Shown: positions 1-64,000 of the stretch, one piece after another
Layout of the letters: each line of letters opens with the position of its first letter
How positions within the stretch are numbered: position 1 is the stretch's first letter
Source of the DNA: Dehalococcoidia bacterium
GTDB taxonomy: Bacteria; Chloroflexota; Dehalococcoidia; Lucifugimonadales; Australimonadaceae
NCBI GenBank assembly: GCA_965116305.1
Contig: OZ220673.1
Span: forward strand, 469,784 to 533,783
Length of the DNA stretch: 64,000 nt
Direction: 5' to 3'
The notes under the pieces: generated by a model
Told to the model about the DNA's origin: nothing
The model's database searches: none
What the model saw: only the letters and a program-made list of their open reading frames with translations
Program-made: the position numbers and the translations under genes

Positions 1-178
1 TGGACGCGATACGGTTCTTGACGACCCTGTACTCGACTCCCTGCTCACGCAGGCGATGCCGCAGTTCGGTCATCTGGTTGACCTTGAGACCGGAGAAGTC
101 CGTGGCGATGACGATGGCGGCCTTGCTCAGGCGCTCCGCCAGCTCTGCCACTGCTTCCCGTTTCGCTTCCGTCGGCAC
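1..178 (-). CDS. rplJ: 50S ribosomal protein L10, N-terminal part (gene runs off the left edge)
   Basis: The reverse strand from GTG (complement of 176-178) reads VPTEAKREAVAELAERLSKAAIVIATDFSGLKVNQMTELRHRLREQGVEYRVVKNRIAS, a typical L10 N-terminus. A GAGAGGTGA Shine-Dalgarno lies upstream. Its position after rplA matches the usual rplKAJL order. Confidence 0.85.
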   Translation of the reverse strand, partial: MPTEAKREAVAELAERLSKAAIVIATDFSGLKVNQMTELRHRLREQGVEYRVVKNRIAS

Positions 179-344
179 TGTTTCACCTCTCCATAACAAA
201 AGACCCGCTTCCGAAGACGCGGGCCCTGCGCTCTCATACGGTATGAGGCTTGATCAGGCGCGCCTCGGTGGGCCCTTCCGGCTTAACCCCGCGATGCGGG
301 GACCCACGGTCTTCGGCGTTGGCTGTTCGCTTGTCGTATGCAGT
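179..344 (-). promoter_or_regulatory. rplA-rplJ spacer; candidate L10 leader with an attenuator-like hairpin
   Basis: 166-nt untranslated spacer in front of rplJ. The minus strand carries CCCGC-G-TC-TTCG-GA-A-GCGGG (204-223, UUCG tetraloop) followed by TCTTTTGTT, about 25 nt before the rplJ start. L10 leaders are a known autoregulatory element, but homology was not tested. Confidence 0.4.
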
Positions 345-1058
345 CTACTCGACCTTCATCGCCACCGTCGAGCCCACGTCCAGCGGAACGCTGGGGCCCA
401 TCGTGGTTGTGAGGTGCGCTGTCTTGATGAACTGCCCCTTCACCGCAGCCGGGCGGAGCCGGTTCACCGTGTCCATCACGGACGCCACGTTCTCGAGCAG
501 CTGCTCGTCCGGGAAACTCGTCTTGCCCACCGGCGAGTGGATGATGGCGGTACGGTCCATCCGCAACTCCACGCGTCCCTTCTTCGCCTCGCGTACGGCG
601 TCCGGGATGTCCTGCGGCTGGACGACGGTGTTCGTGCGCGGGTTCGGCATGAGGCCCCGGCGACCCAGCACCCTGCCGAGTCGTCCGATCTTGCCCATCA
701 TGTCCGGCGTGGCGATGGCTACGTCGAAGTCCAGGAACCCGCCCTCGATGCGTTCGATGAGGTCGTCGGCGCCGACGACCTCCGCCCCGGCTTCCTGCGC
801 CGCGAGCGCCCGCTCACCGGCGACGAACACGGCCACGCGCACGGGCTTGCCCAGTCCGTGGGGGAGCGAGGCGACGCCGCGCAGCTGCTGGTCGGCGTGG
901 CGCGGGTCTGCGCTCGTGCGCAGGTGCAGTTCCACCGTCTCGTCGAACTTGCTCGTAGCGGTCTGCCGCAGCACGCCGATCGCCGCCGCGGGTTCGTACC
1001 GCTGCTGCCGGTCTATCGTCTCTGCCGCGGCGCGGTAGCGCTTGCCGTGCTTCACCAT
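345..1058 (-). CDS. rplA: 50S ribosomal protein L1
   Basis: 237-aa ORF. MVKHGKRYRAAAE...GLMPNPRTNTV...GRVELRMDRTAIIHSPVGKTSF is canonical L1. Confidence 0.97.
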   Translation of the reverse strand: MVKHGKRYRAAAETIDRQQRYEPAAAIGVLRQTATSKFDETVELHLRTSADPRHADQQLRGVASLPHGLGKPVRVAVFVAGERALAAQEAGAEVVGADDLIERIEGGFLDFDVAIATPDMMGKIGRLGRVLGRRGLMPNPRTNTVVQPQDIPDAVREAKKGRVELRMDRTAIIHSPVGKTSFPDEQLLENVASVMDTVNRLRPAAVKGQFIKTAHLTTTMGPSVPLDVGSTVAMKVE

Positions 1059-1060
1059 GC

Positions 1061-1489
1061 CTACTCTTCCTCTACGGCGACGCCCATGCTGCGAGCCGTA
1101 CCCTCGATGATCTTCATGGCGGCGTCCAGGTTGGCCGCGTTCAGGTCCTTCTGCTTCGTCTCCGCTATCTCCCGGATGGCCGAGCGGGACAGCGAACCGG
1201 CGCGCTCGTGGCGCGGGCTGCTGGAGCCCTTCTCCACGCCCATGGACTTGCGGATGAGTTCCGACGCGGGAGGCGTCTTCGTGACGAATGTGAACGAGGC
1301 GTCCTCGAACACCGTTATCTCGGCGGGGATGATCGTCCCCACCTGGTTCGCGGTGCGGGCGTTGTACTCCTTCACGAACCCCATGATGTTGATGCCGTGC
1401 TGGCCCAGCGCCGGCCCCACCGGAGGCGCGGGTGTCGCGCTCCCGGCCGGGAGTTGTAGTTTCAGAACTGCCCGAACTCGCTTCGCCAC
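1061..1489 (-). CDS. rplK: 50S ribosomal protein L11
   Basis: 142-aa [36 protein letters not shown] is canonical L11. It sits 2 nt upstream of rplA. Confidence 0.97.
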
Positions 1490-2059
1490 TTACGCCCTCT
1501 CTACCTGCAGGAAGTCCAGTTCAACCGGCGTCTCGCGTCCGAAGAACGACACGAGCACGCGTACCTTGCCCTTGTCCTCGTCCACCGTGTCCACGGAACC
1601 CATGAACTCGGCGAACGGCCCGCCCGTGATCCGGACCATCTGCCCGGCGGCGAGCCCCACCTTGATGCGCGGGGTGGGCTCCTCCATCCGGTTCAGGATG
1701 TGCTCCACCTCACGGTCCTCCAGCGGTACCGGCTTCGGACGGCGTTCGCGCTCGTCCTCGGACGAGACGAAGCCGGTGACGCCCGGCGTGTTCCGCACCA
1801 CGTACCAGCTCTCGTCGTCCATCCGCATCAGGATCAGGATGTAGCCGGGGAATATCTTGCGCTGGACGGACTTGCGCTTCCCCTCCTTCATCTCGATCTC
1901 TTCTTCGGTCGGCACCACGACCCTGAAGATCTTGTCCTTCACGTCCATGGACTCGATCCGCAGTTCTAGGTTCCGCTTCACACGGTCTTCCTGTCCGGAA
2001 TACGTGTGAACGATGTACCAGTGAGACTCGATCTCCGGTATGACGGACTGTTGCGTCAT
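1490..2059 (-). CDS. nusG: Transcription termination/antitermination factor NusG
   Basis: 189-aa ORF. HWYIVHTYSGQEDRVKRNLE (NGN domain) and GQMVRITGGPFAEFMGSV (KOW). It abuts rplK. Confidence 0.95.
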   Translation of the reverse strand: MTQQSVIPEIESHWYIVHTYSGQEDRVKRNLELRIESMDVKDKIFRVVVPTEEEIEMKEGKRKSVQRKIFPGYILILMRMDDESWYVVRNTPGVTGFVSSEDERERRPKPVPLEDREVEHILNRMEEPTPRIKVGLAAGQMVRITGGPFAEFMGSVDTVDEDKGKVRVLVSFFGRETPVELDFLQVERA

Positions 2060-2108
2060 CAGCCTCTGTCTTTCTTGGTCCGATGAAAGGTGCCGGGGTG
2101 CGCCCTGC

Positions 2109-2351
2109 CTACAGGAACACCCGCTCTACCAACGTGCTGAAACCGAGGTCCCACAGGGCCAGGAACACCCCCACGACGGCCGACACGCCCAACACCAGCA
2201 GCGTCAGGCGTGCAGCGTCTTCCCGTGAAGGCCACGTTACCTTCGTCAGTTCGCTCCAGACCTCGCCGATGAACGCCAGCCTGCCTCTGCGGCGGACCTG
2301 GCCCTCGTCCATCATCGAGCGGAGCGGGTTCCGGCCTCGGGCTTGTGCCAC
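2109..2351 (-). CDS. secE: Preprotein translocase subunit SecE
   Basis: 80-aa ORF. ELTKVTWPSREDAARLTLLVLGVSAVVGVFLALWD gives a single C-terminal TM helix. Position is the conserved rpmG-secE-nusG order. Confidence 0.9.
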   Translation of the reverse strand: MAQARGRNPLRSMMDEGQVRRRGRLAFIGEVWSELTKVTWPSREDAARLTLLVLGVSAVVGVFLALWDLGFSTLVERVFL

Positions 2352-2352
2352 G

Positions 2353-2523
2353 CTACCGTACCTCGCGGTGGAGGCGATGCGTCCTGCAGCGTGGGCAGAA
2401 CTTGTTCAACTCCATCCGGTTCGGATCGTTCCGCCGGTTCTTCTGGCTGTGGTACGTCCGCTCGCGGCATTCTGTACACGCCAGATTGATCAACTGGCGG
2501 ACGTCTCCTCGCTTCTTGGCCAC
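2353..2523 (-). CDS. rpmG: 50S ribosomal protein L33
   Basis: Not in the ORF track because it is under 60 aa. Hand translation from GTG (complement of 2521-2523) gives [56 protein letters not shown], stop at 2353-2355. It has the Cys-x2-Cys ... Cys-x2-Cys zinc-ribbon form of L33. Confidence 0.88.
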
Positions 2524-2532
2524 GATCGCTCC

Positions 2533-3729
<1,197 letters not shown>

Positions 3730-3833
3730 CTAACCCTCTGCCTCCTGCTGTTCTCTCTTGATCCTTTGTTTCCTGTTGCTCGCTGTCATCGGCCGGAGTC
3801 CCTTCGGAACGCTCCCGACCCCTTGCGGTCGCC

Positions 3834-3909
3834 TGGAGCCCACAATCGGACTTGAACCGATGACCTCGTTCTTACCAAGAACGTGCTCTACCGCCTGAGC
3901 TATGTGGGC
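3834..3909 (-). tRNA. tRNA-Thr (anticodon GGT), CCA encoded
   Basis: Reverse complement is GCCCACATAGCTCAGGCGGTAGAGCACGTTCTTGGTAAGAACGAGGTCATCGGTTCAAGTCCGATTGTGGGCTCCA. It folds as a cloverleaf with acceptor GCCCACA/TGTGGGC, anticodon loop TTGGTAA and T-loop TTCAAGT. Confidence 0.92.
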
Positions 3910-3939
3910 GTGTCGTGCTGTTGTCTTCTGTGGCGCGGC

Positions 3940-4026
3940 TGGTGGAGGGAGCAGGATTCGAACCTGCGTAGCCCTGAGGGCGTCAGATTTACAGTCTGAT
4001 GGATTTAGCCGCTCTCCCATCCCTCC
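3940..4026 (-). tRNA. tRNA-Tyr (anticodon GTA), long variable arm, CCA encoded
   Basis: Reverse complement is GGAGGGATGGGAGAGCGGCTAAATCCATCAGACTGTAAATCTGACGCCCTCAGGGCTACGCAGGTTCGAATCCTGCTCCCTCCACCA. Acceptor GGAGGGA/TCCCTCC, anticodon loop CTGTAAA, class II variable arm. Confidence 0.92.
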
Positions 4027-4108
4027 ACGGAGGCTGTGCGCCTGTCCGGTGAACGTATCCTAACACTCTCCCCTGTCTGTAGGAGAGGCTCGCTCCCCCG
4101 GTGAGACT

Positions 4109-4183
4109 TGGAGCCCGAGGAGGGAGTCGAACCCACAACCTGCCGATTACAAATCGGCTGCGCTGCCGTTGCGCCACTCGGGC
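4109..4183 (-). tRNA. tRNA-Thr (anticodon TGT), CCA encoded
   Basis: Reverse complement is GCCCGAGTGGCGCAACGGCAGCGCAGCCGATTTGTAATCGGCAGGTTGTGGGTTCGACTCCCTCCTCGGGCTCCA. Acceptor GCCCGAG/CTCGGGC is perfect and the anticodon loop is TTTGTAA. There is one T:T mismatch in the T-stem. Confidence 0.85.
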
Positions 4184-4204
4184 CGGGACGGCATCCGCCT
4201 CAAC

Positions 4205-4231
4205 CAAAAAAGACGGCCCGCAGGCCCGTCC
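4205..4231 (-). terminator. Intrinsic terminator downstream of hsdR (minus strand)
   Basis: The minus strand reads GACGGGCC-TGC-GGGCCGTC (7 bp with one mismatch) followed by TTTTTTGG. It lies between the end of the R-M operon and the tRNA genes. Confidence 0.6.
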
Positions 4232-4330
4232 AATCGCAGATTATCGTACACCCGCGCAGGCGAGTCAAGCGTCACGCTTGCCCTCCGCACAGCAGTCGTG
4301 GGCGTGACCCGCGACGTGGGGCGCAGCCCC

Positions 4331-4438
4331 CGTCATTCCAGCGAAAGCTGGAATCCAGCGTGCCCGACGGGGCACATGGGCCGGGGCGTGGGGTGTCTTC
4401 TCCTTCTCCCCGGGGGAGATGGCTAGGCTGAGGGTGAA
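4331..4438. repeat. Intergenic repeat cluster (family A hairpin plus family B hairpin)
   Basis: CGTCATTCCAGCGAAAGCTGGAATCC at 4331-4358 and TCCTTCTCCCCGGGGGAGATGG..GCTGAGGGTGAA at 4403-4438. The latter overlaps the hsdR stop. Confidence 0.8.
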
Positions 4439-7400
4439 CCGGCGGGGGGCTGGCCACGGAGGGCAGCCCCGATGTAGGTCATCGCGAAACTCATCTCCGT
4501 TACCCACCGCCGGAACGACTCGTTGTCGCTGAACTGCTTGAACAGCTCCGTGTGGTCGTAGAGCAGTTCATTCATGGCGCGCTCCAGCGCCTTGTCGTGC
4601 TCGATCCTCGCGTTCTGCTTGTCGGAATTGGCCATTGCGTTCTTGTACGCCTGGTCCTCGGCTACCTTGGCCGGCAGCTCTTCGATTATGACCTTCCCGA
4701 TCTTGTCCTGGTCCTTCCACTCGATGTTGCCGAACCGGTTGTTGAAGTCCTTGAGGATGTTGGAGAGCCGGTCCATCTCCGGTTCGGCCTTCTGTCCACC
4801 ACCGCCGGTGTCTATCGGCGGGATCTCCGCATCCTCGTCCGCAAGCTGGATGGCCTGCACCGCCTGCTTTTCCACGCGGTAGCTGTCCATGTCGATGGTT
4901 TCGAGGATGCCCTTCGAGAAGTCGTCCTCGATCGGCGCAGGGAGCTTGGGAACGAGGAACGTCAGGAAGATGGACAGTTTCTCCCACTCGGCGTAGGCAT
5001 AAGGCAGGATGGCCCCCAGGAAATCGTAGGACCGGAGAAACGCCTTCGCCTTCCCCTTGAAGTCCACCTGTCCGTCCTCGTCCAACTGCTCGCGGTACAC
5101 CGCGACGCACGCGTCCAGTATCGGGTCGAGTTTGTCGCGGTCAGCCCCTCCGAGATACAGCTCGACCAACTTGTCCACCTGTGCTGGGCTGTAGACCTGG
5201 TAGCCGTCGAGGGTTGCCTTCAGGTCGTGCAGCCTGTTCGGGTCCGTCTCCTCCGACAGGATGGTGGTGCGGTAGTAGTCGGCGAACGCGTTCTGGATCG
5301 TGTCGGCGTCGTTGGCGAAGTCCAGCACGAAGGTATCGTGCTTCTTGGGGTGGGCGCGGTTGAGGCGCGACAGCGTCTGCACCGCCTTCACGCCGGACAG
5401 CACCTTGTCCACATACATCGTATGGAGCAGCGGCTCGTCGTACCCCGTCTGGAACTTGTCTGCGCACACGAGGAAGCGATAGGGCTCTTCTTGTATCTTC
5501 TCCTCGATCAGGTTGGACGGGAAGCCGTTGAGGGACGCTTCGGTGACCTTTGTCCCTTCGTACTCATGCTCGCCGGAGAAGGCGACGATGGCCCGGTAAG
5601 GGATCTTCCACTCCGTGAGGTAGTCCCGGATGGCGTAGAAGTACGTGATGGCCCGATTGACGCTGCCGGTGACCACCATCGCCCGCGCCAGTCCGCCTAT
5701 CTTCCGTTGCCCCGCGGCCTGCTCGTTGAAGTTGTCCACCATCATCTCCGCCTTGAGTCGGATGGCGTGATCGTGCTCCTCCACGTAGCGGCGCAGCTTC
5801 TTGCTCGCCCGGTTGGTGTCGAACTCCGGGTCTCCTTCCACTGTCTTCACCAGCCGGTAGTAGCTGTTCGCCGTCGTGTAGTGCGCAAGCACGTCGAGGA
5901 TGAACCCCTCTTGGATCGCCTGCTTCATCGTGTAGGAGTGGAAGGGCACGTGCCTCGTCTTGCCGCCCTCGGGAACGAGCGCTCCGAAGATCTCCAGCGT
6001 CTTGTTCTTCGGTGTGGCAGTGAAGGCGAAGTAGCTGGCGTTGGTCAGCAGCTTTCTGCTCTCCATGATCTGGTTGATCTTGTCCTCGGTGGTCTCCTCC
6101 TCCTCAGCGTCAACCTCTCCAAGGACCCTCCCTACAGCCGCTGAGGTCTTGCCGCCTTGGCTGGAGTGCGCCTCGTCGATGATGAGGGCGAACGTGCGCC
6201 CCTGGTGCTCGCTGCCGATGGCGTCTACGATGAACGGGAACTTCTGAACGGTGGTGATAACGATACGCTTGCCTGCCTGGAGCAGCGTCCGCAGGTGCGC
6301 GGAGGTCTCGGCATGGCCCACGGTGGAGCCAACCTGGGCAAACTGTTTAATCGTGTCGCGTATCTGCCTGTCGAGCACCCTCCGGTCTGTAATGACGATG
6401 ACGGAATCGAAGATCGTTTTGTCGTCATGCTTCAGACCGATTAGTTGGTAGGCTAGCCACGCGATCGAGTTGGACTTCCCGCTCCCCGCCGAGTGCTGGA
6501 TCAGGTACCGGGGTCCGGCGCCCCTCTCGGATGCATCGGCGAGCAGCTCGCGCACCACGTCCAACTGGTGGTAACGCGGCCATATCTGCTCTCGCTTCCT
6601 GCGGCCCGTCTTCTCGTCCTTGGACTCCAGGATCTGCGCGTAGTTCTCGATGATGTCAGTCAGCCCGTCGCGCGTCAGTACCTGCTTCCACAGGTAGTCG
6701 GTTCTCAGGCCGTTGGGGTTCGGCGGGTTGCCCGCGCCCCCGTCGGTCCCCCCCTTGTTGAAGGGCAGGAACCACGACGACTTGCCAGTGAGGTGCGTGC
6801 AGAACTTCACCTCCTGGTCGTCGACGGCGAAGTGGGCGAGGCAGCGGCCCAGCTCGAAGAGCCGCTCTCTGGGATTGCGGTCTCGCTTGTACTGCTCGAC
6901 GGCGTCCTCCACCGTCTGCTTCGTCAGGCTGTTCTTCAACTCGAAAGTGGCAACAGGCAGGCCGTTGACGAACAGGCACACGTCCAGGGCAAGCTGCGGG
7001 TTGTCGTTGCTGTACCGGAGTTGCCGCGTCACGCTGAACCGGTTCTGCCGGTACAGCGCCTCCGCATTCTGGTTCCCCGGCGACGGCGTGCCGTACATCA
7101 GCTCTATCTGGTAGGGCCCGTGTTTGACGCCCTTCCGCAGCACGTCGATGGTCCCCCGTTTGGAGACCTCGCTCTGCAACCGTGCCAGGAACTTGCGCCG
7201 TGTGGGGCTCTCCTTCCGGAGGTCCAGCGACTCTGCGACGACCGGCTGCGTGGCTTCGAGGAACGCAGCGAGCTTGGCGAGGTCGACGCAGTACTCACGC
7301 TCGTAGTCGTGCGGGTCGCCGCATACCCAGCCGAACCCATAGGCGGCCGGCCGCTCTTCCAATGCGCCGTCCGGGGGCGTGTCGCACGGGGCGCCCGTCA

Positions 7401-7644
7401 ACGCCTCGCAGATGAGGCGCTCAAGCCCCTTCTCGCTGGTGTCGGTGACCGCGCCGGCTGCACGTCCCACGTGCTTTTCCCCGGGACGGTAGAACGCCCC
7501 CCGCGTCACGTTTGACCAATTCAGAACTTCGGGGGCGTCTGTGGTGTCGATCTGGTCGTCGGGCAGCCTCTTCAGCGCCGATATCTGCTCCCGCTGTCTC
7601 GGCGTCAGCTCAGGCATATCCTTCCTCGTAAGCTCTTCTCTCAT
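4423..7644 (-). CDS. hsdR: Type I restriction enzyme R subunit (HsdR), with a BrnA/DUF4415-like N-terminal segment in the same reading frame
   Basis: 1073-aa ORF. SF2 helicase motifs are present: QHSAGSGKSNSIAW (Walker A) and LIIDEAHSSQGG (DEAH box), along with the typical HsdR architecture. Residues 10-57 (MPELTPRQREQISALKRLPDDQIDTTDAPEVLNWSNVTRGAFYRP) look like the first half of a BrnA antitoxin. Alternative starts are ATG 7617 (SD GAGGAAGGA) and GTG 7470 (HsdR-only). Confidence 0.9.
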   Translation of the reverse strand: MREELTRKDMPELTPRQREQISALKRLPDDQIDTTDAPEVLNWSNVTRGAFYRPGEKHVGRAAGAVTDTSEKGLERLICEALTGAPCDTPPDGALEERPAAYGFGWVCGDPHDYEREYCVDLAKLAAFLEATQPVVAESLDLRKESPTRRKFLARLQSEVSKRGTIDVLRKGVKHGPYQIELMYGTPSPGNQNAEALYRQNRFSVTRQLRYSNDNPQLALDVCLFVNGLPVATFELKNSLTKQTVEDAVEQYKRDRNPRERLFELGRCLAHFAVDDQEVKFCTHLTGKSSWFLPFNKGGTDGGAGNPPNPNGLRTDYLWKQVLTRDGLTDIIENYAQILESKDEKTGRRKREQIWPRYHQLDVVRELLADASERGAGPRYLIQHSAGSGKSNSIAWLAYQLIGLKHDDKTIFDSVIVITDRRVLDRQIRDTIKQFAQVGSTVGHAETSAHLRTLLQAGKRIVITTVQKFPFIVDAIGSEHQGRTFALIIDEAHSSQGGKTSAAVGRVLGEVDAEEEETTEDKINQIMESRKLLTNASYFAFTATPKNKTLEIFGALVPEGGKTRHVPFHSYTMKQAIQEGFILDVLAHYTTANSYYRLVKTVEGDPEFDTNRASKKLRRYVEEHDHAIRLKAEMMVDNFNEQAAGQRKIGGLARAMVVTGSVNRAITYFYAIRDYLTEWKIPYRAIVAFSGEHEYEGTKVTEASLNGFPSNLIEEKIQEEPYRFLVCADKFQTGYDEPLLHTMYVDKVLSGVKAVQTLSRLNRAHPKKHDTFVLDFANDADTIQNAFADYYRTTILSEETDPNRLHDLKATLDGYQVYSPAQVDKLVELYLGGADRDKLDPILDACVAVYREQLDEDGQVDFKGKAKAFLRSYDFLGAILPYAYAEWEKLSIFLTFLVPKLPAPIEDDFSKGILETIDMDSYRVEKQAVQAIQLADEDAEIPPIDTGGGGQKAEPEMDRLSNILKDFNNRFGNIEWKDQDKIGKVIIEELPAKVAEDQAYKNAMANSDKQNARIEHDKALERAMNELLYDHTELFKQFSDNESFRRWVTEMSFAMTYIGAALRGQPPAGSPSA

Positions 7645-7885
7645 TCGGCGTCGCTCGGCGGGCGCTGATGATGCGTCCAGCGTCCGGCTCGTCAGGCCAG
7701 GTGTGAACGACCAGGACGAGGAGCCCTTCGATCATCCCAATCGTACGCCATCGCTGCTCGTATGGGTACGGATCGTCGTGTGTCGCTGCGAGCAGATCAT
7801 CGAACACGAGTATCGCGGTCTCGAACTCTATGCCGTGGTCCCGGAGGTTCGCTTCATTCTTCGCTTGGTCCCACTCCCAGATCAA
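7610..7885 (-). CDS. brnT: BrnT-family (DUF497) toxin, putative ribonuclease
   Basis: 91-aa ORF with a TTG start. IWEWDQAKNEANLRDHGIEFETAILVFDD...RWRTIGMIEGLLVLVVHTW...GRIISARRATPNERRAYEEG matches the BrnT pattern closely. Confidence 0.85.
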   Translation of the reverse strand: MIWEWDQAKNEANLRDHGIEFETAILVFDDLLAATHDDPYPYEQRWRTIGMIEGLLVLVVHTWPDEPDAGRIISARRATPNERRAYEEGYA

Positions 7886-9338
7886 TTGCCTGGCCTACCT
7901 CTTCCGGCTCACCCACGTCGTAGGAGCCATCCTCCCTATTGTCCGGCACCCAGTCATCTTCGTCTATCGGCTCTTCTGTCTCCTCCTCTTCCTCCGGGAG
8001 CAGCGCCGCCGCCTCGCGTACGTCCACCTTGCCCGTCACCACGTCGGCGACGAGCCGGGTGCGGTACTCCTCGACCAACTCGATCTGACGGCGAACCCGG
8101 GCGATAGCCTTGTCAATCGGTGCTGTAGTTTCTCCCACGTACCGCAGAATCGATTGGCGTTCTTCAAGCGGAGGAAATGGAACCTTCATGTTGCGTAGAA
8201 TTCCTAATGTCAGTTGATTGATAGTCGACGTAAAGAATGCTCCTGATTGGTACTCAAAGAACTCCGAATTAAATACTTGGTGCAGATAGTCGTTATTCAC
8301 ACCTCTGAATACTGTCATGAAAGCGCCAAAGGTCGTCCCCGCAGAATCTGCGCTGATGCGGGCGTTCTTCCCAATCAATGTTCGGCTTCCACTTCGAGTG
8401 CAGATAAGTATATCTCCATCTCTAGTAATCAATTTGTCCGGTACGGTACTACTCACATAAACGTTGTCGCCGTACACCAACTGTCCCCCCAGTATGTTGG
8501 ATGCACGTAGAACCAGGATTCCTGCGTCCTCGTCCACCACGTCTTGGGGATCGTAGGTCAATCCAATCAGTGCATCGCCCAGATTCCTCAGCCGCCGCAC
8601 TTCCCAGTGCTCCGGCACGTCCCCGAGCCACTCGACGCCGGAGGGCTTGAGGCGGGCGTTAGAGTCGAGGCCACGGGTGACGGCCTCGTTGACGATGGCC
8701 TGCTTCTCCTCCTCCAGCAGCGTGATGAGTCTCCGCTTAGTGCCGACGTACCGGCGGATGCGCTGGTCCACATAGTCCAAGTAGCGCACGATGGTCCGCT
8801 GCTCAGGGATAGGGGGAAGAGCAATCTGAACGGATTTGATGCCCACGTGAGTAAGGCCATACCGTGTCACTCCATTCGCCCTTACGTGGAACTGGTATGC
8901 CACAGCCTTGCTCTGCAATGCCAGGGCCAGATAAGCACCCTCTGTCTCAGCCGACGGCCGTAGCAAGGCTAAGTGGTAGCCAGAGAGAAGGTCATCGGCT
9001 GACTCTGCTACCAGACAAGGAACGCCGATGTCGTTCCAAGCCTCGGAGTCCTTGGTGATGAGCACATCGCCCCGCTCTAATCGAAATCTCTCAATCTCGT
9101 CAAGCGAGGCCGTCGCTGGCATAAAGGGCATAGCCGGTGTGATGCGGTCGTGTTTGTAGACATCGACATAGTTGCACAGACGAATAGGTATCTCCTCCTC
9201 TCGCGTGTGCTTGTCTACATTGCTGACGCGCATGTCGGCGACAGTCCTCAGCCGACGCACCTCCCAATGCTCCGGCATGTCGCCAAGCCACGGGATGCTG
9301 GAGGCCTTGTAGGCAGGATAGGAGGGGAGAGGGTTCAT
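7854..9338 (-). CDS. hsdS: Type I R-M specificity subunit (HsdS) with an acidic C-terminal tail
   Basis: 494-aa ORF. It has the duplicated TRD/conserved-region layout: LGDMPEHWEVRRLR and LGDVPEHWEVRRLR, two coiled-coil regions (IPEQRTIVRYLDYVDQRIRR and LEERQSILRYVGETTAPIDKAIARVRRQIELVEEYR). The tail is LPEEEEETEEPIDEDDW... Confidence 0.92.
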   Translation of the reverse strand: MNPLPSYPAYKASSIPWLGDMPEHWEVRRLRTVADMRVSNVDKHTREEEIPIRLCNYVDVYKHDRITPAMPFMPATASLDEIERFRLERGDVLITKDSEAWNDIGVPCLVAESADDLLSGYHLALLRPSAETEGAYLALALQSKAVAYQFHVRANGVTRYGLTHVGIKSVQIALPPIPEQRTIVRYLDYVDQRIRRYVGTKRRLITLLEEEKQAIVNEAVTRGLDSNARLKPSGVEWLGDVPEHWEVRRLRNLGDALIGLTYDPQDVVDEDAGILVLRASNILGGQLVYGDNVYVSSTVPDKLITRDGDILICTRSGSRTLIGKNARISADSAGTTFGAFMTVFRGVNNDYLHQVFNSEFFEYQSGAFFTSTINQLTLGILRNMKVPFPPLEERQSILRYVGETTAPIDKAIARVRRQIELVEEYRTRLVADVVTGKVDVREAAALLPEEEEETEEPIDEDDWVPDNREDGSYDVGEPEEVGQAIDLGVGPSEE

Positions 9339-10159
9339 TCTGCAAATTCACGCTGTATTCGTTCCACTATTTTGTTGTGCCATTCGCCATACTTGAACAG
9401 CAGGTTGTTTGACAGCCAAGCTTTTTCGGTTATGGCGTTCAGCGTCCATGCCAATGCTGAAACATCTGGACCGACAAAGAAGGCGTAATACTGCCCCACA
9501 TCAGGTTGGTTTGCATCCGGCTGTCCGTCCGGATTAAGTACAGTCACACCAGAAACAGTGCGTATAATCAAATACTGTTGGAGCACATGAACTATATTTG
9601 GTTGTCGTGCCAGGGGTACTTCGGGATGTTCATTGTAGAAATCTGTAATGTGGTCGCACACGGTATTTGCGTCGATCCCGTCATAGGCGAAGACGATTTT
9701 GTAAGGTGTATCTTGCCAGCTGTCTTCACTGATCTTCAAGAAAGGCGGCACAATCCCTCGTTGGTCAGGCATAGTAGGAACGGAAGCACAGTTGTTTAAC
9801 GCATCTATGAGAGTGTTCTTATCCAGGCGTGACTTTATTTCTGCTACTGCAACAGTACCTTCCAGTGGTGCGATGTATCGATTTCCGCGAGGCATTATGA
9901 ATCTGGGCGTGCTGCCATTGGTTGCTATAATGTCAACTTGGGTTGATGAATTACCTTTCATGTCGAAAACGTATCCTCCAAGGAACACATCACACATCTT
10001 GGGTAGGTGACGCTCTAGGAACGTTCGATACACTTCTTCCCGTTCCGTGCCTACTCCTGTTGGGTTCGTAAGCAAGCCGGCTTGCCTCGCTTGGCTACGC
10101 AGTTCGTCTGCAATCGAGATGTAATGTTGCTTGAGGTGATCAAAGACGTCTGGTGTCAT
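9335..10159 (-). CDS. Hypothetical protein with a PD-(D/E)xK-like nuclease motif (from memory it resembles the DUF6602 family); passenger gene between hsdM and hsdS
   Basis: 274 aa counted from ATG 10159 (the ORF-track ORF extends to 10315 but overlaps hsdM). Motifs are GTEREEVYRTFLERHLP, STQVDIIATNG and GTVAVAEIKSRL, i.e. E ... D ... E-x-K. There are ATGA start/stop overlaps at both ends. The gene is markedly AT-richer than its flanks. Confidence 0.6.
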   Translation of the reverse strand: MTPDVFDHLKQHYISIADELRSQARQAGLLTNPTGVGTEREEVYRTFLERHLPKMCDVFLGGYVFDMKGNSSTQVDIIATNGSTPRFIMPRGNRYIAPLEGTVAVAEIKSRLDKNTLIDALNNCASVPTMPDQRGIVPPFLKISEDSWQDTPYKIVFAYDGIDANTVCDHITDFYNEHPEVPLARQPNIVHVLQQYLIIRTVSGVTVLNPDGQPDANQPDVGQYYAFFVGPDVSALAWTLNAITEKAWLSNNLLFKYGEWHNKIVERIQREFAE

Positions 10160-12282
10160 AGAGAAACTATCTCCGCCAGCAACCCTTCGGTTTCCTGCTC
10201 TAAAGCCAGGATATCGGCCCGTATCTCGTCGAGTGCCCGCAGCGGCTGCGGCTTGTAGAAGTGACGCGTGAAGCTGATCTCGTAGCCGACCTTGACCTCC
10301 GACGGTACATACCATGCGTCCGGCGCGTAGGGCAGTACCTCCCGCCGCAGGAACCCTTCGATGCAGCCCTCCTCCAGCAGCGGCACCTGCTCGGTGTCGC
10401 GTAGTTCCGGGTCGGGCTCGTACTCCACTACGGTGCTCTGGCCGTCCACGTCAGTTGCGATCAGTCCACGGATTGGGTCGGGTTCAACCACACTCCGCTT
10501 GTGGGTCTTCTTGATGACAGGTGCAGCGGCCACTTCGCGAGATGCCAAAGCCATCTGCAATAGGTTCTTCCGCTTGACCGTCAATTTGACGCCATGCGCA
10601 GAAGCATCCGCCACAACGACTTCCATGAATCGGTTGAAGTCTGCGTGAGGTCCGTCGCCCAGCACTGTTGCCACCCGGTCGATGACGTTGGCGAGCGGCT
10701 CTTCGTTCGCGTCTCGGCAAGCGTCGCGGAAGCTTTGGCGGCGCTCCGGCGACAACTCCACGGTGAGCCGCAGCGGCCGTTCCACGGTGACCTTCCAGTA
10801 ACCGAATGCCTCGTTGAGGAATATCTTCGACTGCTCGGTTTCGTTGAACGCGAAGAACGTGTTGCAGATGCGTCGGATATCCTCGTCCGACAGTTCGCAG
10901 TTCTTGCTGCCGAGGTTCTTGCGGAGGGGGCGGCGCCACTGGGTGGCGTCGATGAGCTGCACCATTCCCTTGCGGTGCGCCGTCTTGCGGTTGCTCAGCA
11001 CCCAGATATACGTGGCGATGCCGGTGTTATAGAACATGTTCAGCGGCAGGGCGACGATCGCCTCCAGCCAGTCGTTCTCGATGATCCAGCGGCGGATGTT
11101 GCTCTCGCCCTGCCCCGCGTCGCCGGTGAACAGCGAACTGCCGTTGTGCACTTCGGCGATGCGGCTGCCTATCGGAGTCTGTTCGCTCGGGGACTTCATC
11201 TTGCTCAACATGTTGGCCAGGAACATCATCTGGCCGTCGCTGGAGCGGGTGATGAGGGAGTAGTCCGGGTCGCCGCCGTGCTCGACGACGAAGCGCGGGT
11301 CTGTGATGCCGCTCTTGCCGCCCATGTCCTCCAGGTCGCTCTTCCAGCTCTTGCCGTAGGGCGGATTGGACAGCATGAAGTCGAATTCCTGGGCGGGGAA
11401 GGCATCCTTGGCGAGGGTGGAGCCGAACCGCATGTTGTCAGCCTCTGCGCCCTCGCCCTTCAGAATGAGGTCGGCCTTGCTGATGGCGTACGTCTCCCCG
11501 TTCACTTCTTGGCCGAACAGGTGGATGGAGACGTCCTTGCCCTGCTCGGCGGCCAGTTCCATGAGCGTGCCCTCGGCAACGGTCAGCATGCCGCCGGTGC
11601 CGCAGGCGCCGTCGTAGACGAGGTAGGTGCCGGACCTGATCTCGTCTGCCACGGGCAGGAACACGAGGCGCGCCATGAGTTGCACCACGTCTCTGGGAGT
11701 GAAGTGCTCCCCGGCCTCCTCGTTGTTCTCCTCGTTGAACCGCCTGATCAGCTCCTCGAAGACCGTGCCCATGCCGTGGTTGTCCAGCCCCTCGAGCCGC
11801 ACGGAGCCGTCGGCGTTCAGGACGGGGCGCGGGCTGAGGTTGATGGACCTGTCCGTGAACTTCTCGATGAGGAAGCCAAGCCGCCCCGTGTCCGCGAGCC
11901 TGGGGATCTGGTTGCGGAACTCGAACTTGTCCAGCACCTCTTGGATATTTGGTGAGAAGCCGTCGAGGTACTCCTCGAAGTCTGCCTTCAACTGCTGCAC
12001 ATTAGTGCGCGAGGTGAGATCGCCGAGCAGAACGCGTGACGTGTTATAGAAAGACTCGCCGGAGGCCTGGCGCAACGGGCCATCTTGGTTTGCTATACCG
12101 GCGGCGTCCAGATGCTTCTTCGTGGCACGCACCGCTTCCTTTGTCGGTTCCAGGACGGCATCGAGGCGGCGGATGACCGTCATAGGCAGGATCACGTCGC
12201 GGTACTTGCCCCGCACGTAGACATCGCGCAGCACGTCGTCCGCGATGCCCCAGATGAAGCTGCTGATGTTCAGTGCGCTCAC
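10156..12282 (-). CDS. hsdM: Type I R-M DNA methyltransferase subunit (HsdM)
   Basis: Motifs VYDGACGTGGML (SAM binding) and LSNPPYGKSWK (N6-adenine MTase motif IV). The likely start is GTG 12282, with GGAGGA 8 nt upstream, giving VSALNISSFIWGIADDVLRD. The ORF-track ORF runs to 12402 through a repeat. Confidence 0.92.
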   Translation of the reverse strand: MSALNISSFIWGIADDVLRDVYVRGKYRDVILPMTVIRRLDAVLEPTKEAVRATKKHLDAAGIANQDGPLRQASGESFYNTSRVLLGDLTSRTNVQQLKADFEEYLDGFSPNIQEVLDKFEFRNQIPRLADTGRLGFLIEKFTDRSINLSPRPVLNADGSVRLEGLDNHGMGTVFEELIRRFNEENNEEAGEHFTPRDVVQLMARLVFLPVADEIRSGTYLVYDGACGTGGMLTVAEGTLMELAAEQGKDVSIHLFGQEVNGETYAISKADLILKGEGAEADNMRFGSTLAKDAFPAQEFDFMLSNPPYGKSWKSDLEDMGGKSGITDPRFVVEHGGDPDYSLITRSSDGQMMFLANMLSKMKSPSEQTPIGSRIAEVHNGSSLFTGDAGQGESNIRRWIIENDWLEAIVALPLNMFYNTGIATYIWVLSNRKTAHRKGMVQLIDATQWRRPLRKNLGSKNCELSDEDIRRICNTFFAFNETEQSKIFLNEAFGYWKVTVERPLRLTVELSPERRQSFRDACRDANEEPLANVIDRVATVLGDGPHADFNRFMEVVVADASAHGVKLTVKRKNLLQMALASREVAAAPVIKKTHKRSVVEPDPIRGLIATDVDGQSTVVEYEPDPELRDTEQVPLLEEGCIEGFLRREVLPYAPDAWYVPSEVKVGYEISFTRHFYKPQPLRALDEIRADILALEQETEGLLAEIVSL

Positions 12283-12300
12283 GCTACTCGTCCTCCGGCG

Positions 12301-12420
12301 CCTCACCTTACAAGTGGAGAGGACCAGAGGCAACGTGCCCATATCCTCACCTCTCCCATTGGGAGAGAGCCTGCCGTGAGCTTGTCGAACAGGTCGCCGC
12401 ACAGCAGCGGGTGAGGGTTA
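12301..12420. repeat. Intergenic repeat cluster (family B)
   Basis: CCTCACCTTACAAGTGGAGAGG, CCTCACCTCTCCCATTGGGAGAGAG and GCGGGTGAGGGT. Confidence 0.75.
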
Positions 12421-12556
12421 TGCCCCAACGTCAGATTTGTGACATCCGCCCGTTGCGATGACGAACCGCCCCTCCGTACGCTGTTATCGACGGCCCAACG
12501 CCACCGGCGGCATCGCCGGGGCGCAGGCCGAATCCGTGGAGGAGGCATGTCACCAA

Positions 12557-12958
12557 ATGTCACCAAATGTCACCATCAGAAAAGAGGCCGCACTCTCCCC
12601 TCGACAGTCCGCAGCGCTGCCCTACATCGTGTCCGAACCTACCTTGACGCGGGGCGCTCAGGCCGCTCACATAACCAAACGCACCCTCATGCGCTGGATG
12701 AACGAGCCCGCCTTTCGCGCGGAGCTGGAGCGCGTCCGCAGGAACATCGCGGATCTCGCTTACACGGAGTTGGAGGGACTCACGTTCAAGGGCGTCATCC
12801 GGATAGCGCAACTGATGGACAGCGACAACGAGGGCATCGCGCACCGCGCATCGAAGACCGCGCTCTCCATGTCCCAGTCGTTCCGCGAGCAGCGCCAGCT
12901 CCACCAGCAGCTCGAAACGCTGGAGAACGCCATCACCATCATGAGGCAGCAGCGATGA
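12557..12958 (+). CDS. Small HTH-type protein, phage/terminase-small-subunit-like
   Basis: SPRQSAALPYIVSEPTLTRGAQAAHITKRTLMRWMNEPAFRAELERVRR is a typical phage-type HTH N-terminus. ATG 12557 lies 11 nt after GGAGG (12541-12545). The ORF could also start at ATG 12458. Confidence 0.55.
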   Translation: MSPNVTIRKEAALSPRQSAALPYIVSEPTLTRGAQAAHITKRTLMRWMNEPAFRAELERVRRNIADLAYTELEGLTFKGVIRIAQLMDSDNEGIAHRASKTALSMSQSFREQRQLHQQLETLENAITIMRQQR

Positions 12959-13338
12959 GGGCCAGGGTGAGGGCGCTCGAACGCTATCTCGGTTGCCTCT
13001 CGGCGCAGGCCAAACTCGCACCCATCGCGGAGCGCTACGTTGAGGCGTGGATAGACGCGATGGAGGGCGGCTGGCCGCTACCCGACCTCACCTATCTCTT
13101 CCAGGCGTCGGCAGCCGTACACGTTCCCATCCTCAACCCTGGTCCCATCACCAGCTACCTCCAGCATTGCGCGAGGAGAAAGGAGATCCCGGAGGAGGAA
13201 CGCATCGTGCTGGCCATCGCCCACGCCTACGCGGAGGGCAACCCGTTCGAGAACATGGAGAAGACGTGCCGATGTCCTGCCCGGCGTCCGCTCGTCGGGC
13301 GAGGGCGGTCGAGGCCCAACCCCTTCCACGGACCATGA
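12955..13338 (+). CDS. Hypothetical protein, translationally coupled to the preceding HTH gene
   Basis: MRARVRALERYLGCLSAQAKLAPIAERYVEAWIDAMEGG... There is an ATGA overlap with the upstream stop at 12955-12958. I recognise no domain. The 3' end runs toward a repeat cluster. Confidence 0.4.
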   Translation: MRARVRALERYLGCLSAQAKLAPIAERYVEAWIDAMEGGWPLPDLTYLFQASAAVHVPILNPGPITSYLQHCARRKEIPEEERIVLAIAHAYAEGNPFENMEKTCRCPARRPLVGRGRSRPNPFHGP

Positions 13339-13348
13339 TGGCAAACTC

Positions 13349-13444
13349 GTCATGCCGGCGAACGCTGGCATCCAGCGCGCGCAGCGCCCATATCTCACCT
13401 CTCCCCCTGGGAGAGGTCGCCGCGGAGCGGCGGGTGAGGGTGAG
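13349..13444. repeat. Intergenic repeat cluster (A-variant plus B)
   Basis: GTCATGCCGGCGAACGCTGGCATCCAG and CTCACCTCTCCCCCTGGGAGAGGTCGCCGCGGAGCGGCGGGTGAGGGTGAG. Confidence 0.8.
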
Positions 13445-13573
13445 TTCTCGTTTGACCCTCCCCAAGCCGTATGGTAGCGTGCCGATGAAGCGTGTCCGCG
13501 ACCCTTCCTCCGGCAAGAGCAGCGTAACGGCGGCGATTACGGGTGCGTGTGGAGCGAGGAGGAGAGGCCACCG

Positions 13574-15088
13574 ATGCAGACCCCCACGAACGCCCGCGAC
13601 TCCCTGAAGGCCCTTGCAGACGATCTGCTTCGGGACCAGCGCCTCATCCTCGTCTCCAACCGTGGCCCCATGGAGTACCACGTCGCGTCCGGCGGCGAGT
13701 TGCAGGCCCGCCGTGGCAGCGGCGGCGTCGTGACCGCGCTCAGCGGACTCACGAACCACGTCGATTTCACCTGGATCGCCTCGGCCATGAGCGAGGGCGA
13801 CCGCCGGGCCGCGCGGGCGAACGCGGGCAGGGCGGTCCCGTCGCCCCTGCCCGGCCAGCGCGTCTCCGTAAGGTTCATCAACACCCCCCGCCGCGCCTAC
13901 CACAAGCACTACAACATCATCTGCAATCCCCTCCTCTGGTTCATCCAGCACTACATGTGGAGCTCCCCGTACACGCCCCGCGTCGACGCCGCCGTCTACG
14001 ACGCCTGGGAGAACGGCTACGTCCACGTCAACCGCGAGTTCGCCGACGCCGTCGTGGACGAGGCGGCTCAGACCGACGCCCGTCCGCTGGTGATGGTGCA
14101 CGACTACCAGCTCTACCTCGTCCCCGGCATGGTGCGGGAGCAGCTGCCCCACGCCCGCATCCACGAGTTCGTCCACATCCCGTGGCCCACCGCGAGTTAC
14201 TGGGAGCTCCTTCCGGCCATGATCCGCACCGCCATCTGCGACAGCCTCTGCCAGGCCGACATCGTCGGCTTCCAGGCGCCGCGCGACGTCCGCTCCTTCC
14301 TCGGCAGTTGCGATGCCTTCCTGGACGGGGCCGTCGTCGATCGTGTCGCGTCGTGTGTCCACTACAAGGGACGCACCACCCTCGTTCGCTGCTACCCCAT
14401 CTCCATAGACGTCGACGAGGTGCGCGACATCGCGGATTCCCCGCGCGCCGACGAGTACGAGCAACGGCTCACTCCGCTCCTCGGCAGGCAGACCATCGTT
14501 CGGGTGGACCGCGCCGAACCCAGCAAGAACATCGTCCGGGGCTTCGCGGCCTACGAGACGTTGCTGGACAGGCGTCCCGACCTGCGCGGCAACGTGCGCT
14601 TCCTCGCGTTCCTCGTCCCTTCCCGAACGCACATCCGTCAGTACCAGCGCTACGTGGAGGAAGTGGACACCGCCATCAGGCGCATCAACGACCGGTTCGG
14701 TACGGACGACTGGACGCCCATCCAGGTCTTCTACGAGAACAACTACACCCAGGCCATGGCCGGCATGCGTCTCTACGACGTACTGCTCGTCAACGCCGTC
14801 ATCGACGGCATGAACCTCGTTGCCAAGGAAGGCCCCATCGTCAACCGCAGGGACGGCGTTCTCATCCTCTCGGAGTCCGCCGGAGCCTACGAACAGCTGC
14901 GCGTCGGCGCGCTCCCCGTTGCCCCCGCCGACATCGAAGGCGCGGCTCGGGCGCTCGACGAGGCGCTCTCGATGCCGCCGGAGGAGCGCAAGCGCAGGGC
15001 AGACCTCATGCGGGACTGCATCGAACGCGAGGACATCACCGACTGGCTCCGCCGTCAGCTCCTCGACCTCGACGCCCTCGACAACTGA
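13574..15088 (+). CDS. otsA: Alpha,alpha-trehalose-phosphate synthase (GT20)
   Basis: LILVSNRGPMEYH, HDYQLYLVPGMVR and the overall OtsA pattern. ATG 13574 follows GAGGAGGAGAGG. The ORF-track GTG at 13547 is an alternative start. Confidence 0.9.
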   Translation: MQTPTNARDSLKALADDLLRDQRLILVSNRGPMEYHVASGGELQARRGSGGVVTALSGLTNHVDFTWIASAMSEGDRRAARANAGRAVPSPLPGQRVSVRFINTPRRAYHKHYNIICNPLLWFIQHYMWSSPYTPRVDAAVYDAWENGYVHVNREFADAVVDEAAQTDARPLVMVHDYQLYLVPGMVREQLPHARIHEFVHIPWPTASYWELLPAMIRTAICDSLCQADIVGFQAPRDVRSFLGSCDAFLDGAVVDRVASCVHYKGRTTLVRCYPISIDVDEVRDIADSPRADEYEQRLTPLLGRQTIVRVDRAEPSKNIVRGFAAYETLLDRRPDLRGNVRFLAFLVPSRTHIRQYQRYVEEVDTAIRRINDRFGTDDWTPIQVFYENNYTQAMAGMRLYDVLLVNAVIDGMNLVAKEGPIVNRRDGVLILSESAGAYEQLRVGALPVAPADIEGAARALDEALSMPPEERKRRADLMRDCIEREDITDWLRRQLLDLDALDN

Positions 15089-15102
15089 ATGGAGGCATCA
15101 TC

Positions 15103-16347
15103 GTGACCACATCCAGCTCTTCCTCGAACGGACAGCCTGTCCTGCGGTTCGGCGTCATCGGCGTCGGCAATGCGGGCGGCGGCGTGCTCAACATGATGCG
15201 GGACGAACCCAGGGTCGAGGTCGTGGCCGCAGCCGACCTGCGCCCGCAGGCCCTCGAGGCCTTCCAGCGCGACTTCGGCGGAAAGACGTACGACAGCGTC
15301 GAGGGGATATGCCGGGACCCTGACGTCGACGTGGTCTGGATCGCGACACCGAACCACTTCCACTGTCCGCACACGGTGCTCGCTGCCGAGCACGGAAAGC
15401 ACATCGTCCTCGAAAAGCCGATGGCCCTGTCGCTGGACGAAGCGTCCCTCATGGTCGAGACGGCGGACAAGCATGGCGTCAAGCTGCTCTCAGGCCACAC
15501 CCGCGCATTCGACCCTCCCGTCCAGACGATGTCGCGCATCGTCCGCTCCGGCGAGGTCGGCGCGATCAGGGCGATGAACGTGATGTCGTTCACTGACTGG
15601 ATGCTCCGTCCGCGCATGCCGGAGGAGGTAGACGTACAGACCGGCGGGGGAGTTGCCTTCCGCCAGGCCCCGCACCAGATCGACTCGCTGCGGTTCCTCG
15701 GCGGCGGACTCATCCGAAGTGTGCGCGGCACGACGGGCATATGGATGGAGGGGCGTTCCGGGGCTCCGGGGTACTACACGGCCTATCTGGAGTTCGAGGA
15801 CGGAACGCCGGCCACCATCGTCTACAACGCCTACGGCTACTTCCTCGCCAACGAGCTGCTGCCTTGGGAGATGGAGGCGGGAGCGCAGGCGGAGAACCGG
15901 GCGCGCGTCAGGAACGGCATCAATACCGGCACGTTGGACCAGGCCCGGGCGAAGGATGAGATGCGGACCGCCAGCATGCAGGGACAACGCAACGCATTGG
16001 AGGGTGGGGGAGCCCCCTCCGGCCCTCCGCGGCAGCGCTTCCAGAGCGACCTCGGGCTGTTGCTCGTCACCTGTGAGCGCGGCCTGCTGCGCCAGTCGCC
16101 GAACGGCATCTACGTCTACAACGACGACGGCCTTCGGGAGGAACCCATCGAAGTGAAGGAAAGCGGCGGCGACCCGACGATCGAGGAGGCCTATAACGGC
16201 ATCGTGCTCGACAAGCCCATATTCCACGATGGCCGCTGGGGTATGGCCACGTTGGAGGTCCAGCTGGGCCTGATGCAGTCGGCCCGTGAACGGCGCGAGG
16301 TGTTGCTCGAGCACCAGGTGCCGGTGCCATCGGACCTTGCTCACTAG
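15103..16347 (+). CDS. Gfo/Idh/MocA-family NAD(P)-dependent oxidoreductase
   Basis: LRFGVIGVGNAGGGVL (Rossmann) and HIVLEKPMAL. GTG 15103 lies 7 nt after GGAGG. In the ORF track it is the tail of the 13543-16347 frame. Confidence 0.8.
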   Translation: MTTSSSSSNGQPVLRFGVIGVGNAGGGVLNMMRDEPRVEVVAAADLRPQALEAFQRDFGGKTYDSVEGICRDPDVDVVWIATPNHFHCPHTVLAAEHGKHIVLEKPMALSLDEASLMVETADKHGVKLLSGHTRAFDPPVQTMSRIVRSGEVGAIRAMNVMSFTDWMLRPRMPEEVDVQTGGGVAFRQAPHQIDSLRFLGGGLIRSVRGTTGIWMEGRSGAPGYYTAYLEFEDGTPATIVYNAYGYFLANELLPWEMEAGAQAENRARVRNGINTGTLDQARAKDEMRTASMQGQRNALEGGGAPSGPPRQRFQSDLGLLLVTCERGLLRQSPNGIYVYNDDGLREEPIEVKESGGDPTIEEAYNGIVLDKPIFHDGRWGMATLEVQLGLMQSARERREVLLEHQVPVPSDLAH

Positions 16348-16367
16348 CGCAGACAGGAGGTGCTTCC

Positions 16368-17381
16368 ATGCCGGACGTCCAGATGAGCCTGATCGGGAGC
16401 CCCGCCGACATCGTCAACCCGCTCTTCGAGGGCGAGGTCAAGCCGGAGGGGATAGAGCTCACGGCCACACGCGCCGACGGTTCGACCGGCTACTGGCGTC
16501 AGTTCACCTTCAACGAGTTCGATGTCTCCTCCCTCTCCGTAGCCTCGTACATCATCGCCCGGAGCAAGGGGTATGACGCCGTGGCGTTGCCGGTATTCGC
16601 GTCGCGCCGGTTCATGCACGCCGAGCTCCGCCACCACGCGGACTCCGGCATAAGCGTCCCCGCCGACCTGAAGGGCAAGCGCGTGGGAGTCCCCGAGTAC
16701 CAGATGACCGCGTCAATCTGGCTGCGCGGCGTGCTCGAACACGATTTCGGCGTCTCGCAGTACGACATCCACTGGTTCATGGAGCGCAGCGAGGAGTTCA
16801 GCCACGGCGGTGTGACCGGCTTCGAGCCGCCGGAGGGCATCTCGTTCGCGCGCATCCCGGAGACGGAGAGCCTCGCCTCGATGATCCTCAGCAACCGGAT
16901 CGACGCCGTCTCCGGCCTGGGAGCAGGCGCGGGCGCTCAGGGCAATGTCATCGACCGCTCCTCCCGGATACGCGGGAGCGGTGACTGGAGCAAGGTCAAA
17001 CCGCTCTTTCCCAGCCTCATCGAGGAAGGGTCGCGCTTCTACTCGAGGTACGGCTTCATCCCGGCTACGCAGATGTACACCATCAGGAAGTCGACCTACG
17101 ACAAGTACCCGTGGGCCGCGTTCAACCTGTACGACGCCTTCGTACGGGCCAAGCGGCGCGCCGAGGCCACGCTCAACGAGCGAATCCCCTCTTTCATGGT
17201 GTTCGGCAGGGAGTACATGGCGCAGACCCGCAAGCTGCTCGACGGCGACCCGTTCGTCTACGGGGTGGAGGCGAATCGCCCCATGATCGAAACCGTCATC
17301 GACTTTCTCCACGAGCAGCATCTCATCGCGGATAAGCCGAAGGTCGAGGACCTCTTTGCGCCGAGCGTGCTCAGCCTCTAG
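16368..17381 (+). CDS. NMT1/THI5-like periplasmic-binding-fold protein (4,5-dihydroxyphthalate decarboxylase-like)
   Basis: 337-aa ORF. LKGKRVGVPEYQMTASIWLRGVLEHDFGV and the overall pattern recall PhtD-type proteins. The family assignment is from memory only. Confidence 0.55.
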   Translation: MPDVQMSLIGSPADIVNPLFEGEVKPEGIELTATRADGSTGYWRQFTFNEFDVSSLSVASYIIARSKGYDAVALPVFASRRFMHAELRHHADSGISVPADLKGKRVGVPEYQMTASIWLRGVLEHDFGVSQYDIHWFMERSEEFSHGGVTGFEPPEGISFARIPETESLASMILSNRIDAVSGLGAGAGAQGNVIDRSSRIRGSGDWSKVKPLFPSLIEEGSRFYSRYGFIPATQMYTIRKSTYDKYPWAAFNLYDAFVRAKRRAEATLNERIPSFMVFGREYMAQTRKLLDGDPFVYGVEANRPMIETVIDFLHEQHLIADKPKVEDLFAPSVLSL

Positions 17382-17411
17382 CGAGCTTGCCTGGTCCTCG
17401 GTAGTACAGGC

Positions 17412-18044
17412 CTAAGAGCGGCGTTGCCAGCCGGACAGCGCGCGCTGCATCTCCAGCGCATCTACCGCCATCTGGTTGCAGTTCGTCCGCTCGAGCTCGA
17501 AGTACTCGATGTTTCCGCAGTAGCCCTCCTGCGCCTCCAGCCAGTCGCGGAGAGCCCTGCTCCATACGTTCACTTCTTCGGAAGACGGCTGCCCCGCGAA
17601 GTCCGGTATCTCATACTGCAGCCGGTTCCTCTCGTTGAGGAGTTCCGCCAGCTTTACCGTGTGTGGCCTCGAGGGGTCGGCGAGGACGAGCGGCGGTGGA
17701 GCAGGCGTTGGGGTTGGGAAGGGGCCCACCCGCAAGGGGCGCGGAGTCGGCGTCGCTGTAGGGGTCGGCGTCGGGGTTGACGTGGCGGTCGCGGTGGCCG
17801 TGGGGGGAGGCTTCGGCGTGGGCGTCCCGGTCGGAGTGGGTGACGGGCGCGGGGTCGGAGCGGCCGCGGTTATCGTGGCCTCTATGTCCTCGCGTTCCTG
17901 CGCTGCTTCAGCGGTGGCTTGAGATGCAGCCATGGCTGCGGCTGCCGTCGCGTCGGCGTCGGGCTCGTTGCCCTGCGAGCACGCGGCAAGGGTCGCGAAG
18001 AGGAGTAGCAAGGGGAGGTATCTCATAGGCATCGGCTTGGCCAT
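17412..18044 (-). CDS. Lipoprotein with a Pro/Thr-rich linker, function unknown
   Basis: Signal peptide plus lipobox MRYLPLLLLFATLAAC|SQ. The linker is PTPRPSPTPTGTPTPKPPPTATATATSTPTPTPTATPTPRP, followed by a C-terminal globular part containing Cys residues. Confidence 0.7.
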   Translation of the reverse strand: MAKPMPMRYLPLLLLFATLAACSQGNEPDADATAAAAMAASQATAEAAQEREDIEATITAAAPTPRPSPTPTGTPTPKPPPTATATATSTPTPTPTATPTPRPLRVGPFPTPTPAPPPLVLADPSRPHTVKLAELLNERNRLQYEIPDFAGQPSSEEVNVWSRALRDWLEAQEGYCGNIEYFELERTNCNQMAVDALEMQRALSGWQRRS

Positions 18045-18068
18045 CTTATCTGTCCCACTTCGGCGTCG

Positions 18069-18866
18069 CTACAACTCCCCCGAGAGCCAGGTGAGGAACC
18101 GTCCTGTCGCCGCCGTATCCGCCAGCGCATAGTCCGCCGACGCCAGCAGCTCTGCAGGGGCGTCTGCTGTTGCGATCGCTGCGCACAGTCCGTGAATGGC
18201 CCCGGCGTCGCGCATCTCTCGGACGACCGCGAAGGCTTCCGCATCCGTGCGGTCATCCCCCAGCACGAGCGCCGACGCCAGCCCTTTGCGTCGTGTGAAC
18301 GAGCGCACCGCTTCGCCCTTGGAAAGCTCGACCGGTGGGCGCACCTCCACAACCATCTTCCCTTCGCGGATGCTCATCCCCTTGGCGTGTGCATCGAGGA
18401 AGTCGAGGATGTCTGACCGGACGGCATCAGGCTCAGCCGTATTCCGGTAGTGCACGGAGAGGCTTACTCCTTTGTCTTCGAGGAGGGCACCCGGGGTGGT
18501 GATGCCTCGTTCCACCGCCTTCGCGATCTCCTGCATGCGTTCCAGGTACGGCTCCGCAGCAGGTTCGATGCTCGCCGCTCCTTCCTCCCACCATTCGGCC
18601 CCGTGGTTGCCGGAATAGACCACTGTGTCGAGGCCAACCATCTCCTGTGCCTGTGCCACGCTCCGTCCCGTCAGCGCGACTACCGTGATCCGCTCCGCCA
18701 GCGTTTGCAGTGCGGTCCGTGTCGCAGCGGGCACCGTGGCGGCCGTGGGGTCAGGGACGATAGGGGAGAGGGTGCCGTCTATGTCGGTGAAGATGCAGGC
18801 AGGGCGGTGCGCCAGCAGCGCGAGCGCTTCATCCCGGTGCGCGAGCAGGTCCTGCAGGCCGATCAC
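18069..18866 (-). CDS. otsB: Trehalose-6-phosphate phosphatase (HAD family)
   Basis: IFTDIDGTLSPIV (HAD motif I), VALTGRS and VLGDDRTDEAF-type motifs. Confidence 0.85.
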   Translation of the reverse strand: MIGLQDLLAHRDEALALLAHRPACIFTDIDGTLSPIVPDPTAATVPAATRTALQTLAERITVVALTGRSVAQAQEMVGLDTVVYSGNHGAEWWEEGAASIEPAAEPYLERMQEIAKAVERGITTPGALLEDKGVSLSVHYRNTAEPDAVRSDILDFLDAHAKGMSIREGKMVVEVRPPVELSKGEAVRSFTRRKGLASALVLGDDRTDAEAFAVVREMRDAGAIHGLCAAIATADAPAELLASADYALADTAATGRFLTWLSGEL

Positions 18867-19996
18867 GAACCTGCCGATCCCTGAACCGCATCAGGTGGAG
18901 CAGAGGAGTCGAACACCACCTTCCGCACCGGGTAGTTGATCTCTATCCCTTCCTGCTTGAAGCGCGTGTGCAGCCGCTTGATGAGGTCGTTCGTCACGAT
19001 GAACGAACCTACCCGGTCCTTCGCCTGCAGGAAGACCCAGAAGTCTACGTTGGAGTCGCCGAACCGCTCGAACCCGAACCACGGCTCTTCCCTCTCTGCC
19101 TCGGGGTTGGCGGCGATGGTCTCGCGAGCGACCTCCAGTGCGACCTCGTTGACGCGCTGCAGGTCGCTGTCGTAGCTCACGCCGCACGTGACGAGGACGT
19201 TCATCCGCGGGTCGGGGCGGCTGTAGTTCACCATGATCGAGCTGGACAGGACGGAGTTGGGGATGATGACGTCGTTGTTCAGCCAGGTGCGTATCTTCGT
19301 GCTCCGCAGTCCCACCGATTGCACATACCCCGCAGGGCCGCCCTGCAGTTCGATGTAGTCCCCCTCCGTGAACACACCTTCCGAGAGGATGTTCGTTCCT
19401 GCGAAGAAGTTGCTGAGCGTCGGTTGCAATGCCAGCGCGACCGCCAGACCCGTGATGCCGAGACCGCCCAGCAGCGGGCTGATGCTGATGCCCAGCATGT
19501 CCAGGACGATGAGTCCTCCGATGGCGTAGACGGTCAGCGGGATCACGCGTCTCGCTACCGGGAGGATCCGGTCGTCCAGGTTGGTTTTGGTGGATATCGC
19601 GATCGTGAGGCTGTACCAGCTCGCAACGGCCAGGAAGACGTTGGACAGGGCGAAAGCGCCCACGATGACGAGGGCGGCTCCACCGATGGTCGTGATCTCG
19701 CCGTGCCAGGGTTCTGCGTCCGGCCAGAGGAGCAGGGAAACCATCGCTCCCAGGATGATGAGGAAGAGCGCTCCCGGTCTGGAGGTGGCGCGCATGATGG
19801 AGTGCGCCAGGCGGTAGGTACGTTCGCTGACGCCGGTTCCGCTCACGTCGGTTCCGCTGGCCCCGGTAAGGTACTTGCGGGTGATGAAGCGCGTGATGAA
19901 GAGAAAGGCGAACGCGACGACCATGGAGGCGACGAACACGCCGCCGACGATCAATCGTTGGGCCTGGAGGTCGGTTGTCAGTGGATCGAGAGGCAC
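18863..19996 (-). CDS. Small-conductance mechanosensitive channel (MscS family)
   Basis: 377-aa ORF with N-terminal TM helices, a pore helix region LGISISPLLGGLGITGLAVALALQPTLSNFFAG and a beta-domain. It overlaps otsB by 4 nt. Confidence 0.85.
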   Translation of the reverse strand: MPLDPLTTDLQAQRLIVGGVFVASMVVAFAFLFITRFITRKYLTGASGTDVSGTGVSERTYRLAHSIMRATSRPGALFLIILGAMVSLLLWPDAEPWHGEITTIGGAALVIVGAFALSNVFLAVASWYSLTIAISTKTNLDDRILPVARRVIPLTVYAIGGLIVLDMLGISISPLLGGLGITGLAVALALQPTLSNFFAGTNILSEGVFTEGDYIELQGGPAGYVQSVGLRSTKIRTWLNNDVIIPNSVLSSSIMVNYSRPDPRMNVLVTCGVSYDSDLQRVNEVALEVARETIAANPEAEREEPWFGFERFGDSNVDFWVFLQAKDRVGSFIVTNDLIKRLHTRFKQEGIEINYPVRKVVFDSSAPPDAVQGSAGS

Positions 19997-20190
19997 GTTT
20001 CACTCAGATGAGGATCTGCTTCTTAACGATACCCTTCCTGCCGCGCTACGTGCAGTCGCTAAGGCTCGCTCTTCCGGCAATCCGCAGGCGAGAAGCGGGC
20101 CTCAACGCCTTGCGGCGCGCCGCCGCCTATAGTAGCGTTACGAGGACGGTTCGATACGATACCGATGCTCCGCCGGAGGCCCAACCACCC

Positions 20191-20403
20191 ATGTCCGTAG
20201 CAAGCGCCGCGCCTCGCAACGCTCGCCTCGTCTACCTTTCGCTCATCGTCCTCGGACTGCTGGCCGCTATCGTGGCCGCAACCACCATAGGCGTTATCTC
20301 CTACAACTACCTGACCCGCGACGAACTCCGCAACCCGGTTCCCAAGGAGAGCGACTACGGCGGCGGTCACGCCTCGCTTCCGGCCGGGTTCACCTACCTG
20401 TAG
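20191..20403 (+). CDS. Small single-pass membrane protein (hypothetical)
   Basis: MSVASAAPRNARLVYLSLIVLGLLAAIVAATTIGVISYNYL... ATG 20191 lies 11 nt after GGAGG. Confidence 0.35.
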   Translation: MSVASAAPRNARLVYLSLIVLGLLAAIVAATTIGVISYNYLTRDELRNPVPKESDYGGGHASLPAGFTYL

Positions 20404-20436
20404 GACGGGGCGCACGCAGCGCCTATAATCCCCACC

Positions 20437-21204
20437 ATGACAGAGGGGCCCTTCAGACTGGACGGCATGGTTGCCGTCGTTACCGGCGGCAGCCAGGGCA
20501 TCGGCGGGGCCGTCAGCGCCGCGCTCGCGCAGGCGGGCGCCACCATTGCCGTCACGAACCTCCCGGCCAAGCGCCCGGATGTCGACGCCTTCGTGCGGGA
20601 GCTCGAGGCCGCAGGCGGCAAGGCGCGCGGCTACGACCTCGACGTGAGCATTGCCTCCTCCATCGCCCCGGTCTTCGACACCATCGCCGCAGACCTCGGC
20701 GGACTGCACATCCTCGTGAACAATGCGGGAGTGAGTTCCCGCATGAGCGCCCTGGACGTGTCCGAAGAGCACTGGGACGCGGTGCATGCCGTGAACGTGA
20801 AGGGCGTGTTCTTCGCGGCGCAGGCCGCGGCCCGGCATATGCTGGACGCGGGCTACGGACGCATCGTCAATGTCGCGTCGCAGCTGGTCGTCACCTCGGG
20901 CCCGAACCGTGCCGTATACGTCTCGGCCAAGGGAGGCGTGGTTGCGCTCACAAAGTCGCTGGCCTCGGAATGGGCGATGCAGGGCATCACCGTCAACGCT
21001 GTGGGACCCGGCCCCACCGACACGCCCATGACGCGAAACCCCGACTCCGCCCGCAGCGATGCCGACTTCCTGCGCCATTCGCCCATCGGCAGGCGACTGC
21101 AGCCGGAGGAGATCGCTGGCGCGGTGGTGTTCCTCGCGAGCAGGGAAGCAGGCGCCGTCAACGGTCATCACCTGCTGGTGGACGCGGGCTGGAGCGTCAG
21201 CTAG
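20437..21204 (+). CDS. Short-chain dehydrogenase/reductase (FabG-like)
   Basis: VAVVTGGSQGIGGAV, NNAG and YVSAKGGVVALTK (YxxxK). Confidence 0.88.
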   Translation: MTEGPFRLDGMVAVVTGGSQGIGGAVSAALAQAGATIAVTNLPAKRPDVDAFVRELEAAGGKARGYDLDVSIASSIAPVFDTIAADLGGLHILVNNAGVSSRMSALDVSEEHWDAVHAVNVKGVFFAAQAAARHMLDAGYGRIVNVASQLVVTSGPNRAVYVSAKGGVVALTKSLASEWAMQGITVNAVGPGPTDTPMTRNPDSARSDADFLRHSPIGRRLQPEEIAGAVVFLASREAGAVNGHHLLVDAGWSVS

Positions 21205-23299
21205 CCGCGTATACCGCCGTCGCCGGCCGGAACGCCGACCAGCACGACCAGAAACTGTTGACGTGCGGGAAGACGTCCAGGCGGTTGCCTGCGAGTGGCC
21301 CTCTCAGCGCCTCCCCGGTGATGCTCCAGGTCGAGCCGGTCTGCTCGTCCGTGAACACCCCGCGCTCTGACCGGAATGTGAGCGTCCGGTCCCCGCTTCG
21401 AGCGTCGAACGCTATGGCCGCCCCGACGTCCCGGCCCTGTGCGACGTCCGCGCTGCTGAGCGGGGACGAGGTGCCCCGTTGCCAGAACATCGCCACGGGT
21501 GCGCCATCGATCTGTACATTGACTACCCCGGAGAAGAAGAGCTCCGAGAATGGCACCGCGAGCGCGTCGTCGTCACTCACCAGTCCGAGCACTCGCGCTC
21601 GGAGCGGCAGCCTCTGGTCGATCTCGCCTGTGGATGGAGACGGCTGGGTGAAGTCGACGTTGAAATAAGGGTTGAACTCGTAGTCGAGATCGAAGCCCGA
21701 TGACCGGGAGAGGACGGTCCCGTCCGGGTAGGCGCGCTTGAAATCGCTCCAAGAGATGAGGGCGCCTTCCGCCGGCCGTAGTTGGAGCCCCGCGAACTCA
21801 CCTGCGATGGCCTTGCCCGTCGCCTGTTGCCACCACGACTCGGTAGCCTGGTCGAAGAGCACCCGGTTCTCGGAGCGGAGCGCACTGGCGGCGCCGAACT
21901 CCAGCGTGAGCGTTCCTGCGTTGCGCTCGAACACAGCCGCGCTGTTGCAGCGTGGACAGTACGTGACCAGCAGCGGCGAGCCGCCGAGCCAGTCGTTCAC
22001 TGCCTCGTGCTGGAGCAGGAGGCGTATCGGGTACGCCCGCGCCTCGTCTCCTGCGAATGCTGCCAGCACAGGTTCGTTGTCGCTGGTCCACGCGTCGGCC
22101 TGCTCGGTCGTCTCGTAGCGCGGTTCGGTGATAACGGGGATAGGCCCGCGCCCGCCGGCGACGACGACCGCGTCGCTCAGATCAGCCGCCACGCGTGAGA
22201 AGTCGGTGCGCCACGCGTCCGGTGAGATAGACGCCTCATTCAGCATGCGTGCCGTCTCTTCGGAAGTGAGGTCGCGTACCGGTGGTTCACCGCCATGTTC
22301 TGCCGTAGGCAGGCGCCACCATGCCAGAGCCTCGATGCGCTCGCCGGGTCGCGCCAGCGTCCACGCGAGCCGTGGCGAAGGGTCGCCCGCTGTAACGAGG
22401 AAGCGGCCCGTGATCAGCTGGCACGTGACGCCGGTGTGCTCCGTGCCGGGGCAGACGTCGGTGCTCACCGGGCCGGACTCGTGCAGGAACCAGCCGTCGA
22501 ACGATGCGGCGTGGAACCTGGGCGGCAGGCCGAGTTGCGACCCGTCCGCCGACTCTACGCGCACCTCTGCGTATGCGTGCTCGTAGCCATGTTGAGGGGG
22601 GGCAGGGCTGACGCCGCGCTCCGCCCTCGTGAGCGTAACGATGATTGCGCGTCCTTCAGGCGAGACGGCGCTCACCGGCGTTCCGGGCGGGTGGGGCCGC
22701 TCGAACGAACCGTCGTCTTCCACGTCGTAGCGCGCGACGACTGGCATGCTCTCATCACGGACCTCGCTGCCGCAGCCGGGTGCGACGCTTGCGGGGTCCA
22801 GCCACCATGCGCCGTCCGCCACCACCCAGCGGTCCTCGCGCACGAGCGGTGGGACGGCGTCGCGGCCAAGGGCCCGCGCGCGGCGCTGCACCGTGGCGTC
22901 TCCGCCCTCCATGTTCATGCCGGCGATATGCCACTCGACGGCGGGCAGACGGACGAACTGCGTGCGCCCTGCGTCCTCACGAGCGATAGCAGCCTCTATC
23001 GCCTCCCCGGCTTCGCGCTGCCCAGCTTCCGCATGAACGCTGAGTGACTCTATCGGACACGTTGACTCGCTACCCGGAAGCAGTGAGAGAGCGAGCCCTT
23101 CCCAGTCCTCCTCGGAGAGGTCCGCGTATGCGAACCCGGCGAACTCACGCAGCAGTTCGGCAGAGACGAGCGGCGACTCCTCGGACGGCACGATGGGGAG
23201 TCGTTCCGCTTGCGGTTCTTCCAGCGCCGCATCCAGCGTCGCGATGAGACCCAGCACGGCGGCGGCGAGGAGAGCGGATGCGAGCAGACGGCTCTTCAT
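21197..23299 (-). CDS. Secreted DUF3179-domain protein with a large N-terminal domain of unknown function
   Basis: The probable start is MKSRLLASALLAAAVLGLIA (signal-like) at 23299. The C-terminal part (ARAYPIRLLLQHEAVNDWLGGSPLLVTYCPRCNSAAVFER...ESWWQQATGKAIAGE) matches the DUF3179 pattern as I remember it. Confidence 0.7.
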   Translation of the reverse strand: MKSRLLASALLAAAVLGLIATLDAALEEPQAERLPIVPSEESPLVSAELLREFAGFAYADLSEEDWEGLALSLLPGSESTCPIESLSVHAEAGQREAGEAIEAAIAREDAGRTQFVRLPAVEWHIAGMNMEGGDATVQRRARALGRDAVPPLVREDRWVVADGAWWLDPASVAPGCGSEVRDESMPVVARYDVEDDGSFERPHPPGTPVSAVSPEGRAIIVTLTRAERGVSPAPPQHGYEHAYAEVRVESADGSQLGLPPRFHAASFDGWFLHESGPVSTDVCPGTEHTGVTCQLITGRFLVTAGDPSPRLAWTLARPGERIEALAWWRLPTAEHGGEPPVRDLTSEETARMLNEASISPDAWRTDFSRVAADLSDAVVVAGGRGPIPVITEPRYETTEQADAWTSDNEPVLAAFAGDEARAYPIRLLLQHEAVNDWLGGSPLLVTYCPRCNSAAVFERNAGTLTLEFGAASALRSENRVLFDQATESWWQQATGKAIAGEFAGLQLRPAEGALISWSDFKRAYPDGTVLSRSSGFDLDYEFNPYFNVDFTQPSPSTGEIDQRLPLRARVLGLVSDDDALAVPFSELFFSGVVNVQIDGAPVAMFWQRGTSSPLSSADVAQGRDVGAAIAFDARSGDRTLTFRSERGVFTDEQTGSTWSITGEALRGPLAGNRLDVFPHVNSFWSCWSAFRPATAVYAAS

Positions 23300-25137
23300 C
23301 AGCCGCTGTTGCGATGGCGTCGCAACTCCTCGACGAGCGCGGGCACGAACTCCTGCCAGTCTGCCATCACGCCTATGTCCGACTGGCCGCGGAAGAACGC
23401 TGCGCGGCGGTCGTTGTTGACCGCAAGCACCGTGCCAGCGCGCTGTATCCCCACCGCGTGGTTGAAGTCGCCTCTTACGCCTATTCCGACGTACAGCCGG
23501 GGAGCGATGGAGCGTCCCGTCAGCCCCACCTGGCGCTGCCGTGGCATCCACCCCGCTTCCACCACGTCCCGCGTGCAGATGAGGTCTGCGCCCAGCAACG
23601 CCCGCAGTTCATCGAGGTCCGCGATGCGCTCCGGCCCGCCGATGCCCATGCCGACGCAGACCACCGCGCGCGCCTTGTCCAGTGCGGCCGCGTCGTCGTC
23701 CGGCGCAGCGTGGAACGCCACTCGCGCCAGGCCGTCGCTCGGTATGGCGGCTGCCTCCATGGTTTCCACGGGAACGCTTCTGGTCGGGTTGGGCTGCAGG
23801 GCGCTGAACACGCCGGGCCGCACAGTCGCCATGTTGGGTAGCGTGCGCGAGTAGATGGGCGCGACGATGTTGCCACCGAACGCCGGTTTGAGCTGTGCCA
23901 GCCCCGAGTCGTCCACGTCCAGCCCGATGCAGTCGCCAGTGAGGCCGAGGTCCAGCCGGGCGGAGACGCGTGCCGCAAGGTCGCGGCCGTTCGGTGTCGA
24001 AGGCAGCAGCACGGCGAACGGCCGCCGCTCGGCGATGGCCTCCGCCAGCACCGCTGTGTATGCGGCCGTGGAGTACGCCGACAGTCCGGCGCCGGAAGCG
24101 ATCATCACCACGTCGGCGCCCGCGCGTCCCAGGGCTGCCGCGTGATCCGCAGCCTCTTCCCCGCCGATGACGAACGCGGCGACGAGGCCGCCCAGTGCGT
24201 CCGTGACCGGCTGCGCGGCTGCCAGCATCTCGAACGTAACAGGCCGCAGTCCGCTCTCATCTGCTTCCCCGACCACCCACAGCTCCGGCCCGCCGCCGGG
24301 GCGGGGAGTGTCGGCTGCTGTGTCCGAGGCGTCCGCTGCATCGGCGTCGGTGTCGAGCGCGCCTCGTTCAACGAGCGCCGCGACCGCCTCACGCGCCATC
24401 TCTGCCACGCTGCCTTCCTGGATAAGCCGGCCTTCGCGCGACGGTTCGATCTGCCGCACTTCCGCGACCCACGTAGGCGAGCCTGCTGCCCCGAACTGCG
24501 AAACGTCGTCGGAGAGCATCGTGGCGGTCAGCTCGGTTATCGCGCGCTCCTCGGCGGCGCGTACTGCATCGCGAGGGGCTTGCGCATCATGTGCGACACC
24601 CTCCATGACCGAGACGAGTAGAGGCAACGCTCCTTCTATAACCTCGGTGCCGTTCTCCAGCGCGCGCTCCGCGCGGACCGTGCCGTCTGCCGCAACCTCC
24701 AGGTGGCTGACCGCTGTGATCTGGGGGATGCCGAGCATCTCCGCGACCTCCGGCCCGACCTGTCCGGTCTCCGCGTCGACGCTGTTGTTGCCGAACAGGA
24801 CGAGGTCGTACTCCTCGCGGGAGAGTGCGAGCGCCAGCGCCCGGGAGGTTGCGAGCGTGTCGGCGCCTGCGAACGCGAAGTCGTTCAGGTGGAACGCATC
24901 GTCTCCCCCCATCGCCAGGCAGCGCACGAGACCCCGCCGCGCATCGGGTGGCCCCATCGTGTAGACCGCGACGCTGCTGCCCAGCGCCTGCTTCAACTCG
25001 ACAGCGCGGTTCACCGCGAGCACGTCGTAGGCGTTCAGTTCGCTCGGCACACCCTCCCGGACGAGGCGTTTCGTCTCCGGGTCGAGGCGTATGCGGGATA
25101 TCGCGGGCACCCACTTTACGCAGACGGCTATCCTCAC
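23299..25137 (-). CDS. Fused electron-transfer flavoprotein beta-alpha (EtfB-EtfA in one polypeptide)
   Basis: The N-terminal half is VRIAVCVKWVPA...NAYDVLAVNRAVELK...LVLFGNNSVDAETGQVGPEVAEMLGIPQ (EtfB). An acidic linker DTDADAADASDTAADTP follows. The C-terminal half is PNGRDLAARVSARLDLGLTGDC...PRLYVGIGVRGDFNHAVGIQ (EtfA). GTG 25137 follows AGGAGGA, and the ORF extends to 25173. Confidence 0.85.
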   Translation of the reverse strand: MRIAVCVKWVPAISRIRLDPETKRLVREGVPSELNAYDVLAVNRAVELKQALGSSVAVYTMGPPDARRGLVRCLAMGGDDAFHLNDFAFAGADTLATSRALALALSREEYDLVLFGNNSVDAETGQVGPEVAEMLGIPQITAVSHLEVAADGTVRAERALENGTEVIEGALPLLVSVMEGVAHDAQAPRDAVRAAEERAITELTATMLSDDVSQFGAAGSPTWVAEVRQIEPSREGRLIQEGSVAEMAREAVAALVERGALDTDADAADASDTAADTPRPGGGPELWVVGEADESGLRPVTFEMLAAAQPVTDALGGLVAAFVIGGEEAADHAAALGRAGADVVMIASGAGLSAYSTAAYTAVLAEAIAERRPFAVLLPSTPNGRDLAARVSARLDLGLTGDCIGLDVDDSGLAQLKPAFGGNIVAPIYSRTLPNMATVRPGVFSALQPNPTRSVPVETMEAAAIPSDGLARVAFHAAPDDDAAALDKARAVVCVGMGIGGPERIADLDELRALLGADLICTRDVVEAGWMPRQRQVGLTGRSIAPRLYVGIGVRGDFNHAVGIQRAGTVLAVNNDRRAAFFRGQSDIGVMADWQEFVPALVEELRRHRNSG

Positions 25138-25206
25138 GCTTCCTCCTGGCGGCACGGTGACCGAATGCCGCACAGTTTAGCGTTGCGCCGCGTCTGACGT
25201 ACGTTC

Positions 25207-26727
25207 CTATTCGGCCCCGCGCTGGCGGTACTGCACCGCCTCCGCGAGGTGCGGCATGCCGATGATGTCCTCGCCGCTGAGGTCCGCGATGGTGCGCGCG
25301 AGCTTGAGCGTGCGGTGGAACGCCCGTGCGGAGAAGTGCATGCGCTCCATCACGGCTCGCGCCAGCCCTTCGGCCTCGTCGTCCATGCGGCAGTATTGCC
25401 ACACGTCGGACGGCCCCATATCCGCGTTGCACTGTACGCACGACTCCCGGAACCGCGCCTGCTGGACCTGGCGCGCGTGACAGACGCGCTCCCGGATCCG
25501 TGCGGACGGCTCGCCTGTCACGTCGCCCGTGAGCTTCTCGTATTCCACCCGCGGAACGTCGATGAAGATATCCATCCTGTCGAGCAGCGGGCCGGATATG
25601 CGCTTCTGGTAGCGGCTGAGCAGTTGCGACGAGCAGGTGCAAGCCTTCCTCGGGTCGCCGTAGTTGCCGCAGAAGCACGGGTTCATGGCCCCCACCAGCA
25701 TGAAACTGGCTGGGTACGTGACAGAGCCGTTTGCCCGGCTGATGGTGACGACCTTATCCTCTATCGGTTGCCGCAACACCTCCAGGACGCTATGCCCGAA
25801 CTCCGGCAGTTCGTCGAGGAACAGCACGCCGCGGTGGCTCAGCGACACCTCACCCGGCTTGGGGATCCTGCCTCCGCCTACCAACCCCGCGTGCGAGATG
25901 GTGTGGTGCGGCGCGCGGAAGGGGCGCGTCGAGACCAGCGGGGTATCGTCGCGCAGCATCCCCGCGATGCTGTACACCTTCGTCGTTTCCAGTGCCTCGG
26001 TCGAGGTGAGCGGTGGCAGGATCGAGGCCATCGCTCGTGCGAGAAGCGTCTTGCCGCTGCCGGGTGGGCCGGTCATCAGGAGGTTATGCCCGCCCGCGGC
26101 GGCGATCTCGATCGCGCGCTTCGCCTGGTCCTGTCCGCGTATGTCCGCCATGTCGATGGCGTAGTCCTGAGGCGCGATGTGGGAGAGTTCCACGGTGGGC
26201 GTGTGCGTCAGGATCGGCGCGTCGCCCCTGATGTGCTCCACGAGTTCGCGGAGCGTACGCGCGCCGAGCACGTCCACTCCATCTACGAGAGAGGCCTCGT
26301 CCGCGTTCGTCTGGGGCACGACTGCCGTCCGCATCCCTCTATCTCGCGCCACGCCCACCATGGGGAGGATGCCGTCGGTGTGCCGCAGATTGCCCTCCAG
26401 CGACAGCTCTCCGATGAGGACCGTCTCGCCGAGCATGATGTCGATCTGCCCGCTGCTGGCGAGGATGCCCACCGCGATGGGCAGATCGTAGGACGGCCCT
26501 TCCTTGCGGATGTCCGCGGGTGCGAGGCTCACTGTGATGCGCCGCATGGGGAACTCGAAGCCGGAGTTGCGGATAGCTGCGCGCACGCGCTCGCGCGATT
26601 CCTGCACTGCGGCGTCCGGCAACCCCACCACGACGAAGTGCGGCAGGCCGGGCGCGACGTCCACCTCCACTTCGATGATCTGCCCGTCGAGTCCGGTCAA
26701 CGCACACGTGTTCACCTTGGTCAGCAT
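25207..26727 (-). CDS. comM: Mg-chelatase-like ATPase YifB/ComM
   Basis: 506-aa ORF. GLDGQIIEVEVDVAPGLPHFVVVGLPDAAVQESRERV, Walker A GPPGSGKTLLA and VLFLDELPEF. Confidence 0.92.
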   Translation of the reverse strand: MLTKVNTCALTGLDGQIIEVEVDVAPGLPHFVVVGLPDAAVQESRERVRAAIRNSGFEFPMRRITVSLAPADIRKEGPSYDLPIAVGILASSGQIDIMLGETVLIGELSLEGNLRHTDGILPMVGVARDRGMRTAVVPQTNADEASLVDGVDVLGARTLRELVEHIRGDAPILTHTPTVELSHIAPQDYAIDMADIRGQDQAKRAIEIAAAGGHNLLMTGPPGSGKTLLARAMASILPPLTSTEALETTKVYSIAGMLRDDTPLVSTRPFRAPHHTISHAGLVGGGRIPKPGEVSLSHRGVLFLDELPEFGHSVLEVLRQPIEDKVVTISRANGSVTYPASFMLVGAMNPCFCGNYGDPRKACTCSSQLLSRYQKRISGPLLDRMDIFIDVPRVEYEKLTGDVTGEPSARIRERVCHARQVQQARFRESCVQCNADMGPSDVWQYCRMDDEAEGLARAVMERMHFSARAFHRTLKLARTIADLSGEDIIGMPHLAEAVQYRQRGAE

Positions 26728-26871
26728 TTCCAGTCACCTCTCTGTGGACCGCCCGCGTTCACTGCTCGGGCGTGTCACAAGAGGTTAGGAAGCGGACCGT
26801 CGATCGCGAAAGGGGCGGATGTCACAATCCCGCGTTGGAGACTCATCAGCCGGTGCTGCGCCGGCGGCGCG

Positions 26872-27780
26872 TCACCCTGAAACGTGCTCAATGAACTCGC
26901 GCATCTTTGCGACGCACTCCTCAGGTCGTTCCAGTTGGAGGAGGTGTGTCGCTTCCGGCAGGAAGTCGTAGTCGACGCTCAGCATGTCGCTGAGGTCCAT
27001 CGTCGGCAGGTACGAGAAGGGGAGCGTCGGGTCCGCTCCGATCACCTTCGTCGGGCACTGAAGCGACCCGAGGTCCACCGACACGGCGAAGAGCCGGGCG
27101 TAGTCCATGATCTGGGCCTCGTACTCGGGAGGACACCGCAGCACGTAGCCATCCCCATCGGTCTCCTCGCGGAGCGTCGTCCTCGCCATCAGGTCGTGTG
27201 TTCCCGGGACGACACGTGTGAAGACCGGCGACATCTGCAGGAGCTCGGCGAAGTCTCCAAGGCTGCGGAACCGGCGCGAGCGGCGGCGGGCTGACGCCGA
27301 CGCGCGTTTGACCGCTGCGTCGAACGCCTCGTAGCTCTCACCCGGCTTGCACAGCGGAGGGTCGAACAGGACGAGGGCCGAGAACCCGCTGCCTTCGGTG
27401 GGCGACAACAGCGGCGCAAGGGACGAGAACGAATGAAACACCCCTATCTTCGGTTTCTCCCCCAGAAGGCGGTCGATCGCATCCATGACGAGGTCGTGGT
27501 CGTCGATCAGCGTGGGGATGGTGTGCTCCTCAAGGTCCGTTACGGCGTTCCAGCCATGGTTCCTCAGGTCGTAGACCACGACGTCGAAGTCGCCGGTAAG
27601 CAGCGACCAGAAGGGATAGTAGAGATCGATGGCGAGGCTGTTGCCGTGGCTCAGCACCAGCCGGGGGCCGTCGGGGTTGCCGTGCCGCCGCAGGAAGATG
27701 CGTGTCCCATCGGCCATCTCAATCTCGTGGACAGAGACAGGCTCCGGGATCTTCCAGTCAGGTTGCGGGTTATCGGCCAA
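26872..27780 (-). CDS. Alpha/beta-fold hydrolase (candidate release or thioesterase enzyme of the PKS locus)
   Basis: 302-aa ORF with a TTG start. LVLSHGNSLAIDLY, a nucleophile-elbow-like GVFHSFSS and the C-terminal EATHLLQLERPEE motif. It starts 3 nt after the PPTase stop. Confidence 0.75.
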   Translation of the reverse strand: MADNPQPDWKIPEPVSVHEIEMADGTRIFLRRHGNPDGPRLVLSHGNSLAIDLYYPFWSLLTGDFDVVVYDLRNHGWNAVTDLEEHTIPTLIDDHDLVMDAIDRLLGEKPKIGVFHSFSSLAPLLSPTEGSGFSALVLFDPPLCKPGESYEAFDAAVKRASASARRRSRRFRSLGDFAELLQMSPVFTRVVPGTHDLMARTTLREETDGDGYVLRCPPEYEAQIMDYARLFAVSVDLGSLQCPTKVIGADPTLPFSYLPTMDLSDMLSVDYDFLPEATHLLQLERPEECVAKMREFIEHVSG

Positions 27781-27782
27781 AT

Positions 27783-28520
27783 CTACGGGCTCTCCAACTC
27801 ATGGGCGAGGGCGGCGGCGAACCGCTCGTCCCCGATGTCCTCCAGCCTCCAGGCGACAGACGGCAGGTGCGGAAAGCTGAATACGCCCGCCATGCCGCCC
27901 CTGCGCATCGCGGGAGGCGTCTGGAACCCGGAGGGATCAGTGGAGAACCCGGTGCCCAGCGCCTTGATCAGCGCCTCCTTCAGCGTCCACAGGCGGTAGA
28001 ACAGGTGCAGTTTAGCGGGTTCTCGAAGAGCGGCAAGTTCCCTCTGCTCCTCCGGCCCCATCACCGCTTCTATCAGTTCGTCCAGGTGGCGTCTCCGGAT
28101 GCGCTCTTCGACGTCTACCCCCAACCGTCCCGTCACCGACAGGGCGATCAGGCCGTGGCTGCCGCTGTGACTGACGTTGAAGTTGAGCGGAAGACGCGCT
28201 CCTCCCGCTATCGCGAACGGCTTCCCGTGGCTGGATGCGCCGAACGAAAGCTGGTCGTTCAGGCAGCCGAACTGCTCGCAGAGGATGGCGCGCAACGCGG
28301 CGCGGCAGAGGGTGAACTGGCGGCGCGGCTGGGGCAGGTACTTCTCCCACGCGCCCCGCTCTGCCTCGTCCAGCCACCCGAACGCCTCCGCCTCGCGGGC
28401 CGGATCGGGGCTCAGGACAACGTGCACGACCTGTACGCCGACCCTGGTCGCGAACGGACTCCACCAGGGGCCCGGAACAGGCGAAAGGCTCTCGGGAGGA
28501 GTCTGGGCAACCATCATCAT
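27783..28520 (-). CDS. 4'-phosphopantetheinyl transferase (Sfp type)
   Basis: FNVSHSGSHGLIALS, GVDVEE and WTLKEALIKALGTGF. Confidence 0.88.
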   Translation of the reverse strand: MMMVAQTPPESLSPVPGPWWSPFATRVGVQVVHVVLSPDPAREAEAFGWLDEAERGAWEKYLPQPRRQFTLCRAALRAILCEQFGCLNDQLSFGASSHGKPFAIAGGARLPLNFNVSHSGSHGLIALSVTGRLGVDVEERIRRRHLDELIEAVMGPEEQRELAALREPAKLHLFYRLWTLKEALIKALGTGFSTDPSGFQTPPAMRRGGMAGVFSFPHLPSVAWRLEDIGDERFAAALAHELESP

Positions 28521-28568
28521 GCCCGCGTCTCCCCTGAGAGCCTCTGCTTACTGCTGGATCGCAGGGGG

Positions 28569-28811
28569 CTAGCCGCGGGAGTCCAGGTGCGCTACCAGGT
28601 CTCCCAGGCTCTGGAACTTGACGCAGTCTTCGGGGCTGAAGGTGAGGTTGAACTCTTCCGCGACCACCTTGGTGAAGGCGACGAAGTCTGCCGAGGGGAC
28701 GCCGGCGTCCCGCAGGCTCGAGTTCAGGTCGAGTTCCCGGCCCAGCGGCCGCCCTTCAATCTCCAGGTTCTCGTCGACCAGCTTCCTGATGCGTTCTTCG
28801 GTGGTGGCCAT
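28569..28811 (-). CDS. Free-standing acyl/peptidyl carrier protein (non-canonical Ser context)
   Basis: 80-aa four-helix-type sequence. The candidate phosphopantetheine site is DAGVPSADFVAF, where DLGLDSL is usual. It lies directly downstream of the PKS. Confidence 0.7.
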   Translation of the reverse strand: MATTEERIRKLVDENLEIEGRPLGRELDLNSSLRDAGVPSADFVAFTKVVAEEFNLTFSPEDCVKFQSLGDLVAHLDSRG

Positions 28812-28898
28812 TAGGTAACTCCTCTTCTGTGTGTAGGGGGATGCGCCCCGTGTTCAGACACCCTAGCAAGGGGTATATGGAGTGTCAATCTGCATCGC

Positions 28899-31800
28899 TC
28901 AGCACCCGCCCGAGCCCGGTATCAGCCGCTCGAGCGGTTCGATCCAGTGGCGGCGGCGCTGGAACGGGTAGCCGGGCAGAGCGACCCGCCGCCGGGACTC
29001 TCCTGCGAACAACCCCGGGAACGAGAGCGGGAGCCCGGCCTCGTATGCTCCGGCAACCGCCTCTACGAAACCGTCGTTCAGGCTCAACTCGACTACGAGA
29101 TCGGCCCCCGGCTCTCCAGTAAGGCTGCTCACCACGGGTATCGACGGCGAGGCAAGCGCGATGCCGTCGACGGCTGCTTCCAGGCTGTTCGGCGCGCCGG
29201 ACGCCATCGACTCGCCGCGCGTTACCGCGACGCGAAGGCCGTCCTCGAGGCTGAACACGCCCGCCGTCTGTGATGCGGCGAGTTCGCCGGGGCCGTGCCC
29301 CACAACCACGTCTGGACGTACCCCGACGCTCGACCAGAGCGCCGTCAACGCGCACTCCAGCGCATAGACCGCGGGCTGCGTCCAGGCAGGGTCGTCGAGG
29401 TCGCCCGCCGCGCCGGGACGACCGAACATCACGTCCAGCAACGAGGCGCCGCGGGCTTCCCGCAGGGTCGCGTCGCACCGGTCCAGCACCGCGCGGAAGG
29501 CCGGCTCGCTCTCGTACAACGCCTCGGCCATTCCCATCCGCTGGCTGCCTTCACCGGTGTAGACGAACGCCACCCTGGACGCGGCTCGCGGCTCCTGCTC
29601 TTCGGGCGTCTCGCCGCGTTCCGCAACCGCCCACAACCCCTCGCGCAGCGACGCGGCATCGCGGAAGACCACCCCCGCGCGGTATGGGAAGTGGCTGCGG
29701 CCGACGCTCGCCGTCCAGGCCATGTCGGACAGCGTTGCATCGCTGGCGGCGCTGCCAGGCGGGAACTGCTCGGGGTGCTCGTCGAGCCAGGCGATGTAGC
29801 GCTCCGCCAGCTCCCGCAGGGCGCGGTCTGTCTTTCCTGACAGGGGCAGCAGGCGTGTCTCTCGGCCGGCGGTTGCTCCGTCGAGGGCAGGCCCCTGCGC
29901 GGGGATGGCAACCGGCATCGAAGGCCCGGCAGGCCTGCCGTTCTCTCCGTTGGCGCTCGCAGGTTCGCCGTAGCCCTCCACGATGACGTGCGAGTTCGTG
30001 CCCGACATCCCGAATGCGCTCACCCCCGCACGTGGCGGACGGTCGGGAACGGATGGCCAGTCGGTCGTGCCTGTGGTCACCTGCACGGGGAGTTGTTCCC
30101 AGTCCACGTTGGGGTTCGGGTTGTCGAGGTGCAGGTGTTTCGGGATCACGCCGTGTTCCATCGCGAGCACGGCCTTGATGAGGGCGGCTATCCCCGCAGC
30201 GGACTCCAGGTGGCCGATGTTCGTTTTCACCGACCCGACGAGGAGCGGACGGTCTGCCTCGCGTCCCCTGCCGTACACCGCCGCCGCGGCGCGCACCTCG
30301 ATGGGGTCGCCCAGGTTCGACCCGACCCCGTGCGCTTCCAGGTAGTCCACCTCCGACGGTTCGACGCCGGCGCGGGCAAGCGCTTCCTCGATCACACGCT
30401 CCTGCGCGGGCCCTTTCGGGACGGTCAGCCCCATGCTCGCGCCGTTCTGGTTGACCGCCGAGCCGCGGATGACCCCCCATATCCGATCGCCGTCGGCCTC
30501 CGCGTCGCTCAGTCGCTTCAGTACCACGATGCCGCAGCCCTCGCCCCGCACGTAGCCGTCCGCGTCCGCGTCGAACGTTCTGCATTCGCCGTTCGCCGAC
30601 AGCATGCCGAGGTCATCCATGAACCTCGTGACCTGGGTGGACAGCACCGCGTTGACGCCGCCGGCAAGCGCGAGGTCCACCTCGCCGTGCTGCAGGCCGG
30701 CAACCGCCTGGTGCACGGCGGCCAGCGACGAGGCGCATGCCATGTCCATCGGCATCGCGGGCCCCTCCAGGCCGAGCGCAAACGCAACCCGCCCCACCGT
30801 CACGCTGCCGGTTGTGCCCAGGTAGCTGTTGGATCTGCCGCTGGTCTGGATGAGGTCCCGGTACTCGCTGCCGCCCACTCCCGCGTAGACCCCTGTGCGG
30901 CTGCCTCGCAACCGGTCGGGGTCTATGCCCGCGTCCTCGAGCGCCTGCCAGCTCGTCTCCAGCATCATCCGCTGCTGCGGGTCCATCATCCGCGCTTCGA
31001 TCGGTGCGATGCGGAAGAACCGGGAATCGAACAGGTCGATGTCCTTCACGAACGCGCCCCGCAGGAAGGTGTTCTCTTTCGCCGCCGGGTCGCCGACCGC
31101 GCCATACCAGTCGCCGGAGCCCTCTCGGCCGTCTGCGATCGCGCTCTCGCCCGCTATCAGCTGGCGCCAGAAGTCGGAGACGTCCTCCGCGCCGGGGAAC
31201 CGGCACGCCATCCCGACGATGGCGATGCCATCCTGTACGCCGGAGCGTGTCTGCGCTTCCGGCGCACGCCGCTCCGGGAGCGCCGCTTCTGTGGGCTCCC
31301 CGAGCTCTCCCGCCAGGTGACGGGCGAGCGCCGTGACGCTCGGGTAGTCGAACACCACGGTGTTCGGAGCCACGTATTCTCCGGCGAACGCGCGGTTCAC
31401 GCGGTTGCGCAGCTCCACCGCCATCAGCGAGTCCATCCCCAACTCGGAGAACTCCACCGACGCGGTCGGCGGCGTCTGCAGGCGCATCACCGCCTGCAAC
31501 TCCCGCTGCAGGAACGACGACAGCATCTGCTCGCGCTCCTCCAGCGACGCGTCCCACAGGCCGGAAAGGACGTCGCCCGGCGAGGCCGCTGCCTCCGCGG
31601 CTCTGTCCTCGGTCGTTGTCAGCAGGTCCTCCAGCAGCGACGGACGTTCTTCGTGGTTCTTCGCGAACGTCGGCCAGTCCACCGCCGCCACCATCCCGGC
31701 GCTCATATCCTGCCGAAGCATCAGGTCGAACGCCTTCAGTCCCTGCTCCGGCGTGATCCAACCCGTTCCCGCTGCTTCCAGCTGCCTCGCGATGCGCTCC

Positions 31801-34800
31801 CGCTGCTCCTCTGCCTCGCCGAGTCCCGACCACGCGCCCCACGCGATGGTCTGGGCGGGGAGCCCCTGCGCGCGCCGGTGACCGGCGAGCTGGTCGAGGA
31901 ACGCGTTGGCTGCGGCGTGGTTCGCCTGGCCGGGATTGCCGAGAACGCCCGCCACACTCGAGAACAGGACGAACATATCCAGGTCCCGGCCGACGGTTGC
32001 GCGGTGCAGGCGCCAGGCGCCCAGCACCTTCGGCCACAGCACCTCCTCGAACCGCTCCCAGCTCTGGTTCGTCAGCGCCGCGTCGGACAGCACGCCCACG
32101 CTGTGGATGACGCCCGCCAGCGGCGGCAGCGTCGCGTCGATGCGCTCCAGCATCCGGTCCACCGCGCCGGCGTCGGTGACGTCCGCGATCTCCACCTGCA
32201 CGGTGACGCCGCGTCTCTGCAACGCGTCGATCGCCTCGGCAACCTCGGGGTCCGGGGGGCGGCGTCCGTTCAGCACGATCGCGCCCGCGCCCCGCTCCGC
32301 GAGCCACTCCGCCAGCGCGCACCCGATGCCACCGAGTCCGCCGGTCACGAGGTACGTCCTGTCCTCGCGCAGCCGCCCGCTCTCCAGGGGCGACGTCGTA
32401 AACACGATCTTTCCGATGTGCCGCGCCGCCCGCATGAACTTCATCCCCGGTCCGGCTTCGGTCATCGACCATTGGCTGTGGACGAGGGGCCTCACCTCTC
32501 CCGCCTCCAGCTGTTGCATGACGCGCCGCAGGGCGTCTCCGGGCGTCTTGGGGTCGTGCTCTTTCAGCACGTCCAGCATCAGGATGGCGTAGGAGACGTC
32601 CGGCCGCACCGACGCCATCTCTTCCTCGGTCAGGATGTCCAGCCGGGCCAGTTCGATGAACCGCCCCCCCTGTGCGAGGCACGACAGGCTCGCGTCGATG
32701 AAACCCTCGCCCGTCAGGCTGTTCACCACCACGTGAACGCCTTCGCCGCCCGTGGCGTCGAGTATCTCCTGCCCGAACTTCGTCGAGCGGCTGTCGAACA
32801 CGTGCCGCACGCCCAGCGAGCGGAGGTACGCCTGCTTCGGCGCGCTCGCCGTCGCGAACACCTCCGCTCCCGCGGCCTGCGCCAGTTGGATGGCGGCCAG
32901 TCCCACGCCTCCCGCACCGGAGTGGATGAGCACGCGGTCGCCGGGGTTTAGTCCCGAAAGATCGAACGAGAGCGCCGCCGAAACGAACGCGGTCGGGATC
33001 GTCGCAAGTTCTGTTGCGGAGAAGCCTGACGGAACGGGCGACACCATCTCCTCTCGCGTGATCGCCTCCGACCCGAACGTCCCGAACGCCAGCCCCACGA
33101 TGCGCTCGCCCACCGAGACGCTGGTCACGTCGGCGCCCACTTCGAGCACGCGGCCGCAGAACTCGCCGCCCAGCAACCCCTCGTCGATGAGGCCGAGCGC
33201 GCGGAACAGGTCCCAGAAGTTGAGTCCCGCAGCCTCGACCGCCACGCGGACGTCTCGTGGTTCCAGCGGTCGGGCAGGGTAGGGCCCGATCTGCAACCCT
33301 TCGAGCGCGCCGCCCGCATCCGGCTCCAGCAGCCAGGCCGAGTCTTCCGTCAGCGTCAGCCGCTCGGTTGCGCTGCCTGCTCGGACGAGCCGGGCCGCCT
33401 GGCGGTACCCGAGACGGTAGGCGACGTGTGTCTCCGCGTCCGGGTACAGCAGCTCGTTGACGAGGTCGGACAGCGGGGCCTGCGCTCGGGGATCGAGGTC
33501 GATCATCCTCGGCTGCAGGTGCACCGCCTCCCGCGCCACGACCTTTCCGAAGCCCCACAGCGTCGCACCGGCGATCTCCCCACCCTGCTCCTTCTCCAGC
33601 ACCTGCCCGCCGCGCGTCAGCAGCCAGAACCCTTTCGCGGGGGTCACGTCCGCGTCCGTCACGCCCTGCGCGAGTGCCAGCGCGCTCGCTGCCGCATGTC
33701 TTACGTCCTGTGCGAATTCCTCTGCCGTGGCATCCTGGCCGTGCCCGTCCAGCGCCAGCAGATGCACGACGCCGTTGAGCGGCACGTCTGCGGGCAGCCC
33801 TTCCAGCAGCGACCGCCACGACTCCCGACTCTCCGGCTCCACCTCCGCGCCCGCCGGCACCACCGTCTGGTTGCGTGCCTCGAGTGCCGCTGCCAGTTCT
33901 TCCGCCACACCGCGGCTGTCGCCCGCGAGGACCCAGACCCCTGCCGGTTCCATCACCTCCGCCGGGCCCTGCGCCATGATGACGCCCCTGTCCGGCTCCG
34001 CCGACGCTGACGCCTCCACCCCGAGCACCTCCGCCTCCACGAAGCCCGCGTCGCCGAGCGCCTGCCGCCACACCGCGGGGCTGGCGAGCGCGTGGTGCGG
34101 ACGGTACGAGTCCGCGAACCGCCACCAGCCGTCCAGCTGTCCGAACGTCAGGTCGAGCCAGCCCTGGCCGCGAAGGTTCTCGAGCGCCAGCAGCTGCCCC
34201 GATGGGGCGAGCAGGTCGCGGCAGTGTCCGAGCGTCTCCTCCAGGTAGCGGGTCGCATGCAGTACGTTCGACGCGATGACGAGGTCGTAGCCGTGCGAGT
34301 CGTACCCCTGCGCGATGGGGTTCTTCTCGATATCCAGCACCCGGTACTCGATCGACGCTTCACTGCCGCCGAAGCGCCCCTCCGCCTCCGCGAAGAAGCC
34401 CGCCGATATGTCCGTGTAGACATAGTCGAAACGGCCCGCCGGCAATTCAGGCAGCACCAGCTCCGTCGCCGACCCCGTGCCGGCGCCGACCTCCAGCACG
34501 CGCAATCGCCGTCCCTCCGGGAACGATTCCAGCAGCGCCGCGACGGCGTCCCCCAGCATCCGGTTCGCCGCCTTCGCCACCGGTGCACGCATGTACAGGT
34601 CGGCTGCGGTCGGCTCTCCGCTGCTGAACAGCAGCGTCAGCGGGTCTGCGCGCCCGACGAGCACGTCTGCAAGCGCATTGGCGGACCGGCGGAACAGCCC
34701 GACTTCGACCGAGCCGTGCGCGTAGCGCGACGCCATCTCGTCCGCGAACGCCTCCGGGTCGTTCGGCACCGCTTCCGGCAGCGGGTCGCCGGGACCGACC

Positions 34801-37800
34801 AGTACGACGAAGCCGTCGCCCTGCGCCTCCACGATACCGGCCCTTGCCTGCAACTCGAACAGCCGCCGGAACAGGCGCGTGTGCTCCGCCGATACGCCGA
34901 ACCGCTCCCGCAGCGGTTCGGGCTCGACCGTTTCGCCGACCTTTCGCTCCCAGCCCAACTGCTCGAGCGCCGCGAGTGCGTACCGCCACGACAACCGTTC
35001 GAGGTCGGTCAGCAGCGCCGTCCTCTCATCGGCTCCGACACCCTCCGCAACGAGGTACTGCGAGAACGGCTTGGAACCCGCCGCGATGGTGGACGGCCCC
35101 GGAAGGAAGTCCGCGGACGGCATCCCCTCCGGAAGGGGCTTGTCGCGCCAGATGACCTCGTAGAGGAGGTCGTTCACGCCCTCGGTCCCGGAGAGCACGG
35201 CTGCTCGCGTCGCCCGCTTCACCGTGTACCCGCTCAACCCGCCGAGTTCGACGCCCTCCGGGGAGTAGAACTGCAGGTCTCCCGCGAACACCTCCCGCGA
35301 TCCGGCGGCTGCGCTCTCCTCGTCGGAGTCACGGGCGCTCTCCCGCATACGCGCGTGGCAGATCACCCGCTCCGGCAACTGCCCCGCCAGCCGGAGCGAT
35401 TCCCAGCCGAAGGGCAGGTAGGTCGCCCCGTCCTCGAGCCCCGCCCGGTTCCGAGCCGCAGCCATCACCTGGAAGCAGCCGTCCAGCAGGACCGGGTGCA
35501 CGGGCAGTCCCGTGCCGTCCAGTGCTTCCGGCAGGACGATCTCGCCGACCGCCTCGCCTTCCCCGCACCAGAGCCCCTGGAGCGTGCGGAACAGCGGGCC
35601 GAGGTTGATGTTCGTTTCGGCGCGCGCCCGGTAGAACGCCGCGATGTCCTCTTTCGACATGCCGGCCTTGAGCGCATCCGTATCGACCCGCTCGCGGGAC
35701 TGCCGTTCCGACCCGGACGACACCTGTCCCTGCGCGTGCAGCGTCCACCCTTCTTCCCCGTCCCCCCGGCTGAATATCTCGAACCTGCGCGGCGACGTAC
35801 CATCCGGGGCGTCGAGCACCATCTGGACGCTCCGGCCTTCCTGCGCGGCGCCTTGTTCGCCGTCCTGTTCGGGCAGGACCAGCGGAGTGACCAGTTGCAT
35901 CTCCTCCACGACCACTGACCCTTGTGCGCTCGCCAGAGCTGATGCCGCCATCGCCCCGTACAGCGCGCCCGGCGCGATCACCCGTCCGAACACCCGGTGA
36001 TCGTCCAGCCATGCCGGGTCGGTCGGGAGTGTCTCCGTCTCGAACAGCATCTCGCCGCGAGGCGACTCGTGCCGGGTTCCCAGCAGCGGATGCCCCGCGG
36101 CCGCTCGCCGTCGACGTCTCGCCTCGTCGACCCAGTGCGACTGGCGCTGGAACGGGTAGCCGGGTAGCGCGACCCGACGCCGCGACTCTCCCGTGAACAG
36201 CCCCGCCAACGAGAACGGGATGCCCGCCTCGTACGCTGCCCCGACCCCCTCAACGAACCCGCCGGTCGAGTCGAGGACAGGCTCTGCCGGGTCGCGCGGC
36301 GGTCGGTGGAGGCTCGACAGCACCGCCGGGGCGGCGCTCGACTCCGGCCAGGCGAGGCTCGCCATCGGTCCCAGCACCGCGTGCGGCCCCAGCTCCACCA
36401 CAGCGTCCACGCCCATCTCTGCCAGCGTCTCGACGCATCCCCGGAACGCCACCGGCTGCCGCGCGTGCCGCCGCCAGTACGCCGGGTCCTGCACCGCGCC
36501 CTGCTCGATGGGTTGGCCGGTGACGTTGCTCACCAGCGGGATGGTGGGCGACACGACCGCGATGCCGCTGATCACAGCCGCGAGGTCGTCCAGCGCCGGC
36601 TCTACGAGCACGCTGTGGTAACCGGGGCTGCTCCGCAGACGGTTCACCCGAAGCCCTTCCGCCTCGAACCGTTGCACGATCTGCTCGACCTCCCCCGCCT
36701 CGCCGCTCACCACCTGGTGCGCTCCGTTGTCCGCCGCAACGCTCAGCCCCAGCCCGTCGGACGCCGCGTTCCACTCCGCCAGCGCCACAACCACTTGCGG
36801 AGCTGGCGCGAACACCGCCGCCATCGCTCCCGCCACCGGCAGCGACGCCATCAGCTCGCCGCGCGTCGACGCGAACCGCAGCCCGTCCTCGAGGCTGAAC
36901 ACGCCCGCCGTCTGCGACGCCGCGATCTCTCCCAGACTGTGCCCCATCACCACGTCCGGACGCACGCCCAGGCTCGACCACAGCGCCGTCAACCCGCACT
37001 GGAGCGCGTAGGTCGCGGGCTGCGTCCACGCGGGGTCGTCCAGATCGCCCGCCGCGCCCGGACGGCCGAACATCACGTCCAGCAGCGATGCCCCGCGATG
37101 CTCCTGCACCCATCGCTCGCACCGGTCCAGCACCGCGCGGAACACCGGCTCGCTCTCGTACAGCGCCTGTCCCATCCCGACCCACTGGCTGCCCTGGCCG
37201 GTGTAGACGAACGCCACCTTGGACGCGGCTCGCGGCTCCGGCCCGTCGGGCGTGTCGTCGCCTTCCGCGACCTCCCGCAGCCGTTCGCGCAGCGATGCGA
37301 CGTCTTGGAAGACAACGCCCGCGCGGTGCGGGAAGTGGCTCCGCCCGACGCTCGCCGTCCACGTCATGTCGGACAGCGCTTCGTCGCTCGCGGTGCTGCC
37401 GGGCGGGAACTGCCCGGGATGCTCGTCGAGCCACGCGATGTACCGCTCCGCGTGCTCCCGCAGCGCCTGCCGAGACTTGCCCGACAGCGGCAGCAGCCGC
37501 GTCCCGCGCGCCGCCGACTCCGGCTCCTCTGGTCCCTTCCCCCTCGATGGGGGAAGGTCAGGATGGGGGTGACCCGGCTCCGGCATCCGAATGGCGACAG
37601 CCATCGAAGGCCCCGCGGGCAGGCCGTTCCCCGAGTCGGCGGCGATGGGCTCGCCGTAGCCCTCCACGATGACGTGCGCGTTCGTGCCGGACCACCCGAA
37701 GCCGCTGATGCCTGCGCGCGGCGGCCGGTCGGGAACGACCGGCCACTCCATCGTCTCTGACGCCACCCGCACGGTCAGTCGCTCCCACTCGATCTCCGGG

Positions 37801-38990
37801 TTCGGGGTGCTGAAGTTCAGGTGCTTCGGGATGACCCGGTGCTTCATCGCCAGCATCACCTTGATGAGGCTGGCGGCGCCTGCCGCCGACTCCAGGTGGC
37901 CGATGTTCGTCTTCACCGACCCCACGAGGAGCGGACGTTCCGCGTCGCGCCCCCTGCTGTACACCGTCCCCGTAGCCTGCATCTCGATGGGGTCGCCCAC
38001 CGGCGTCCCCGTCCCGTGCGCCTCCACGTAGTCCACTTCCCACGGCTCCAGCCCCGCGCGGAGCAGCGCCGCCTCGATCACCTGCTCCTGCGCGGGCTCG
38101 CTCGGCACCGTCAGCCCCGGACTCGCTCCGTCCTGGTTCAGCGCGGAGCCGCGGATGACGCCCCATATCCGGTCGCCGTCCGCCTCGGCCTCGCTGAGCC
38201 GCTTCAGTACGAGGATGCCGCAGCCCTCGCCCCGCACGTACCCGTTCGCCGCGGCGTCGAACGTCTTGCACCGCCCGTCCGGCGCCAGCATCCCGGCATT
38301 CGCCCGCAGCTCCAGCAGCCGACCCGACAGGATCGCGTGCACGCCTCCCGCGAGTGCGAGGTCGGCCTCGCCGCGCTGCAGCCCGGTCACCGCCTGGTGC
38401 ACCGCCACGAGCGAGGAGGAGCATGCCGTGTCCACCGCGATCGCCGGCCCCTGCAGCCCGAGCGCGAACGCCACCCGCCCGATGGCCGTGTTGAACGACG
38501 TGCCGGTGACCGTGTAGAGGCTCGCTGCGGGGTCTGCGGTGTCGCTGACGCCCAGGATGAGCCCCCGGTATTCGTTGTTGCTGATCCCCGCGTAGACCCC
38601 GGTGCGGCTGCCTTTCAGCGTGTCCGGGTCGATCCCCGCGTCTTCGAGCGCCCGCCAGCTCGTCTCCAGCATCAGCCGTTGCTGCGGGTCCAGCAGTTGC
38701 GCCTCCACCGGGGAGATGCGGAAGAACCCCGCGTCGAACTGGTCGATGTTGTCGATGTACGCCCCGAACCGGCACGCCTCGGCCTGCACCGCGGGGTCGG
38801 GGAACAGGTAGCCCACGCGACCGACGCCGGAGCCCGGAACGCCCTCGATGACCGCGCTCTCGCCCGCTTCGAGTTGACGCCAGAACGCCGGAAGCCCCGT
38901 TGCGCTGGGGAACCGGCACGCCATCCCCACCACCGCTATCGGCTCAGCGGGCTGCCCGCCGGATACCTCCGCCTTCCCCTCGGATGCCAT
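28899..38990 (-). CDS. Type I polyketide synthase, KS-AT-DH-cMT-ER-KR-ACP-KS-(vestigial AT)
   Basis: The single ORF runs to TTG 39011 (3370 aa). ATG 38990 is preceded by AGGGGGAAGG. All domain motifs were read directly and are listed in the domain features below. Confidence 0.95.
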   Translation of the reverse strand: MASEGKAEVSGGQPAEPIAVVGMACRFPSATGLPAFWRQLEAGESAVIEGVPGSGVGRVGYLFPDPAVQAEACRFGAYIDNIDQFDAGFFRISPVEAQLLDPQQRLMLETSWRALEDAGIDPDTLKGSRTGVYAGISNNEYRGLILGVSDTADPAASLYTVTGTSFNTAIGRVAFALGLQGPAIAVDTACSSSLVAVHQAVTGLQRGEADLALAGGVHAILSGRLLELRANAGMLAPDGRCKTFDAAANGYVRGEGCGILVLKRLSEAEADGDRIWGVIRGSALNQDGASPGLTVPSEPAQEQVIEAALLRAGLEPWEVDYVEAHGTGTPVGDPIEMQATGTVYSRGRDAERPLLVGSVKTNIGHLESAAGAASLIKVMLAMKHRVIPKHLNFSTPNPEIEWERLTVRVASETMEWPVVPDRPPRAGISGFGWSGTNAHVIVEGYGEPIAADSGNGLPAGPSMAVAIRMPEPGHPHPDLPPSRGKGPEEPESAARGTRLLPLSGKSRQALREHAERYIAWLDEHPGQFPPGSTASDEALSDMTWTASVGRSHFPHRAGVVFQDVASLRERLREVAEGDDTPDGPEPRAASKVAFVYTGQGSQWVGMGQALYESEPVFRAVLDRCERWVQEHRGASLLDVMFGRPGAAGDLDDPAWTQPATYALQCGLTALWSSLGVRPDVVMGHSLGEIAASQTAGVFSLEDGLRFASTRGELMASLPVAGAMAAVFAPAPQVVVALAEWNAASDGLGLSVAADNGAHQVVSGEAGEVEQIVQRFEAEGLRVNRLRSSPGYHSVLVEPALDDLAAVISGIAVVSPTIPLVSNVTGQPIEQGAVQDPAYWRRHARQPVAFRGCVETLAEMGVDAVVELGPHAVLGPMASLAWPESSAAPAVLSSLHRPPRDPAEPVLDSTGGFVEGVGAAYEAGIPFSLAGLFTGESRRRVALPGYPFQRQSHWVDEARRRRRAAAGHPLLGTRHESPRGEMLFETETLPTDPAWLDDHRVFGRVIAPGALYGAMAASALASAQGSVVVEEMQLVTPLVLPEQDGEQGAAQEGRSVQMVLDAPDGTSPRRFEIFSRGDGEEGWTLHAQGQVSSGSERQSRERVDTDALKAGMSKEDIAAFYRARAETNINLGPLFRTLQGLWCGEGEAVGEIVLPEALDGTGLPVHPVLLDGCFQVMAAARNRAGLEDGATYLPFGWESLRLAGQLPERVICHARMRESARDSDEESAAAGSREVFAGDLQFYSPEGVELGGLSGYTVKRATRAAVLSGTEGVNDLLYEVIWRDKPLPEGMPSADFLPGPSTIAAGSKPFSQYLVAEGVGADERTALLTDLERLSWRYALAALEQLGWERKVGETVEPEPLRERFGVSAEHTRLFRRLFELQARAGIVEAQGDGFVVLVGPGDPLPEAVPNDPEAFADEMASRYAHGSVEVGLFRRSANALADVLVGRADPLTLLFSSGEPTAADLYMRAPVAKAANRMLGDAVAALLESFPEGRRLRVLEVGAGTGSATELVLPELPAGRFDYVYTDISAGFFAEAEGRFGGSEASIEYRVLDIEKNPIAQGYDSHGYDLVIASNVLHATRYLEETLGHCRDLLAPSGQLLALENLRGQGWLDLTFGQLDGWWRFADSYRPHHALASPAVWRQALGDAGFVEAEVLGVEASASAEPDRGVIMAQGPAEVMEPAGVWVLAGDSRGVAEELAAALEARNQTVVPAGAEVEPESRESWRSLLEGLPADVPLNGVVHLLALDGHGQDATAEEFAQDVRHAAASALALAQGVTDADVTPAKGFWLLTRGGQVLEKEQGGEIAGATLWGFGKVVAREAVHLQPRMIDLDPRAQAPLSDLVNELLYPDAETHVAYRLGYRQAARLVRAGSATERLTLTEDSAWLLEPDAGGALEGLQIGPYPARPLEPRDVRVAVEAAGLNFWDLFRALGLIDEGLLGGEFCGRVLEVGADVTSVSVGERIVGLAFGTFGSEAITREEMVSPVPSGFSATELATIPTAFVSAALSFDLSGLNPGDRVLIHSGAGGVGLAAIQLAQAAGAEVFATASAPKQAYLRSLGVRHVFDSRSTKFGQEILDATGGEGVHVVVNSLTGEGFIDASLSCLAQGGRFIELARLDILTEEEMASVRPDVSYAILMLDVLKEHDPKTPGDALRRVMQQLEAGEVRPLVHSQWSMTEAGPGMKFMRAARHIGKIVFTTSPLESGRLREDRTYLVTGGLGGIGCALAEWLAERGAGAIVLNGRRPPDPEVAEAIDALQRRGVTVQVEIADVTDAGAVDRMLERIDATLPPLAGVIHSVGVLSDAALTNQSWERFEEVLWPKVLGAWRLHRATVGRDLDMFVLFSSVAGVLGNPGQANHAAANAFLDQLAGHRRAQGLPAQTIAWGAWSGLGEAEEQRERIARQLEAAGTGWITPEQGLKAFDLMLRQDMSAGMVAAVDWPTFAKNHEERPSLLEDLLTTTEDRAAEAAASPGDVLSGLWDASLEEREQMLSSFLQRELQAVMRLQTPPTASVEFSELGMDSLMAVELRNRVNRAFAGEYVAPNTVVFDYPSVTALARHLAGELGEPTEAALPERRAPEAQTRSGVQDGIAIVGMACRFPGAEDVSDFWRQLIAGESAIADGREGSGDWYGAVGDPAAKENTFLRGAFVKDIDLFDSRFFRIAPIEARMMDPQQRMMLETSWQALEDAGIDPDRLRGSRTGVYAGVGGSEYRDLIQTSGRSNSYLGTTGSVTVGRVAFALGLEGPAMPMDMACASSLAAVHQAVAGLQHGEVDLALAGGVNAVLSTQVTRFMDDLGMLSANGECRTFDADADGYVRGEGCGIVVLKRLSDAEADGDRIWGVIRGSAVNQNGASMGLTVPKGPAQERVIEEALARAGVEPSEVDYLEAHGVGSNLGDPIEVRAAAAVYGRGREADRPLLVGSVKTNIGHLESAAGIAALIKAVLAMEHGVIPKHLHLDNPNPNVDWEQLPVQVTTGTTDWPSVPDRPPRAGVSAFGMSGTNSHVIVEGYGEPASANGENGRPAGPSMPVAIPAQGPALDGATAGRETRLLPLSGKTDRALRELAERYIAWLDEHPEQFPPGSAASDATLSDMAWTASVGRSHFPYRAGVVFRDAASLREGLWAVAERGETPEEQEPRAASRVAFVYTGEGSQRMGMAEALYESEPAFRAVLDRCDATLREARGASLLDVMFGRPGAAGDLDDPAWTQPAVYALECALTALWSSVGVRPDVVVGHGPGELAASQTAGVFSLEDGLRVAVTRGESMASGAPNSLEAAVDGIALASPSIPVVSSLTGEPGADLVVELSLNDGFVEAVAGAYEAGLPLSFPGLFAGESRRRVALPGYPFQRRRHWIEPLERLIPGSGGC
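28944..29576 (-). other. PKS vestigial AT2 plus post-AT linker
   Basis: FVYTGEGSQR and GHGPGELAA (Gly codon 29292-29294 replaces the Ser). About 150 aa are missing relative to AT1, including the catalytic His region. It ends with the YPFQRRRHW linker. Confidence 0.8.
29967..31232 (-). other. PKS domain KS2
   Basis: IAIVGMACRFPG, DMACASSL, EAHGVGSNLGDPIE and KTNIGHLESAAG. The Cys-His-His triad is retained. Confidence 0.88.
31302..31544 (-). other. PKS domain ACP
   Basis: FSELGMDSLMAVELRNRV. Confidence 0.88.
31812..32360 (-). other. PKS domain KR (catalytic Tyr position occupied by His)
   Basis: YLVTGGLGGIGCALAEWL and LWPKVLGAWRL are present. FSSVAGVLGNPGQANHAAANAFLD has His (CAC, complement of 31917-31919) where Tyr is normally found. 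Confidence 0.8.
32397..33329 (-). other. PKS domain ER
   Basis: VLIHSGAGGVGLAAIQLAQAAGAEVFATAS (NADPH site). MDR-type fold. Confidence 0.85.
34032..34694 (-). other. PKS domain C-methyltransferase
   Basis: VLEVGAGTGSAT (motif I) and YDLVIASNVLHAT. Boundaries are approximate. Confidence 0.8.
35232..36104 (-). other. PKS domain DH
   Basis: HPLLG, LDDHRVFGRVIAPGA (HxxxGxxxxP) and HPVLLDGCFQ. Confidence 0.85.
36297..37223 (-). other. PKS domain AT1 (intact)
   Basis: FVYTGQGSQW, GHSLGEIAA (Ser codon 36936-36938), and RLRSSPGYHSV at the position of the HAFH/YASH specificity motif. Confidence 0.88.
37531..37572. repeat. 42-nt family E element inside the PKS coding sequence (KS1-AT1 linker)
   Basis: GGTCCCTTCCCCCTCGATGGGGGAAGGTCAGGATGGGGGTGA. 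Four further copies are listed under the other clusters. Confidence 0.85.
37662..38942 (-). other. PKS domain KS1
   Basis: IAVVGMACRFP, DTACSSSL (Cys codon 38421-38423), EAHGTGTPVGDPIE and KTNIGHLESAAG. Confidence 0.9.
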
Positions 38991-39060
38991 CGCCTTCCCC
39001 CTCTGACCCAAGCCGGGTCATGGACTGACAGACGCATTATAAGACTGCTGCGTCGCAAGT

Positions 39061-39252
39061 CCCGTCATTCCTGCGGAGGCCCGCACTTTAGCGCGCAACC
39101 TCGCCTGGTGTAGGGGCGTCCCTTGTGGGCGCCCTGTCTGGTCCCCTCTCCCTACAAGGGGAGAGGGTCAGGGTGAGGGTACTTCGGGGTTGGGTAGATG
39201 GGTCATGCCTTGCTCCCCTCGCCCACTGGGAGAGGGGCTGGGGGTGAGGGTT
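39061..39252. repeat. Composite repeat array in the PKS/ligase divergent spacer
   Basis: CCCGTCATTCCTGCGGAGG..CACTTTAGCGCGCAACCTCGC..GTGTAGGGGCGTCCCTTGTGGGCGCCCTGT..CCCCTCTCCCTACAAGGGGAGAGGGTCAGGGTGAGGGT, followed by a second B unit CCCCTCGCCCACTGGGAGAGGGGCTGGGGGTGAGGGT. Confidence 0.85.
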
Positions 39253-39305
39253 GGCGCTCCCGCGTTGACTGCTATGCCCGCGTCGTTTAGTTTCACGCCG
39301 AACCC

Positions 39306-40883
39306 ATGAGCCGCCCATCCCTTGCCCCCTACAACCCGGAGCCCGTACAGCGCCTGCTGCGGCAGGCAGCCGAGCAGTGGCCGGACGACACCGCCATCGT
39401 CGACGGCGACCGCCGGTTCACGTTCGCCCAACTCGACGACTGCTCCGGCAGGTTCGCGTCCGTGCTCGCGGCGATGGGCCTCGGCAAGGGCGACATCGTC
39501 GGCATCCTCTCCCCGAACTGCGCCGAGTTCGAGGTCGCCTTCTTCGGCATCCTGAAGGCGGGTGCGACCGTCACCACCGTCAACTCCGGCTATCGCGAGC
39601 GCGAGATCGCCTACCAATTGGAAGCGTCCGGCGCGCAGGCGCTCATCGTCCACCACACGCTCGCCGACGCCGCCGACCTCGCGCTCGCCGGCTCGGAGCA
39701 GGTGAGACACCGCATCCTCATCGCGGAAGAAGCGGACGCCGCACCCTCGTTCTGGTCGCTCATCGAGGCGCAGAGCGGCCCGCCGCCCGAGCCCGCGCTC
39801 GACTCGTACGAAGACATCGCCGCGTTGCCCTTCTCCTCCGGCACCACCGGCCTGCAGAAGGGCGTCATGCTCACCCACGCCAACCTCCACACCAACGTCC
39901 GGCAGAACCTCGGGCGCTCCGGCGAGGAGGGCGTCGTCCGCCGCGGCGACGTCATGCTCGTCCACCTGCCGCTCTTCCACATCTACGGCATGACCGTCCT
40001 CCAGCTGAGCGCTATCGCCGCCGGGGCGACGCAGGTGATGATGGGCCGGTTCGACATGGGGGAGATGCTGTCGCTCATCGCCGAGCACCGCGTCTCCGTG
40101 CTCTACACCGTGCCGCCCGTCTGCCTCGGCCTGACGCTCACGCCGCTGCTCGACGAGTACGACGTGTCGTCGCTGCGCTTCCTGCTCAGCGGCGCGGCGC
40201 CGCTCTCCGGCGAGTTGCAGACGCGGCTCGCGGAACGGCTCGGCTGCGCCGTCATCCAGGGCTACGGCCTCACCGAGACGTCGCCCATGACCAACACCGA
40301 CTTCACCGACGAGCGCGGCAGGCCCGGCACCATCGGTCCCGCGATACCGGATACCGAGGAGCGCGTCGTCGACCTCGAAACGGGCGAGCGCGACCTGCCT
40401 CCCGGCGAGCTCGGCGAGCTGCTCGTCCGCGGCCCGCAGGTGATGAAGGGCTACTACCGCCAGCCCGAGGCGACCGCGGAGGTCATCACCCCGGACGGCT
40501 GGTTCCACACCGGCGACATCGCAAGCATGGACGAGGACGGCTACGTGCGTGTCGTCGACCGCAAGAAGGAGCTCATCAAGTACAAGGGCTTCCAGGTCGC
40601 GCCCGCCGAGTTGGAGGGCCTGCTGCTGGAGCACCCCGGCGTCGCCGATGCAGCCGTCATCCCCAAGGCCGACGAGGAAGCCGGCGAGGTGCCCAAGGCG
40701 TTCGTCGTCCGGAAGGCCGAGGCTGAGGCTTCCGCCGCCGACCTCATGACGTTCGTCGCCGAGCGCGTCGCGACCTTCAAGCAGCTGCGCGAGGTCGAGT
40801 TCATCGACGCCATCCCCAAGAACGCCTCCGGTAAACTGTTGCGGCGCGTCCTCATCGACCAGGAGCGGGCGCGCGAAGCCTGA
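39306..40883 (+). CDS. AMP-dependent acyl-CoA synthetase/ligase (4-coumarate/long-chain fatty-acid CoA-ligase-like)
   Basis: 525-aa ORF. LPFSSGTTGLQKGVMLTHANL, GYGLTETS, GWFHTGDIASMDEDGYVRVVDRKKELIKYKGFQVAPAELE and PKNASGKLLRR. Divergent from the PKS. Confidence 0.9.
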   Translation: MSRPSLAPYNPEPVQRLLRQAAEQWPDDTAIVDGDRRFTFAQLDDCSGRFASVLAAMGLGKGDIVGILSPNCAEFEVAFFGILKAGATVTTVNSGYREREIAYQLEASGAQALIVHHTLADAADLALAGSEQVRHRILIAEEADAAPSFWSLIEAQSGPPPEPALDSYEDIAALPFSSGTTGLQKGVMLTHANLHTNVRQNLGRSGEEGVVRRGDVMLVHLPLFHIYGMTVLQLSAIAAGATQVMMGRFDMGEMLSLIAEHRVSVLYTVPPVCLGLTLTPLLDEYDVSSLRFLLSGAAPLSGELQTRLAERLGCAVIQGYGLTETSPMTNTDFTDERGRPGTIGPAIPDTEERVVDLETGERDLPPGELGELLVRGPQVMKGYYRQPEATAEVITPDGWFHTGDIASMDEDGYVRVVDRKKELIKYKGFQVAPAELEGLLLEHPGVADAAVIPKADEEAGEVPKAFVVRKAEAEASAADLMTFVAERVATFKQLREVEFIDAIPKNASGKLLRRVLIDQERAREA

Positions 40884-40894
40884 GGAGGAGCCCC

Positions 40895-41224
40895 GTGGCC
40901 TACGATGAACGCTTGACCGAGCGCGTGCTCGACATCCTCGGCGCGGAGCCGTCGCTAGTCCGGAAGAAGATGTTCGGCGGCGTCGCGTTCATGCTGCAGG
41001 GCAACATGGCCTGCGGCGTCATGGGGAGCGACCTCATGGTCCGCGTTCCGAAGGACGAGTACGAGGCCGCGCTGACGAGGCCCCACGCCCGCCGGATGGA
41101 GTTCACCGGCAGGCCCATGCGCGGCTTCGTGGTTGTGGGCCCCGAAGCCACCGATGACGCCGCGACCCTCGAGGACTGGGTTGCCACCGGCGCCGCCTAC
41201 GCCCTCAGCCTCCCACCCAAATAG
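40895..41224 (+). CDS. TfoX N-terminal-domain protein
   Basis: 109-aa ORF. LTERVLDILG...RKKMFGGVAFMLQGNMACGV...LMVRV is the TfoX_N pattern. Confidence 0.75.
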   Translation: MAYDERLTERVLDILGAEPSLVRKKMFGGVAFMLQGNMACGVMGSDLMVRVPKDEYEAALTRPHARRMEFTGRPMRGFVVVGPEATDDAATLEDWVATGAAYALSLPPK

Positions 41225-41229
41225 TACTT

Positions 41230-41523
41230 CCGTCATTCCCGCGCTTCAGCGCGCGCGGAGAGCGGGAATCCAGCAGCCCGGTGGTGTGGAATGGGGGTTG
41301 TCATGCTGAGCGGAGCGCAGCGGAGTCCGCGCTTTAGCGCGCAGCATCCTCTCGGGGCGTTGGTCCCCTCTCCCTTGAGGGAAGAGCGTGCCCTGCCTCC
41401 CCCACCTCTCCTGAGGGAGAGGTCGACGCGCTTGCGCGGCGGGTGAGGGCCTGCGGGGGAGTGGGCTGATGTGTGGCGTGTGGTCCCTTCCCCCTTGACG
41501 GGGGAAGGTTAGGATGGGGGTGA
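41230..41523. repeat. Intergenic repeat array (A, C, B, B, E)
   Basis: CCGTCATTCCCGCGCTTCAGCGCGCGCGGAGAGCGGGAATCC, CGCGCTTTAGCGCGC, CCCCTCTCCCTTGAGGGAAGAG, CCACCTCTCCTGAGGGAGAGG..GGGTGAGGGC, and the E copy at 41482-41523. Confidence 0.85.
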
Positions 41524-41540
41524 CTACGGAGGGTTGTCCC

Positions 41541-42329
41541 ATGACCGACGCCTACGCACTCGGCGACTCCGGCGAACGGCTGGCGGTCGTCGCGCGCTTC
41601 TTCGAGCCCGAGATGCGAGCCTTCATCGCTGAGGCCGCGCCCGCGCACCCCGGCCTCGCGCTCGACCTCGGCTGCGGCCCCGGCTACACGACCCGGCTCC
41701 TGCATGAGGTGACCGGTGCCGCCGCGACGGTCGGCGTCGACGTGTCGGAGCACTTCCTGCGCCTCGCTGCCGTCGACGCTCCGCTCTCGCTGCGGTTCGT
41801 GCAGCATGACCTTGCCGACGGCCCGCCGCCGGTCGACCCCGCGGACGTCGTCTTCTGCCACCTCCTGCTCTCCCACCTCCCCGATCCCCGGCAGGCCCTC
41901 GCATCGTGGGCGGGGCTCCTGGCGCCGGGCGGCGTGCTCCTCGTCGACGAGGTGGAGGCCATCCACACCGAGGACCCCGTCTTAGTCGAATACCTCGCGC
42001 TCGTCGAGACGGCCATCGCGGGCAGGGGAGGGGCGCTCTACGTCGGCCCGCAACTCGCCGCGATGGACGCGCCGGACGGCCTGCGCGTCCGCTCCAGCCG
42101 TGCCGTGGCGCACCCCGCCGCCGTGGCGGATGCGGCCGCCATGTTCAGCCTGACCTTCCGCACGCTCCGCGACGACCCCGCTGTGCAGGATATGTCGAGC
42201 CCGTCAGAACTCGCTGCGCTGGCCGACACCCTCGATGCACGCACGCGGCTCGACGCCCGGTCGCCCGTCACCTGGAGCATGCGCCAGATCGTCTACGAGC
42301 CCAGCGACCGCCGGATGTCCCACTCGTGA
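41541..42329 (+). CDS. Class I SAM-dependent methyltransferase
   Basis: ALDLGCGPGYTTRLL (motif I) and VLLVDEV. ATG 41541 follows GGAGGG. The ORF-track start at 41514 lies inside a repeat. Confidence 0.8.
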   Translation: MTDAYALGDSGERLAVVARFFEPEMRAFIAEAAPAHPGLALDLGCGPGYTTRLLHEVTGAAATVGVDVSEHFLRLAAVDAPLSLRFVQHDLADGPPPVDPADVVFCHLLLSHLPDPRQALASWAGLLAPGGVLLVDEVEAIHTEDPVLVEYLALVETAIAGRGGALYVGPQLAAMDAPDGLRVRSSRAVAHPAAVADAAAMFSLTFRTLRDDPAVQDMSSPSELAALADTLDARTRLDARSPVTWSMRQIVYEPSDRRMSHS

Positions 42330-42799
42330 TGCGCCGTGTCGTGCGCGACGGTGAGGATGAGCTCGACGAGCGACTGCTGCCCGCGCGTGGGGTGCGAGAA
42401 GACGATCTCCTGCCCGGCTGATGCCGCCATTGCGTCCGCCCAGATGTTGGCCGAGTGCTTCATCGACCAGAGGGCGGTTGCCAGCGGCATGCTCTCGTAC
42501 CCGCGCGCCGCCGCGACGACGTCCTGGTCGGTGGGGCGCAGCGTCGTCTGCCCCGCCGCGACCGCGCTCATGATGCGCTCCGCCCAGTTGCGCAGGTTGT
42601 CGGAGACGTGCTCGACGTACATCGTGACCGACCACGTCAGGTCCGGGTGCCGCACGCTCCCGTCCGCGCCGTCGAGCAGTTCCGCGTAGCGCCGCGGCGC
42701 GTCGAGGATCAGCGCCGTCGCCTCCTCCGGCGATATCGCCCACGAGTACCCGCACTCCCGGCACGGGTCCCCGTAGAACCTGGCTCCCCACATCGTCAT
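42293..42799 (-). CDS. DinB/YfiT-like metal-dependent hydrolase-fold protein
   Basis: 168-aa ORF. The histidine pattern (HVSDNLRNWAERI ... AHDTAHHEWDI) is typical of the DinB_2 four-helix bundle. Confidence 0.6.
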   Translation of the reverse strand: MTMWGARFYGDPCRECGYSWAISPEEATALILDAPRRYAELLDGADGSVRHPDLTWSVTMYVEHVSDNLRNWAERIMSAVAAGQTTLRPTDQDVVAAARGYESMPLATALWSMKHSANIWADAMAASAGQEIVFSHPTRGQQSLVELILTVAHDTAHHEWDIRRSLGS

Positions 42800-42815
42800 T
42801 TGTCTCTCCTTCAGT

Positions 42816-43020
42816 TATCCCCTCTCCCTTGAGGGGAGAGGGTTAGGGTGAGGGTGAACCGCGGACGAGGCGCAAGCCTCGTCGTTCCTGCGGAGGCTCG
42901 CGCTTTAGCGCGCAACCTCGCGGCCCTGTTCGGGTGTAGGGGCGTCCCTTGTGGGCGCCCTGTTTCCCCCACCTCTCCCTGGGGGAGAGGGCGCGTGTCG
43001 TGTACGCGTGGGTGAGGGCC
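42816..43020. repeat. Intergenic repeat array filling the DinB/SDR spacer
   Basis: CCCCTCTCCCTTGAGGGGAGAGGGTTAGGGTGAGGGTGAA, then GTTCCTGCGGAGGCTCGCGCTTTAGCGCGCAACCTCGCGG..GTGTAGGGGCGTCCCTTGTGGGCGCCCTGT..CCACCTCTCCCTGGGGGAGAGG..GGGTGAGGGCC. Confidence 0.85.
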
Positions 43021-43024
43021 ACCC

Positions 43025-43891
43025 CTACCGCAGCGTGAACCCGCTCACCGGGTGGTCGTCGTCGATGCCGGGGCCGCTGCCGCCCTCGGTCCAGCCGAAC
43101 TCCCGCAGCAACTGCTGGCTGTAGCAGACCCGGCCGCTCACCGCGTCGAGCGGCTCCGTCGCAAGCAGCAGCACGGCCTGCGCGAGCACGTTCGGGTGCT
43201 CGCCGCGCGGGTCGTCGTACCCCGTCACCAGGTTGTGGAATACCGTCCCCGGCGTCGGCACGATGAGCGACGGCGCGACCGCCGCGACGCCCACGCCGTC
43301 CGAGTACACCTCCGATGCCAGCCCTTGCGAGAAGCGTTCCAACGCAGCCTTCTGCGCGCCGTAGCCCGTGCCGCCCTTCAGCCGGTACTCCTCCGCGCCC
43401 TCGCCGACGTACGGCCCGTGCCCCGGCCCGATCGCCGCGACCGACGAGATGTTGACGATGCGGCCACTCCGGCGCGGGACCATGTCCTCCAATACGAGGC
43501 GGCTCAGGATGAACGGCGCGTGGACGTTCACCGCCCACGAGCGCATCCACCGGTTCACCGCGTACTCCGTCACCGGCAGGAAGTACGAGAGCGCCGCGTT
43601 GTTCACCAGCACGTCGACCGGCCCGTACAGCGACCGCGCCTCCTCCACGAGCCGCTCGCACTCGTCGGCCTCGGAGATGTTGACCGCGACCGCCGACGCC
43701 TCGTGTCCCGCGTCGCGGATGCCGGCGACCGTGTGTTCGAGCGAGCCTTCCAGCGGATGGTCGCCCTCGCGGAGCGTGCGCGCCGCGCACACCACGCTGC
43801 CGCCCTCCGCCGCGAGCACCCGCGCGATCTCCGCCCCGATGCCCCGGCTCGCCCCGGTCACGATCACCGTCTGCCCGTCCAGCTTCCCCAA
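43025..43891 (-). CDS. Short-chain dehydrogenase/reductase
   Basis: TVIVTGASRGIGAEIA, NNAA and YGAQKAALERF. The probable start is TTG 43891, 8 nt after GGAGG. The ORF-track start at 43978 would translate a repeat (PFPLDGGRLGWG). Confidence 0.8.
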   Translation of the reverse strand: MGKLDGQTVIVTGASRGIGAEIARVLAAEGGSVVCAARTLREGDHPLEGSLEHTVAGIRDAGHEASAVAVNISEADECERLVEEARSLYGPVDVLVNNAALSYFLPVTEYAVNRWMRSWAVNVHAPFILSRLVLEDMVPRRSGRIVNISSVAAIGPGHGPYVGEGAEEYRLKGGTGYGAQKAALERFSQGLASEVYSDGVGVAAVAPSLIVPTPGTVFHNLVTGYDDPRGEHPNVLAQAVLLLATEPLDAVSGRVCYSQQLLREFGWTEGGSGPGIDDDHPVSGFTLR

Positions 43892-43929
43892 CGCTCTCAC
43901 CTCCAACGTAGCCGGAGTATTGTATGCGC

Positions 43930-44166
43930 TCACCCCCCATCCTAACCTTCCCCCATCAAGGGGGAAGGGACCAGGCACCCCGCACTGCCAACCCTCACCC
44001 CCGCGCTGAAGCGCGTTCCCCTCTCCCAGGGGTGCGAGTGCGCGCTAAAGCGCGGGGCAGACAGGGCACCCACGAGGGACGCCCCTACACCGGGCACCGC
44101 CCCACACCGCTTCCGCAGTACCCTCTCCCTAGCCCTCTCCCCTTGTAGGGAGAGGGGACCAGACAG
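43930..44166. repeat. Intergenic repeat array (E plus the composite element in inverse orientation)
   Basis: The E copy is TCACCCCCCATCCTAACCTTCCCCCATCAAGGGGGAAGGGACC at 43930-43972. Then ..CCCTCACCC..GCGCGCTAAAGCGCGG..CAGGGCACCCACGAGGGACGCCCCTACACC..CCCTCTCCCCTTGTAGGGAGAGGGG. Confidence 0.85.
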
Positions 44167-44341
44167 CCCGCCCTGCGCCGCCCCCAGGGCGGGCAGGACA
44201 AGATTTCACGGGGTTCGATCTCTGAAATCTTGTTCATGGCCTCAGGAGTAAACGAGGCCCGTGTTTTGAGTACTTTGAGTACCTTGTTATGGGTGGTTTT
44301 CAAGGCCACGGCCTGCTTCCTGCGAACAAGGCAACAAGATT

Positions 44342-45904
44342 TCATGGTTTCACAACTTCTGCTGGCGCAGGGGGTGTCTCATCCTGTTGCAAAGTGTGTC
44401 GCGGGAGAGACCAGTACCACGCGCCGTTACCGCTGGGGACTCCGGGCGTGCTGACGCGGGTGGAGCGCACGCCACAGGCTGTCCGGGCTCGATGGAGGGC
44501 ACTCCTGGAGATGCCAAGGAGGATGGCTTCGCGCTCGACGGCGGAGGCAGGACGCGGGCTGTCGGCCAGGGCGCGGATGAGGAATGCCTGGGCGGCGCGC
44601 ACCTTCGCGCCGTCGTTGGGGCGGGGTGTGGCAAGGGCCTCGATGTGGGCAGGGAAGACGGGCTTGCGCCAGGCGACGGTGAAGCCAGAAGGAGGGCTCT
44701 GGATTCCAGCCTCCGCTGGAATGACGGGGGATGGCGGCAGCACGAAAGGAATGGCGGGGGCGTCGTCGCTCATGGCGGGGCGGAGGGGGACGAGGAAGCG
44801 TCTCTCGCCGGGTCCGACGACAGCGGTGGTGAAGACGACGGAGGCCTGAGCGAGGCGGCGCTGCATGGCGGTGACAGCGCGGGGGTAGTTGGGCGCCGGA
44901 TTGTGAGTGAGCGCGACGACGGCTGCACCGGAGCGGGCGGCGAGCGCCTTGAGCATGCCGAGGACGATGGCGACCTGGGCGCGCTGCATGGCGGCCAAGT
45001 CTTCCACCTGGTCGACGACGAGGAGAGCGGCGCTTCCGGCCTCGATGTAGTTGGCAAGCCGTCCCATGACGTGGCTGAGGCCGGGCCAGGGGGCGGCGAG
45101 TTTCGGCGCCGGAGGATCGGGCTCTCCGAACAGGGGGAACATCCCAGGCTTTCCGGTGAGGGTCGACGGGCGACCCATAGGCGTGCCGCGGTTGACGTTG
45201 AAATCGTCGAAGTCTTCGTCCTCTTCATCGTCGTTCCCGCTGGGCGGGTCGTCCGGGTAGTAGTCGAGGCGGTGCGTGGGCGAGAGAAGGTCGGCGAGGT
45301 AGATGAAGTCGAGGTTGGCGCCGAAGAGGCGGAGGGTTGGGAGGATGTCGGCCTTGGGGTTGCTGTTGAGGGAGGCGAGGACGACGGGGGCGGCGGGGAA
45401 CGGGGCGTCCGGCTGGTCGGGCGCGGCTGCGCCCCGCGAGACGCGGGCGGCGATGTCGAGGGCGATGGAGGTCTTGCCGGATGAGGGATAGCCGGCGATG
45501 AGGGTGAGTTGGCCCAGGGGTATGCGGTTGGGCCAGAGCCAGTCCTGGGGTTGCTGGATGAAGAGGGCGAAGGGGTCGAGTCCGGCCTCGACCGCGCCGG
45601 TGGAGGTGTAGTGCTGCAAGAGCGGCTTGAGGCCGCGTTTCGCAAGGGCGTCCATGATGTTGCTCGAGGAGCAGCGGGTGCACTCGAACGAGAAGCCGGT
45701 GTCCTCGTCGTAGTGGACGGACAGGGTGGGGATCAAGGGGCTGGGGTGGATGGGGCAGTGCACTTTAGGGCCGCCGGCGCACTGGCAGCCGGGGACGCCG
45801 CAACGGAGGGCGTAACGGACCCGTTCGAGGTATGCGGCGTCCTTCGGCGGGAGGTCGTCAACGTCTATGTGGTTGTCGGGCATGGGAGCGGGTTGCGTAG
45901 TCAT
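44342..45904 (-). CDS. RepA/AAA_25-like RecA-fold ATPase with an N-terminal Cys-rich finger and C-terminal wHTH (mobile-element replication/primase-associated type)
   Basis: CGVPGCQCAGGPKVHCPIH...ECTRC (zinc-finger-like), Walker A GYPSSGKTS, Walker B LLVVDQVEDL, and a C-terminal LADSPRPASAVEREAILLGISRSALHRARTACGV...WYWSLP. ATG 45904. Confidence 0.7.
   Translation of the reverse strand: MTTQPAPMPDNHIDVDDLPPKDAAYLERVRYALRCGVPGCQCAGGPKVHCPIHPSPLIPTLSVHYDEDTGFSFECTRCSSSNIMDALAKRGLKPLLQHYTSTGAVEAGLDPFALFIQQPQDWLWPNRIPLGQLTLIAGYPSSGKTSIALDIAARVSRGAAAPDQPDAPFPAAPVVLASLNSNPKADILPTLRLFGANLDFIYLADLLSPTHRLDYYPDDPPSGNDDEEDEDFDDFNVNRGTPMGRPSTLTGKPGMFPLFGEPDPPAPKLAAPWPGLSHVMGRLANYIEAGSAALLVVDQVEDLAAMQRAQVAIVLGMLKALAARSGAAVVALTHNPAPNYPRAVTAMQRRLAQASVVFTTAVVGPGERRFLVPLRPAMSDDAPAIPFVLPPSPVIPAEAGIQSPPSGFTVAWRKPVFPAHIEALATPRPNDGAKVRAAQAFLIRALADSPRPASAVEREAILLGISRSALHRARTACGVRSTRVSTPGVPSGNGAWYWSLPRHTLQQDETPPAPAEVVKP
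44699..44729. repeat. Family A hairpin inside the ATPase coding sequence
   Basis: CTGGATTCCAGCCTCCGCTGGAATGACGGGG. It is translated on the minus strand as PVIPAEAGIQ. Confidence 0.8.
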
Positions 45905-46080
45905 GCACCCATCGTAGGGAGGGCTGCGTTGACCGCGCAACGGGCGCGTGTCACAAAATCAACAGCGATGGGGAGAGTGCATGCTCAGCCACGGAGTTAC
46001 GGAGTTGGATGGAACACGGGAGCTACGTGCAGCGAGCTAGGGGAGTCCACCACACGACCGCGTCGGCTGTCGCCCACGCT

Positions 46081-46236
46081 GGATACCAGACTTCGCTGGC
46101 ATGACGGGCAAGGGGTGCCCCTACACCAAGCCATCGCTCCGCCTTGGCCGTTCACCCCCATCCTGACTTTCCACCGTCGAGGGGGAAGGAATCGAGCAGG
46201 GCTGCGAGATTCCCGCTTTCGCGGGAATGACGGGAA
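46081..46236. repeat. Intergenic repeat array (A-variant, D, degenerate E, A)
   Basis: CTTCGCTGGCATGACGGG..GGGGTGCCCCTACACC, a degenerate E copy at 46152-46192, and GATTCCCGCTTTCGCGGGAATGACGGG at 46208-46233. Confidence 0.8.
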
Positions 46237-46282
46237 GGGTAATTGGGACAAGACTCCAGCGCAGTTGATTGGGGTCGGGGTG

Positions 46283-47158
46283 CTAGGGGGAGACAGCGAT
46301 GAGGGCGAGGCCGGCGGTGATGAAGGCGGAGCCGAGGAGGCGGCCGCCGCCGAAGGGTTCCTTGAGGATGAAGACTCCCATCAGGACTCCGACGACGATG
46401 CCCACCTCTCGGGCGGGGGATATGTAGCTGACCCGGGAGATGGAGAAGGCGGTGAGGACCATTCCGTAGGCGGTGAATACCAGGATGCCAGCCGCGACGA
46501 TGGGCCAGAAGTTTTCCCGCCACTCCCGCTTGACCGGGGCCAGCCGGTATTGGAGCAGGATGTAGGGGGCAAGACCGATGCCGGCTCCGATGGTCTGGAG
46601 GTACATGTAGAGGAAGGGCTGGACGTGGGCCACTCCCTGCTTGTCGACCAGAGTGTAGGCGGTGATGATGATTCCGGTGAGGACGGCGTAGACGACGCCT
46701 CCGTCCCGCAGGAGGGCGAAGGGGTCGGAGAGCACCTGCCGGAAGCGTCCCCACCAGGAGACGATGTAGATTCCGGCGATGATGAGGGCTATTCCAACAG
46801 CGGCGGGCAGTGCCACCGTCTCCCTGAGGAACATGACCGCGAGCACCGGGACGAGCATGGGGCCGATGCCCCGGGCGATGGGGTAGACGAGGGACAGGTC
46901 GCCGCGGGAGTATCCCCTCCCCAGCATGGCGAAGTAGAAGACGTGCAGGATGACGGTGGCGAGGACGAACCAGTATCCTTCCGCCGGCACGGGGTAGAGC
47001 CAGAAGAGGACCGCTCCCAGGGGAGCGAGGACGACGCTGCCGGCGATGAGGAGGGACCAGGCGAAGACCTCGGGATTGGCGGCGCGTTTCAGCAGCAGGT
47101 TCCACGTGGAGTGGCAGAGGGCGGAGAACAGGACGAGGCCGAGGGCCAGGGCGGACAT
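46283..47158 (-). CDS. EamA/DMT-family transporter
   Basis: 291 aa from ATG 47158, about 10 TM helices with the duplicated EamA pattern. The upstream extension in the ORF track crosses a repeat. Confidence 0.8.
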   Translation of the reverse strand: MSALALGLVLFSALCHSTWNLLLKRAANPEVFAWSLLIAGSVVLAPLGAVLFWLYPVPAEGYWFVLATVILHVFYFAMLGRGYSRGDLSLVYPIARGIGPMLVPVLAVMFLRETVALPAAVGIALIIAGIYIVSWWGRFRQVLSDPFALLRDGGVVYAVLTGIIITAYTLVDKQGVAHVQPFLYMYLQTIGAGIGLAPYILLQYRLAPVKREWRENFWPIVAAGILVFTAYGMVLTAFSISRVSYISPAREVGIVVGVLMGVFILKEPFGGGRLLGSAFITAGLALIAVSP

Positions 47159-47217
47159 TGGGGGGATTATAATCGAGGCGGGGTGGGGCCGGGTTACGCT
47201 GGGGGATGCATCCCCCA

Positions 47218-47256
47218 AACCCCCGTCACCCCCGCCTGCGCGGGGGTGACGGGGGT
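47218..47256. repeat. Perfect 13-bp stem hairpin between the divergent EamA and scoA genes
   Basis: CCCCGTCACCCCC-GCCTGCGC-GGGGGTGACGGGG at 47221-47254. Confidence 0.8.
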
Positions 47257-47318
47257 TCGACAGGCTCACCATGAGCGAGTTGTGGCGCTCCCCGCGCTTT
47301 CGCGCTAACGTTGCCCCC

Positions 47319-48035
47319 ATGCCCGACAAGGTCTACCCCGACTTCGACGCCGCGGTCGCCGACATCCCGGACGGGGCGTCCATCATGCTCTCCGGCTTCG
47401 CCGGGCCCGGCACGGCGCGCAACCTCATCGCCGCGCTCTACCGGCAGGGCGCGAAGGGGCTCACGCTCATCTCCAATACGCCCGGACGCTGGCAGGACGA
47501 CCGCATCGACTCCGGCGTGCTCGTGAAGGAGGGGCGGGTCGCGAAGATCCACGCCGCGTTCACCGCGTCGCCGCACCCGTCCGTGCCGTCGCCGTTCACC
47601 GACCTGTACGAGGCGGGGAAGATCGAGGCAGAGCTGATGCCGCAGGGCACGCTCGCGGAGCGCATCCGCGCCGCCGGGGCCGGCATCGCCGCGTTCTACA
47701 CGCCCACCGGCGTCGGGACCGAGATGGCCGACGGCAAGGAGACGCGCGTCTTCGACGGCAGGGAGTACGTGCTGGAGACCGCGCTCCACGCCGACTACGC
47801 GTTCGTCCGCGCACGCCGCGCCGACCGCATGGGCAACCTGCAGTACCACCGCACCCAGCGGAACTTCGGCCCCGTCATGGCGCGCGCCGCGAAGGTCACC
47901 ATCGTGGAGGTCGACGAATCGGTCGTGGAGGAGGGCGCGATGGACCCGGACCACGTCCACACGCCCGGCATCTTCGTGGACCGCATCGTCGCCGTCCCGC
48001 CGGACGGCATCCAGGAGGAGCCGCCCGAGCGATGA
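47319..48035 (+). CDS. scoA: 3-oxoacid CoA-transferase subunit A
   Basis: MPDKVYPDFDAAVADIPDGASIMLSGFAGPGTARNLIAAL and QGTLAERIRAAGAGIAAFYTPTGVGT. Confidence 0.92.
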   Translation: MPDKVYPDFDAAVADIPDGASIMLSGFAGPGTARNLIAALYRQGAKGLTLISNTPGRWQDDRIDSGVLVKEGRVAKIHAAFTASPHPSVPSPFTDLYEAGKIEAELMPQGTLAERIRAAGAGIAAFYTPTGVGTEMADGKETRVFDGREYVLETALHADYAFVRARRADRMGNLQYHRTQRNFGPVMARAAKVTIVEVDESVVEEGAMDPDHVHTPGIFVDRIVAVPPDGIQEEPPER

Positions 48036-48061
48036 GGACGCTGCGCACGCTACTCCACCAG

Positions 48062-48352
48062 TTCACCCTCACCCTAGCCCTCTCCCCTCAAGGGCGAGGG
48101 GACCAGACGCCCCGCATCCCACCCACCGAGGGCCCTCACCCGCGCGCTGATGCGCTTTGCCCTCTCCCTCAGGAGAGGGGACGAGGCGAGATTCCCGCCT
48201 TCGCGGGAATGACGAAGCTGCGCTCCGTCCAAGGGCGCGAAGGTTCCCGCCTGCGCGGGAATGACGGAAAGGGCGGGAATGACGGGGAGGGGTTGCGATG
48301 ACGGAACACCCTCACCCCAGCCCTCTCCCAGGGGGAGAGGGGGCCAGACAGC
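48062..48352. repeat. Repeat array between scoA and scoB, extending into the annotated scoB 5' end
   Basis: TTCACCCTCACCCTAGCCCTCTCCCCTCAAGGGCGAGGGGACC; GGGCCCTCACCCGCGCGCTGATGCGCTTTGCCCTCTCCCTCAGGAGAGGGGA; GATTCCCGCCTTCGCGGGAATGACG (48190-48214); GGTTCCCGCCTGCGCGGGAATGACGG (48242-48267); CACCCTCACCCCAGCCCTCTCCCAGGGGGAGAGGGGGCC. Confidence 0.88.
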
Positions 48353-49008
48353 CCCTCGACAGGCAGACGATGGCCAACCGGCTCGCGATGGAGTTCCACG
48401 ACGGCTGGGTGGTCAACCTCGGCATCGGCATCCCGACGCTCTGCTCCAACTTCGTGCATCCGGACCGGCACGTCATCTTCCAGTCGGAGAACGGCCTGGT
48501 GAACTACGGCCCGCTGGCCGAGCGCGGCGAGGAGGACCCGAACCTCGTGAACGCGGGCGGGCAGTACGTGGTGGAGATGGCGGGCATGGCCATCCTCGAC
48601 CACGCGGACTCGTTCGCGCTCATCCGGGCGGGCTACGTCGACGTGACCGTGCTCGGCGCGTACGAGGTCGCCGCGAACGGCGATTTCGCGAACTGGAAGG
48701 TGGCGGGCGCGAAGGGCGGCGGCATCGGCGGCGCGATGGACCTCGCCGTCGGGGCGAAGAACGTCTTCCTGGCGCTGGAGCACACGACACGCGACGGCAA
48801 GCCCCGCTTGGTGGAGCGCTGCGCGCTGCCCGTGACCGCGGTGGGCGTCGTCAAGCTCGTGGCCACGAACCTGGGCCTGTTCGAGATCACGGAGCGGGGC
48901 TTCCTGCTCACGGAGATCGCGCCCGGCTACACGCCTGAGGACGTGCAGGCCGTCACCGGCGCGCAGCTCAACGTCTCGCCGGATCTGCGCGAATTCCGCC
49001 GTCGTTAA
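48298..49008 (+). CDS. scoB: 3-oxoacid CoA-transferase subunit B (N-terminus possibly repeat-derived)
   Basis: VNLGIGIPTL, FQSENGLV (catalytic Glu motif) and GAMDLAVGAKNV. ATG 48298 lies 7 nt after GGAGG but then encodes the repeat-derived TEHPHPSPLPGGEGARQP. The alternative start is ATG 48370. Confidence 0.88.
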   Translation: MTEHPHPSPLPGGEGARQPLDRQTMANRLAMEFHDGWVVNLGIGIPTLCSNFVHPDRHVIFQSENGLVNYGPLAERGEEDPNLVNAGGQYVVEMAGMAILDHADSFALIRAGYVDVTVLGAYEVAANGDFANWKVAGAKGGGIGGAMDLAVGAKNVFLALEHTTRDGKPRLVERCALPVTAVGVVKLVATNLGLFEITERGFLLTEIAPGYTPEDVQAVTGAQLNVSPDLREFRRR

Positions 49009-49078
49009 TAGTTCGGAAACCCGGTGCTAATACTGCTATGCTTTACTTGTGGCAGGCGGTATCGGGTCGGAGAACTGA

Positions 49079-50560
49079 ATGGATCCGGTCAATTGGATGG
49101 AACGGCTGGCTTCGCACTATGAGGTGATGCGCAGCCGGTACCCGGAAGAGAAGCTGATCATCCTGTTCGATATAGACGGCACGATACTGGACACGCGCTA
49201 CCTCGTTCTCACTGTTCTCCAGTCGTACGACACGGCCCACGGAACGTCTCATTTCCGCAACCTTCGCATACCGGAAATAACGACGCACGAGGACAACGTC
49301 CGGGAGCTTCTAGTGCGGTTCGGGCTGCCCGCGGCCGATCGCGAGCGAGTTGCGGCGTGGTACGAGCGCGCGTACTGGTCGCCGGATGCGGTGCTGTGGG
49401 CGCACCGGCCCTTCTCCGGGGTCATGGAGGTCATGCGGTGGTTCCAGATGCAGCCCGATACGTTCGTGGGGCTGAACACCGGCAGGACAGAGGCGATCCG
49501 CGAAGAGACGCTGGACTGTCTGAATGAGCTGGGCAAGGAGTACAAGGTCCGGTTCACCAGCGACCTGTTGCACATGAATCCAGGCCCCCGGGACCGGAAC
49601 GTCCCGCGTGTGAAGGCTGCCGGGGTGCAGCACTTCCAGCGAGCGGGATACCGGGTGTTCGCCGCAGTGGACAACGAGCCGGCCAACCTGGCGGCGGTCG
49701 CCGAGGTCGATCCCTCCCACGAGATCATGCTGCTTCACGCCGACACGATCTTCGAGTCCCAGCGGAAGGCGCTGCCGCCGCGCTCCGTCAGCGGGGACGC
49801 GTACGACCTCACGCGGCTGGTCCAGGAGACGCACCTGCCGCGGCACGTCCAGCTCGTGTGGCACGGGATCAACGACACGCCCAACATGCGCCAGTTCCTG
49901 GCGTCCAACGTGGAATGGGGTGAGGCGGACGTACGGCTGGACCCGGCGTCCGAGCAGCTGGTGCTCCGGCACGACTCGCTGGACGGCGCTCATCCCTGTC
50001 GACGTGAAGACCTGCTGCCGCTGGAAGAGGTGCTGGAGTCCGTGGGAGCCTCAGGGAAATCGATCAAGCTGGACCTGAAGGAAGGCGGGTCGGTGGTCCA
50101 CGAGAGCCTGGCGGCCTTGCGGAGCTCCGGCTTCGACGATTCCCGGGTCTGGTTCAACGCCAACGCCCACGTCCTGGGGAAGCAGGGGTTCGCAGTCCTG
50201 CAGGACGCCTACCCCTCCGCTATCTTCCAGGTCCCCATCGATGCCATGGTCCCCCTCCTGCTGAGCAGGCCTGAGGAGGGGCTGGAATGCCTGGAAGAGC
50301 TGCGGTCCTGGGGCATCAACCGGCTGTCGGTCAAGTGGAACAAGCCGCAGATGAGCGTGTTGGTGGACCGGCTGAACTCGTGGGGGTTCGAGACCAACGT
50401 CTACAACGTGCCGGACCTGAAGGCCTTTCTGAAGACGGCGCTCCTCCTGCCCCGGTCCATCACGTCCGACTTCAACTTCCCGCAGTGGAACTACTTCGGC
50501 AGGGGCTCGGGCCAGGAAGGCAAGTACCACGAGTACTCCCTCGAGGCCCAGGCGTCCTGA
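49079..50560 (+). CDS. Fusion of a HAD-like hydrolase with a PLC-like (GDPD/menorin-type) phosphodiesterase domain
   Basis: The N-terminal part has IILFDIDGTILD (DxDxT), GLNTGR and AVDNEPAN. The C-terminal part has WHGIND...WGEADVRL...LVLRHDS...LLPLEEVLE...IKLDLKE, which follows the GDPD-superfamily motif order. Family naming is from memory. Confidence 0.6.
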   Translation: MDPVNWMERLASHYEVMRSRYPEEKLIILFDIDGTILDTRYLVLTVLQSYDTAHGTSHFRNLRIPEITTHEDNVRELLVRFGLPAADRERVAAWYERAYWSPDAVLWAHRPFSGVMEVMRWFQMQPDTFVGLNTGRTEAIREETLDCLNELGKEYKVRFTSDLLHMNPGPRDRNVPRVKAAGVQHFQRAGYRVFAAVDNEPANLAAVAEVDPSHEIMLLHADTIFESQRKALPPRSVSGDAYDLTRLVQETHLPRHVQLVWHGINDTPNMRQFLASNVEWGEADVRLDPASEQLVLRHDSLDGAHPCRREDLLPLEEVLESVGASGKSIKLDLKEGGSVVHESLAALRSSGFDDSRVWFNANAHVLGKQGFAVLQDAYPSAIFQVPIDAMVPLLLSRPEEGLECLEELRSWGINRLSVKWNKPQMSVLVDRLNSWGFETNVYNVPDLKAFLKTALLLPRSITSDFNFPQWNYFGRGSGQEGKYHEYSLEAQAS

Positions 50561-50610
50561 CCTGGCGGGCCCTTACCCGCGTGCTTTGAAGCGCGGGAAC
50601 GACATGTGGC

Positions 50611-50856
50611 TTACAGCAGTTCCTGCTGCAAGTCGCGTGGGTCCATTCCGAGATAGTTCGCTACGTTGTCGAGGATATTGCTGAGGGTTCCGACCCTGAG
50701 GGGGTCGTGGCGAGGGATGGTGACGTGATGCTCGTAGCCGAGGTAGTTCGAGGTAAGCCGCATGTGGCTGCCTCTCTGCCGGGTGACCACGTAACCGTAG
50801 CGTCGTGCAAGCAGGGAAGCGAGTTCTGCCCCGGACAGGTTGCGGGGCAATCTCAA
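50611..50856 (-). CDS. hicA: HicA-family mRNA interferase toxin
   Basis: 81-aa ORF. LSGAELASLLARRYGYVVTRQRGSHMRL...VTIPRHDPLRVGTLSNIL. Confidence 0.8.
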   Translation of the reverse strand: MRLPRNLSGAELASLLARRYGYVVTRQRGSHMRLTSNYLGYEHHVTIPRHDPLRVGTLSNILDNVANYLGMDPRDLQQELL

Positions 50857-51065
50857 ACCCGGATGACCTCCGGCTGTACGAGGTGCACACGGATGGTGCG
50901 CGGCGCTTTACCCTCATCGAAGTGGCAGAGGACGGCGTCCCGCATCATCTCCTTGAGGTGCTCCCAGTCATCGGCTTCCGTGAAGATGTTGTGGCCGACG
51001 GCGTGCGCCTCGTATCCCCCTTCGGGAGATTCCTTGACCTGGAAGACTATCTCAGTGTCTGTCAT
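50853..51065 (-). CDS. hicB: HicB-like antitoxin (short form without an obvious DNA-binding domain)
   Basis: 70-aa ORF. IVFQVKESPEGGYEAHAVGHNIFTEADDWEHLKEMMRDAVLCHFDEG. It overlaps hicA by 4 nt. Confidence 0.7.
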   Translation of the reverse strand: MTDTEIVFQVKESPEGGYEAHAVGHNIFTEADDWEHLKEMMRDAVLCHFDEGKAPRTIRVHLVQPEVIRV

Positions 51066-51158
51066 GCGCTCATCCGTCAGCGCTCCCCGTTGCGCTCAGA
51101 TCGTCCACGAGACCGGAGAACCTGAGATAACGATAGCACAGCCTTCTCGTGCCGTGGC

Positions 51159-51824
51159 CTACTGCTCCGCGCCGTCCGGCGGGGCGAGGACGCGCTCGAT
51201 GAAGCTGCACGCTATCTCCAGCCCGCGGACGTCGATGCTGTGGCCGAGGCCCGGCAGCAGGTAGGCCTCGACCGGGAAGCCGAGGTCGGCGAGCGTCTGC
51301 CCCGCCTTTGCCGTGGACTCGGGCGGCAGCACCGCGTCCTGGTCGCCGTGCACGAGGACGATAGGCGGCTTCTGCCGGACCTCGTCCGCCAGCCATTCCG
51401 GGAAGAGAAGCGATCCGCTGAGCCCGACGACGCCCGCGATGGGCCGCTCCATGCGCGGCGCAGCGTACAGCGAGGTCATGCACCCCTGCGAGAAGCCGAT
51501 GAGCACGCAGCGGTCCGGGGTCAGCGCGTACTCGTCCAGCAGCTCCCCGACGTACGTCTCGACGACGCGCCCCGCCTCCCGCAGGCCCGCCATCCGTTCC
51601 TCCGGCGGTTCGAGCGGGAACCAGCGCAGGCCGAAACCTGCCTCGACGTACGGGTTGGGGGCGTCCGGCGAGTGGAAGGCCATGTGCGGGAAGCGCGGGC
51701 CGAGCGCTATCGTGAGCCCGATGAGGTCGTTGCCGTCGGCGCCGAGGCCGTGCAGCAGGATGCCGAGCGAGTCCGGCGCGCCGCCCGCGTGCGGTCCGCG
51801 GGACGGGCCGTTGAGTATGGGCAT
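51159..51824 (-). CDS. Phospholipase/carboxylesterase-family alpha/beta hydrolase
   Basis: LGILLHGLGADGNDL, LIGFSQGCMTSLY (GxSxG) and VLVHGDQDAVLP. ATG 51824 follows GGAGGAGA. Confidence 0.82.
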   Translation of the reverse strand: MPILNGPSRGPHAGGAPDSLGILLHGLGADGNDLIGLTIALGPRFPHMAFHSPDAPNPYVEAGFGLRWFPLEPPEERMAGLREAGRVVETYVGELLDEYALTPDRCVLIGFSQGCMTSLYAAPRMERPIAGVVGLSGSLLFPEWLADEVRQKPPIVLVHGDQDAVLPPESTAKAGQTLADLGFPVEAYLLPGLGHSIDVRGLEIACSFIERVLAPPDGAEQ

Positions 51825-51855
51825 GTGGTGTCTCCTCCTGTGAGATAATACCCGC

Positions 51856-52584
51856 ATGACGACACGAACACGAAGCCAGTCGACCGGCTCGACGCGCATA
51901 TCCCACACGGCGGAGAACTACCTGCTTTCGCTCGCCATCCTCCAAGAGGACGGCTTGAAGCCGCACATGAGCGAGCTTGCCTCCTACCTGCGCCGCATCC
52001 CGGAGGGGGAGGAGGTCGGCACGACGCTCGCCTCCGTCTCCGGCATGGTGCAGCGCATGGCGAAGGACGGGCTGCTCCAGGTGAACAGGGAGAAGCGGAT
52101 CGACCTCACGCCCTCGGGGTTCGCGCGCGCCCGCGACGTGGTGCGCCGCCACCGCCTCGCGGAGCGGCTGCTCGTCGACGTGCTCGGCGTGCCGCTGGAG
52201 CTCGCCGAGGCCGAAGCGCACAGCCTGGAGCACGGCATCTCGCCCAACCTGCTCTCGCGCATCGAGGAGCGGCTCGGCCACCCGGATACCTGCCCTTACG
52301 GGCGCCCCATCTACAAGGCGGACGACACCGCGCTCCGAACGTCCGACCCCGGCACGTTCCGCCTGAGCGAGGCGAAGAAGGGCCCGACCTACGTCGTGAC
52401 GCGCATCCCGGACGAGGACTTCCCGCTGCTCTCTTACCTCGTCAAGAGCGACGTGCTCCCCGGCAGGCGCATCGTCATCGAGGAGGTCGCGGACTACCGG
52501 GGCGTCGTCGACGTGAGCCGCGACGGCCAGCAGGTCTCGCTCGGCATGGACGTCGCGTCGCGCGTCTGGGTGCGGCCGGCCTAG
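51856..52584 (+). CDS. DtxR/IdeR/MntR-family metal-dependent transcriptional regulator with a C-terminal FeoA/SH3-like domain
   Basis: TAENYLLSLAILQEDG, VSGMVQRMAKDGLL, RHRLAERLLVDVLGVP...EAHSLEHGIS and GHPDTCPYGRPI. Confidence 0.85.
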   Translation: MTTRTRSQSTGSTRISHTAENYLLSLAILQEDGLKPHMSELASYLRRIPEGEEVGTTLASVSGMVQRMAKDGLLQVNREKRIDLTPSGFARARDVVRRHRLAERLLVDVLGVPLELAEAEAHSLEHGISPNLLSRIEERLGHPDTCPYGRPIYKADDTALRTSDPGTFRLSEAKKGPTYVVTRIPDEDFPLLSYLVKSDVLPGRRIVIEEVADYRGVVDVSRDGQQVSLGMDVASRVWVRPA

Positions 52585-54356
52585 CGGGGCTGCATCAGCA
52601 CGTCCACGACGGCGGGTTTGCCGGAGCGGACGACGGCTATCGCCTCGTCGAGCGCCGGGCCGAGGGCGTCCGGGTCCGATATGGGCCCGAACCCGGCGAC
52701 GTCGAACGCCCGCGCAAGCGTCGCGAAGTCCGGCGCGGGGTCGGTGATCTGGATGCCGATCCCCTTGTTCTCGACGGGGCGGTCGCGCCAGCGGGCGATG
52801 CGCTCCTGGTGCTCCTCGTCGTTGTAGTACGAGCGGTTGTTGAAGACGACGACGAGCAGGGGGATGCCGCAGTGCGCGGCGGTCCAGAGTGCGTTCGAGG
52901 TCATCAGGAAGTCGCCGTCGCCGACCACGCTGATGCAGAGCCGTCCGGTGTCCTTGTAGGCCAGCGCCGCACCGACCGACGACGGCAGGCCGTAGCCGAC
53001 CCCGGCGCCGCGTCCGCCGCCGAGTTCGTGGGCGTGGTCCGTGATCTCGAGCACGTCGCGCACGCGGCGTCCGTGGGAGTTGACCATCGCCCACTCAACG
53101 CCCTTCACCCGCTCCGCGATCTCGCCGTAGAGCCGCGCAGCAGAGATAGGCGCGGCGTCCCAGTTGTCGCTCATCCACTTCGCCGCCGCGGCGCGCATCT
53201 CCTCGTGCATCGCCGTCACGCGCGCCCGTCGTTCCTCGACCGCCGCGTTGGTCGCGAGCCGCTCGCGCAGCGCAGCCGTGAGCAGAGGGACCGCCTGCGC
53301 CGTGTCCGCCGCGATAGGCACCTCGACCGGCAGCAGCCACTGGTTGTCGGTCACCCAGTTCTGGCGCTCCTGGTCCAGCAGCGTGACGTGGATGAGGCGC
53401 GTTCCCTGCGGCACGGCGAGCTGGAGCGCGCCGCGCTCGCGCACCGACGGCCCGAGCGGCACGCCGAGGCTCGGCACGTCCAGCGCGAGCACCACGTCGG
53501 CGTCGGCCAGCGCGCGCTCGCGGACGCCGGTGAGGTCGAGCGGGTGCGTGTTCGGGAAGCCGAAGCGCCCCTCCGCGTCGACGACGGCGCACGCCAGTGT
53601 CTCGGCGAGCTCGACGACCGCGGGCAGCGCCGACGGGTTGCGTCCGACCTCGCCGACGACCATGACGGGCCACGAGGCTCCGGCGAGCACGTCCGCCGCC
53701 TTCGCCAGCGCATCGGGGTTGGGGGCGGGCGGGGCAGGGGGACGGAAGAGCGACACGTCCGGCACGGGCAGCGCCTCGTCCATGCGCTGCTCCTGGATGG
53801 TGCTGTCGAGGCAGACGTAGACCGGCCCCTTGGGGTCGGTCATCGCGGTGCGCACGGCGCGCAGGAGCGACTCGGGCATCGCCTCGATGCTGGCGGGCTG
53901 GTCGTCGAACTTGACGTAGTCGCGGACGGCGTTGCCCTGCACGAGCGCGGTGTGCACCCAGTCGGTCGAGCGTCGCTGGTTCGCGTCCTGCGGTCCGCCG
54001 CCGCCGAGGTTGATGATGGCGGAGCGGTCGCACCAGGCGTTGAAGATGGCCATGGACGCGTGCTGCAGGCCGACGACGTTGTGGAGGCCGGTGGCGATGG
54101 GCTCGCCGGTGACGCGGAAGTAGCCGTTGGCGACGGCGACGGCGATCTCCTCGTGGGTGCAGAGGACCATCTCCGGGCCGCCGGAGCCGAAGTTGACGAT
54201 GGAGTCGTGCAGTCCGCGGTAGCTCGCGCCGGGGTTGAGGGCGATGTACTTCACGCCGAGAGCGCGCAGCACCTCGACCATGTAGTCGGAGCCGTAGACG
54301 GCGTTGCTGGGGGTGCTGCCGCCGCTCATCGGGGTGTTCGCTGTCTTCGTCGTCAT
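52581..54356 (-). CDS. Thiamine-diphosphate-dependent enzyme (acetolactate synthase large subunit / benzoylformate decarboxylase-like)
   Basis: 591-aa ORF. The N-terminal Pyr domain has YIALNPGASYRGLHDS...CTHEEIAVAVANGY. The C-terminal PP domain has the GDGDFLM...NNRSY ThDP motif. Confidence 0.85.
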   Translation of the reverse strand: MTTKTANTPMSGGSTPSNAVYGSDYMVEVLRALGVKYIALNPGASYRGLHDSIVNFGSGGPEMVLCTHEEIAVAVANGYFRVTGEPIATGLHNVVGLQHASMAIFNAWCDRSAIINLGGGGPQDANQRRSTDWVHTALVQGNAVRDYVKFDDQPASIEAMPESLLRAVRTAMTDPKGPVYVCLDSTIQEQRMDEALPVPDVSLFRPPAPPAPNPDALAKAADVLAGASWPVMVVGEVGRNPSALPAVVELAETLACAVVDAEGRFGFPNTHPLDLTGVRERALADADVVLALDVPSLGVPLGPSVRERGALQLAVPQGTRLIHVTLLDQERQNWVTDNQWLLPVEVPIAADTAQAVPLLTAALRERLATNAAVEERRARVTAMHEEMRAAAAKWMSDNWDAAPISAARLYGEIAERVKGVEWAMVNSHGRRVRDVLEITDHAHELGGGRGAGVGYGLPSSVGAALAYKDTGRLCISVVGDGDFLMTSNALWTAAHCGIPLLVVVFNNRSYYNDEEHQERIARWRDRPVENKGIGIQITDPAPDFATLARAFDVAGFGPISDPDALGPALDEAIAVVRSGKPAVVDVLMQPR

Positions 54357-54408
54357 GGGCTTCCTCCTTCAAGCACCACTGCATACCCTATTCCGCCCTG
54401 CTCTGCCA

Positions 54409-54473
54409 ACCTCTCACCCCACCCCGGAGGGTTCACCCCCATCCTAACCTTCCCCCGTCAAGGGGGAAGGGAC
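54409..54473. repeat. Intergenic repeat (B-flank plus E copy)
   Basis: CCAACCTCTCACCCCACCCC.. followed by TCACCCCCATCCTAACCTTCCCCCGTCAAGGGGGAAGGGAC at 54433-54473. Confidence 0.85.
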
Positions 54474-54479
54474 TGAACG

Positions 54480-55424
54480 CTACAGGCGGAGGAGGCGTTC
54501 GGCGTTGCCGTGGTAGATGGCCTCGCGTTCGTCGTCGGTGCAGTCGAGGCGATCGACCATGCCGATGTGGTGGCCGTCGCCGAACGGGTGGTCGGTGCCG
54601 AGGAGCAGCCGGTCGGCGCCGACGACGCGGTAGCAGTACGCGAGTGCGTCGTCGTTGTGGGCGACGGTGTCGACGTAGAGCCGCGCGAAGTAGTCGCTGA
54701 CCGGCCTCACGTTGCCCTTGACGTTCGCGCGGATGCGTCCGCCCAGGTAGGGGATCACGCCGCCGATGTGCGGCACGATGAGCTCGAAGCCGGGCTCGTC
54801 GTCGAAGATGCCGGACTGGATGAGGCGCACCGTAGCCAGGGAGGTGTCGTAGATGAAGCCCATGCCGGGCATGAGCGTGCCCTCGATCGTGGCGGTGTTC
54901 AGGGGAGAGGTGGGGTGCAGGTTCAGCGGGACGCCGAGGGCGGCGATCCGGCGGTAGACCGGCATGAACTCCGGGGCGTCGATCGGCTTCGCGTGGGTGT
55001 TCGAGAAGAGCTGGAAGCCCTTGAAGCCGAGGTCGTTCACGCAGCGTTCGGCCTCCGCGATGGTCCGGTCCGGGTCGCCGAACCCGAGGCTTCCCATCGC
55101 CGCGAACTTGCCGGGGTACTGCTCGACGACGCGGGCGAGGAAGTCGTTGATGCGGATGGCCCAATCGTCGGCCTCGGCGCCGCCGAGGAGCTCCGGGCCG
55201 GGGATGCCGTGGGTGAGGATCGAGAAGTCCACGCCCATGGCGTCCATCGCCGTGAGCTTGTCCTCAATCTCGCGGTGTCCTGGCGGTGAGACGATGCTGT
55301 ACGCGGGCGAGCACGCGGTGATGAGCTGGCCGTCCCGGATGACGACGTTCGGGAACTCGTTGCGCGTCGCCAGGTAGTCGGCGAAGTCCTGGAAGTAGGT
55401 ATGGGTGTGGACGTCGATCTTCAT
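54480..55424 (-). CDS. Amidohydrolase-2 (ACMSD-like) family metal-dependent hydrolase/decarboxylase
   Basis: MKIDVHTHTY start and LLLGTDHPF near the C-terminus. Confidence 0.8.
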   Translation of the reverse strand: MKIDVHTHTYFQDFADYLATRNEFPNVVIRDGQLITACSPAYSIVSPPGHREIEDKLTAMDAMGVDFSILTHGIPGPELLGGAEADDWAIRINDFLARVVEQYPGKFAAMGSLGFGDPDRTIAEAERCVNDLGFKGFQLFSNTHAKPIDAPEFMPVYRRIAALGVPLNLHPTSPLNTATIEGTLMPGMGFIYDTSLATVRLIQSGIFDDEPGFELIVPHIGGVIPYLGGRIRANVKGNVRPVSDYFARLYVDTVAHNDDALAYCYRVVGADRLLLGTDHPFGDGHHIGMVDRLDCTDDEREAIYHGNAERLLRL

Positions 55425-55460
55425 AAGGCTCCTTCTGCTCCTCGTCGGAGGCTCCCCCGC

Positions 55461-55520
55461 CCCGGAGGGCCCTCACCCGCGCGCTAAAGCGCGTTTCCCT
55501 CTCCCTCAGGAGAGGGGATC
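55461..55520. repeat. Composite ~57-nt repeat, left copy flanking msrB
   Basis: CCGGAGGGCCCTCACCCGCGCGCTAAAGCGCGTTTCCCTCTCCCTCAGGAGAGGGGATC. Confidence 0.88.
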
Positions 55521-55536
55521 AGGCTCCCGCTGCAGG

Positions 55537-55899
55537 TCATGTTGCCGGAACGAACTTCATGGAGAGCGAGTTGACGCAGTGGCGGGTGTTGGTGGGGGTG
55601 AAGCCCTCGCCCATGAAGACGTGGCCGAGGTGCCCGCCGCAGGACGCGCACTCGATCTCGGTGCGGAAGCCGTCCGGGTCCGGCAGGCGGTTGACGGCGC
55701 CCTCGACCTCCTTGTCGAACGCGGGCCAGCCGCAGTGCGCGTCGAACTTGTCGACGGAGCGGTAGAGCTCGGCGTCGCAGCGGCGGCAGACGTACGTGCC
55801 GGGCTCGTAGAAGTCGTCGTACTCGCCGGAGAAGGGGTACTCGGTCCCCTTCTCCTCGATCACCCAGCGCTCCATCGGGGTCAGCTCGTTCCAGGCCAT
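55537..55899 (-). CDS. msrB: Peptide-methionine (R)-S-oxide reductase
   Basis: YVCRRCDAELYRSVDKFDAHCGWPAF and RTEIECASCGGHLGHVF. Confidence 0.93.
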   Translation of the reverse strand: MAWNELTPMERWVIEEKGTEYPFSGEYDDFYEPGTYVCRRCDAELYRSVDKFDAHCGWPAFDKEVEGAVNRLPDPDGFRTEIECASCGGHLGHVFMGEGFTPTNTRHCVNSLSMKFVPAT

Positions 55900-55963
55900 G
55901 GTTCTCGTCTCCCTGTCGCTTGTGAGGCCTATGCATCCTGCGCTTCGACATCCCCTCCTCGCC

Positions 55964-56020
55964 CCGGGGCCCTCACCCGCGCGCTAAAGCGCTTTTCCCT
56001 CTCCCTCAGGAGAGGGGATG
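55964..56020. repeat. Composite ~57-nt repeat, right copy flanking msrB (direct orientation)
   Basis: CCGGGGCCCTCACCCGCGCGCTAAAGCGCTTTTCCCTCTCCCTCAGGAGAGGGGATG. Confidence 0.88.
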
Positions 56021-56034
56021 AAGCAGCCCCGATA

Positions 56035-57003
56035 CTACGCGAACGCGGGCCAGACGTCCTGCTCGAAGCGCTCCCACTGTCCGGGCTGGTCCCAGGAGGC
56101 GAAGCGCACGATGACGGTGTCCGCGCCGGCGTCGCCGAAATCCTGGATGCGCTGGGCGACCTCGCCGGGCGTTCCCCACGGCCCCCACGAACTGCCCCAG
56201 TGAGCGACCTTGTAGTAGTTGATGAGGAAGTCGTGCGCCTCGGCCTCGGCGGCCTGCCGGTCGGCGCCGAGGTTGATCGTGAGGTAGTAGACGTACTGGA
56301 ACGGCTCGGCGTCGCGTCCGATCTCCGCTCGAACGAGGTCCACCTTCCCGATGGTCTCCGCGTACTGGATCGGGTCGTCGGTGATGCCGATGATGCCGTC
56401 GCCGTGGCGGGCGGCGCGTCGCACCTGCGCTTCGGAGCCGGTGCGGTAGTGGGTCGCCAGCAGCATCGGCACGCCGCCGGGCTGCACGGGTTTGGGGTCG
56501 AGCGTGAGGTCGTCGAACCGGAAGTGCGAGCCCTCGAACGTGACGTTGTCCTCCGTCCAGAGCCGCTTCATCAGGCGGACGGTCTCGGAGAAGCGCCCGG
56601 CCCGCTTCTCTGGTTCGACGCCCGCGGCGGTCCAGTCCTGCCGCTGGTCGTCGTTGAAGGCGCCTCCGACGCCCGCGCCGATGACGATGCGTCCGTTCGA
56701 GACGATGTCGGCAGTGGCGATGCTGTGTGCGAGCGGGACGGGGGGGCGTATCGCGGGCAGCAGCACCGCCGTGCCGATGCGGACGCGGGAGGTGCGGGCG
56801 GCGATGGCCGACATCGCGGTCACGGGCTCGAGCCGGGGCTTGGAGACGAGACTGTCGCCGACCCAGACGGAGTCGAGCCCGGCAGCCTCGGCGCGTTCGG
56901 CGAGAGTCAGCATCCCCTCGGCGGAGTAGGGCGTACCCTCGCGCTGCGCGCGCATCACCATCCCCCTCGTGCCGAGCAGCAGACCTATCTTCGGTTTCGT
57001 CAT
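56035..57003 (-). CDS. Luciferase-like (LLM class) oxidoreductase, probably F420-dependent
   Basis: 322-aa ORF. GLDSVWVGDSL, RIGTAVLL and the overall LLM pattern. It is co-oriented with and overlaps cofC. Confidence 0.8.
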   Translation of the reverse strand: MTKPKIGLLLGTRGMVMRAQREGTPYSAEGMLTLAERAEAAGLDSVWVGDSLVSKPRLEPVTAMSAIAARTSRVRIGTAVLLPAIRPPVPLAHSIATADIVSNGRIVIGAGVGGAFNDDQRQDWTAAGVEPEKRAGRFSETVRLMKRLWTEDNVTFEGSHFRFDDLTLDPKPVQPGGVPMLLATHYRTGSEAQVRRAARHGDGIIGITDDPIQYAETIGKVDLVRAEIGRDAEPFQYVYYLTINLGADRQAAEAEAHDFLINYYKVAHWGSSWGPWGTPGEVAQRIQDFGDAGADTVIVRFASWDQPGQWERFEQDVWPAFA

Positions 57004-57668
57004 CTATCGCTCCTGTTCAGCCAAGTCTCCCAATCGTAGACGCTCTGCGCGAACCCGACGACGTTCTCCTTCGCCCACTCATAGTCCGCGCGGGTGTCGA
57101 GATCGAACGCGACGCGCGGCAGGTCGGGGGTGACCAGCGTTGCTCCCTTCGCGGCGGCGGCCTCGCAGTGCTTGTCGAAGCTGCGCTCTCCCAGCAGCGG
57201 CTCGAATGCCGTACCGGCGGGTTGGAGCAGGGCGTTCGTTCCGCTGTCGCTCGACGCACGTACGCAGACCGTGGCAGCGTAGCCGTCGCTCGCGGTGACC
57301 AGCGTCCGCACGTCTTCGTCGAGGACCATCGGGAGGTCGCCGGGCAGGAAGAGCGCGGCCTCCGCTCCGTCGGCGTACGCACCCCGCATGGCGACCCAGA
57401 GTGCCGCGTTCAGACCGTCGGCGGTTTCGGGATCCCAGCGCGCTCCACAGGCCTCTGCAACCTCGCGCACGACCTCGTCGCCGCCCACGACGACGCACGC
57501 GCCCTGCGCCGTGGCGGTCACCGCGGCGGCGACGACGCGCTCCAGCATCAGCAGGACGACGGCCTGCCTTTCCAGCGGGCGGAGGTCGTCCCAGAGGCGC
57601 GTCTTCGCCTCGGTCAACGGTTTCATCGGCACGAGCGTTCGAAGCGGATGGGGCAACGAGGTGGTCAC
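57000..57668 (-). CDS. cofC: 2-phospho-L-lactate (or PEP) guanylyltransferase CofC/FbiD
   Basis: LVPMKPLTEAKTRL, ALFLPGDLPMV and GTNALL. Confidence 0.8.
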   Translation of the reverse strand: MTTSLPHPLRTLVPMKPLTEAKTRLWDDLRPLERQAVVLLMLERVVAAAVTATAQGACVVVGGDEVVREVAEACGARWDPETADGLNAALWVAMRGAYADGAEAALFLPGDLPMVLDEDVRTLVTASDGYAATVCVRASSDSGTNALLQPAGTAFEPLLGERSFDKHCEAAAAKGATLVTPDLPRVAFDLDTRADYEWAKENVVGFAQSVYDWETWLNRSDR

Positions 57669-58645
57669 CGCGAGCTCCGTTGCTGGGTCGTCCGCGCCAC
57701 GAGCGCCAGCACCTCGCGGGCGAGGGCTGTCTTGTTGGCGTCCGTTGTCATGACGGTCGGGGCGACGTGCGCAGCGATGCCGAGCGCCTCGACCGACGGG
57801 GCCTCTGCGGCGTCGCTCTCGTCAAGCACGAGCACGTCGATCAGCCCGGCGTAGCGCCGCGCGACGCCGGCGTTGCTGACCTCCTCGCCGAGCTCGGCCA
57901 TCATCTTGGCGGCGGGGCCCTTGAGCGCGCGCCCGCCGACGACGGGGCTGACGGCGACTCGCGGCCCGGCGAAGCTTCCGATGGCGTCGCGGATACCCTG
58001 CACGGCGAGCACGGGCTCGATGCTCACGAGCGGGTTGGATGGGCAGAAGACGACGGCGTCGGCGTTCGCCAGTGCATCGCTCAGGGCAGGGGAGGGCGTC
58101 GCGTCTTCCGCCCCCGCGAACCGCACACCGGTGATGCGCGGCTCGCAGGCGCGGCGCACGAAGTACTCCTGGAAAGCCATCTCGCCGTGCTCCGTCTGCG
58201 CGATGGTGCGGACAGGGACGTCCGACATCGGCACAACGGGGTGGCGGACGCCGAGGGCATCGCATATCGCGCGGGTGGCCTCGGTCAGCGTGCAGCCCGC
58301 CGCGAGCAGTTCAGTGCGGCGCAGGTGCATGCCGAGGTCGAGGTCGCCGAGCCGGAACCACGTCTCGCCGCCGAGCCTGCCGAGCGCGTCCAGCGCGCGG
58401 AACGAGTCGCCAGCGACGCCCCAGCCGGTGTCCGGGTTCGTGAGCCCGGCGAGCGCATAGACGACCGTGTCGACGTCCGGGGAGACGTGCAGGCCGTGGA
58501 ACGTCTCGTCGTCGCCGGTGTTGACGACGACGGTCAGCTCGTCAGGCGCGAGGAGGCGCGACAGGCCGAGGGCAAGTTTCGCGCCGCCGACACCGCCCGA
58601 GACAGCAAGCGCTCGTGGCACGGCGCTATCCCTGCGCGGCGGCAA
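57665..58645 (-). CDS. cofD: 2-phospho-L-lactate transferase CofD/FbiA
   Basis: LAVSGGVGGAKLALGL, VVNTGDD and PSNPLVSIEPVLAV. Confidence 0.88.
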   Translation of the reverse strand: MPPRRDSAVPRALAVSGGVGGAKLALGLSRLLAPDELTVVVNTGDDETFHGLHVSPDVDTVVYALAGLTNPDTGWGVAGDSFRALDALGRLGGETWFRLGDLDLGMHLRRTELLAAGCTLTEATRAICDALGVRHPVVPMSDVPVRTIAQTEHGEMAFQEYFVRRACEPRITGVRFAGAEDATPSPALSDALANADAVVFCPSNPLVSIEPVLAVQGIRDAIGSFAGPRVAVSPVVGGRALKGPAAKMMAELGEEVSNAGVARRYAGLIDVLVLDESDAAEAPSVEALGIAAHVAPTVMTTDANKTALAREVLALVARTTQQRSSR

Positions 58646-59975
58646 GCGCCTCAGGCAGCGTGGGGCCTTCCAGTTCCGGCGCGCGCTGCCCCTCGTAGCG
58701 GAAGGCCTCGAGCTTGATGAGCTCGCGGTAGGAGCCGAAGCGCTCCGGGTGAGCGGCAGCGAGGTCCAAGGGCTCAGGCTCGTCCGGCTCCACTTCGTGG
58801 ACGCGACGCGTCTCGTAGAGCGTCGTGCGCTCGACGGGCAAGCGGCCCGCGTCGCGGATCCAGCGGCGCAGTTCCGACGGCGGGACGAGCTGTCCGTAGG
58901 ACGCGCCCGCGGCGGTGGAGATGCTCTCGTTGATGAGCGTGCCGCCCACGTCGTTGCAGCCCGCGGTCAGCAGCAGTTGGGCGAGTTTCGGGCCCTCCTT
59001 CACCCAAGAGCACTGGATGTTGTCGATCCAGCCGTGGAGCATGATGCGGGCTATGGCGTGCATCCGCACGACCTCGGCGCCCGTTGCGCCGGGGCGCATC
59101 TCGTCCGACATCTGCTTCACGAACATTGGCGCTTCCGCGTGCACGAAGCTCAGGGGCACGAACTCGGTGAAGCCACCGGTCGCCTTCTGGATGTCGCGGA
59201 GGTAGGCGAGGTGCGCGGCGCGGTGCTCATTCGTCTCGACGTGGCCGAACATGATGGTGGACGTGGTGGGGATGCCGAGCCGGTGCGCGGTCGTGATGAC
59301 CTCCGTCCACTGGTCGACGGTGATGCGTCCGGGAGCGATGCGATCGCGCACGGGCTGGTCGAGTATCTCCGCCGAGGTGCCGGGCAGCGAGCCGATGCCC
59401 ACGTCGCGCAGCCCGCGCAGGTAGTCCTCGATGGTGCCCCGTGAGCGGACGGCGCCATACAGCACCTCCTCCGGCGAGAAGCCGTGGATGTGGAGGTGCG
59501 GCAACTCGGCCTTCAGCTCGCGGGTGAGGTCGATGTAGAGCGAGCCTTCCATCTTGGGCGGCAGCCCGGCCTGGATGCAGACCTCGGTCGCGCCGAGGTC
59601 TGATGCCTCCTGAGCGCGGCGGACGATCTCGTTCAGCGGGAGGAAGTAGCCCTCCTCTTCGCGGAAGTCGCGGCTGAACGCGCAGAAGCCGCAGCGCTTG
59701 ATGCAGACGTTCGTGAAGTTGATGTTGCGGTTGACGACGTAGGTGACGCGGTCGCCATTGACCTGCCGCCGCAGCTCGTCCGCCGTGGCCATCAGCGCGA
59801 GGAGCGCGGCGCCGTCGGCCTCGAAGAGGCGCGCGCCCTCCTCCACCGTGACCTCGCTGCCTTCGAGGGGCTTCGCGAGGATGCGGGCGATGTCCGCCGG
59901 GACGCTGCTCAGCAGCGACTCCAGCCCGCGCCAGCCGTGCTCCGTCTGTCCGTTCGATACGTTCGGTTCGCTCAA
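58626..59975 (-). CDS. cofH: FO synthase subunit 2 (radical SAM) CofH
   Basis: NINFTNVCIKRCGFCAFSR (CxxxCxxC) and the CofH pattern. The probable start is TTG 59975, overlapping the cofG stop. The ORF-track ORF reaches 60161. Confidence 0.85.
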   Translation of the reverse strand: MSEPNVSNGQTEHGWRGLESLLSSVPADIARILAKPLEGSEVTVEEGARLFEADGAALLALMATADELRRQVNGDRVTYVVNRNINFTNVCIKRCGFCAFSRDFREEEGYFLPLNEIVRRAQEASDLGATEVCIQAGLPPKMEGSLYIDLTRELKAELPHLHIHGFSPEEVLYGAVRSRGTIEDYLRGLRDVGIGSLPGTSAEILDQPVRDRIAPGRITVDQWTEVITTAHRLGIPTTSTIMFGHVETNEHRAAHLAYLRDIQKATGGFTEFVPLSFVHAEAPMFVKQMSDEMRPGATGAEVVRMHAIARIMLHGWIDNIQCSWVKEGPKLAQLLLTAGCNDVGGTLINESISTAAGASYGQLVPPSELRRWIRDAGRLPVERTTLYETRRVHEVEPDEPEPLDLAAAHPERFGSYRELIKLEAFRYEGQRAPELEGPTLPEALAAAQG

Positions 59976-61180
59976 TTCCAACGCTCCAGTTCCGGTTTCA
60001 CATATCCGTCGTCGTCCGTCAACTCCGCGAGGCGGGACGTGATCCGGGGCGAGCGCGCCCACGCGCCGTCGAGGATGTGAGAGGGGTAAAGCGCGGTGCG
60101 CTCCCGCAACTCGTAGCCCGCCTCCCGTGTCAGGTCGCGCAGCCGGTCGATGTCGGGCCAAGCCGCCTCCGGATTGATGAAGTCCTTCGTGAGGGGGGAG
60201 ACGCCTCCCCAGTCGTTGATGCCGCAGAGCAGGTAGGTCTCGTAGCCGTCGGCCTGCAGGTTGGGCGGCGCCTGGATGTTCATCTCCGGACCGAGCAGCA
60301 GGCGGGCGACGGCGAGCGTGCGCAGCATGTCGAGCGCGGACGGCTCCGGCGCACCGCGCATCCGCGTGCCGGACTTGGCGCGGAAGTTCTGGACGATGAC
60401 CTCCTGGACGTTGCCGCAGCGCTCCTGCACGTCGCGTATCGCGAGCAGCGCATCGACCCGCTCCTCCGGCGTCTCCCCGATGCCGATGAGGATACCGGTC
60501 GTCATCGCCACGCCGAGCTCGGCGGCCGTCTCCAGCGTGGCGACGCGCTGTTCCGGGCGCTTGGTCACGGTGCCGTGGTGCGGGCCGCCGGGCTCATGCA
60601 GGCGGAGGCTCGCGCTCTCCAGCATGATGCCCATGCTGGCGTTCCAGGGGGCTATCGCCGCCATCTCGTCGCGGTCGAGCGTGCCGCAGTTCGTGTGGGG
60701 CAGCAGGCCGGTCTCTTCCAGCACGAGCCTGCTCATGGCTGCGACGTACTCCGGCGTAGAGTCGAAGCCCAGCGCTCGCAGCGTCGCGCGCATCTCGGGA
60801 TGGCGCTCCTCCGGGTGATCGCCGAGGCTGAGCAGCACCTCCTTGCAGCCGAGCTCCGCGCCGCGTTGCGCGACGGCGAGCACCTCGTCCGGCGTCATGG
60901 TGTGCGCGCCGCGCTGGTGGGGGCCCTTCACGAAAGTGCAGTAGCCGCAGCGGTCGCGGCAGAGGTTCGTGAGGGGGAGGAAGACCTTGCGGGAGTAGGT
61001 GACGCGGCGGTGGGGGCGGGCGCGGTCGTTCAACTCGCAGGCGGCGGCCATGAGCGCGGTGAGGTCGGCGGGGTCGCGCGAGGCCATGAGGCGGTAGCCG
61101 TCGTCCGCTGCCAGGCCCTCGCCTGCCAGCGCCTTCTCGATAACCGCCTGGGTGAAGTTGCGAACCGTCTGCGTTGCCAT
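59972..61180 (-). CDS. cofG: FO synthase subunit 1 (radical SAM) CofG
   Basis: FLPLTNLCRDRCGYCTF (CxxxCxxC). ATG 61180 gives MATQTVRNFTQAVIEKAL. Confidence 0.85.
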   Translation of the reverse strand: MATQTVRNFTQAVIEKALAGEGLAADDGYRLMASRDPADLTALMAAACELNDRARPHRRVTYSRKVFLPLTNLCRDRCGYCTFVKGPHQRGAHTMTPDEVLAVAQRGAELGCKEVLLSLGDHPEERHPEMRATLRALGFDSTPEYVAAMSRLVLEETGLLPHTNCGTLDRDEMAAIAPWNASMGIMLESASLRLHEPGGPHHGTVTKRPEQRVATLETAAELGVAMTTGILIGIGETPEERVDALLAIRDVQERCGNVQEVIVQNFRAKSGTRMRGAPEPSALDMLRTLAVARLLLGPEMNIQAPPNLQADGYETYLLCGINDWGGVSPLTKDFINPEAAWPDIDRLRDLTREAGYELRERTALYPSHILDGAWARSPRITSRLAELTDDDGYVKPELERWN

Positions 61181-61300
61181 CGCTCCCCGGAATGAATGAG
61201 TAATCGCACCCGCGACGGCGGTACGCCGGTCAGCGGGCCGAGGCGCGATGGGCCTCTCACAGGAGGTAGATGGTAGCATGCACGCGGAGGCTGGCCAACC

Positions 61301-61696
61301 ATGGGAACGACAACACTCGCCGTGCGGTCGCTCGCGATCGCAGTGCTCGGGGCTGCGGCGCTCGTGTCGCTGAGCGCGTTGCGCGACTGGCTGGGCGACT
61401 GGGCGGCGTTGTTCTGGACGTGCGGGACGATGTTCTTCCCGTGGGTGGCGGGGATGGCAGTAGGGCGACGGATAGGCGTGGATGCAACCGCCAAGCTCAC
61501 AGGAGCGGCTATCGGCATCGTCGTTGTGATCGCGCCGCTGTACGCGTTCGCGGCCATGCCACTGCGCGACGCTCCGGTGAACGGCGACTGGTGGATGCTT
61601 GCGGGGCCGTTCGCGGCGCTTGGCGCGGTGCTCGGCGGCATGGCGCTGCCGGTGGGCGTGCGGGTACGGAGCGCGCGGACGCGGGCGGAGGCGTAG
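61301..61696 (+). CDS. Hypothetical integral membrane protein
   Basis: 131-aa ORF with about four hydrophobic helices. I recognise no domain. Confidence 0.45.
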   Translation: MGTTTLAVRSLAIAVLGAAALVSLSALRDWLGDWAALFWTCGTMFFPWVAGMAVGRRIGVDATAKLTGAAIGIVVVIAPLYAFAAMPLRDAPVNGDWWMLAGPFAALGAVLGGMALPVGVRVRSARTRAEA

Positions 61697-61735
61697 CCCT
61701 CACCCGCGCTGAGCGCGGACCTCCGCAGGAACGAC
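61696..61735. repeat. Short repeat fragment (C-type)
   Basis: GCCCTCACCCGCGCTGAGCGCGGACCTCCGCAGGAACGAC. Confidence 0.6.
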
Positions 61736-61778
61736 AGTAGAACGTGGAATGACAGTGGGGGGAGGGAGTACCTCTGAT

Positions 61779-62543
61779 ATGGCAACGCTTGCAGGCAAGA
61801 CAGCGCTCGTGACCGGCGGGGCGAGCGGCATCGGAAAGGCGATAGCCGAGCGCTTCGCGGAGGAGGGGGTGCACGTCATCGTCAACAACGTCACGGAGAC
61901 CGGCAGCAAGGTCGCGGAGGCCATCGGCGGGTCGTTCGTGCAGGCCGACCTCTCGGACTCGGAGCAGACGCGGTATCTGGCCGACGAGGTGCTGCGCGAG
62001 CACGGCGGCGTGGACATCCTCGTGAACAACGCGGGCGTCCAGCACGTCGCGCCCATCGAGGAGTTCCCGGAGGAGGAGTGGTCGCGGATGCTCCAGATCA
62101 TGCTGACCGCTCCCTTCCAGTTGACGAAACACCTGTTGCCCACGATGAAGGAGCGGGGCTGGGGGCGCATCATCAACATGTCGTCGGTGCACGGCCTCAT
62201 CGCCAGCCCGAACAAGTCCGCCTACATCGCCGCCAAGCACGGCATCGTGGGGCTGACCAAGGCGACCGCCGTGGAGGCGGGAGCGTTCGGCGTCACTGCG
62301 AACGCCATCTGCCCGTCGTTCGTGCGGACGCCGCTGGTCGAGAACCAGCTACCGGACCTCGCGCGGATGGCAGGCGTGAGCCTCGACGACGTGGTGGAAC
62401 AGGTGGTGCTCGCGCAGGCGGTGGTCAAGCGGTTCATCGAGCCGGAGGAGGTCGCGGGGCTGGCGCTGTTCCTTGCATCGGATGCGGGCAGCGCGCTCAC
62501 CGGCGCGACGTACAACATAGACCTCGCGTGGACGGCCCGCTGA
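61779..62543 (+). CDS. Short-chain dehydrogenase (3-hydroxybutyrate dehydrogenase-like)
   Basis: MATLAGKTALVTGGASGIGKAIA, NNAGVQHVAPIEEF and YIAAKHGIVGLTK. The ORF-track start is 61749. Confidence 0.85.
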   Translation: MATLAGKTALVTGGASGIGKAIAERFAEEGVHVIVNNVTETGSKVAEAIGGSFVQADLSDSEQTRYLADEVLREHGGVDILVNNAGVQHVAPIEEFPEEEWSRMLQIMLTAPFQLTKHLLPTMKERGWGRIINMSSVHGLIASPNKSAYIAAKHGIVGLTKATAVEAGAFGVTANAICPSFVRTPLVENQLPDLARMAGVSLDDVVEQVVLAQAVVKRFIEPEEVAGLALFLASDAGSALTGATYNIDLAWTAR

Positions 62544-62610
62544 CGTTTGACGACCGGCCAAGACAGGCGTACGCTCGCGCCATCGTCCGACCGTATGGAG
62601 GAGGTTCGCG

Positions 62611-63690
62611 ATGACGACGACGCAGGATGCTCCGGCCGGTGTGCTCGACCTCTCCGGTGAGGTGCTGATCTCCGCCGACTCCCACGTGATGGAGGAGCCG
62701 GACTTCTGGCACAGCAAGCTGCCCGACAACCTGAAGGGCGACGTTCCCGAATTCCCTCCGCGCCCCAAGACGGGCACCGAGATGGACGACCAGCGCCCCG
62801 GCGGCTACGACCCGAACGAGCGCATCACCGAGATGGAGACGGACGGCGTCTCCGCCGAGGTGCTCTACCCGACGCTCGGCCTGCGGCTGTTCAGCCTCGA
62901 GAGCCCGGAGGCGCAGGAGGCGTGCTTCCGCATCTACAACGACTGGCTGATGGAGTACTGCTCCATCGCTCCGAAGCGGCTCGTCGGCATCCCGTGTATC
63001 TCCACCTACGACATCGACAAGGCTGTTGCAGAGCTGTACCGGACGCATGAGGGCGGGCTGTACGGCGCGCTCGTGTGGCAGGTGCCGTACCCGGAACCGG
63101 AGCTACAGTTCACGAGCGCGCACTACGACAAGCTCTGGGCGGCGATGCAGGAGTTGGACGTGCCGGCGCACCTGCACATCCTGACCGGCTTCGACTACAG
63201 CGCGCACACGAACTTCGGCGACCGGCGGGGTAATCACCTGCTTGCCCACCGCGGCTCCGTGAACCTCAAGCTGCAGAGCGTTACGAACTCGCTGTTCGAC
63301 CTCATCTTCACCGGCGTGTTCGAGCGCTTTCCCAAGCTGAAAGTGGTGGTGGTGGAGAGCGAGATCGGGTGGATACCGTTCGTGCTCCAGCAGTGGGACT
63401 ACTACTTCAAGCGGTTCAGGGAGTCCCGGCCGATGCCGATGACGATGCTGCCGAGCGAGTACTTCTACCGCAACTGCTACGCCACGTTCTTCAACGACTA
63501 CGTGGGCGGGCAGTTGCTCTCCTGGTGGGGGCAGGACAACTGCATGTGGTCCACGGACTACCCGCACCCGAACTCGCCGTGGCCGAACTCGCGGCGGGTG
63601 CTCGCGGAGAACCTCGGTCACCTGCCGGCGGAGACGATCCACAAGCTGGTGAACACGAACGTCCGGAAGCTGTACCCCATCGAGGGGTAG
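62611..63690 (+). CDS. Amidohydrolase-2 (ACMSD-like) family protein
   Basis: LISADSHVMEP, PAHLHIL and WSTDYPHPNSPW. Confidence 0.8.
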   Translation: MTTTQDAPAGVLDLSGEVLISADSHVMEEPDFWHSKLPDNLKGDVPEFPPRPKTGTEMDDQRPGGYDPNERITEMETDGVSAEVLYPTLGLRLFSLESPEAQEACFRIYNDWLMEYCSIAPKRLVGIPCISTYDIDKAVAELYRTHEGGLYGALVWQVPYPEPELQFTSAHYDKLWAAMQELDVPAHLHILTGFDYSAHTNFGDRRGNHLLAHRGSVNLKLQSVTNSLFDLIFTGVFERFPKLKVVVVESEIGWIPFVLQQWDYYFKRFRESRPMPMTMLPSEYFYRNCYATFFNDYVGGQLLSWWGQDNCMWSTDYPHPNSPWPNSRRVLAENLGHLPAETIHKLVNTNVRKLYPIEG

Positions 63691-63740
63691 GGCGTTAGCC
63701 CAGCTGCGTGCGCTGGCTGCGCACGTGACCTGCCGGTCAC

Positions 63741-63824
63741 CTGGATTCCAGCTTTCGCTGGAATGACGGGGATCGTGGCCGCCGTTCGCCTTCACCCTAA
63801 CCCTCTCCCTTTGCAGGGAGCGGG
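63741..63824. repeat. Intergenic repeat cluster (A plus B)
   Basis: CTGGATTCCAGCTTTCGCTGGAATGACGGGG and TTCACCCTAACCCTCTCCCTTTGCAGGGAGCGGG. Confidence 0.8.
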
Positions 63825-63826
63825 AA

Positions 63827-64000
63827 TCAGGCAGGCCAGGAGGCGCGGTGTTCCTTGCGGACGACGAACCGCAGGCCCGACCAGGTCTCGTCTATGGCGC
63901 AGACCTTGTTGTCGACGAGCCCTATGGGGAGTATGACCTCACGCAGCACGTCCTCGGTGAGGTCGGTCGGCACGCTGGAGGAGCGTTTCGGCCACGCGAT
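63827..64000 (-). CDS. 3' end of an unidentified CDS that runs off the right edge
   Basis: Hand translation gives ...IAWPKRSSSVPTDLTEDVLREVILPIGLVDNKVCAIDETWSGLRFVVRKEHRASWPA, with the stop at 63827-63829. No family recognised. Confidence 0.3.
   Translation of the reverse strand: MAWPKRSSSVPTDLTEDVLREVILPIGLVDNKVCAIDETWSGLRFVVRKEHRASWPA

What the first reader, a model, noticed from the sequence alone, without database searches (positions are those of the whole stretch)
4423..12282. Type I R-M operon carrying two non-R-M passenger genes, all five ORFs translationally coupled
Seen in the sequence: five same-strand ORFs run in the order hsdM (12282-10156), a 274-aa nuclease-fold ORF (10159-9335), hsdS (9338-7854), brnT (7885-7610), and a brnA-like N-terminus in frame with hsdR (7644 or 7617 to 4423).

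The junctions are ATGA start/stop overlaps at 10156-10159 and 9335-9338, a 32-nt hsdS/brnT overlap, and an 8-nt (ATG 7617) or 35-nt (ATG 7644) overlap after brnT. A hairpin plus T6 terminator closes the unit at 4205-4231.

Established knowledge: type I hsd loci can host latent suicide nucleases kept silent by the R-M complex. The PrrC anticodon nuclease inside the EcoprrI locus is the classic case.

Inference: this looks like a layered restriction plus abortive-infection unit with two different effectors, a BrnT RNase and a PD-(D/E)xK-like protein. I do not recognise this combination as a described system.
Basis: partly seen in the sequence, partly recalled or inferred. Interest (0 to 1): 0.8.

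Follow-up and report, generated by a model that had tools for sequence, protein, structure and literature searches.

The report
Restriction enzyme carrying a toxin's antidote
A type I restriction-modification operon carries two extra defence genes, and the antidote peptide for one of them (the BrnT RNase toxin) has become the front end of the restriction subunit HsdR, a recurring arrangement I found in no paper I could search.

Summary
Five intact, overlapping minus-strand ORFs encode HsdM, a DUF6602 nuclease, HsdS, BrnT and a 1073-aa HsdR.

The main result concerns HsdR. Its first ~65 residues are the N-terminal half of a BrnA antitoxin and align with the toxin-bound antitoxin fragment in PDB 7vd7. 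BrnA's C-terminal DNA-binding half is missing, and the usual HsdR start methionine is gone. BrnT directly followed by this fusion recurs in five other loci. Both parts are under purifying selection (dN/dS 0.07-0.26). The 64-kb window holds no other BrnA. I infer that HsdR itself is the BrnT antitoxin; what releases BrnT is unknown.

The DUF6602 protein has a NucC fold and an intact catalytic motif, but lacks two NucC residues that bind the cyclic-AMP signal. It occupies the same hsdM|hsdS position in its two closest relatives and is standalone in other defence islands, so it looks like independent cargo.

In relatives, both positions hold other defence or toxin-antitoxin cargo (DarTG, DUF433/DUF5615, TIR, Ymh). 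Defence genes embedded in type I operons are already described. The antitoxin-HsdR fusion appeared in no paper I could search. Verdict: a new variant of a known kind; function untested.

The parts
10156..12282 (-). hsdM, type I methyltransferase subunit (GTG start at 12282; in-frame alternatives at 12342 and 12402)
   Evidence: PF02384 E 2e-51, PF12161 E 3e-21, PADLOC MTase_I E 3e-248. 72-77% identical to the hsdM of L007, L016, L018 and L001.
9335..10159 (-). Cargo 1: 274-aa DUF6602 nuclease with a NucC-like PD-(D/E)xK fold; ATGA overlaps on both sides
   Evidence: PF20247 E 7e-21; PADLOC PD_DExK E 1e-23 and NucC E 6e-13. D76, E107 and K109 are invariant in 31 homologues. AF2 model pLDDT 92; the top 14 Foldseek PDB hits are all NucC.
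7854..9338 (-). hsdS, specificity subunit, with a ~50-aa acidic C-terminal tail that runs into brnT
   Evidence: Two PF01420 stretches; PADLOC Specificity_I models end near aa 444 of 494. The tail is partly conserved in L011 and L018.
7610..7885 (-). Cargo 2: brnT, a RelE-fold RNase toxin (TTG start)
   Evidence: PF04365 positions 1-77 of 77, E 1.5e-23. PDB 7vd7_A 'toxin' E 5e-18 and Brucella BrnT 3u97 E 9e-5. dN/dS 0.07-0.22 against orthologues in L016, L013 and L001.
7450..7644 (-). brnA' segment: the first ~65 codons of the hsdR ORF, homologous to the toxin-binding N-terminal half of BrnA; no RHH half
   Evidence: 602 HMMER hits, mostly small proteins. The four full-length ones scanned pass the Pfam PF14384 BrnA_antitoxin cut-off. 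Residues 16-54 align with PDB 7vd7_B 'antitoxin' residues 4-44, E 6e-4. Full BrnA proteins match the window only at 7641-7468. dN/dS 0.14-0.26.
4423..7644 (-). hsdR, restriction subunit, translated as one 1073-aa (ATG 7644) or 1064-aa (ATG 7617) BrnA(N)::HsdR fusion
   Evidence: HSDR_N, SWI2_SNF2, ResIII and T1R_D3; TIGR00348 E 2e-60. Unfused homologues start MTTDTSEKGLERLIC, which is window aa 66-80 (AVTDTSEKGLERLIC).
4205..4231 (-). Hairpin plus T6, a possible intrinsic terminator closing the unit, just upstream of tRNA-Thr (4183-4109)
   Evidence: Sequence; fold. Not called by the scan. Function not tested.

Best explanation
This is a composite defence operon built on a type I R-M system with two cargo positions.

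Position 1, between hsdM and hsdS, holds a self-contained NucC-fold DNase of family DUF6602.

Position 2, between hsdS and hsdR, holds the RNase toxin BrnT. Its antitoxin has been cut down to the toxin-binding N-terminal peptide and fused to the N-terminus of HsdR. HsdR therefore serves as both the restriction subunit and the BrnT antitoxin.

Shown by sequence and comparison:
- the fusion itself;
- loss of the RHH half of BrnA;
- loss of the normal HsdR start methionine;
- recurrence of the fusion with BrnT directly upstream;
- purifying selection on both parts;
- no other BrnA in the window.

Inferred:
- BrnT is made from the hsd operon, set by the overlapping reading frames, and is held inactive one-to-one on the HsdR tail.
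- With the DNA-binding half gone, the pair no longer regulates itself and depends on hsd expression.
- BrnT is freed when the supply or integrity of HsdR fails. Candidate causes are phage shut-off of host expression, proteolysis of HsdR (for example ClpXP-type restriction alleviation), or loss or silencing of the locus.
- Free BrnT cleaves RNA and stops growth, giving abortive infection and/or retention of hsdR.

The DUF6602 nuclease most likely acts on its own. Its trigger is unknown, and it is probably not the NucC ligand cAAA.
For: Fusion anatomy:
- One continuous ORF runs from 7644 to 4423.
- Unfused homologues begin MTTDTSEKG. In fusions that Met is S, T, V or I.

Identity of the extension:
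- The four full-length relatives examined continue after FYRP with ITLRLDADIIAWFKA...YQT.IN.ALR and pass Pfam's BrnA_antitoxin cut-off.
- A plasmid tblastn hit is annotated 'BrnA antitoxin family protein'.
- The extension aligns with the 44-residue antitoxin chain of the toxin-antitoxin complex 7vd7. That chain ends at ...FFRP, exactly where the window extension ends its homology. Window BrnT matches the partner chain 7vd7_A at E 5e-18.

Recurrence:
- BrnT directly upstream of, and overlapping, the fusion is found in the window and in L001, L006, L011, L013 and L016.
- L016 is an intact 1057-aa fusion on a 3.8-Mb contig, with the order hsdM-DUF6602-hsdS-DarT-DarG-brnT-fusion.
- About 22 distinct proteins (90% identity clusters) span both the extension and the HsdR start.

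Selection:
- dN/dS is 0.14-0.26 for the extension and 0.07-0.22 for BrnT, with pS 0.34-0.76.
- BrnT keeps 4 of the 5 residues needed for RNase activity in Brucella BrnT (alignment; residues from PMC5086665).
- There is no second BrnA and no RHH remnant in the 64 kb.

Cargo positions:
- hsdS|hsdR holds DarT-DarG in L016, DUF433+DUF5615 in L007 and L018, and M78+DUF4411 in L012.
- hsdM|hsdS holds DUF6602 in the window, L007 and L016, TIR in L011 and Ymh in L018.
- This matches published DarTG2 embedded between hsdS and hsdR and described as a 'recombination hotspot' (PMC12255303).
Against: - There is no experimental or structural evidence that BrnT binds the HsdR-borne peptide.
- The AF2 model of the fusion N-terminus is poor (pLDDT 48). 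It says only that the extension is not confidently docked on HsdR.
- HsdR is a large protein and may not be labile, unlike classical antitoxins, so the release step is unclear. A nonsense mutation downstream of the peptide would leave the antitoxin intact.
- One fusion subtype (L012) lacks BrnT and has lost the DWS and FYRP motifs.
- BrnT position 7 is Q rather than the E needed in Brucella BrnT, although 7vd7_A also lacks E there.
- Many related loci come from noisy long-read metagenome assemblies with frameshifts.
- The census is small: seven contexts. The protein search lists only short products, so the true frequency is unknown.
Confidence: 0.6

Rival explanations
1. Selfish stabiliser only. 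The brnT-brnA' pair is a toxin-antitoxin cassette that landed in the hsdS|hsdR recombination hotspot and lost its RHH half in a deletion that joined it to hsdR. It is kept because losing or silencing the hsdR 5' end kills the cell. It therefore stabilises the island or the R subunit, with no role in sensing phage or in restriction.
For: - Toxin-antitoxin cassettes of unrelated families occupy the same position in relatives, and the site is published as a hotspot (PMC12255303).
- Scars of cassette exchange are present: hsdS and hsdM C-terminal remnants, and a brnA'-hsdR 5' fragment left upstream of a DUF433 cassette in L018.
- E. coli type I loci are known to sit beside ordinary brnAT (PMC12707154).
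- Purifying selection fits addiction as well as defence.
Against: - It shares the core claim of the best explanation (HsdR-borne peptide neutralises BrnT) and differs only in the benefit.
- Defence and addiction do not exclude each other.
- An ordinary two-gene brnTA would stabilise the island equally well, so the repeated retention of the fusion across diverged loci needs a further reason.
Confidence: 0.22
2. PrrC-style double guard. Both passengers, including the DUF6602 nuclease, are latent suicide effectors kept silent by physical association with the R-M complex and released together when it is inhibited.
For: - DUF6602 sits between hsdM and hsdS with ATGA overlaps in the window, and is in the same position in its two closest relatives, L007 (72%) and L016 (66%).
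- More distant copies still carry an hsdM C-terminal remnant upstream: immediately upstream in L008, and about 3.5 kb upstream in L002/L003.
- NucC-type nucleases are non-specific DNases that need tight control (bioRxiv 10.1101/694703).
Against: - Homologues at 49-60% identity are standalone: beside a TIR gene, beside type III CRISPR-Cas, and among IS elements.
- A DUF6602 protein (Damona) is reported to defend as a single gene (bioRxiv 10.1101/2024.07.02.601686).
- No fusion or shared domain links DUF6602 to any Hsd subunit.
- L001, L011 and L013 have the BrnT fusion without DUF6602, so the two passengers are not an obligate pair.
Confidence: 0.1
3. Decayed junk. The BrnA-like extension is a translated remnant with no function, BrnT is inactive, and HsdR really starts at an internal codon such as GTG 7470 (HVGR).
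For: - An in-frame GTG lies 9 codons before TDTSEKG.
- Pfam and NCBIfam give no hit to the extension alone.
- Subtype B fusions have lost key motifs and, in L012, BrnT itself.
Against: - dN/dS is far below 1 for both the extension and BrnT, with synonymous sites near saturation.
- BrnT is full length in five other loci.
- The HVGR valine is L in L013, and the whole linker differs in L006, so no internal start is conserved.
- The canonical Met is lost in the fusions.
Confidence: 0.05

Closest known systems
PrrC anticodon nuclease inside the EcoprrI type I R-M locus
   Same: An RNA-cleaving suicide effector is encoded inside a type I hsd operon and kept latent by the R-M proteins, so the R-M system acts as the antitoxin.
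   Different: PrrC is an ABC-ATPase-like anticodon nuclease, held non-covalently by the complex and triggered by T4 Stp. Here the effector is a RelE-fold BrnT. The silencing element is a recognisable antitoxin peptide fused to HsdR. No trigger is known.
BrnT/BrnA type II toxin-antitoxin system (Brucella abortus; PDB 3u97, 7vd7)
   Same: A BrnT toxin of the same Pfam family, toxin-first gene order with overlap, and an antitoxin N-terminal segment that aligns with the toxin-bound fragment in 7vd7.
   Different: The antitoxin's C-terminal RHH dimerisation and DNA-binding half is absent and replaced by a 1007-aa HsdR. Self-repression of a brnTA promoter is therefore not expected.
[quoted passage not shown] 2024)
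   Same: Toxin-antitoxin or defence cargo inserted in the same orientation inside a type I operon, at the hsdS|hsdR junction. L016 even carries DarT-DarG there.
   Different: Those cargos are complete, separable systems with no fusion to an Hsd subunit.
NucC (cAAA-activated DNase of CBASS and type III CRISPR) and Damona (single-gene DUF6602 defence)
   Same: The 274-aa protein has the NucC fold over its full length and the ID-x30-E-x-K catalytic spacing. It belongs to the Pfam family DUF6602 reported for Damona.
   Different: It has only 14-17% identity to NucC. NucC's cAAA-binding R53 and Y81 align with M55 and T84. No cyclase is nearby. Similarity to the Damona protein itself could not be checked.

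Membership tests
Type I restriction-modification system | HsdM with an N6-adenine methyltransferase domain plus the HsdM N-terminal domain | tested here: met
   PF02384 E 2e-51, PF12161 E 3e-21, PADLOC MTase_I E 3e-248
Type I restriction-modification system | HsdS with two target-recognition domains | tested here: met
   Two PF01420 stretches; PADLOC Specificity_I models cover aa 5-444
Type I restriction-modification system | HsdR with an N-terminal nuclease domain and an SF2 translocase | tested here: met
   HSDR_N, SWI2_SNF2, ResIII and T1R_D3-like; TIGR00348 E 2e-60, below its trusted cut-off of 284 bits
Type I restriction-modification system | Methylation and ATP-dependent restriction activity | not testable with these tools
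   Needs methylome data or a restriction assay
BrnT/BrnA type II toxin-antitoxin system | BrnT toxin domain (PF04365), full length | tested here: met
   Profile positions 1-77 of 77, E 1.5e-23; PDB 7vd7_A and 3u97
BrnT/BrnA type II toxin-antitoxin system | Residues needed for RNase activity in Brucella BrnT (D6, E7, K9, R41, E78; PMC5086665) | tested here: inconclusive
   Window has D6, Q7, K9, R44, E83, so 4 of 5. Position 7 also varies in 7vd7_A and in the orthologues
BrnT/BrnA type II toxin-antitoxin system | Toxin gene first, antitoxin gene immediately downstream and overlapping | tested here: met
   brnT stop 7612-7610 overlaps ATG 7617 or 7644; same in L001, L006, L011, L013, L016
BrnT/BrnA type II toxin-antitoxin system | Antitoxin segment that binds the toxin | tested here: met
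   Met by homology only. Extension aa 16-54 aligns with 7vd7_B aa 4-44, E 6e-4, and is 50-55% identical to full BrnA proteins. Binding itself was not tested
BrnT/BrnA type II toxin-antitoxin system | Antitoxin C-terminal RHH DNA-binding domain (core of PF14384) giving self-repression | tested here: not met
   No Pfam or NCBIfam hit to the extension. Homology to BrnA stops at FYRP, after which HsdR follows
NucC (cyclic-trinucleotide-activated nuclease) | NucC fold with the ID-x30-EAK active site | tested here: met
   Top 14 Foldseek hits are NucC, TM 0.55-0.71. D76 and E107-x-K109 have the same spacing and are invariant
NucC (cyclic-trinucleotide-activated nuclease) | cAAA pocket residues R53, Y81, T226 and gate-loop residues H136, Y141 (bioRxiv 10.1101/694703) | tested here: not met
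   In the profile alignment R53 aligns with M55 and Y81 with T84. T226, H136 and Y141 lie outside the alignable region. Caveat: about 15% identity
NucC (cyclic-trinucleotide-activated nuclease) | Encoded with a CD-NTase or a type III CRISPR Cas10 cyclase | tested here: not met
   The flanks are hsdM and hsdS, and the wider island has no cyclase. Only the 49% homologue in L009 lies beside type III cas genes. The rest of the genome was not seen
Damona (single-gene DUF6602 defence) | DUF6602 domain | tested here: met
   PF20247 E 7e-21, above the cut-off; the domain is reported for Damona in bioRxiv 10.1101/2024.07.02.601686
Damona (single-gene DUF6602 defence) | Sequence similarity to Damona itself, and anti-phage activity as a single gene | not tested
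PrrC-type R-M guard | ABC-ATPase-like N-domain plus an anticodon nuclease domain | tested here: not met
   No such domain in any of the five proteins
PrrC-type R-M guard | Effector silenced by physical association with the type I R-M proteins and released when they are inhibited | not testable with these tools
   For BrnT the fusion makes association likely; release is inferred only

The most novel reading that the evidence does not exclude
A restriction subunit has become an antitoxin. The BrnA toxin-binding peptide on HsdR makes BrnT a built-in guard of the restriction enzyme, so that anything that depletes, degrades or unfolds HsdR turns failed restriction directly into RNase-mediated growth arrest. 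Candidate causes are phage shut-off, anti-restriction factors, or ClpXP-type restriction alleviation during attack on unmodified DNA. The MNT::HsdS fusion next to a HEPN-like gene in L001 hints that fusing antitoxins to Hsd subunits is a more general way of wiring abortive infection to type I R-M.
Probability: 0.4. Interest if true: 0.78.

Novelty: new variant of a known kind. Interest (0 to 1): 0.6.

Why it matters
It is well established that defence and toxin-antitoxin genes nest inside type I R-M operons. How the nested effector 'knows' the state of the R-M enzyme is understood only for PrrC.

Here the link is written into the protein. The toxin-neutralising peptide is part of HsdR. That gives a simple, directly testable model of restriction coupled to abortive infection or addiction. 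The tests are toxicity rescue by HsdR 1-65, pull-downs, and phage challenge with or without anti-restriction proteins.

It may also help explain how cells retain the R subunit, which can be lost without harm.

The two variable cargo positions in this HsdR family are also a practical place to look for new defence genes.

Tried and rejected
- Pfam and NCBIfam scans of the 65-91-aa N-terminus alone found nothing. The Pfam BrnA model is mostly the missing C-terminal half. Homology was established by an exhaustive HMMER search and PDB 7vd7.
- Scans of genome contigs and metagenome contigs for DUF6602 relatives gave only 1 and 3 loci. The viral-contig scan found no DUF6602, and only two short BrnA-like matches that I did not examine. 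No neighbourhood statistics were therefore possible, and contexts rest on 11 successful look-ups (10 distinct genomic contexts; one returned a 1.4-kb fragment as well).
- AF2 on the first 300 aa of the fusion gave a poor model (pLDDT 48) and was not used as evidence.
- An exact look-up of the window HsdR and BrnT found neither in the collection. The source organism was not identified. Named relatives are Chloroflexota/Caldilineaceae MAGs.
- Direct repeats flanking the island were rejected as attachment sites. Both repeat families are dispersed through the window, 5 copies each.
- The promoter scan found only one site in the scanned region (4000-13200), fewer than expected by chance.
- P0243 and P0260, with many 'stretches' matching the extension, are not real relatives. 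P0260 is a translated tandem DNA repeat.
- The Heaton 2012 BrnTA paper is not held, so residue data come from a review.
- No paper was found on 7vd7.
- tblastn against 72,556 plasmids found unfused HsdR and separate BrnA, but no fusion.
Full report
**1. The observation**

Each has a strong family assignment.
- HsdM: PF02384 plus PF12161, and PADLOC MTase_I at E 3e-248.
- The 274-aa ORF: PF20247 (DUF6602) at E 7e-21, plus PADLOC PD_DExK and NucC.
- HsdS: two Methylase_S stretches.
- BrnT: PF04365 over its full length, E 1.5e-23.
- HsdR: HSDR_N, SWI2_SNF2, ResIII and T1R_D3.

The junctions are as described. ATGA overlaps sit at 10159-10156 and 9338-9335. hsdS and brnT overlap by 32 nt. The brnT stop overlaps ATG 7617 by 8 nt, or ATG 7644 by 35 nt.

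Some details need refining.
- hsdM at 12282 starts with GTG behind GGAGGA.
- brnT must start at TTG 7885.
- ATG 7617 has the better ribosome-binding motif.
- The hairpin plus T6 at 4231-4205 exists, but the simple scan did not call it.

The unit sits between tRNA-Thr (4183-4109) and housekeeping genes. G+C drops to 0.50-0.56 over hsdS and DUF6602, against 0.62-0.68 around. That fits an acquired island.

**2. The HsdR N-terminus**

A search with the first 300 aa of HsdR listed 120 hits, and 119 of them cover only query residues from about 66 onward. The five I inspected begin MTTDTSEKGLERLIC or have only a short unrelated leader. One hit, P0004, covers the whole query.

The window protein reads ...FYRPGEKHVGRAAGAVTDTSEKGLERLIC, so 65 residues precede the normal start and the start methionine itself is replaced.

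Pfam and NCBIfam see nothing in those 65 residues alone. An exhaustive HMMER search of 1.84 billion representative proteins found 602 relatives. Most are 55-170 aa.

The full-length relatives continue after FYRP(V/I)K with QITLRLDADIIAWFKA..GRGYQTDINAALREHV. Four of them (P0255, P0257, P0259, P0312) pass Pfam's BrnA_antitoxin cut-off.

Full BrnA proteins match the window only at 7641-7468. There is no RHH part and no second copy anywhere in the 64 kb.

The extension aligns with chain B ('antitoxin', 44 aa, ending ...FFRP) of PDB 7vd7. Chain A of that entry is the closest solved relative of the window BrnT (E 5e-18).

So the extension is the toxin-binding half of BrnA, and the DNA-binding half has been replaced by HsdR.

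**3. The fusion is real, conserved and linked to BrnT**

The same in-frame fusion, with a BrnT ORF directly upstream and overlapping it, occurs in five other loci.
- L001: a 255-kb contig.
- L006.
- L011.
- L013.
- L016: a 3.8-Mb contig with an intact 1057-aa fusion.

Extension identity to the window is 47-77%.

Two further loci differ.
- L012 has a diverged fusion (subtype B: DWS becomes EGS or GGA, and FYRP becomes FHKS) without BrnT.
- L018 is a scar. It keeps the extension plus 43 aa of HsdR and only the last residues of BrnT. A DUF433 cassette and an intact unfused hsdR follow.

About 22 distinct proteins span both the extension and the HsdR start. Because that tool lists only short products, this is a lower bound.

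Selection is purifying.
- dN/dS is 0.14-0.26 for the extension outside the overlap.
- dN/dS is 0.07-0.22 for BrnT.
- Synonymous sites are near saturation.

In fusions the former start Met is S, T, V or I, and no internal start codon is conserved. BrnT keeps D6, K9, R and E of the five residues needed for RNase activity in Brucella BrnT (PMC5086665).

No fusion exists among 72,556 plasmids, where HsdR and BrnA occur only separately.

**4. The DUF6602 passenger**

Thirty-one homologues share invariant D76, E107 and K109. The AF2 model is confident (pLDDT 92). Its top 14 PDB matches are all NucC, over the full length, with TM 0.55-0.71 and 14-17% identity.

The catalytic spacing matches NucC's ID-x30-EAK motif. 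However, the cAAA-binding residues R53 and Y81 of NucC align with M55 and T84 (bioRxiv 10.1101/694703). It is therefore a NucC-fold nuclease but probably not a cAAA sensor.

Its genomic contexts vary with distance.
- The two closest relatives, L007 (72%) and L016 (66%), sit in the same hsdM|hsdS position.
- L008 (60%) is standalone beside a TIR gene, yet keeps a 26-aa HsdM C-terminal remnant just upstream.
- L009 (49%) lies beside type III CRISPR-Cas.
- L017 (50%) lies among IS elements, with BrxC and TerB genes on the same stretch.

A DUF6602 protein, Damona, is reported as a single-gene defence. I read this gene as independent, mobile cargo.

**5. Two cargo positions**

In this HsdR family the hsdM|hsdS position holds:
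- DUF6602 (window, L007, L016);
- a 187-aa ORF plus TIR (L011);
- Ymh (L018);
- an unknown 197-aa ORF (L001).

The hsdS|hsdR position holds:
- brnT with the fusion;
- DarT-DarG as well (L016);
- DUF433+DUF5615 (L007, L018);
- M78 peptidase plus DUF4411 (L012).

Remnants of the hsdM and hsdS 3' ends flank several cargos. This suggests exchange by recombination in the conserved gene ends.

It agrees with the literature:
- PrrC;
- DarTG2 between hsdS and hsdR, described as a 'recombination hotspot' (PMC12255303);
- TgvAB (PMC11411939);
- the 'guilt-by-embedding' survey, which includes type I R-M (bioRxiv 10.1101/2024.01.29.577857);
- brnAT beside E. coli type I loci (PMC12707154).

**6. Mechanism**

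The anatomy described above is shown by sequence and comparison. The following steps are inferred.
- BrnT binds the HsdR-borne peptide and is inactive while HsdR is made and intact.
- Without the RHH half, the pair is governed by hsd expression and by the overlapping frames.
- A fall in HsdR supply or integrity frees BrnT, which cleaves RNA and arrests growth.

Candidate triggers, from established knowledge, are phage shut-off of host expression, ClpXP-dependent degradation of HsdR during restriction alleviation, and loss of the locus.

The main rival keeps the same binding but sees only addiction, that is, retention of hsdR or of the island.

**7. Novelty**

Searches for BrnT with type I restriction, HsdR with antitoxin and 'fused', DUF4415 and DUF6602 found no description of the fusion. 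A 2025 survey of RelE/ParE-superfamily toxins lists BrnT-BrnA fusions but nothing with HsdR.

The library covers open-access papers only, so a prior description cannot be excluded.

My verdict is a new variant of a known kind. It is of moderate to high interest, because it turns the PrrC idea into a domain-level hypothesis that can be tested.

Noticed in passing
L001:18346-20365 (minus strand): A second type I system on the same contig has a HEPN-like NTase_sub_bind gene (PF08780, E 5e-32). It is followed by an HsdS whose N-terminus is a minimal nucleotidyltransferase (Polbeta/NTP_transf_2, aa 12-92). MNT is the antitoxin of HEPN/MNT pairs, so this looks like a second kind of antitoxin fused to an Hsd subunit.
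   Followed up: partly
L008:8921-8998; L011:3904-3990; L018:4340-4513, 8421-8582 and 9213-9450; L002:2370-2498: Short remnants of the hsdM C-terminus (66-88% identical to the window) and of the hsdS C-terminus lie next to cargo genes. They look like scars of cassette exchange by recombination in the conserved gene ends.
   Followed up: partly
L012:7259-9384, and proteins P0397, P0399, P0401-P0403: A conserved subtype of the fusion has DWS replaced by EGS or GGA, FYRP replaced by FHKS, and a longer linker (ASERSKAMDELRGRR). In L012 it lacks BrnT and follows an M78 peptidase plus a DUF4411 gene. Its partner, if any, is unknown.
   Followed up: partly
window 12546-12575 and ORF 12458-12958 (+): Three tandem copies of ATGTCACCA(A) with a 10-nt period lie at the likely start (MSPNVT...) of a divergent 166-aa ORF upstream of hsdM. 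The ORF has no Pfam hit. The repeats could be an operator or regulator site for the island.
   Followed up: no
window 4331-4353, 44704, 46210, 48192, 63746; and 12346-12368, 13394-13416, 39213, 42968, 48322: Two families of dispersed REP-like palindromic repeats (TTCCAGCTTTCGCTGGAATGACG and CTCACCTCTCCC..GGGAGAGG), five copies each against 0 expected. Copies lie just outside both ends of the hsd unit, but they are genome-wide elements, not attachment sites.
   Followed up: partly
window 7500-10500: G+C falls to 0.50-0.56 over hsdS and the DUF6602 gene, against 0.60-0.68 in hsdM, hsdR and the flanks. These two genes may have a different, more recent origin.
   Followed up: no
window 4240-4268 (minus strand): A promoter-like site (TTGACT-17-GATAAT, 10 of 12 matches) lies between the hsdR stop and the hairpin that precedes tRNA-Thr. 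It was the only such site in the 9.2-kb stretch scanned (4000-13200), fewer than the 2.4 expected from shuffles, so it may be chance.
   Followed up: no
proteins P0312 and P0247: P0312 is a full BrnA fused to a Swt1-like HEPN domain (441 aa). P0247 has two tandem BrnA N-terminal segments in front of an HsdR start. The BrnA N-segment seems to be a reusable module.
   Followed up: no

What the first reader, a model, noticed from the sequence alone, without database searches (positions are those of the whole stretch)
7468..7885. BrnT toxin whose antitoxin is only a half-BrnA, in frame with the HsdR N-terminus
Seen in the sequence: brnT (TTG 7885 to TGA 7610) is intact. The next ORF begins MPELTPRQREQISALKRLPDDQIDTTDAPEVLNWSNVTRGAFYRP. 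As I remember it, that is the N-terminal pattern of DUF4415/BrnA antitoxins (...IDxSDIPE...W..A.RG.FYRP).

A complete BrnA continues after FYRP with a ribbon-helix-helix-like DNA-binding tail of roughly 35-40 aa. Here the frame runs without a stop straight into GEKHVGRAAGAVTDTSEKGLERLICEALTG..., which is the HsdR body. The only HsdR-only start candidate is GTG at 7468-7470.

Inference: there are two possibilities.
(a) A deletion fused the toxin-binding part of BrnA to HsdR, so BrnT is tethered to or neutralised by the restriction subunit and released when HsdR is lost or inhibited. That would be a PrrC-like guard logic.
(b) The antitoxin is a decayed remnant and BrnT is unguarded or inactive.
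Basis: partly seen in the sequence, partly recalled or inferred. Interest (0 to 1): 0.75.

Follow-up and report, generated by a model that had tools for sequence, protein, structure and literature searches.

The report
Restriction subunit carrying an antitoxin domain
The DNA-cutting subunit (HsdR) of a type I restriction system here begins with the toxin-binding piece of the BrnA antitoxin and sits just after an intact BrnT toxin gene; the same fusion is conserved under selection in other genomes, so the restriction enzyme probably acts as the toxin's antidote.

Summary
brnT (7610-7885, minus strand) is a full-length BrnT gene. The next ORF (ATG 7617 to stop 4423) starts with about 45 residues homologous to the N-terminal half of BrnA. 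That is the same piece that was crystallised with a BrnT-like toxin in PDB 7vd7. The ORF then runs through an 11-residue linker into a complete HsdR. There is no stop and no ribbon-helix-helix (RHH) tail.

This is not a one-off deletion. I found the same in-frame fusion in 10 other loci, from Dehalococcoidia genome bins and metagenome contigs.
- The linkers differ between loci.
- dN/dS is 0.15-0.32 for the extension and 0.10-0.32 for brnT.
- The ancestral hsdR start codon is lost.
- Seven of the 11 loci have no start codon in the linker.
- brnT is intact directly upstream in 7 of 11 loci, always with a TTG start. It is truncated in 2 and replaced in 2.
- brnT was absent from all of the roughly 50 related hsdR loci that lack the extension.

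Best reading: HsdR is the BrnT antitoxin, with the toxin tethered to its N-terminal tail. What releases the toxin is inferred, not shown; candidates are HsdR loss, HsdR proteolysis or phage anti-restriction, by analogy with PrrC. The decayed-remnant reading is disfavoured. I found no published description. I rate it a new variant of a known kind, interest about 0.7.

The parts
7610..7885 (-). brnT: 91-aa BrnT-family (RelE/BECR-fold) ribonuclease toxin. TTG start at 7885, overlapping the last 32 nt of hsdS. TGA stop at 7610-7612.
   Evidence: Pfam PF04365 E=1.5e-23, full model. 7vd7_A E=4.6e-18 and 3u97_A E=9.4e-5. TTG start conserved in all 7 intact orthologues. dN/dS 0.10-0.32. His of the KHG motif, Phe (LVF) and Glu (ER) are kept; the Lys is Asp here.
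7610..7627 (-). Coupling junction. Purine-rich AGGAAGGA (7619-7626), then ATG 7615-7617, which overlaps the brnT stop (ATGCCTGA).
   Evidence: Read directly from the sequence. The same AGG AAG GAx ATG and 8-nt overlap occur in L008, L018 and L043; L045 keeps the AGG AAG GAC ATG but its brnT 3' end is altered. The public gene call for this exact protein starts at ATG 7617.
7483..7617 (-). BrnA-N domain: residues 1-45 of the fusion (MPELTP...RGAFYRP). Homologous to the N-terminal, toxin-binding half of BrnA antitoxins.
   Evidence: 7vd7_B (44-aa antitoxin chain in complex with the toxin) E=7.5e-4. tblastn to annotated BrnA genes, E to 5e-7. hhalign 99.4%, E=6.7e-22. dN/dS 0.15-0.32.
7450..7482 (-). 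Linker: residues 46-56 (GEKHVGRAAGA). Contains the non-conserved GTG 7468-7470. Ends with GCG 7450-7452 at the position of the ancestral hsdR start codon. Probably the remnant of the first RHH strand of BrnA.
   Evidence: Alignment with full BrnAs. Start-codon survey. Linkers differ in length and sequence in distant fusions.
4423..7449 (-). HsdR body (about 1008 aa plus stop): PD-(D/E)xK nuclease domain, SF2 motor (GSGKS, DEAH) and C-terminal domains.
   Evidence: Pfam HSDR_N, ResIII/SWI2_SNF2 and T1R_D3-like. TIGR00348 E=2.2e-60. PADLOC REase_I E=2.7e-41. 63 related loci, most of them 63-88% identical. Closest solved structure is EcoR124I HsdR 2w00.
7854..9338 (-). hsdS, the specificity subunit. 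Its 3' end overlaps the brnT start.
   Evidence: Pfam Methylase_S. PADLOC Specificity_I E=4e-99.
9335..10315 (-). Embedded ORF between hsdM and hsdS: DUF6602 / PD-DExK NucC-like nuclease. The true start is probably near 10156. GC is lower (0.50-0.56).
   Evidence: Pfam DUF6602 E=1e-20. PADLOC PD_DExK 2e-23 and NucC 6e-13. Composition.
10156..12402 (-). hsdM, the methyltransferase subunit. The ORF is open from GTG 12402, but homologues suggest a start about 40 codons in.
   Evidence: Pfam HsdM_N plus N6_Mtase. PADLOC MTase_I E=3e-248. No sigma-70-like promoter or terminator on the minus strand inside 4423-12402, which is compatible with one operon.

Best explanation
**What it is.** A hybrid of a type II toxin-antitoxin pair and a type I restriction-modification operon, in which the restriction subunit is the antitoxin. 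The operon is hsdM, a NucC-like ORF, hsdS, brnT, then hsdR.

**What the sequence shows.**
- hsdR is translated from ATG 7617, coupled to the brnT stop, as one 1064-aa polypeptide.
- Its first 45 residues are the BrnA module that binds BrnT.
- An 11-residue flexible linker follows, then the complete HsdR.
- The DNA-binding and dimerising RHH tail of BrnA has been replaced by HsdR. The pair therefore no longer regulates its own promoter and rides on the RM operon.
- Comparative data show the fusion is old, in frame and under purifying selection.

**Inferred.**
- Each HsdR holds one BrnT RNase inactive on its N-terminal tail. A weak TTG start keeps toxin output at or below HsdR output.
- BrnT becomes free when HsdR supply or integrity fails. 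Possible causes are loss or silencing of hsdR, shut-off of host expression, ClpXP/Lon-type proteolysis of HsdR (as in restriction alleviation), or a phage factor that attacks HsdR.
- Free BrnT cleaves RNA and arrests the cell.
- The net effect is addiction to the R subunit, a second abortive layer behind restriction, or both.
For: **Homology of both partners to a solved toxin-antitoxin complex.**
- BrnT matches 7vd7_A at 4.6e-18.
- Fusion residues 16-54 match the 44-aa antitoxin chain 7vd7_B at 7.5e-4. Both end at the F(F/Y)RP motif.
- hhalign against full BrnAs gives 99.4%, and tblastn hits annotated BrnAs.

**Single polypeptide.**
- There is no stop between the BrnA-N segment and HsdR.
- The ancestral start codon is GCG or TCG in all five close fusions.
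- Seven of 11 loci have no start codon in the linker.
- HsdR is intact at 1061-1075 codons in the window, L043, L008 and L018.
- The public gene call uses ATG 7617.

**Selection.** The extension has dN/dS 0.15-0.32 at dS 0.3-1.6. brnT has 0.10-0.32.

**Breadth.**
- About 20 clusters at 50% identity span both halves.
- Linkers are unrelated between distant members, and one protein has a duplicated BrnA-N motif.

**Co-occurrence.**
- brnT is directly upstream, overlapping or abutting, in 7 of 11 fusion loci.
- brnT is in none of the roughly 50 non-fusion loci.
- BrnT and BrnA-N identities co-vary (r=0.78, descriptive only).

**Decay pattern typical of toxin-antitoxin pairs.** The toxin is lost first (L043, L070, L071, L072) while the antitoxin part persists. 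The reverse was never seen.
Against: - No binding, neutralisation or toxicity was tested. A multimer structure prediction was not possible.
- In 4 of 11 fusion loci the extension persists without an intact brnT, so it is at least tolerated on its own.
- The Lys of the KHG motif is Asp here and T/I/N/K in relatives. K17A only partly reduced activity in Aave_1720 (PMC10714953), but BrnT activity in this clade is unproven.
- Canonical BrnTA is a 2:2 complex (PMC10714953, citing Heaton 2012), and BrnA's RHH tail, the probable dimerising element (my own knowledge of RHH domains), is absent here. Neutralisation might need that.
- A large, presumably stable HsdR is an unusual antitoxin if lability is needed for release.
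- The AlphaFold model of the first 300 residues is too poor to use (mean pLDDT 48.9).
- A trans-acting full BrnA elsewhere in the genome cannot be excluded. None exists in the 64-kb window.
Confidence: 0.7

Rival explanations
1. Neutral relic. A deletion once joined brnA to hsdR. The N-terminal extension is simply tolerated, and BrnT is inactive or harmless. Nothing functional links the toxin to restriction.
For: In 4 of 11 fusion loci brnT is truncated or replaced while the extension remains. The Lys of the KHG motif is not conserved. Pfam does not recognise the segment.
Against: Both the extension (dN/dS 0.15-0.32) and brnT (0.10-0.32) are under purifying selection at near-saturated synonymous divergence. 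The BrnA motif ID.SDIPE..W...RG.F is kept across fusions that are only 32-49% identical, while the linkers diverge freely. The TTG start of brnT and the stop/start overlap are conserved. brnT is never found without the extension.
Confidence: 0.12
2. Two separate products. HsdR is made on its own from the internal GTG 7468-7470, whose upstream GGGGAAAAGCAC resembles a ribosome-binding site. A short antitoxin arises from the upstream codons by proteolytic processing or ribosome drop-off. The two proteins would then not be physically joined in the cell.
For: GTG is present at this position in the window, L043 and L067, and an ATG lies in the L070 linker. A G-rich stretch precedes the GTG.
Against: There is no stop codon to end a short antitoxin. 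The codon is GCG in L008 and GTA in L018 and L045. Seven of 11 loci have no start codon in the linker, yet HsdR is intact where it can be read. The ancestral start codon is mutated in every fusion examined.
Confidence: 0.08
3. Recruitment rather than neutralisation. The tail docks BrnT onto the restriction complex as a working accessory RNase, for example to cut nascent phage transcripts near the DNA being translocated. Alternatively, BrnT binding regulates HsdR activity or assembly.
For: The tether sits next to the HsdR nuclease domain. In this lineage toxin genes are very often wired directly to hsdR: 24 of 54 loci have a DUF5615 toxin gene ending at or just before the hsdR start.
Against: The retained segment corresponds to the antitoxin piece of a solved toxin-antitoxin complex. 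In canonical BrnTA, BrnA binding neutralises BrnT (PMC10714953, citing Heaton 2012). Loss of brnT with retention of an intact fusion HsdR (L043) shows that HsdR does not depend on BrnT.
Confidence: 0.07

Closest known systems
BrnT/BrnA type II toxin-antitoxin system (Brucella abortus; Pfam PF04365 / PF14384). Also the solved complex PDB 7vd7 (toxin plus 44-aa antitoxin fragment).
   Same: - Toxin-first gene order with overlapping stop and start.
- BrnT is full length.
- The antitoxin N-terminal motif (LT..QR..L..L.D.EID.SDIPE..W...RG.FYRP) is present. It ends at the same F(F/Y)RP motif as the 44-aa antitoxin chain of 7vd7.
   Different: - No RHH DNA-binding and dimerisation tail, so no autoregulation.
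- The antitoxin module is not a free 90-105-aa protein. It is the N-terminus of a protein of about 1060 aa, HsdR.
- It fails the Pfam BrnA model.
- The Lys of the KHG motif in BrnT is not conserved.
PrrC anticodon nuclease held latent by the type IC enzyme EcoprrI (prrC lies within the hsd locus; activated by T4 Stp). Source: PMC12707154, PMC1484252.
   Same: An RNase gene is embedded in a type I RM operon next to hsdR. The RNase is presumably silenced by physical association with the restriction enzyme. This gives the logic of a second translation-targeting line of defence tied to the state of the restriction enzyme.
   Different: - BrnT is a 91-aa RelE/BECR-fold RNase, not an ABC-ATPase plus anticodon-nuclease protein.
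- Here the link is a covalently fused antitoxin domain, not non-covalent masking by the complex.
- The trigger is unknown.
Toxin-antitoxin modules embedded in or coupled to type I RM operons (for example DUF433 with PIN_10/DUF5615, and PIN-like toxins next to HsdM/HsdS). Source: PMC5499597.
   Same: The genomic niche is the same. In the relatives of this locus, 24 of 54 carry DUF433 plus DUF5615 abutting the hsdR start. The window's brnT module sits in the same slot.
   Different: Those modules are complete, separate toxin-antitoxin pairs. That paper states that no direct TA-RM interaction had been shown. Here an antitoxin domain is part of the restriction subunit itself.
Single-chain BrnT-BrnA fusions and other fused toxin-antitoxin mono-genes. 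Source: PMC11980606.
   Same: They show that BrnA parts can function, or at least persist, when covalently joined to another protein.
   Different: Those fuse toxin to antitoxin and keep the RHH or HTH domain. Here the antitoxin half-domain is fused to an unrelated enzyme and the toxin stays separate.

Membership tests
BrnT toxin (PF04365) | Full-length match to the family profile above the curated threshold | tested here: met
   83.3 bits against a cutoff of 34.5, profile positions 1-77 of 77, E=1.5e-23.
BrnT toxin (PF04365) | Sequence homology to solved BrnT-type toxins | tested here: met
   7vd7_A E=4.6e-18; Brucella BrnT 3u97_A E=9.4e-5.
BrnT toxin (PF04365) | Residues shown by mutagenesis to matter (Lys-His of KHG, Phe29, Glu86 in Aave_1720/BrnT; PMC10714953) | tested here: inconclusive
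   His, Phe (LVF) and Glu (NER) are present. The Lys is Asp in the window and T/I/N/K in orthologues. K17A gave only partial loss in Aave_1720.
BrnT toxin (PF04365) | RNase activity and growth inhibition | not testable with these tools
   Needs expression assays.
BrnA antitoxin (PF14384 / DUF4415) | N-terminal toxin-binding segment with the ID.SDIPE...W..RG.FYRP motif | tested here: met
   hhalign 99.4%, E=6.7e-22 to BrnA columns 9-59. 7vd7_B E=7.5e-4. tblastn to annotated BrnAs, E to 5e-7.
BrnA antitoxin (PF14384 / DUF4415) | C-terminal ribbon-helix-helix DNA-binding tail (..ITxRxDxDVL..F...GxGYQTRxN..LR) | tested here: not met
   Absent in all three frames after FYRP. The alignment with three full BrnAs shows that HsdR sequence replaces it.
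BrnA antitoxin (PF14384 / DUF4415) | Match to the Pfam or NCBIfam family model | tested here: not met
   No hit even at E<=10 (Pfam) or E<=1 (NCBIfam) for the 84-aa and 45-aa N-terminal pieces.
BrnA antitoxin (PF14384 / DUF4415) | Small free-standing protein encoded immediately after, and overlapping, brnT | tested here: inconclusive
   Position and the 8-nt overlap with the brnT stop are met. Free-standing is not met: there is no stop codon before the end of hsdR.
Type I restriction enzyme HsdR | HSDR_N PD-(D/E)xK nuclease domain plus SF2 motor domains in one protein | tested here: met
   Pfam HSDR_N 1.3e-19, SWI2_SNF2 2.2e-27, ResIII 2.4e-14, T1R_D3-like 8.8e-10. The motifs FELK, GSGKS and DEAH are visible in the translation. 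TIGR00348 scores 204.9 bits, below its cutoff of 284.6.
Type I restriction enzyme HsdR | Encoded with hsdM and hsdS | tested here: met
   hsdM at 10156-12402 and hsdS at 7854-9338 on the same strand.
PrrC/EcoprrI-type restriction-linked RNase | RNase gene embedded in a type I RM locus next to hsdR | tested here: met
   brnT lies between hsdS and hsdR and overlaps both.
PrrC/EcoprrI-type restriction-linked RNase | PrrC architecture (ABC-type NTPase N-domain plus anticodon-nuclease C-domain) | tested here: not met
   The protein is 91 aa and its only Pfam hit is BrnT_toxin. There is no PADLOC hit.
PrrC/EcoprrI-type restriction-linked RNase | RNase masked by the restriction enzyme and unmasked by a phage anti-restriction factor | not testable with these tools
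   Masking is inferred from the fused BrnA-N domain. The trigger is unknown.

The most novel reading that the evidence does not exclude
HsdR-tethered BrnT is a restriction-coupled abortive-infection switch. When the restriction subunit is destroyed or disabled, the RNase is freed and shuts down translation. Possible causes are ClpXP-type degradation of stalled or translocating HsdR, a phage anti-restriction factor, or host shut-off. The cell would then convert a failed DNA-level defence into an RNA-level one. More broadly, in this lineage hsdR may be the hub to which toxins of several toxin-antitoxin families are wired. DUF433/DUF5615 abuts hsdR in 24 of 54 loci, and VapBC, M78/DUF4411 and BrnT occur in others.
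Probability: 0.3. Interest if true: 0.85.

Novelty: new variant of a known kind. Interest (0 to 1): 0.7.

Why it matters
- Toxin-antitoxin pairs and restriction systems cluster in defence islands. A 2017 survey stated that no direct TA-RM interaction had been shown (PMC5499597), and the papers I searched describe none for BrnA and HsdR. A conserved covalent fusion of an antitoxin's neutralising domain to HsdR would be a natural, directly testable example of such a link.
- It would also be a second, mechanistically different case of the PrrC principle, in which an RNase is kept silent by a type I enzyme.
- It shows that the BrnA neutralising segment is a portable module of about 45 residues.
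- It points to a blind spot in annotation. The Pfam BrnA model did not detect the 45-aa and 84-aa N-terminal pieces, probably because most of it covers the RHH, so such fusions are called plain HsdR and the brnT beside them looks like an orphan toxin.
- The system could be tested with a few constructs in E. coli.

Tried and rejected
- **Pfam and NCBIfam on the N-terminal 45 and 84 aa:** no hit. In the three full BrnAs scanned, the PF14384 match began only in or after the DIPE region, which probably explains the miss.
- **Single-sequence AlphaFold of BrnT:** it gave an all-helix model (pLDDT 70.5), which is wrong for a RelE-fold protein. I discarded it and ran no fold search on it.
- **AlphaFold of fusion residues 1-300 with a 27-sequence alignment:** mean pLDDT 48.9. 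Only helix 6-16 is confident. Residues 27-55 are unstructured, which is compatible with folding on binding but is not evidence.
- **Frameshifted RHH remnant after FYRP:** none in any frame.
- **A second brnA or brnT in the 64-kb window that could act in trans:** none.
- **Assembly artefact:** rejected, because the same junction is present in independent genome bins and metagenome contigs.
- **Monophyly of the fusion loci in an HsdR neighbour-joining tree:** they are scattered among non-fusion loci. The tree has no support values, so it does not distinguish module exchange by recombination from repeated loss.
- **Literature:** searches for 7VD7, BrnT with type I restriction, DUF4415, and HsdR with antitoxin fusion found no description of this architecture and no paper on 7vd7. 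Heaton 2012 (PMC3320955) is not held.
- **Locating the window's own public record through its HsdR protein:** failed.
- **Promoter and terminator scan:** nothing on the minus strand within the operon. This is only a consensus scan.
Full report
**1. What is in the window**

On the minus strand there is a tightly packed type I restriction-modification operon:
- hsdM, 10156-12402
- an embedded DUF6602 / NucC-like PD-DExK ORF, 9335-10315
- hsdS, 7854-9338
- brnT, 7610-7885
- a long ORF ending at 4423

The island abuts tRNA-Thr, tRNA-Tyr, tRNA-Thr and tuf. A consensus scan finds no sigma-70-like promoter and no terminator on the minus strand inside the operon.

brnT starts at TTG 7885, 32 nt before the hsdS stop, and ends at TGA 7610-7612. 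It matches the whole Pfam BrnT_toxin model (E=1.5e-23). It also matches two solved toxins, 7vd7_A (4.6e-18) and Brucella BrnT 3u97_A (9.4e-5).

**2.

The next ORF reads MPELTPRQREQISALKRLPDDQIDTTDAPEVLNWSNVTRGAFYRP-GEKHVGRAAGA-VTDTSEKGLERLICEALTG... and continues as a complete HsdR. It has the HSDR_N nuclease domain with FELK, the GSGKS and DEAH motor motifs, and the T1R_D3-like domain.

Pfam and NCBIfam do not see the N-terminal piece. Three independent comparisons show it is the N-terminal half of BrnA:
- The only PDB hit is the antitoxin chain of 7vd7. That chain is a 44-residue fragment ending ...VRGKFFRP, and its partner chain is the best PDB match of the window's BrnT (E=7.5e-4).
- tblastn against plasmids hits 602 records. 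The listed top hits are mostly annotated BrnA antitoxin, next to BrnT, with E down to 5e-7 and coverage stopping around residue 45-50.
- A profile of 12 fusion N-termini against a profile of three full BrnAs gives 99.4% probability and E=6.7e-22. It covers BrnA columns 9-59 of 101.

Full BrnAs continue after FYRP with IKQQITARVDADVL...GKGYQTRMNAILR, the RHH part that dominates PF14384. No such sequence follows FYRP here in any frame. The 11-residue linker still aligns with the first RHH strand (GEKHVGRAAGA against IKQQITARVDA). The join therefore lies inside that strand.

**3. Where normal HsdR starts**

A scan of one genome per species returned 63 related loci. Most are Dehalococcoidia genome bins. 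Most matches are 63-88% identical to the window's HsdR.

In about 50 of the 54 loci whose 5' end is readable, hsdR starts with GTG or ATG directly before TTDTSEKGLE. In the window that codon is GCG (7450-7452). In the other close fusions it is GCG or TCG. The ancestral start has therefore been lost.

**4. The fusion is conserved, not private**

The same in-frame junction occurs in:
- four other species-level genomes: L043, L008, L018 and L045
- metagenome contigs: L067 (P0001), L068 (P0024), L069 (P0143), L070 (P0018), L071 (P0010) and L072 (P0007)

An exhaustive HMMER search of 1.84 billion cluster representatives with residues 1-131 found about 20 representatives that span both halves, down to 44-48% identity.

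The BrnA motif is kept in these: Q8, L15, I23, P29, R39 and G40 are invariant. The linkers are unrelated in sequence and length. One protein (P0009) has the motif duplicated in tandem.

Among the five close loci, the extension (codons 11-64) has dN/dS 0.15-0.32 at dS 0.3-1.6. HsdR is intact at 1061-1075 codons in four of them.

Seven of 11 loci have no start-type codon anywhere in the linker. In those loci HsdR can only be made as the fusion.

The conserved start is ATG 7617. It lies just after AGGAAGGA and overlaps the brnT stop as ATGCCTGA. The exact 1064-aa product from that ATG is what public gene callers recorded.

**5. Link to brnT**

- brnT is intact directly upstream, overlapping or abutting the fusion start, in 7 of 11 fusion loci. 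All seven use a TTG start. dN/dS is 0.10-0.32.
- In L043 a clean in-frame deletion removed codons 7-67. This left a 30-codon mini-ORF that still overlaps the fusion ATG.
- In L070 only the C-terminal half of brnT remains.
- In L071 and L072 a Peptidase_M78/DUF4411 module sits in its place.
- None of the roughly 50 non-fusion loci has brnT.

This is the asymmetry expected of a toxin and its antitoxin: the toxin is never seen without the partner, while the partner sometimes outlives the toxin.

One caveat concerns the Lys of the KHG motif. It is Asp here and variable in the clade. His, Phe and Glu are kept (mutagenesis data in PMC10714953).

**6. Context in the lineage**

The slot between hsdS and hsdR is a hot spot for toxin-antitoxin cassettes.
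- 24 of 54 loci have a DUF433 plus DUF5615 (PIN-like) pair whose toxin gene ends at or just before the hsdR start, within 40 nt of the aligned HsdR N-terminus.
- L008 carries that pair upstream of brnT as well; L018 keeps only its DUF433 gene.
- L026 has three copies of the hsdR 5' end, each behind a toxin-antitoxin pair. This suggests cassettes arrive by recombination at the conserved hsdR 5' end.
- In a rough HsdR tree the fusion loci are scattered among non-fusion ones. That fits either module exchange or repeated loss.

**7. Mechanism**

Shown:
- one reading frame and loss of the ancestral start
- conservation under selection
- homology of the retained segment to the piece of a BrnA-type antitoxin that sits in a solved complex with the toxin
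- loss of the RHH

Inferred:
- BrnT binds the HsdR tail 1:1 and is inactive there.
- The pair is expressed from the RM operon without autoregulation.
- BrnT is freed when HsdR is lost, not replenished, proteolysed or attacked. Type IA and IB HsdR is a known ClpXP substrate during restriction alleviation (PMC12707154).
- The outcome is RNA cleavage and growth arrest.

The closest functional analogy is PrrC masked by EcoprrI and released by T4 Stp (PMC12707154, PMC1484252). BrnT is unrelated to PrrC, and here the tie is covalent on the antitoxin side.

My confidence by claim:
- about 0.9 that the fusion is real and translated
- about 0.7 that it serves as BrnT's antitoxin
- about 0.3 for any specific trigger

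**8. Rivals**

| Rival | Confidence | Main argument against |
|---|---|---|
| Neutral relic | 0.12 | Selection on both genes, and the co-occurrence pattern |
| Separate products from an internal start or by processing | 0.08 | No stop codon, and no start in the linker in 7 of 11 loci |
| BrnT recruited as an active accessory or regulator of HsdR | 0.07 | Not excluded, but the retained segment is the neutralising one in canonical BrnTA |

**9. Novelty**

The literature searches found embedded toxin-antitoxin modules in type I RM operons. One survey states explicitly that no direct TA-RM interaction had been shown (PMC5499597). They also found BrnT-BrnA single-chain fusions (PMC11980606). They found no BrnA-HsdR fusion.

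I rate it a new variant of a known kind: a type II toxin-antitoxin pair whose antitoxin module has become a domain of a restriction subunit, with a PrrC-like layout.

**10. What failed or is weak**

- Multimer prediction was not possible.
- The single-sequence BrnT model was wrong.
- The model of residues 1-300 had a mean pLDDT of 48.9.
- The tree has no support values.
- The pairwise statistics are not phylogenetically independent.
- Many metagenome contigs are low-coverage long-read assemblies with frameshifts. Gene integrity in them cannot be judged.

Noticed in passing
window 9335-10315 (minus strand): An ORF wedged between hsdM and hsdS is a DUF6602 / PD-DExK nuclease resembling the CBASS effector NucC (Pfam 1e-20; PADLOC PD_DExK 2e-23, NucC 6e-13). 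Together with hsdS it has lower GC (0.50-0.56 against 0.62-0.67). It is a second embedded effector in the same RM operon.
   Followed up: partly
L001 9438-9996, and 23 other related loci: 24 of 54 related hsdR loci have a DUF433 antitoxin plus DUF5615 (PIN-like) toxin pair whose toxin gene ends at or just before the hsdR start codon (1 nt before it in L001). L008 has the pair upstream of brnT too; L018 keeps only the DUF433 gene. In this lineage hsdR is habitually coupled to a toxin-antitoxin module.
   Followed up: partly
L026 6568-10885: Three copies of the first ~24 codons of hsdR (7137-7208, 9998-10069, and the real gene at 10885). Each is preceded by a toxin-antitoxin pair (DUF433+DUF5615 twice, a VapB-like ORF plus a PIN-domain ORF once). 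There is also a macro-domain ORF and an array of tandem repeats of about 120 nt (8247-9365). It looks like cassettes stacking by recombination at the conserved hsdR 5' end. L030, L020 and L042 also carry extra hsdR 5' fragments.
   Followed up: partly
L043 9776-9856: brnT has a clean in-frame deletion of codons 7-67 (LIWEWD|AGRIISAR). This leaves a 30-codon mini-ORF that still overlaps the start of an intact BrnA-N::HsdR fusion. The toxin is lost while the coupling and the antitoxin part are kept.
   Followed up: yes
L071 4269-6543; L072 1-759: In two fusion loci brnT is replaced by another module: Peptidase_M78 (ImmA/IrrE-like) plus DUF4411 (PIN-like) in L071, and a DUF4411-like C-terminal end in the short contig L072. 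The BrnA-N tail remains, although the FYRP motif has decayed in P0007 (LFSGSP).
   Followed up: partly
P0009 (163 aa, metagenome): One fusion protein carries two tandem BrnA-N motifs (..DDEIDLTEMPEVTDWSGAIQGLF.. and ..NEIDTTEIPEVFEWSNPKRGALYRP) before the HsdR N-terminus. It might hold two toxins, or it may be a duplication on the way to divergence.
   Followed up: no
L001 4353-7705: Between hsdM and hsdS this relative carries an AAA-ATPase (332 aa) and an S8 subtilase-like protein (783 aa). This may be another defence pair embedded in the RM operon. The hsdM-hsdS gap is variable across loci (1.5-3.6 kb).
   Followed up: no
window 7835-7843 (BrnT residues 15-17, RDH): The Lys of the BrnT KHG motif is Asp here, and T, T, I, N, N, K in the six orthologues. 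The gene as a whole is nevertheless under purifying selection. The clade may have an altered catalytic or substrate-binding site.
   Followed up: partly
window 3834-4423: The RM/BrnT island ends 240 nt from a tRNA-Thr(TGT), tRNA-Tyr, tRNA-Thr(GGT), tuf cluster. A sigma-70-like promoter hit at 4268-4240 lies just upstream of the first tRNA. I did not check whether the island is an insertion at the tRNA.
   Followed up: no
P0001, P0002, P0004, P0006; L067, L045: Several fusion genes in long-read metagenome contigs break frame about 100-120 codons in, around the ...YG.GW.CGDP.DYDREYC region. The contigs are low coverage (2x-4x), so these are probably sequencing errors. The recurrence at one region was not examined.
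   Followed up: no

What the first reader, a model, noticed from the sequence alone, without database searches (positions are those of the whole stretch)
28944..31232. C-terminal KS2 is intact but its AT is a catalytically dead, truncated relic and no ACP follows
Seen in the sequence: KS2 keeps Cys (DMACASSL) and both His residues (EAHGVGS, NIGHLES). The following AT-like region has four defects:
- GEGSQR where AT1 has GQGSQW.
- GHGPGE where AT1 has GHSLGE. The Ser codon is replaced by GGC at 29292-29294.
- By hand alignment it lacks about 150 residues present in AT1, including the small subdomain and the His of the Ser-His dyad (AT1 ...SPGYHSV...).
- It then ends with the post-AT linker YPFQRRRHW and 14 more residues.

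Inference: the AT remnant is retained only as a structural scaffold for KS2. AT1, or an unlinked trans-AT, must load the downstream free carrier protein.
Basis: partly seen in the sequence, partly recalled or inferred. Interest (0 to 1): 0.6.

Follow-up and report, generated by a model that had tools for sequence, protein, structure and literature searches.

The report
Dead truncated acyltransferase ending a sponge-symbiont PKS
The end of this 3370-residue fatty-acid-synthase-like polyketide synthase really is an intact ketosynthase followed by a dead, shortened acyltransferase and a stop codon, but this is the conserved ancestral layout of a PKS cassette found in sponge-symbiont genomes of at least 14 phyla, so it is a typical member rather than a local oddity.

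Summary
Observation confirmed. ORF 28899..39011 (-) encodes KS1-AT1-DH-cMT-ER-KR-ACP-KS2-linker-AT0. KS2 keeps Cys/His/Lys/His. AT0 reads GEGSQR and GHGPGE (GGC at 29292-29294) and lacks 152 residues present in AT1, including the small subdomain and the catalytic His. It ends 14 residues after YPFQRRRHW.

This is not a local accident or a frameshift. All 69 full-length relatives, from MAGs of at least 14 phyla (many with sponge-derived names), share the domain order. Nearly all have the nucleophile replaced (Gly in 59 of 67), and every relative in which the spacing could be measured lacks the small subdomain and His. The carrier protein is a separate gene, on the opposite strand in 22 loci.

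The window's Chloroflexota clade has two extra deletions. KS2 is under strong purifying selection (dN/dS 0.06-0.07). The AT0 N-half is constrained (0.14-0.20), and its last 39 residues evolve nearly neutrally (about 0.7). AlphaFold models the linker plus AT0 confidently as a minimal AT large-subdomain core.

Best reading: an ancient pseudo-enzyme scaffold that holds the KS2 flanking linkers, in a Sup-type sponge-symbiont PKS. Trans-loading of the free ACP by AT1 is inferred, not shown. Novelty: a new member of a known kind. Interest: modest.

The parts
28899..39011 (-). PKS ORF, 3370 aa: KS1-AT1-DH-cMT-ER-KR-ACP-KS2-linker-AT0. The stop TGA is at 28899-28901.
   Evidence: ORF list and translation. 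Pfam domains. GC3 of 0.88.
37662..38945 (-). KS1 (aa 23-450), with Cys-His-Lys-His intact.
   Evidence: Pfam. Motifs DTACSSSL, EAHGTGT, NIGHLES. dN/dS 0.02.
36297..37211 (-). AT1 (aa 601-905), the only intact acyltransferase. It carries GQGSQW, GHSLGE, R717 and GYHS.
   Evidence: Pfam Acyl_transf_1 best stretch 601-881. The catalytic columns are invariant in 69/69 relatives.
31314..31511 (-). In-chain ACP (aa 2501-2566, GMDSLM).
   Evidence: Pfam PP-binding. Motif.
29967..31241 (-). KS2 (aa 2591-3015), with Cys2759, His2894, Lys and His2934 present.
   Evidence: dN/dS 0.06-0.07. PDB KS-AT didomains match at E down to 1e-187.
29568..29966 (-). KS-to-AT linker domain (aa 3016-3148).
   Evidence: Pfam CurL-like_PKS_C, RhiE-like_linker and KAsynt_C_assoc. 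Modelled at pLDDT about 90-96.
29082..29567 (-). AT0 relic (aa 3149-3310). The N-half of the AT large subdomain carries GEGSQR and GHGPGE, and Arg3265 is kept. Two short strands follow (IPVVS, LVVEL). The small subdomain, the His motif and two further segments are deleted.
   Evidence: Model. Foldseek TM 0.65-0.70 to linker-AT segments of solved PKSs.
28902..29081 (-). Post-AT linker (…GFVEAVAGAYEAGL…YPFQRRRHW) plus a 14-residue tail.
   Evidence: 95-97% identical to L001 and L002, with dN about 0.02.
28569..28811 (-). Discrete 80-aa carrier protein. Ser40 (GVPS40AD) is the predicted phosphopantetheine site. It has its own GAGGAG ribosome-binding site.
   Evidence: Pfam PP-binding E=7e-8. Sequence. 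G37 and S40 are invariant in 68 orthologues.
27783..28520 (-). Sfp/HetI-type 4'-phosphopantetheinyl transferase.
   Evidence: Pfam ACPS and AASDHPPT_N. Weak NCBIfam HetI/AcpT matches. Present in 37 of 78 related loci.
26872..27780 (-). Alpha/beta-fold hydrolase (conserved HG, GxFHS, D and H), the presumed release enzyme.
   Evidence: Pfam Abhydrolase_6. More than 3000 homologues, the best 120 at 62-93% identity. Present in 62 of 78 loci. Conservation profile.
39306..40883 (+). Divergently transcribed acyl-CoA/AMP ligase of the long-chain fatty-acid ligase type. It neighbours the PKS only in this Chloroflexota clade, so it is probably accessory.
   Evidence: Pfam AMP-binding. NCBIfam. Synteny only in L002 and L004.

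Best explanation
Region 28899-31241 (-) is the C-terminal half-module of a fatty-acid-synthase-like type I PKS, KS1-AT1-DH-cMT-ER-KR-ACP-KS2-AT0. The PKS belongs to a cassette (PKS, discrete ACP, alpha/beta hydrolase, often a PPTase) spread by horizontal transfer through sponge-symbiont genomes. By its distribution this is the 'Sup' (sponge symbiont ubiquitous) PKS family.

AT0 is an ancient pseudo-enzyme. The family's ancestor had already lost the nucleophilic Ser, the catalytic His and the whole small subdomain. The window's Chloroflexota clade later lost two more segments.

What remains is the KS-AT linker domain, a minimal four-stranded core of the AT large subdomain, and the post-AT linker that ends in YPFQRRRHW. 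I infer that this remainder is kept because a KS of cis-AT ancestry needs its two flanking linkers held in the right geometry.

KS2 itself is a working condensing enzyme. I infer that it takes the chain built by module 1 and extends it once onto the discrete ACP (28569-28811). That ACP would be activated by the neighbouring PPTase. It would be malonylated in trans by AT1, the only AT in the system, or by the cell's FabD. The hydrolase would then release the product.

Shown: the anatomy, its conservation, the selection pattern and the predicted fold. Inferred: the scaffold role, the loading route, the single extension and the release step.
For: Anatomy.

Family-wide conservation:
- About 100 of the 120 best hits end 10-23 aa after YPFQRRRHW, have the Ser replaced, and have an elbow-to-YPF spacing of 112-201 residues, against 262-277 in intact ATs.
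- The genome scan found 562 relatives and returned 77 loci from MAGs of at least 14 phyla. These include Ca. Palauibacter irciniicola and denitrificans, Ca. Porisulfidus, SAR202 bin90 and APA/RHO/COS bins.
- Every complete locus has the same domain order.
- AT1 catalytic columns are invariant in 69/69. The AT0 nucleophile is Gly in 59/67, Asp in 4, Ala in 1 and Ser in 3. The elbow glycines are kept in 64/67 and 67/67.

KS2:
- Cys-His-Lys-His is kept in 62/69 relatives.
- dN/dS is 0.06-0.07. The AT0 N-half is 0.14-0.20, the last 39 aa of AT0 are 0.67-0.76, and the post-AT linker has dN of about 0.02.
- KS1 and KS2 form separate orthologous groups (0.68 and 0.67 identity between loci, 0.58 within a protein), so the duplication is ancient.

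Fold:
- The model of linker plus AT0 has pLDDT 88.7 and pTM 0.87 and contains the four core strands.
- It matches linker-AT segments of CurL, DEBS, salinomycin and tylosin PKSs at TMq 0.53-0.70.

Free ACP:
- It has its own RBS and is separated from the PKS by three in-frame stops.
- Ser40 is invariant in 68 orthologues.
- It lies downstream on the same strand in 43 loci, downstream on the opposite strand in 22, and upstream in 2.
- No other AT or KS is found in the window or within 10 kb in any locus.

Literature:
- Sup PKSs are small, sponge-specific, proposed to make methyl-branched fatty acids, and reported in sponge Chloroflexi.
Against: - No biochemical data exist for any member in the literature I could read.
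- The scaffold role rests on selection statistics from only three close genomes and on a predicted fold.
- Seven of 69 lineages have replaced a KS2 catalytic His. This argues that condensation by KS2 is not indispensable everywhere.
- The C-terminal remnant of AT0 evolves almost neutrally, and different clades have trimmed it independently to spacings of 110, 130, 141-148 and 155-192 residues. Part of the relic is therefore plainly dispensable.
- I could not compare the window directly with a named SupA sequence, and I could not read Fieseler et al. 2007. The family assignment rests on architecture and host distribution.
Confidence: 0.7

Rival explanations
1. KS2 is mainly a chain-transfer or gatekeeper ketosynthase. 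It accepts the finished acyl chain from the in-chain ACP on its Cys and hands it to the free ACP without decarboxylative condensation. No extender unit has to be loaded, and that is why the adjoining AT could die.
For: AT0 is dead in essentially every member. The KS2 first His is Asn in 5 lineages and Gln in 1, and the second His is Tyr in 1. KS1 is never altered. In those lineages the free ACP and, in three of them, the hydrolase are still present within the locus. From established knowledge, His-to-Asn at HGTGT is typical of non-elongating KS0 domains of trans-AT PKSs.
Against: 62 of 69 KS2 domains keep Cys-His-Lys-His across at least 14 phyla. KS2 dN/dS is 0.06-0.07. That level of retention is not expected if the decarboxylation residues were unnecessary.
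Confidence: 0.17
2. AT0 is kept as a docking platform for a protein partner, such as the free ACP, the hydrolase, or a trans-acting malonyltransferase like FabD, and not merely to hold the KS linkers.
For: The N-half of AT0 is conserved well beyond what a spacer needs (58% median identity between phyla; dN/dS 0.14-0.20). The Arg equivalent to the carboxylate-binding Arg is kept in 40/67 members.
Against: No discrete AT is encoded near any of 79 loci. Most of the ACP-facing surface of an intact AT is deleted (small subdomain, His region). From established knowledge, the 'AT docking domains' once proposed for trans-AT PKSs proved to be the KS-flanking linker domain. Solved trans-AT KS structures match only the first 442-486 residues of the 800-residue KS2-AT0 query, that is KS plus linker.
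Confidence: 0.08
3. KS2-AT0 is a decaying, functionless vestige of a former second module, or the apparent truncation is a sequencing or assembly artefact.
For: The last 39 residues of AT0 have dN/dS of 0.67-0.76. Several clades deleted further pieces independently. The close relative L002 carries a 1-nt insertion that breaks the ORF in the KS2-AT0 linker.
Against: The same architecture, stop position and separate ACP occur in 69 full-length genes from independent assemblies. KS2 is as constrained as the other catalytic domains. In L002 the downstream frame stays open and conserved to the shared C-terminus, which fits an assembly error.
Confidence: 0.05

Closest known systems
Sup ('sponge symbiont ubiquitous') PKS clusters, supA-E (Fieseler et al. 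2007; Hochmuth et al. 2010)
   Same: The held papers describe a small, FAS-like, single-module type I PKS. It is exclusive to, and ubiquitous in, high-microbial-abundance sponges and is proposed to make methyl-branched fatty acids. Homologous type I PKS clusters are reported in sponge SAR202 and Caldilineae Chloroflexi. The window's cassette has a cMT-containing, fully reducing module. Its relatives sit in sponge-derived MAGs of many phyla.
   Different: I could not obtain the original paper or a named SupA sequence. Whether the published SupA description already includes the second KS and the dead AT rests on my unverified recollection. I recall KS-AT-DH-MT-ER-KR-ACP followed by a second KS and a partial AT, with ACP, PPTase and hydrolase genes downstream. 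SupE is a permease, and no permease is adjacent here. The nearest transporter is an EamA gene 7 kb away.
KS plus flanking linker domain of trans-AT PKS modules (for example PksJ KS 4NA1, 'AT-less PKS' 4QYR)
   Same: A KS is followed by remnants of the AT region with no acyltransferase activity, so the carrier protein must be loaded in trans.
   Different: In trans-AT modules the AT core is entirely absent. Solved trans-AT KS structures align only to residues 23 to about 486 of the KS2-AT0 query. The ACP is in cis and a dedicated discrete AT gene is present. Here half of the AT large subdomain survives, the ACP is a separate gene, and no discrete AT is nearby. KS2 is closest to cis-AT KS-AT didomains such as CurL, Lsd14 and DEBS.
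Pseudo-domains of animal fatty acid synthase (pseudo-methyltransferase and pseudo-ketoreductase) (established structural knowledge)
   Same: Catalytically dead, truncated relics of once-active domains are retained in a megasynthase as structural elements.
   Different: Those relics sit in the modifying region and support the KR. Here the relic is an acyltransferase flanking a terminal KS.
Mycocerosic acid synthase and other MAS-like or iterative fully reducing PKSs (KS-AT-DH-ER-KR-ACP)
   Same: Module 1 has the same fully reducing order. MAS structures are among the best matches.
   Different: MAS-like enzymes end at the ACP. They have no second KS, no dead AT, no partner free ACP, and no cMT.

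Membership tests
Functional PKS/FAS acyltransferase (for AT0) | Nucleophilic Ser in the GHSxG elbow | tested here: not met
   GHGPGE, with GGC at 29292-29294. The position is Gly in 59/67 family members.
Functional PKS/FAS acyltransferase (for AT0) | Catalytic His of the Ser-His dyad, and the ferredoxin-like small subdomain | tested here: not met
   An approximately 80-aa block containing both is absent in every C-terminal AT aligned, and the elbow-to-YPF spacing is short wherever it could be measured in the full-length relatives. The spacing is 110 residues against 262 in AT1.
Functional PKS/FAS acyltransferase (for AT0) | GQGxQ oxyanion/substrate motif and carboxylate-binding Arg | tested here: inconclusive
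   GEGSQR replaces GQGSQW, and the Gln is Glu in 33/67 members. Arg3265 is retained here and in 40/67 members.
Condensing ketosynthase (for KS2) | Cys-His-His triad plus the conserved Lys | tested here: met
   C2759, H2894, K and H2934 are present. dN/dS is 0.06-0.07.
Sup (sponge symbiont ubiquitous) PKS | Small FAS-like type I PKS with a single complete, fully reducing, methyltransferase-containing module | tested here: met
   KS-AT-DH-cMT-ER-KR-ACP by Pfam. The held papers describe Sup as 'small monomodular', resembling FAS, and producing methyl-branched fatty acids.
Sup (sponge symbiont ubiquitous) PKS | Occurrence in symbionts of high-microbial-abundance sponges, across many taxa | tested here: met
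   Relatives occur in MAGs named Ca. Palauibacter irciniicola and denitrificans, Ca. Porisulfidus, SAR202 bin90, and APA_, RHO_, COS_ and SB066x bins. Palauibacter species names refer to sponge hosts. The window's own sample source is not known to me.
Sup (sponge symbiont ubiquitous) PKS | KS falls in the sponge-specific Sup clade, or is directly similar to named SupA | not testable with these tools
   No named SupA or Sup amplicon appeared in the three protein searches. The whole-protein search timed out. Fieseler 2007 is not held.
trans-AT PKS | Dedicated discrete AT gene in the cluster, and a KS of the trans-AT clade | tested here: not met
   No AT homologue lies outside the PKS in the window or in 79 loci. 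By whole-sequence E-value, the best PDB match (7zma, 'putative polyketide synthase') aligns only to the KS-plus-linker part of the query. The best matches that extend into AT0 are cis-AT KS-AT didomains (CurL, Lsd14, DEBS), as are the best fold matches.

The most novel reading that the evidence does not exclude
KS2-AT0, the free ACP and the hydrolase may form a hand-off device that couples a type I module to discrete-carrier chemistry. Module 1 would install one methyl-branched, fully reduced unit. KS2 would then condense the chain onto the stand-alone ACP, where type II FAS enzymes continue elongation. This would explain how the methyl branch ends up mid-chain in sponge fatty acids. A further untested variant is that KS1 and KS2 pair within one polypeptide as a pseudo-dimer, with AT0 as the structural mirror of AT1.
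Probability: 0.12. Interest if true: 0.7.

Novelty: new member of a known kind. Interest (0 to 1): 0.3.

Why it matters
The locus is one more copy, in a Chloroflexota chromosome, of what appears to be the most abundant PKS of sponge microbiomes. The held literature still lists its product as unproven and its source organisms as uncertain (in 2014).

The comparative picture assembled here is a concrete basis for experiments on how this enzyme finishes and releases its chain:
- An invariant second KS.
- An AT that was dead before the family radiated and is being whittled down further.
- Occasional gene conversion from AT1.
- Occasional loss of a KS2 His.
- An invariant free ACP and a highly conserved hydrolase.

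It also shows how far an AT domain can be trimmed while the adjoining KS stays under selection. That is useful for engineering AT-less modules.

Tried and rejected
- Frameshift or fused ACP: rejected. There are three in-frame stops, the ACP has its own RBS, the stop position is conserved, and the ACP is on the opposite strand in 22 loci.
- Mis-alignment hiding an intact active site: rejected. Identity to AT1 is 79% up to the deletion, and phmmer alignment to CurL places the query's gpGE at CurL's SvGE.
- Recent intragenic duplication or conversion as the source of the AT1/AT0 similarity in the window: not supported. Paralogue dS is 0.34-0.72 in the AT N-half and is no lower than in the KS. Conversion is clear only in L023 and L055.
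- Nearby trans-AT: none found.
- AMP ligase as a core partner: rejected. It is syntenic only in the closest relatives.
- Direct link to named SupA:
  - The whole-protein database search timed out.
  - Searches with the hydrolase and with a KS1 amplicon-sized fragment returned no Sup-named entries.
  - Fieseler 2007 and Siegl 2011 are not held.
  - Full-text searches for the domain string and for supB-D found nothing useful.
- The first AlphaFold job (780 aa) gave an unusable N-terminal half of KS2, because the alignment did not cover it. Its global Foldseek rmsd values are therefore meaningless. A second job on the linker plus AT0 was used instead.
Full report
**What is there**

The finding lies at the 3' end of a 10.1-kb ORF on the minus strand (28899..39011, 3370 aa). 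Pfam gives the domain order KS, AT, DH, C-methyltransferase, ER, KR, ACP (aa 2501-2566), then a second KS, a KS-AT linker and a second, partial Acyl_transf_1 match.

- KS2 has DMACASSL, EAHGVGS and NIGHLES.
- The second AT has GEGSQR where AT1 has GQGSQW.
- It has GHGPGE where AT1 has GHSLGE. The codon at 29292-29294 is GGC, against AGT in AT1.
- The protein ends 14 residues after YPFQRRRHW.

BLASTP of the two AT regions gives 79% identity over 225 residues up to ...TRGESMAS. After that, AT0 jumps to the post-AT linker. The elbow-to-YPF distance is 110 residues against 262, so 152 residues are missing.

**Is it an artefact?**

No.
- The PKS stop is followed by two more in-frame stops and an 87-nt spacer. 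A GAGGAG ribosome-binding site then precedes an 80-aa PP-binding protein at 28811..28569.
- Two close relatives have the same GH(G)PGE or GDGSGE elbow, the same deletions and the identical C-terminus ...IEPLERLIPGSGGC, followed by ACP, PPTase and hydrolase genes. They are L001, a Chloroflexota MAG, and L002, a 2.8-Mb contig that is fully syntenic with the window.
- L002 has one extra A that splits the ORF in the KS2-AT0 linker. The downstream frame stays open and conserved, so I take this as an assembly error.
- Exact-sequence look-ups place the window on a 2.9-Mb Chloroflexota contig.
- The flanks are chromosomal: L1, L11, NusG, EF-Tu, tRNAs and a type I R-M system.

**The feature is ancestral to a very large family**

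A protein search used the linker plus AT0 as query.
- About 100 of the 120 best hits end 10-23 residues after YPFQRRRHW.
- They carry Gly or Asp in place of the Ser, and often Q, D, Y or F in place of the preceding His.
- Their elbow-to-YPF spacing is 112-201 residues, against 262-277 in intact ATs.

The alignment shows that all of them lack the same block of about 80 residues. That block holds the small subdomain and the catalytic His. The window, P0001 and P0003 lack two further blocks of about 32 and 40 residues.

A scan of species-representative genomes found 562 relatives. The 77 loci returned come from MAGs of these groups:
- Chloroflexota/Dehalococcoidia, Latescibacterota, Nitrospirales and Nitrospinota.
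- Gemmatimonadota (Ca. Palauibacter, Longimicrobiales) and Acidobacteriota.
- Gamma- and Alphaproteobacteria, Thermodesulfobacteriota and Rhodothermales.
- Dadabacteria, Binatia, Spirochaetia and Acidimicrobiia.

Many isolate names point to sponges: irciniicola, Porisulfidus, APA_, RHO_, COS_ and SB066x bins, and SAR202 bin90 (one search covers the Palauibacter names).

tblastn with the window's domains shows the same order KS1-AT1-DH-cMT-ER-KR-ACP-KS2-AT0 in every complete locus. Among 78 loci with KS2:
- The free ACP lies downstream on the same strand in 43, downstream on the opposite strand in 22, and upstream in 2.
- A hydrolase is present in 62.
- A PPTase is present in 37.

**Catalytic state across the family**

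In 69 full-length proteins, KS1 keeps Cys-His-Lys-His in 65/65. KS2 keeps it in 62/69. The first His is Asn in five lineages and Gln in one, and the second His is Tyr in one.

AT1 has Gln, His, Ser and Arg invariant in 69/69. AT0 differs as follows:
- The nucleophile position is Gly in 59/67, Asp in 4, Ala in 1 and Ser in 3.
- Two of the three Ser cases (L023, L055) are 94-95% identical to their own AT1. Gene conversion has re-imported GHSLGE there, but the small subdomain and His are still missing.
- The structural glycines of the elbow are kept in 64/67 and 67/67.

KS1 and KS2 form separate orthologous groups. Median identity is 0.68 and 0.67 between loci, against 0.58 within a protein, so the duplication predates the radiation.

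**Selection**

Nei-Gojobori estimates were made among the window, L001 and L002.

| Region | dN/dS |
|---|---|
| KS1 | 0.02-0.03 |
| AT1 | 0.02-0.15 |
| KS2 | 0.06-0.07 |
| KS2-AT0 linker | 0.23-0.31 |
| AT0 N-half | 0.14-0.20 |
| AT0 remnant after the first deletion (39 aa) | 0.67-0.76 |
| Post-AT linker plus tail | 0.18-0.38 |

For the post-AT linker, dN is about 0.02 and dS is unusually low at 0.04-0.13.

So KS2 is functional. The N-half of the relic and the post-AT linker are constrained. The small C-terminal remnant is close to neutral. This fits the independent extra trimming seen in other clades, with spacings of 130, 141-148 and 155-192 residues. These statistics come from three close genomes and short segments, so they are indicative only.

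**Fold**

The 780-aa KS2-AT0 model was poor in the N-terminal half of the KS because the alignment did not cover it. It was confident from the linker onward.

A separate model of the 353-aa linker plus AT0 has mean pLDDT 88.7 and pTM 0.87. It contains:
- The linker-domain strands and helices.
- The first AT strand (VAFVY).
- The elbow strand.
- Two more strands (IPVVS, LVVEL).
- The post-AT helices.

Foldseek matches it to linker-AT segments of CurL, DEBS, GfsA and the salinomycin and tylosin PKSs at query-normalised TM 0.53-0.70. The alignments are about 450 columns long because the target carries the parts that are missing here. The relic is therefore predicted to be a compact, minimal version of the AT large subdomain rather than a disordered tail.

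**Mechanism**

Shown:
- AT0 cannot catalyse acyl transfer.
- KS2 is intact and constrained.
- The only other carrier protein is a discrete one with an invariant Ser40, sitting next to a PPTase and a highly conserved alpha/beta hydrolase.
- AT1 is the only AT in the window and within 10 kb in all loci.

Inferred:
- In cis-AT KS-AT didomains the post-AT linker folds back onto the linker domain and the KS (established structural knowledge). On that basis the relic is retained to keep those two elements in place.
- KS2 extends the module-1 product once onto the free ACP.
- That ACP is malonylated by AT1 or by FabD.
- The hydrolase releases the product.

The main rival is that KS2 only transfers the chain to the free ACP, so no loading is needed. 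The seven lineages with a lost His favour this rival. The 62 lineages that keep the full catalytic set argue against it.

**Relation to known systems**

The held literature describes Sup PKSs as follows:
- They are small, 'monomodular', FAS-like PKSs.
- They are exclusive to high-microbial-abundance sponges and dominate KS amplicon libraries.
- They are proposed to make mid-chain-branched fatty acids.
- Their source organism was unresolved in 2014.

Homologous type I PKS clusters are reported in sponge SAR202 and Caldilineae. A sponge-specific KS clade spread over many phyla has also been reported.

The window's cassette fits this description in architecture and distribution. I could not read Fieseler et al. 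2007 or retrieve a named SupA sequence. Direct membership, and whether the dead AT was already described, therefore remain unverified. My unverified recollection is that supA was drawn with a second KS and a partial AT, followed by ACP, PPTase and hydrolase genes.

The layout works like a trans-AT module in that a KS lacks its own AT. It is not a member of that class, for three reasons:
- KS2 is most similar to cis-AT didomains.
- Half of the AT core survives.
- No discrete AT is encoded nearby.

**Verdict**

The feature is the normal, ancient state of a widespread family. The window's clade is one of the more eroded variants of it.

Noticed in passing
L023 (about 10367-11230) and L055 (about 10358-11221): In these two gammaproteobacterial sponge-symbiont loci, the linker and N-half of the dead C-terminal AT are 94-95% identical to the same protein's AT1 and again read GHSLGE. 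The small subdomain and His are still deleted. This looks like intragenic gene conversion from AT1 into AT0.
   Followed up: partly
KS2 of L025, L045, L048, L049, L067 (His to Asn), L020 (His to Gln), L027 (second His to Tyr): About 10% of family members have lost one of the two decarboxylation histidines in KS2, while KS1 is never altered. There appear to be at least three independent events, and the free ACP and, where the locus reaches it, the hydrolase are still present.
   Followed up: partly
window 28902-29081 (last 60 codons of the PKS): Synonymous divergence from L001 and L002 is only 0.04-0.13 here, against 0.3-0.6 in the rest of the gene. This may reflect nucleotide-level constraint, for example expression signals for the downstream ACP, or recent exchange. 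It is unexplained.
   Followed up: no
L002 position 9826: A single extra A between TTC and CGC splits the orthologous PKS into 3172-aa and 196-aa gene calls inside the KS2-AT0 linker. The new frame stays open and conserved to the shared C-terminus, so this is probably a long-read assembly error.
   Followed up: yes
window 26872-27780 (-): The 302-aa alpha/beta hydrolase is the most conserved protein of the cassette. It has more than 3000 homologues at E<1e-20, and the best 120 are all 62-93% identical across phyla. It has conserved HG, GxFHS, Asp and His positions. No curated family reaches its cut-off.
   Followed up: partly
window 39306-40883 (+): A long-chain-fatty-acid-CoA-ligase-like AMP-binding gene is divergently transcribed from the PKS. 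It is syntenic only in the closest Chloroflexota relatives (L002, L004), so it may supply a starter acid in this clade.
   Followed up: partly
window 4423-12402: A type I restriction-modification system (HsdR 4423-7644, HsdM 10156-12402) flanks a stretch where GC drops to 0.53 at 8-10 kb. This stretch is presumably the specificity subunit.
   Followed up: no
window 23299-25173 (-): A 624-aa protein has two ETF-domain stretches plus ETF_alpha, so it appears to be a fused electron-transfer flavoprotein beta-alpha. It is conserved in the same position in L002.
   Followed up: no
tool behaviour: All three homologous-protein searches listed only hits up to about 1.75 times the query length. Full-length PKS relatives and any named SupA could therefore not be retrieved with short queries, and the full-length query timed out.
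   Followed up: no
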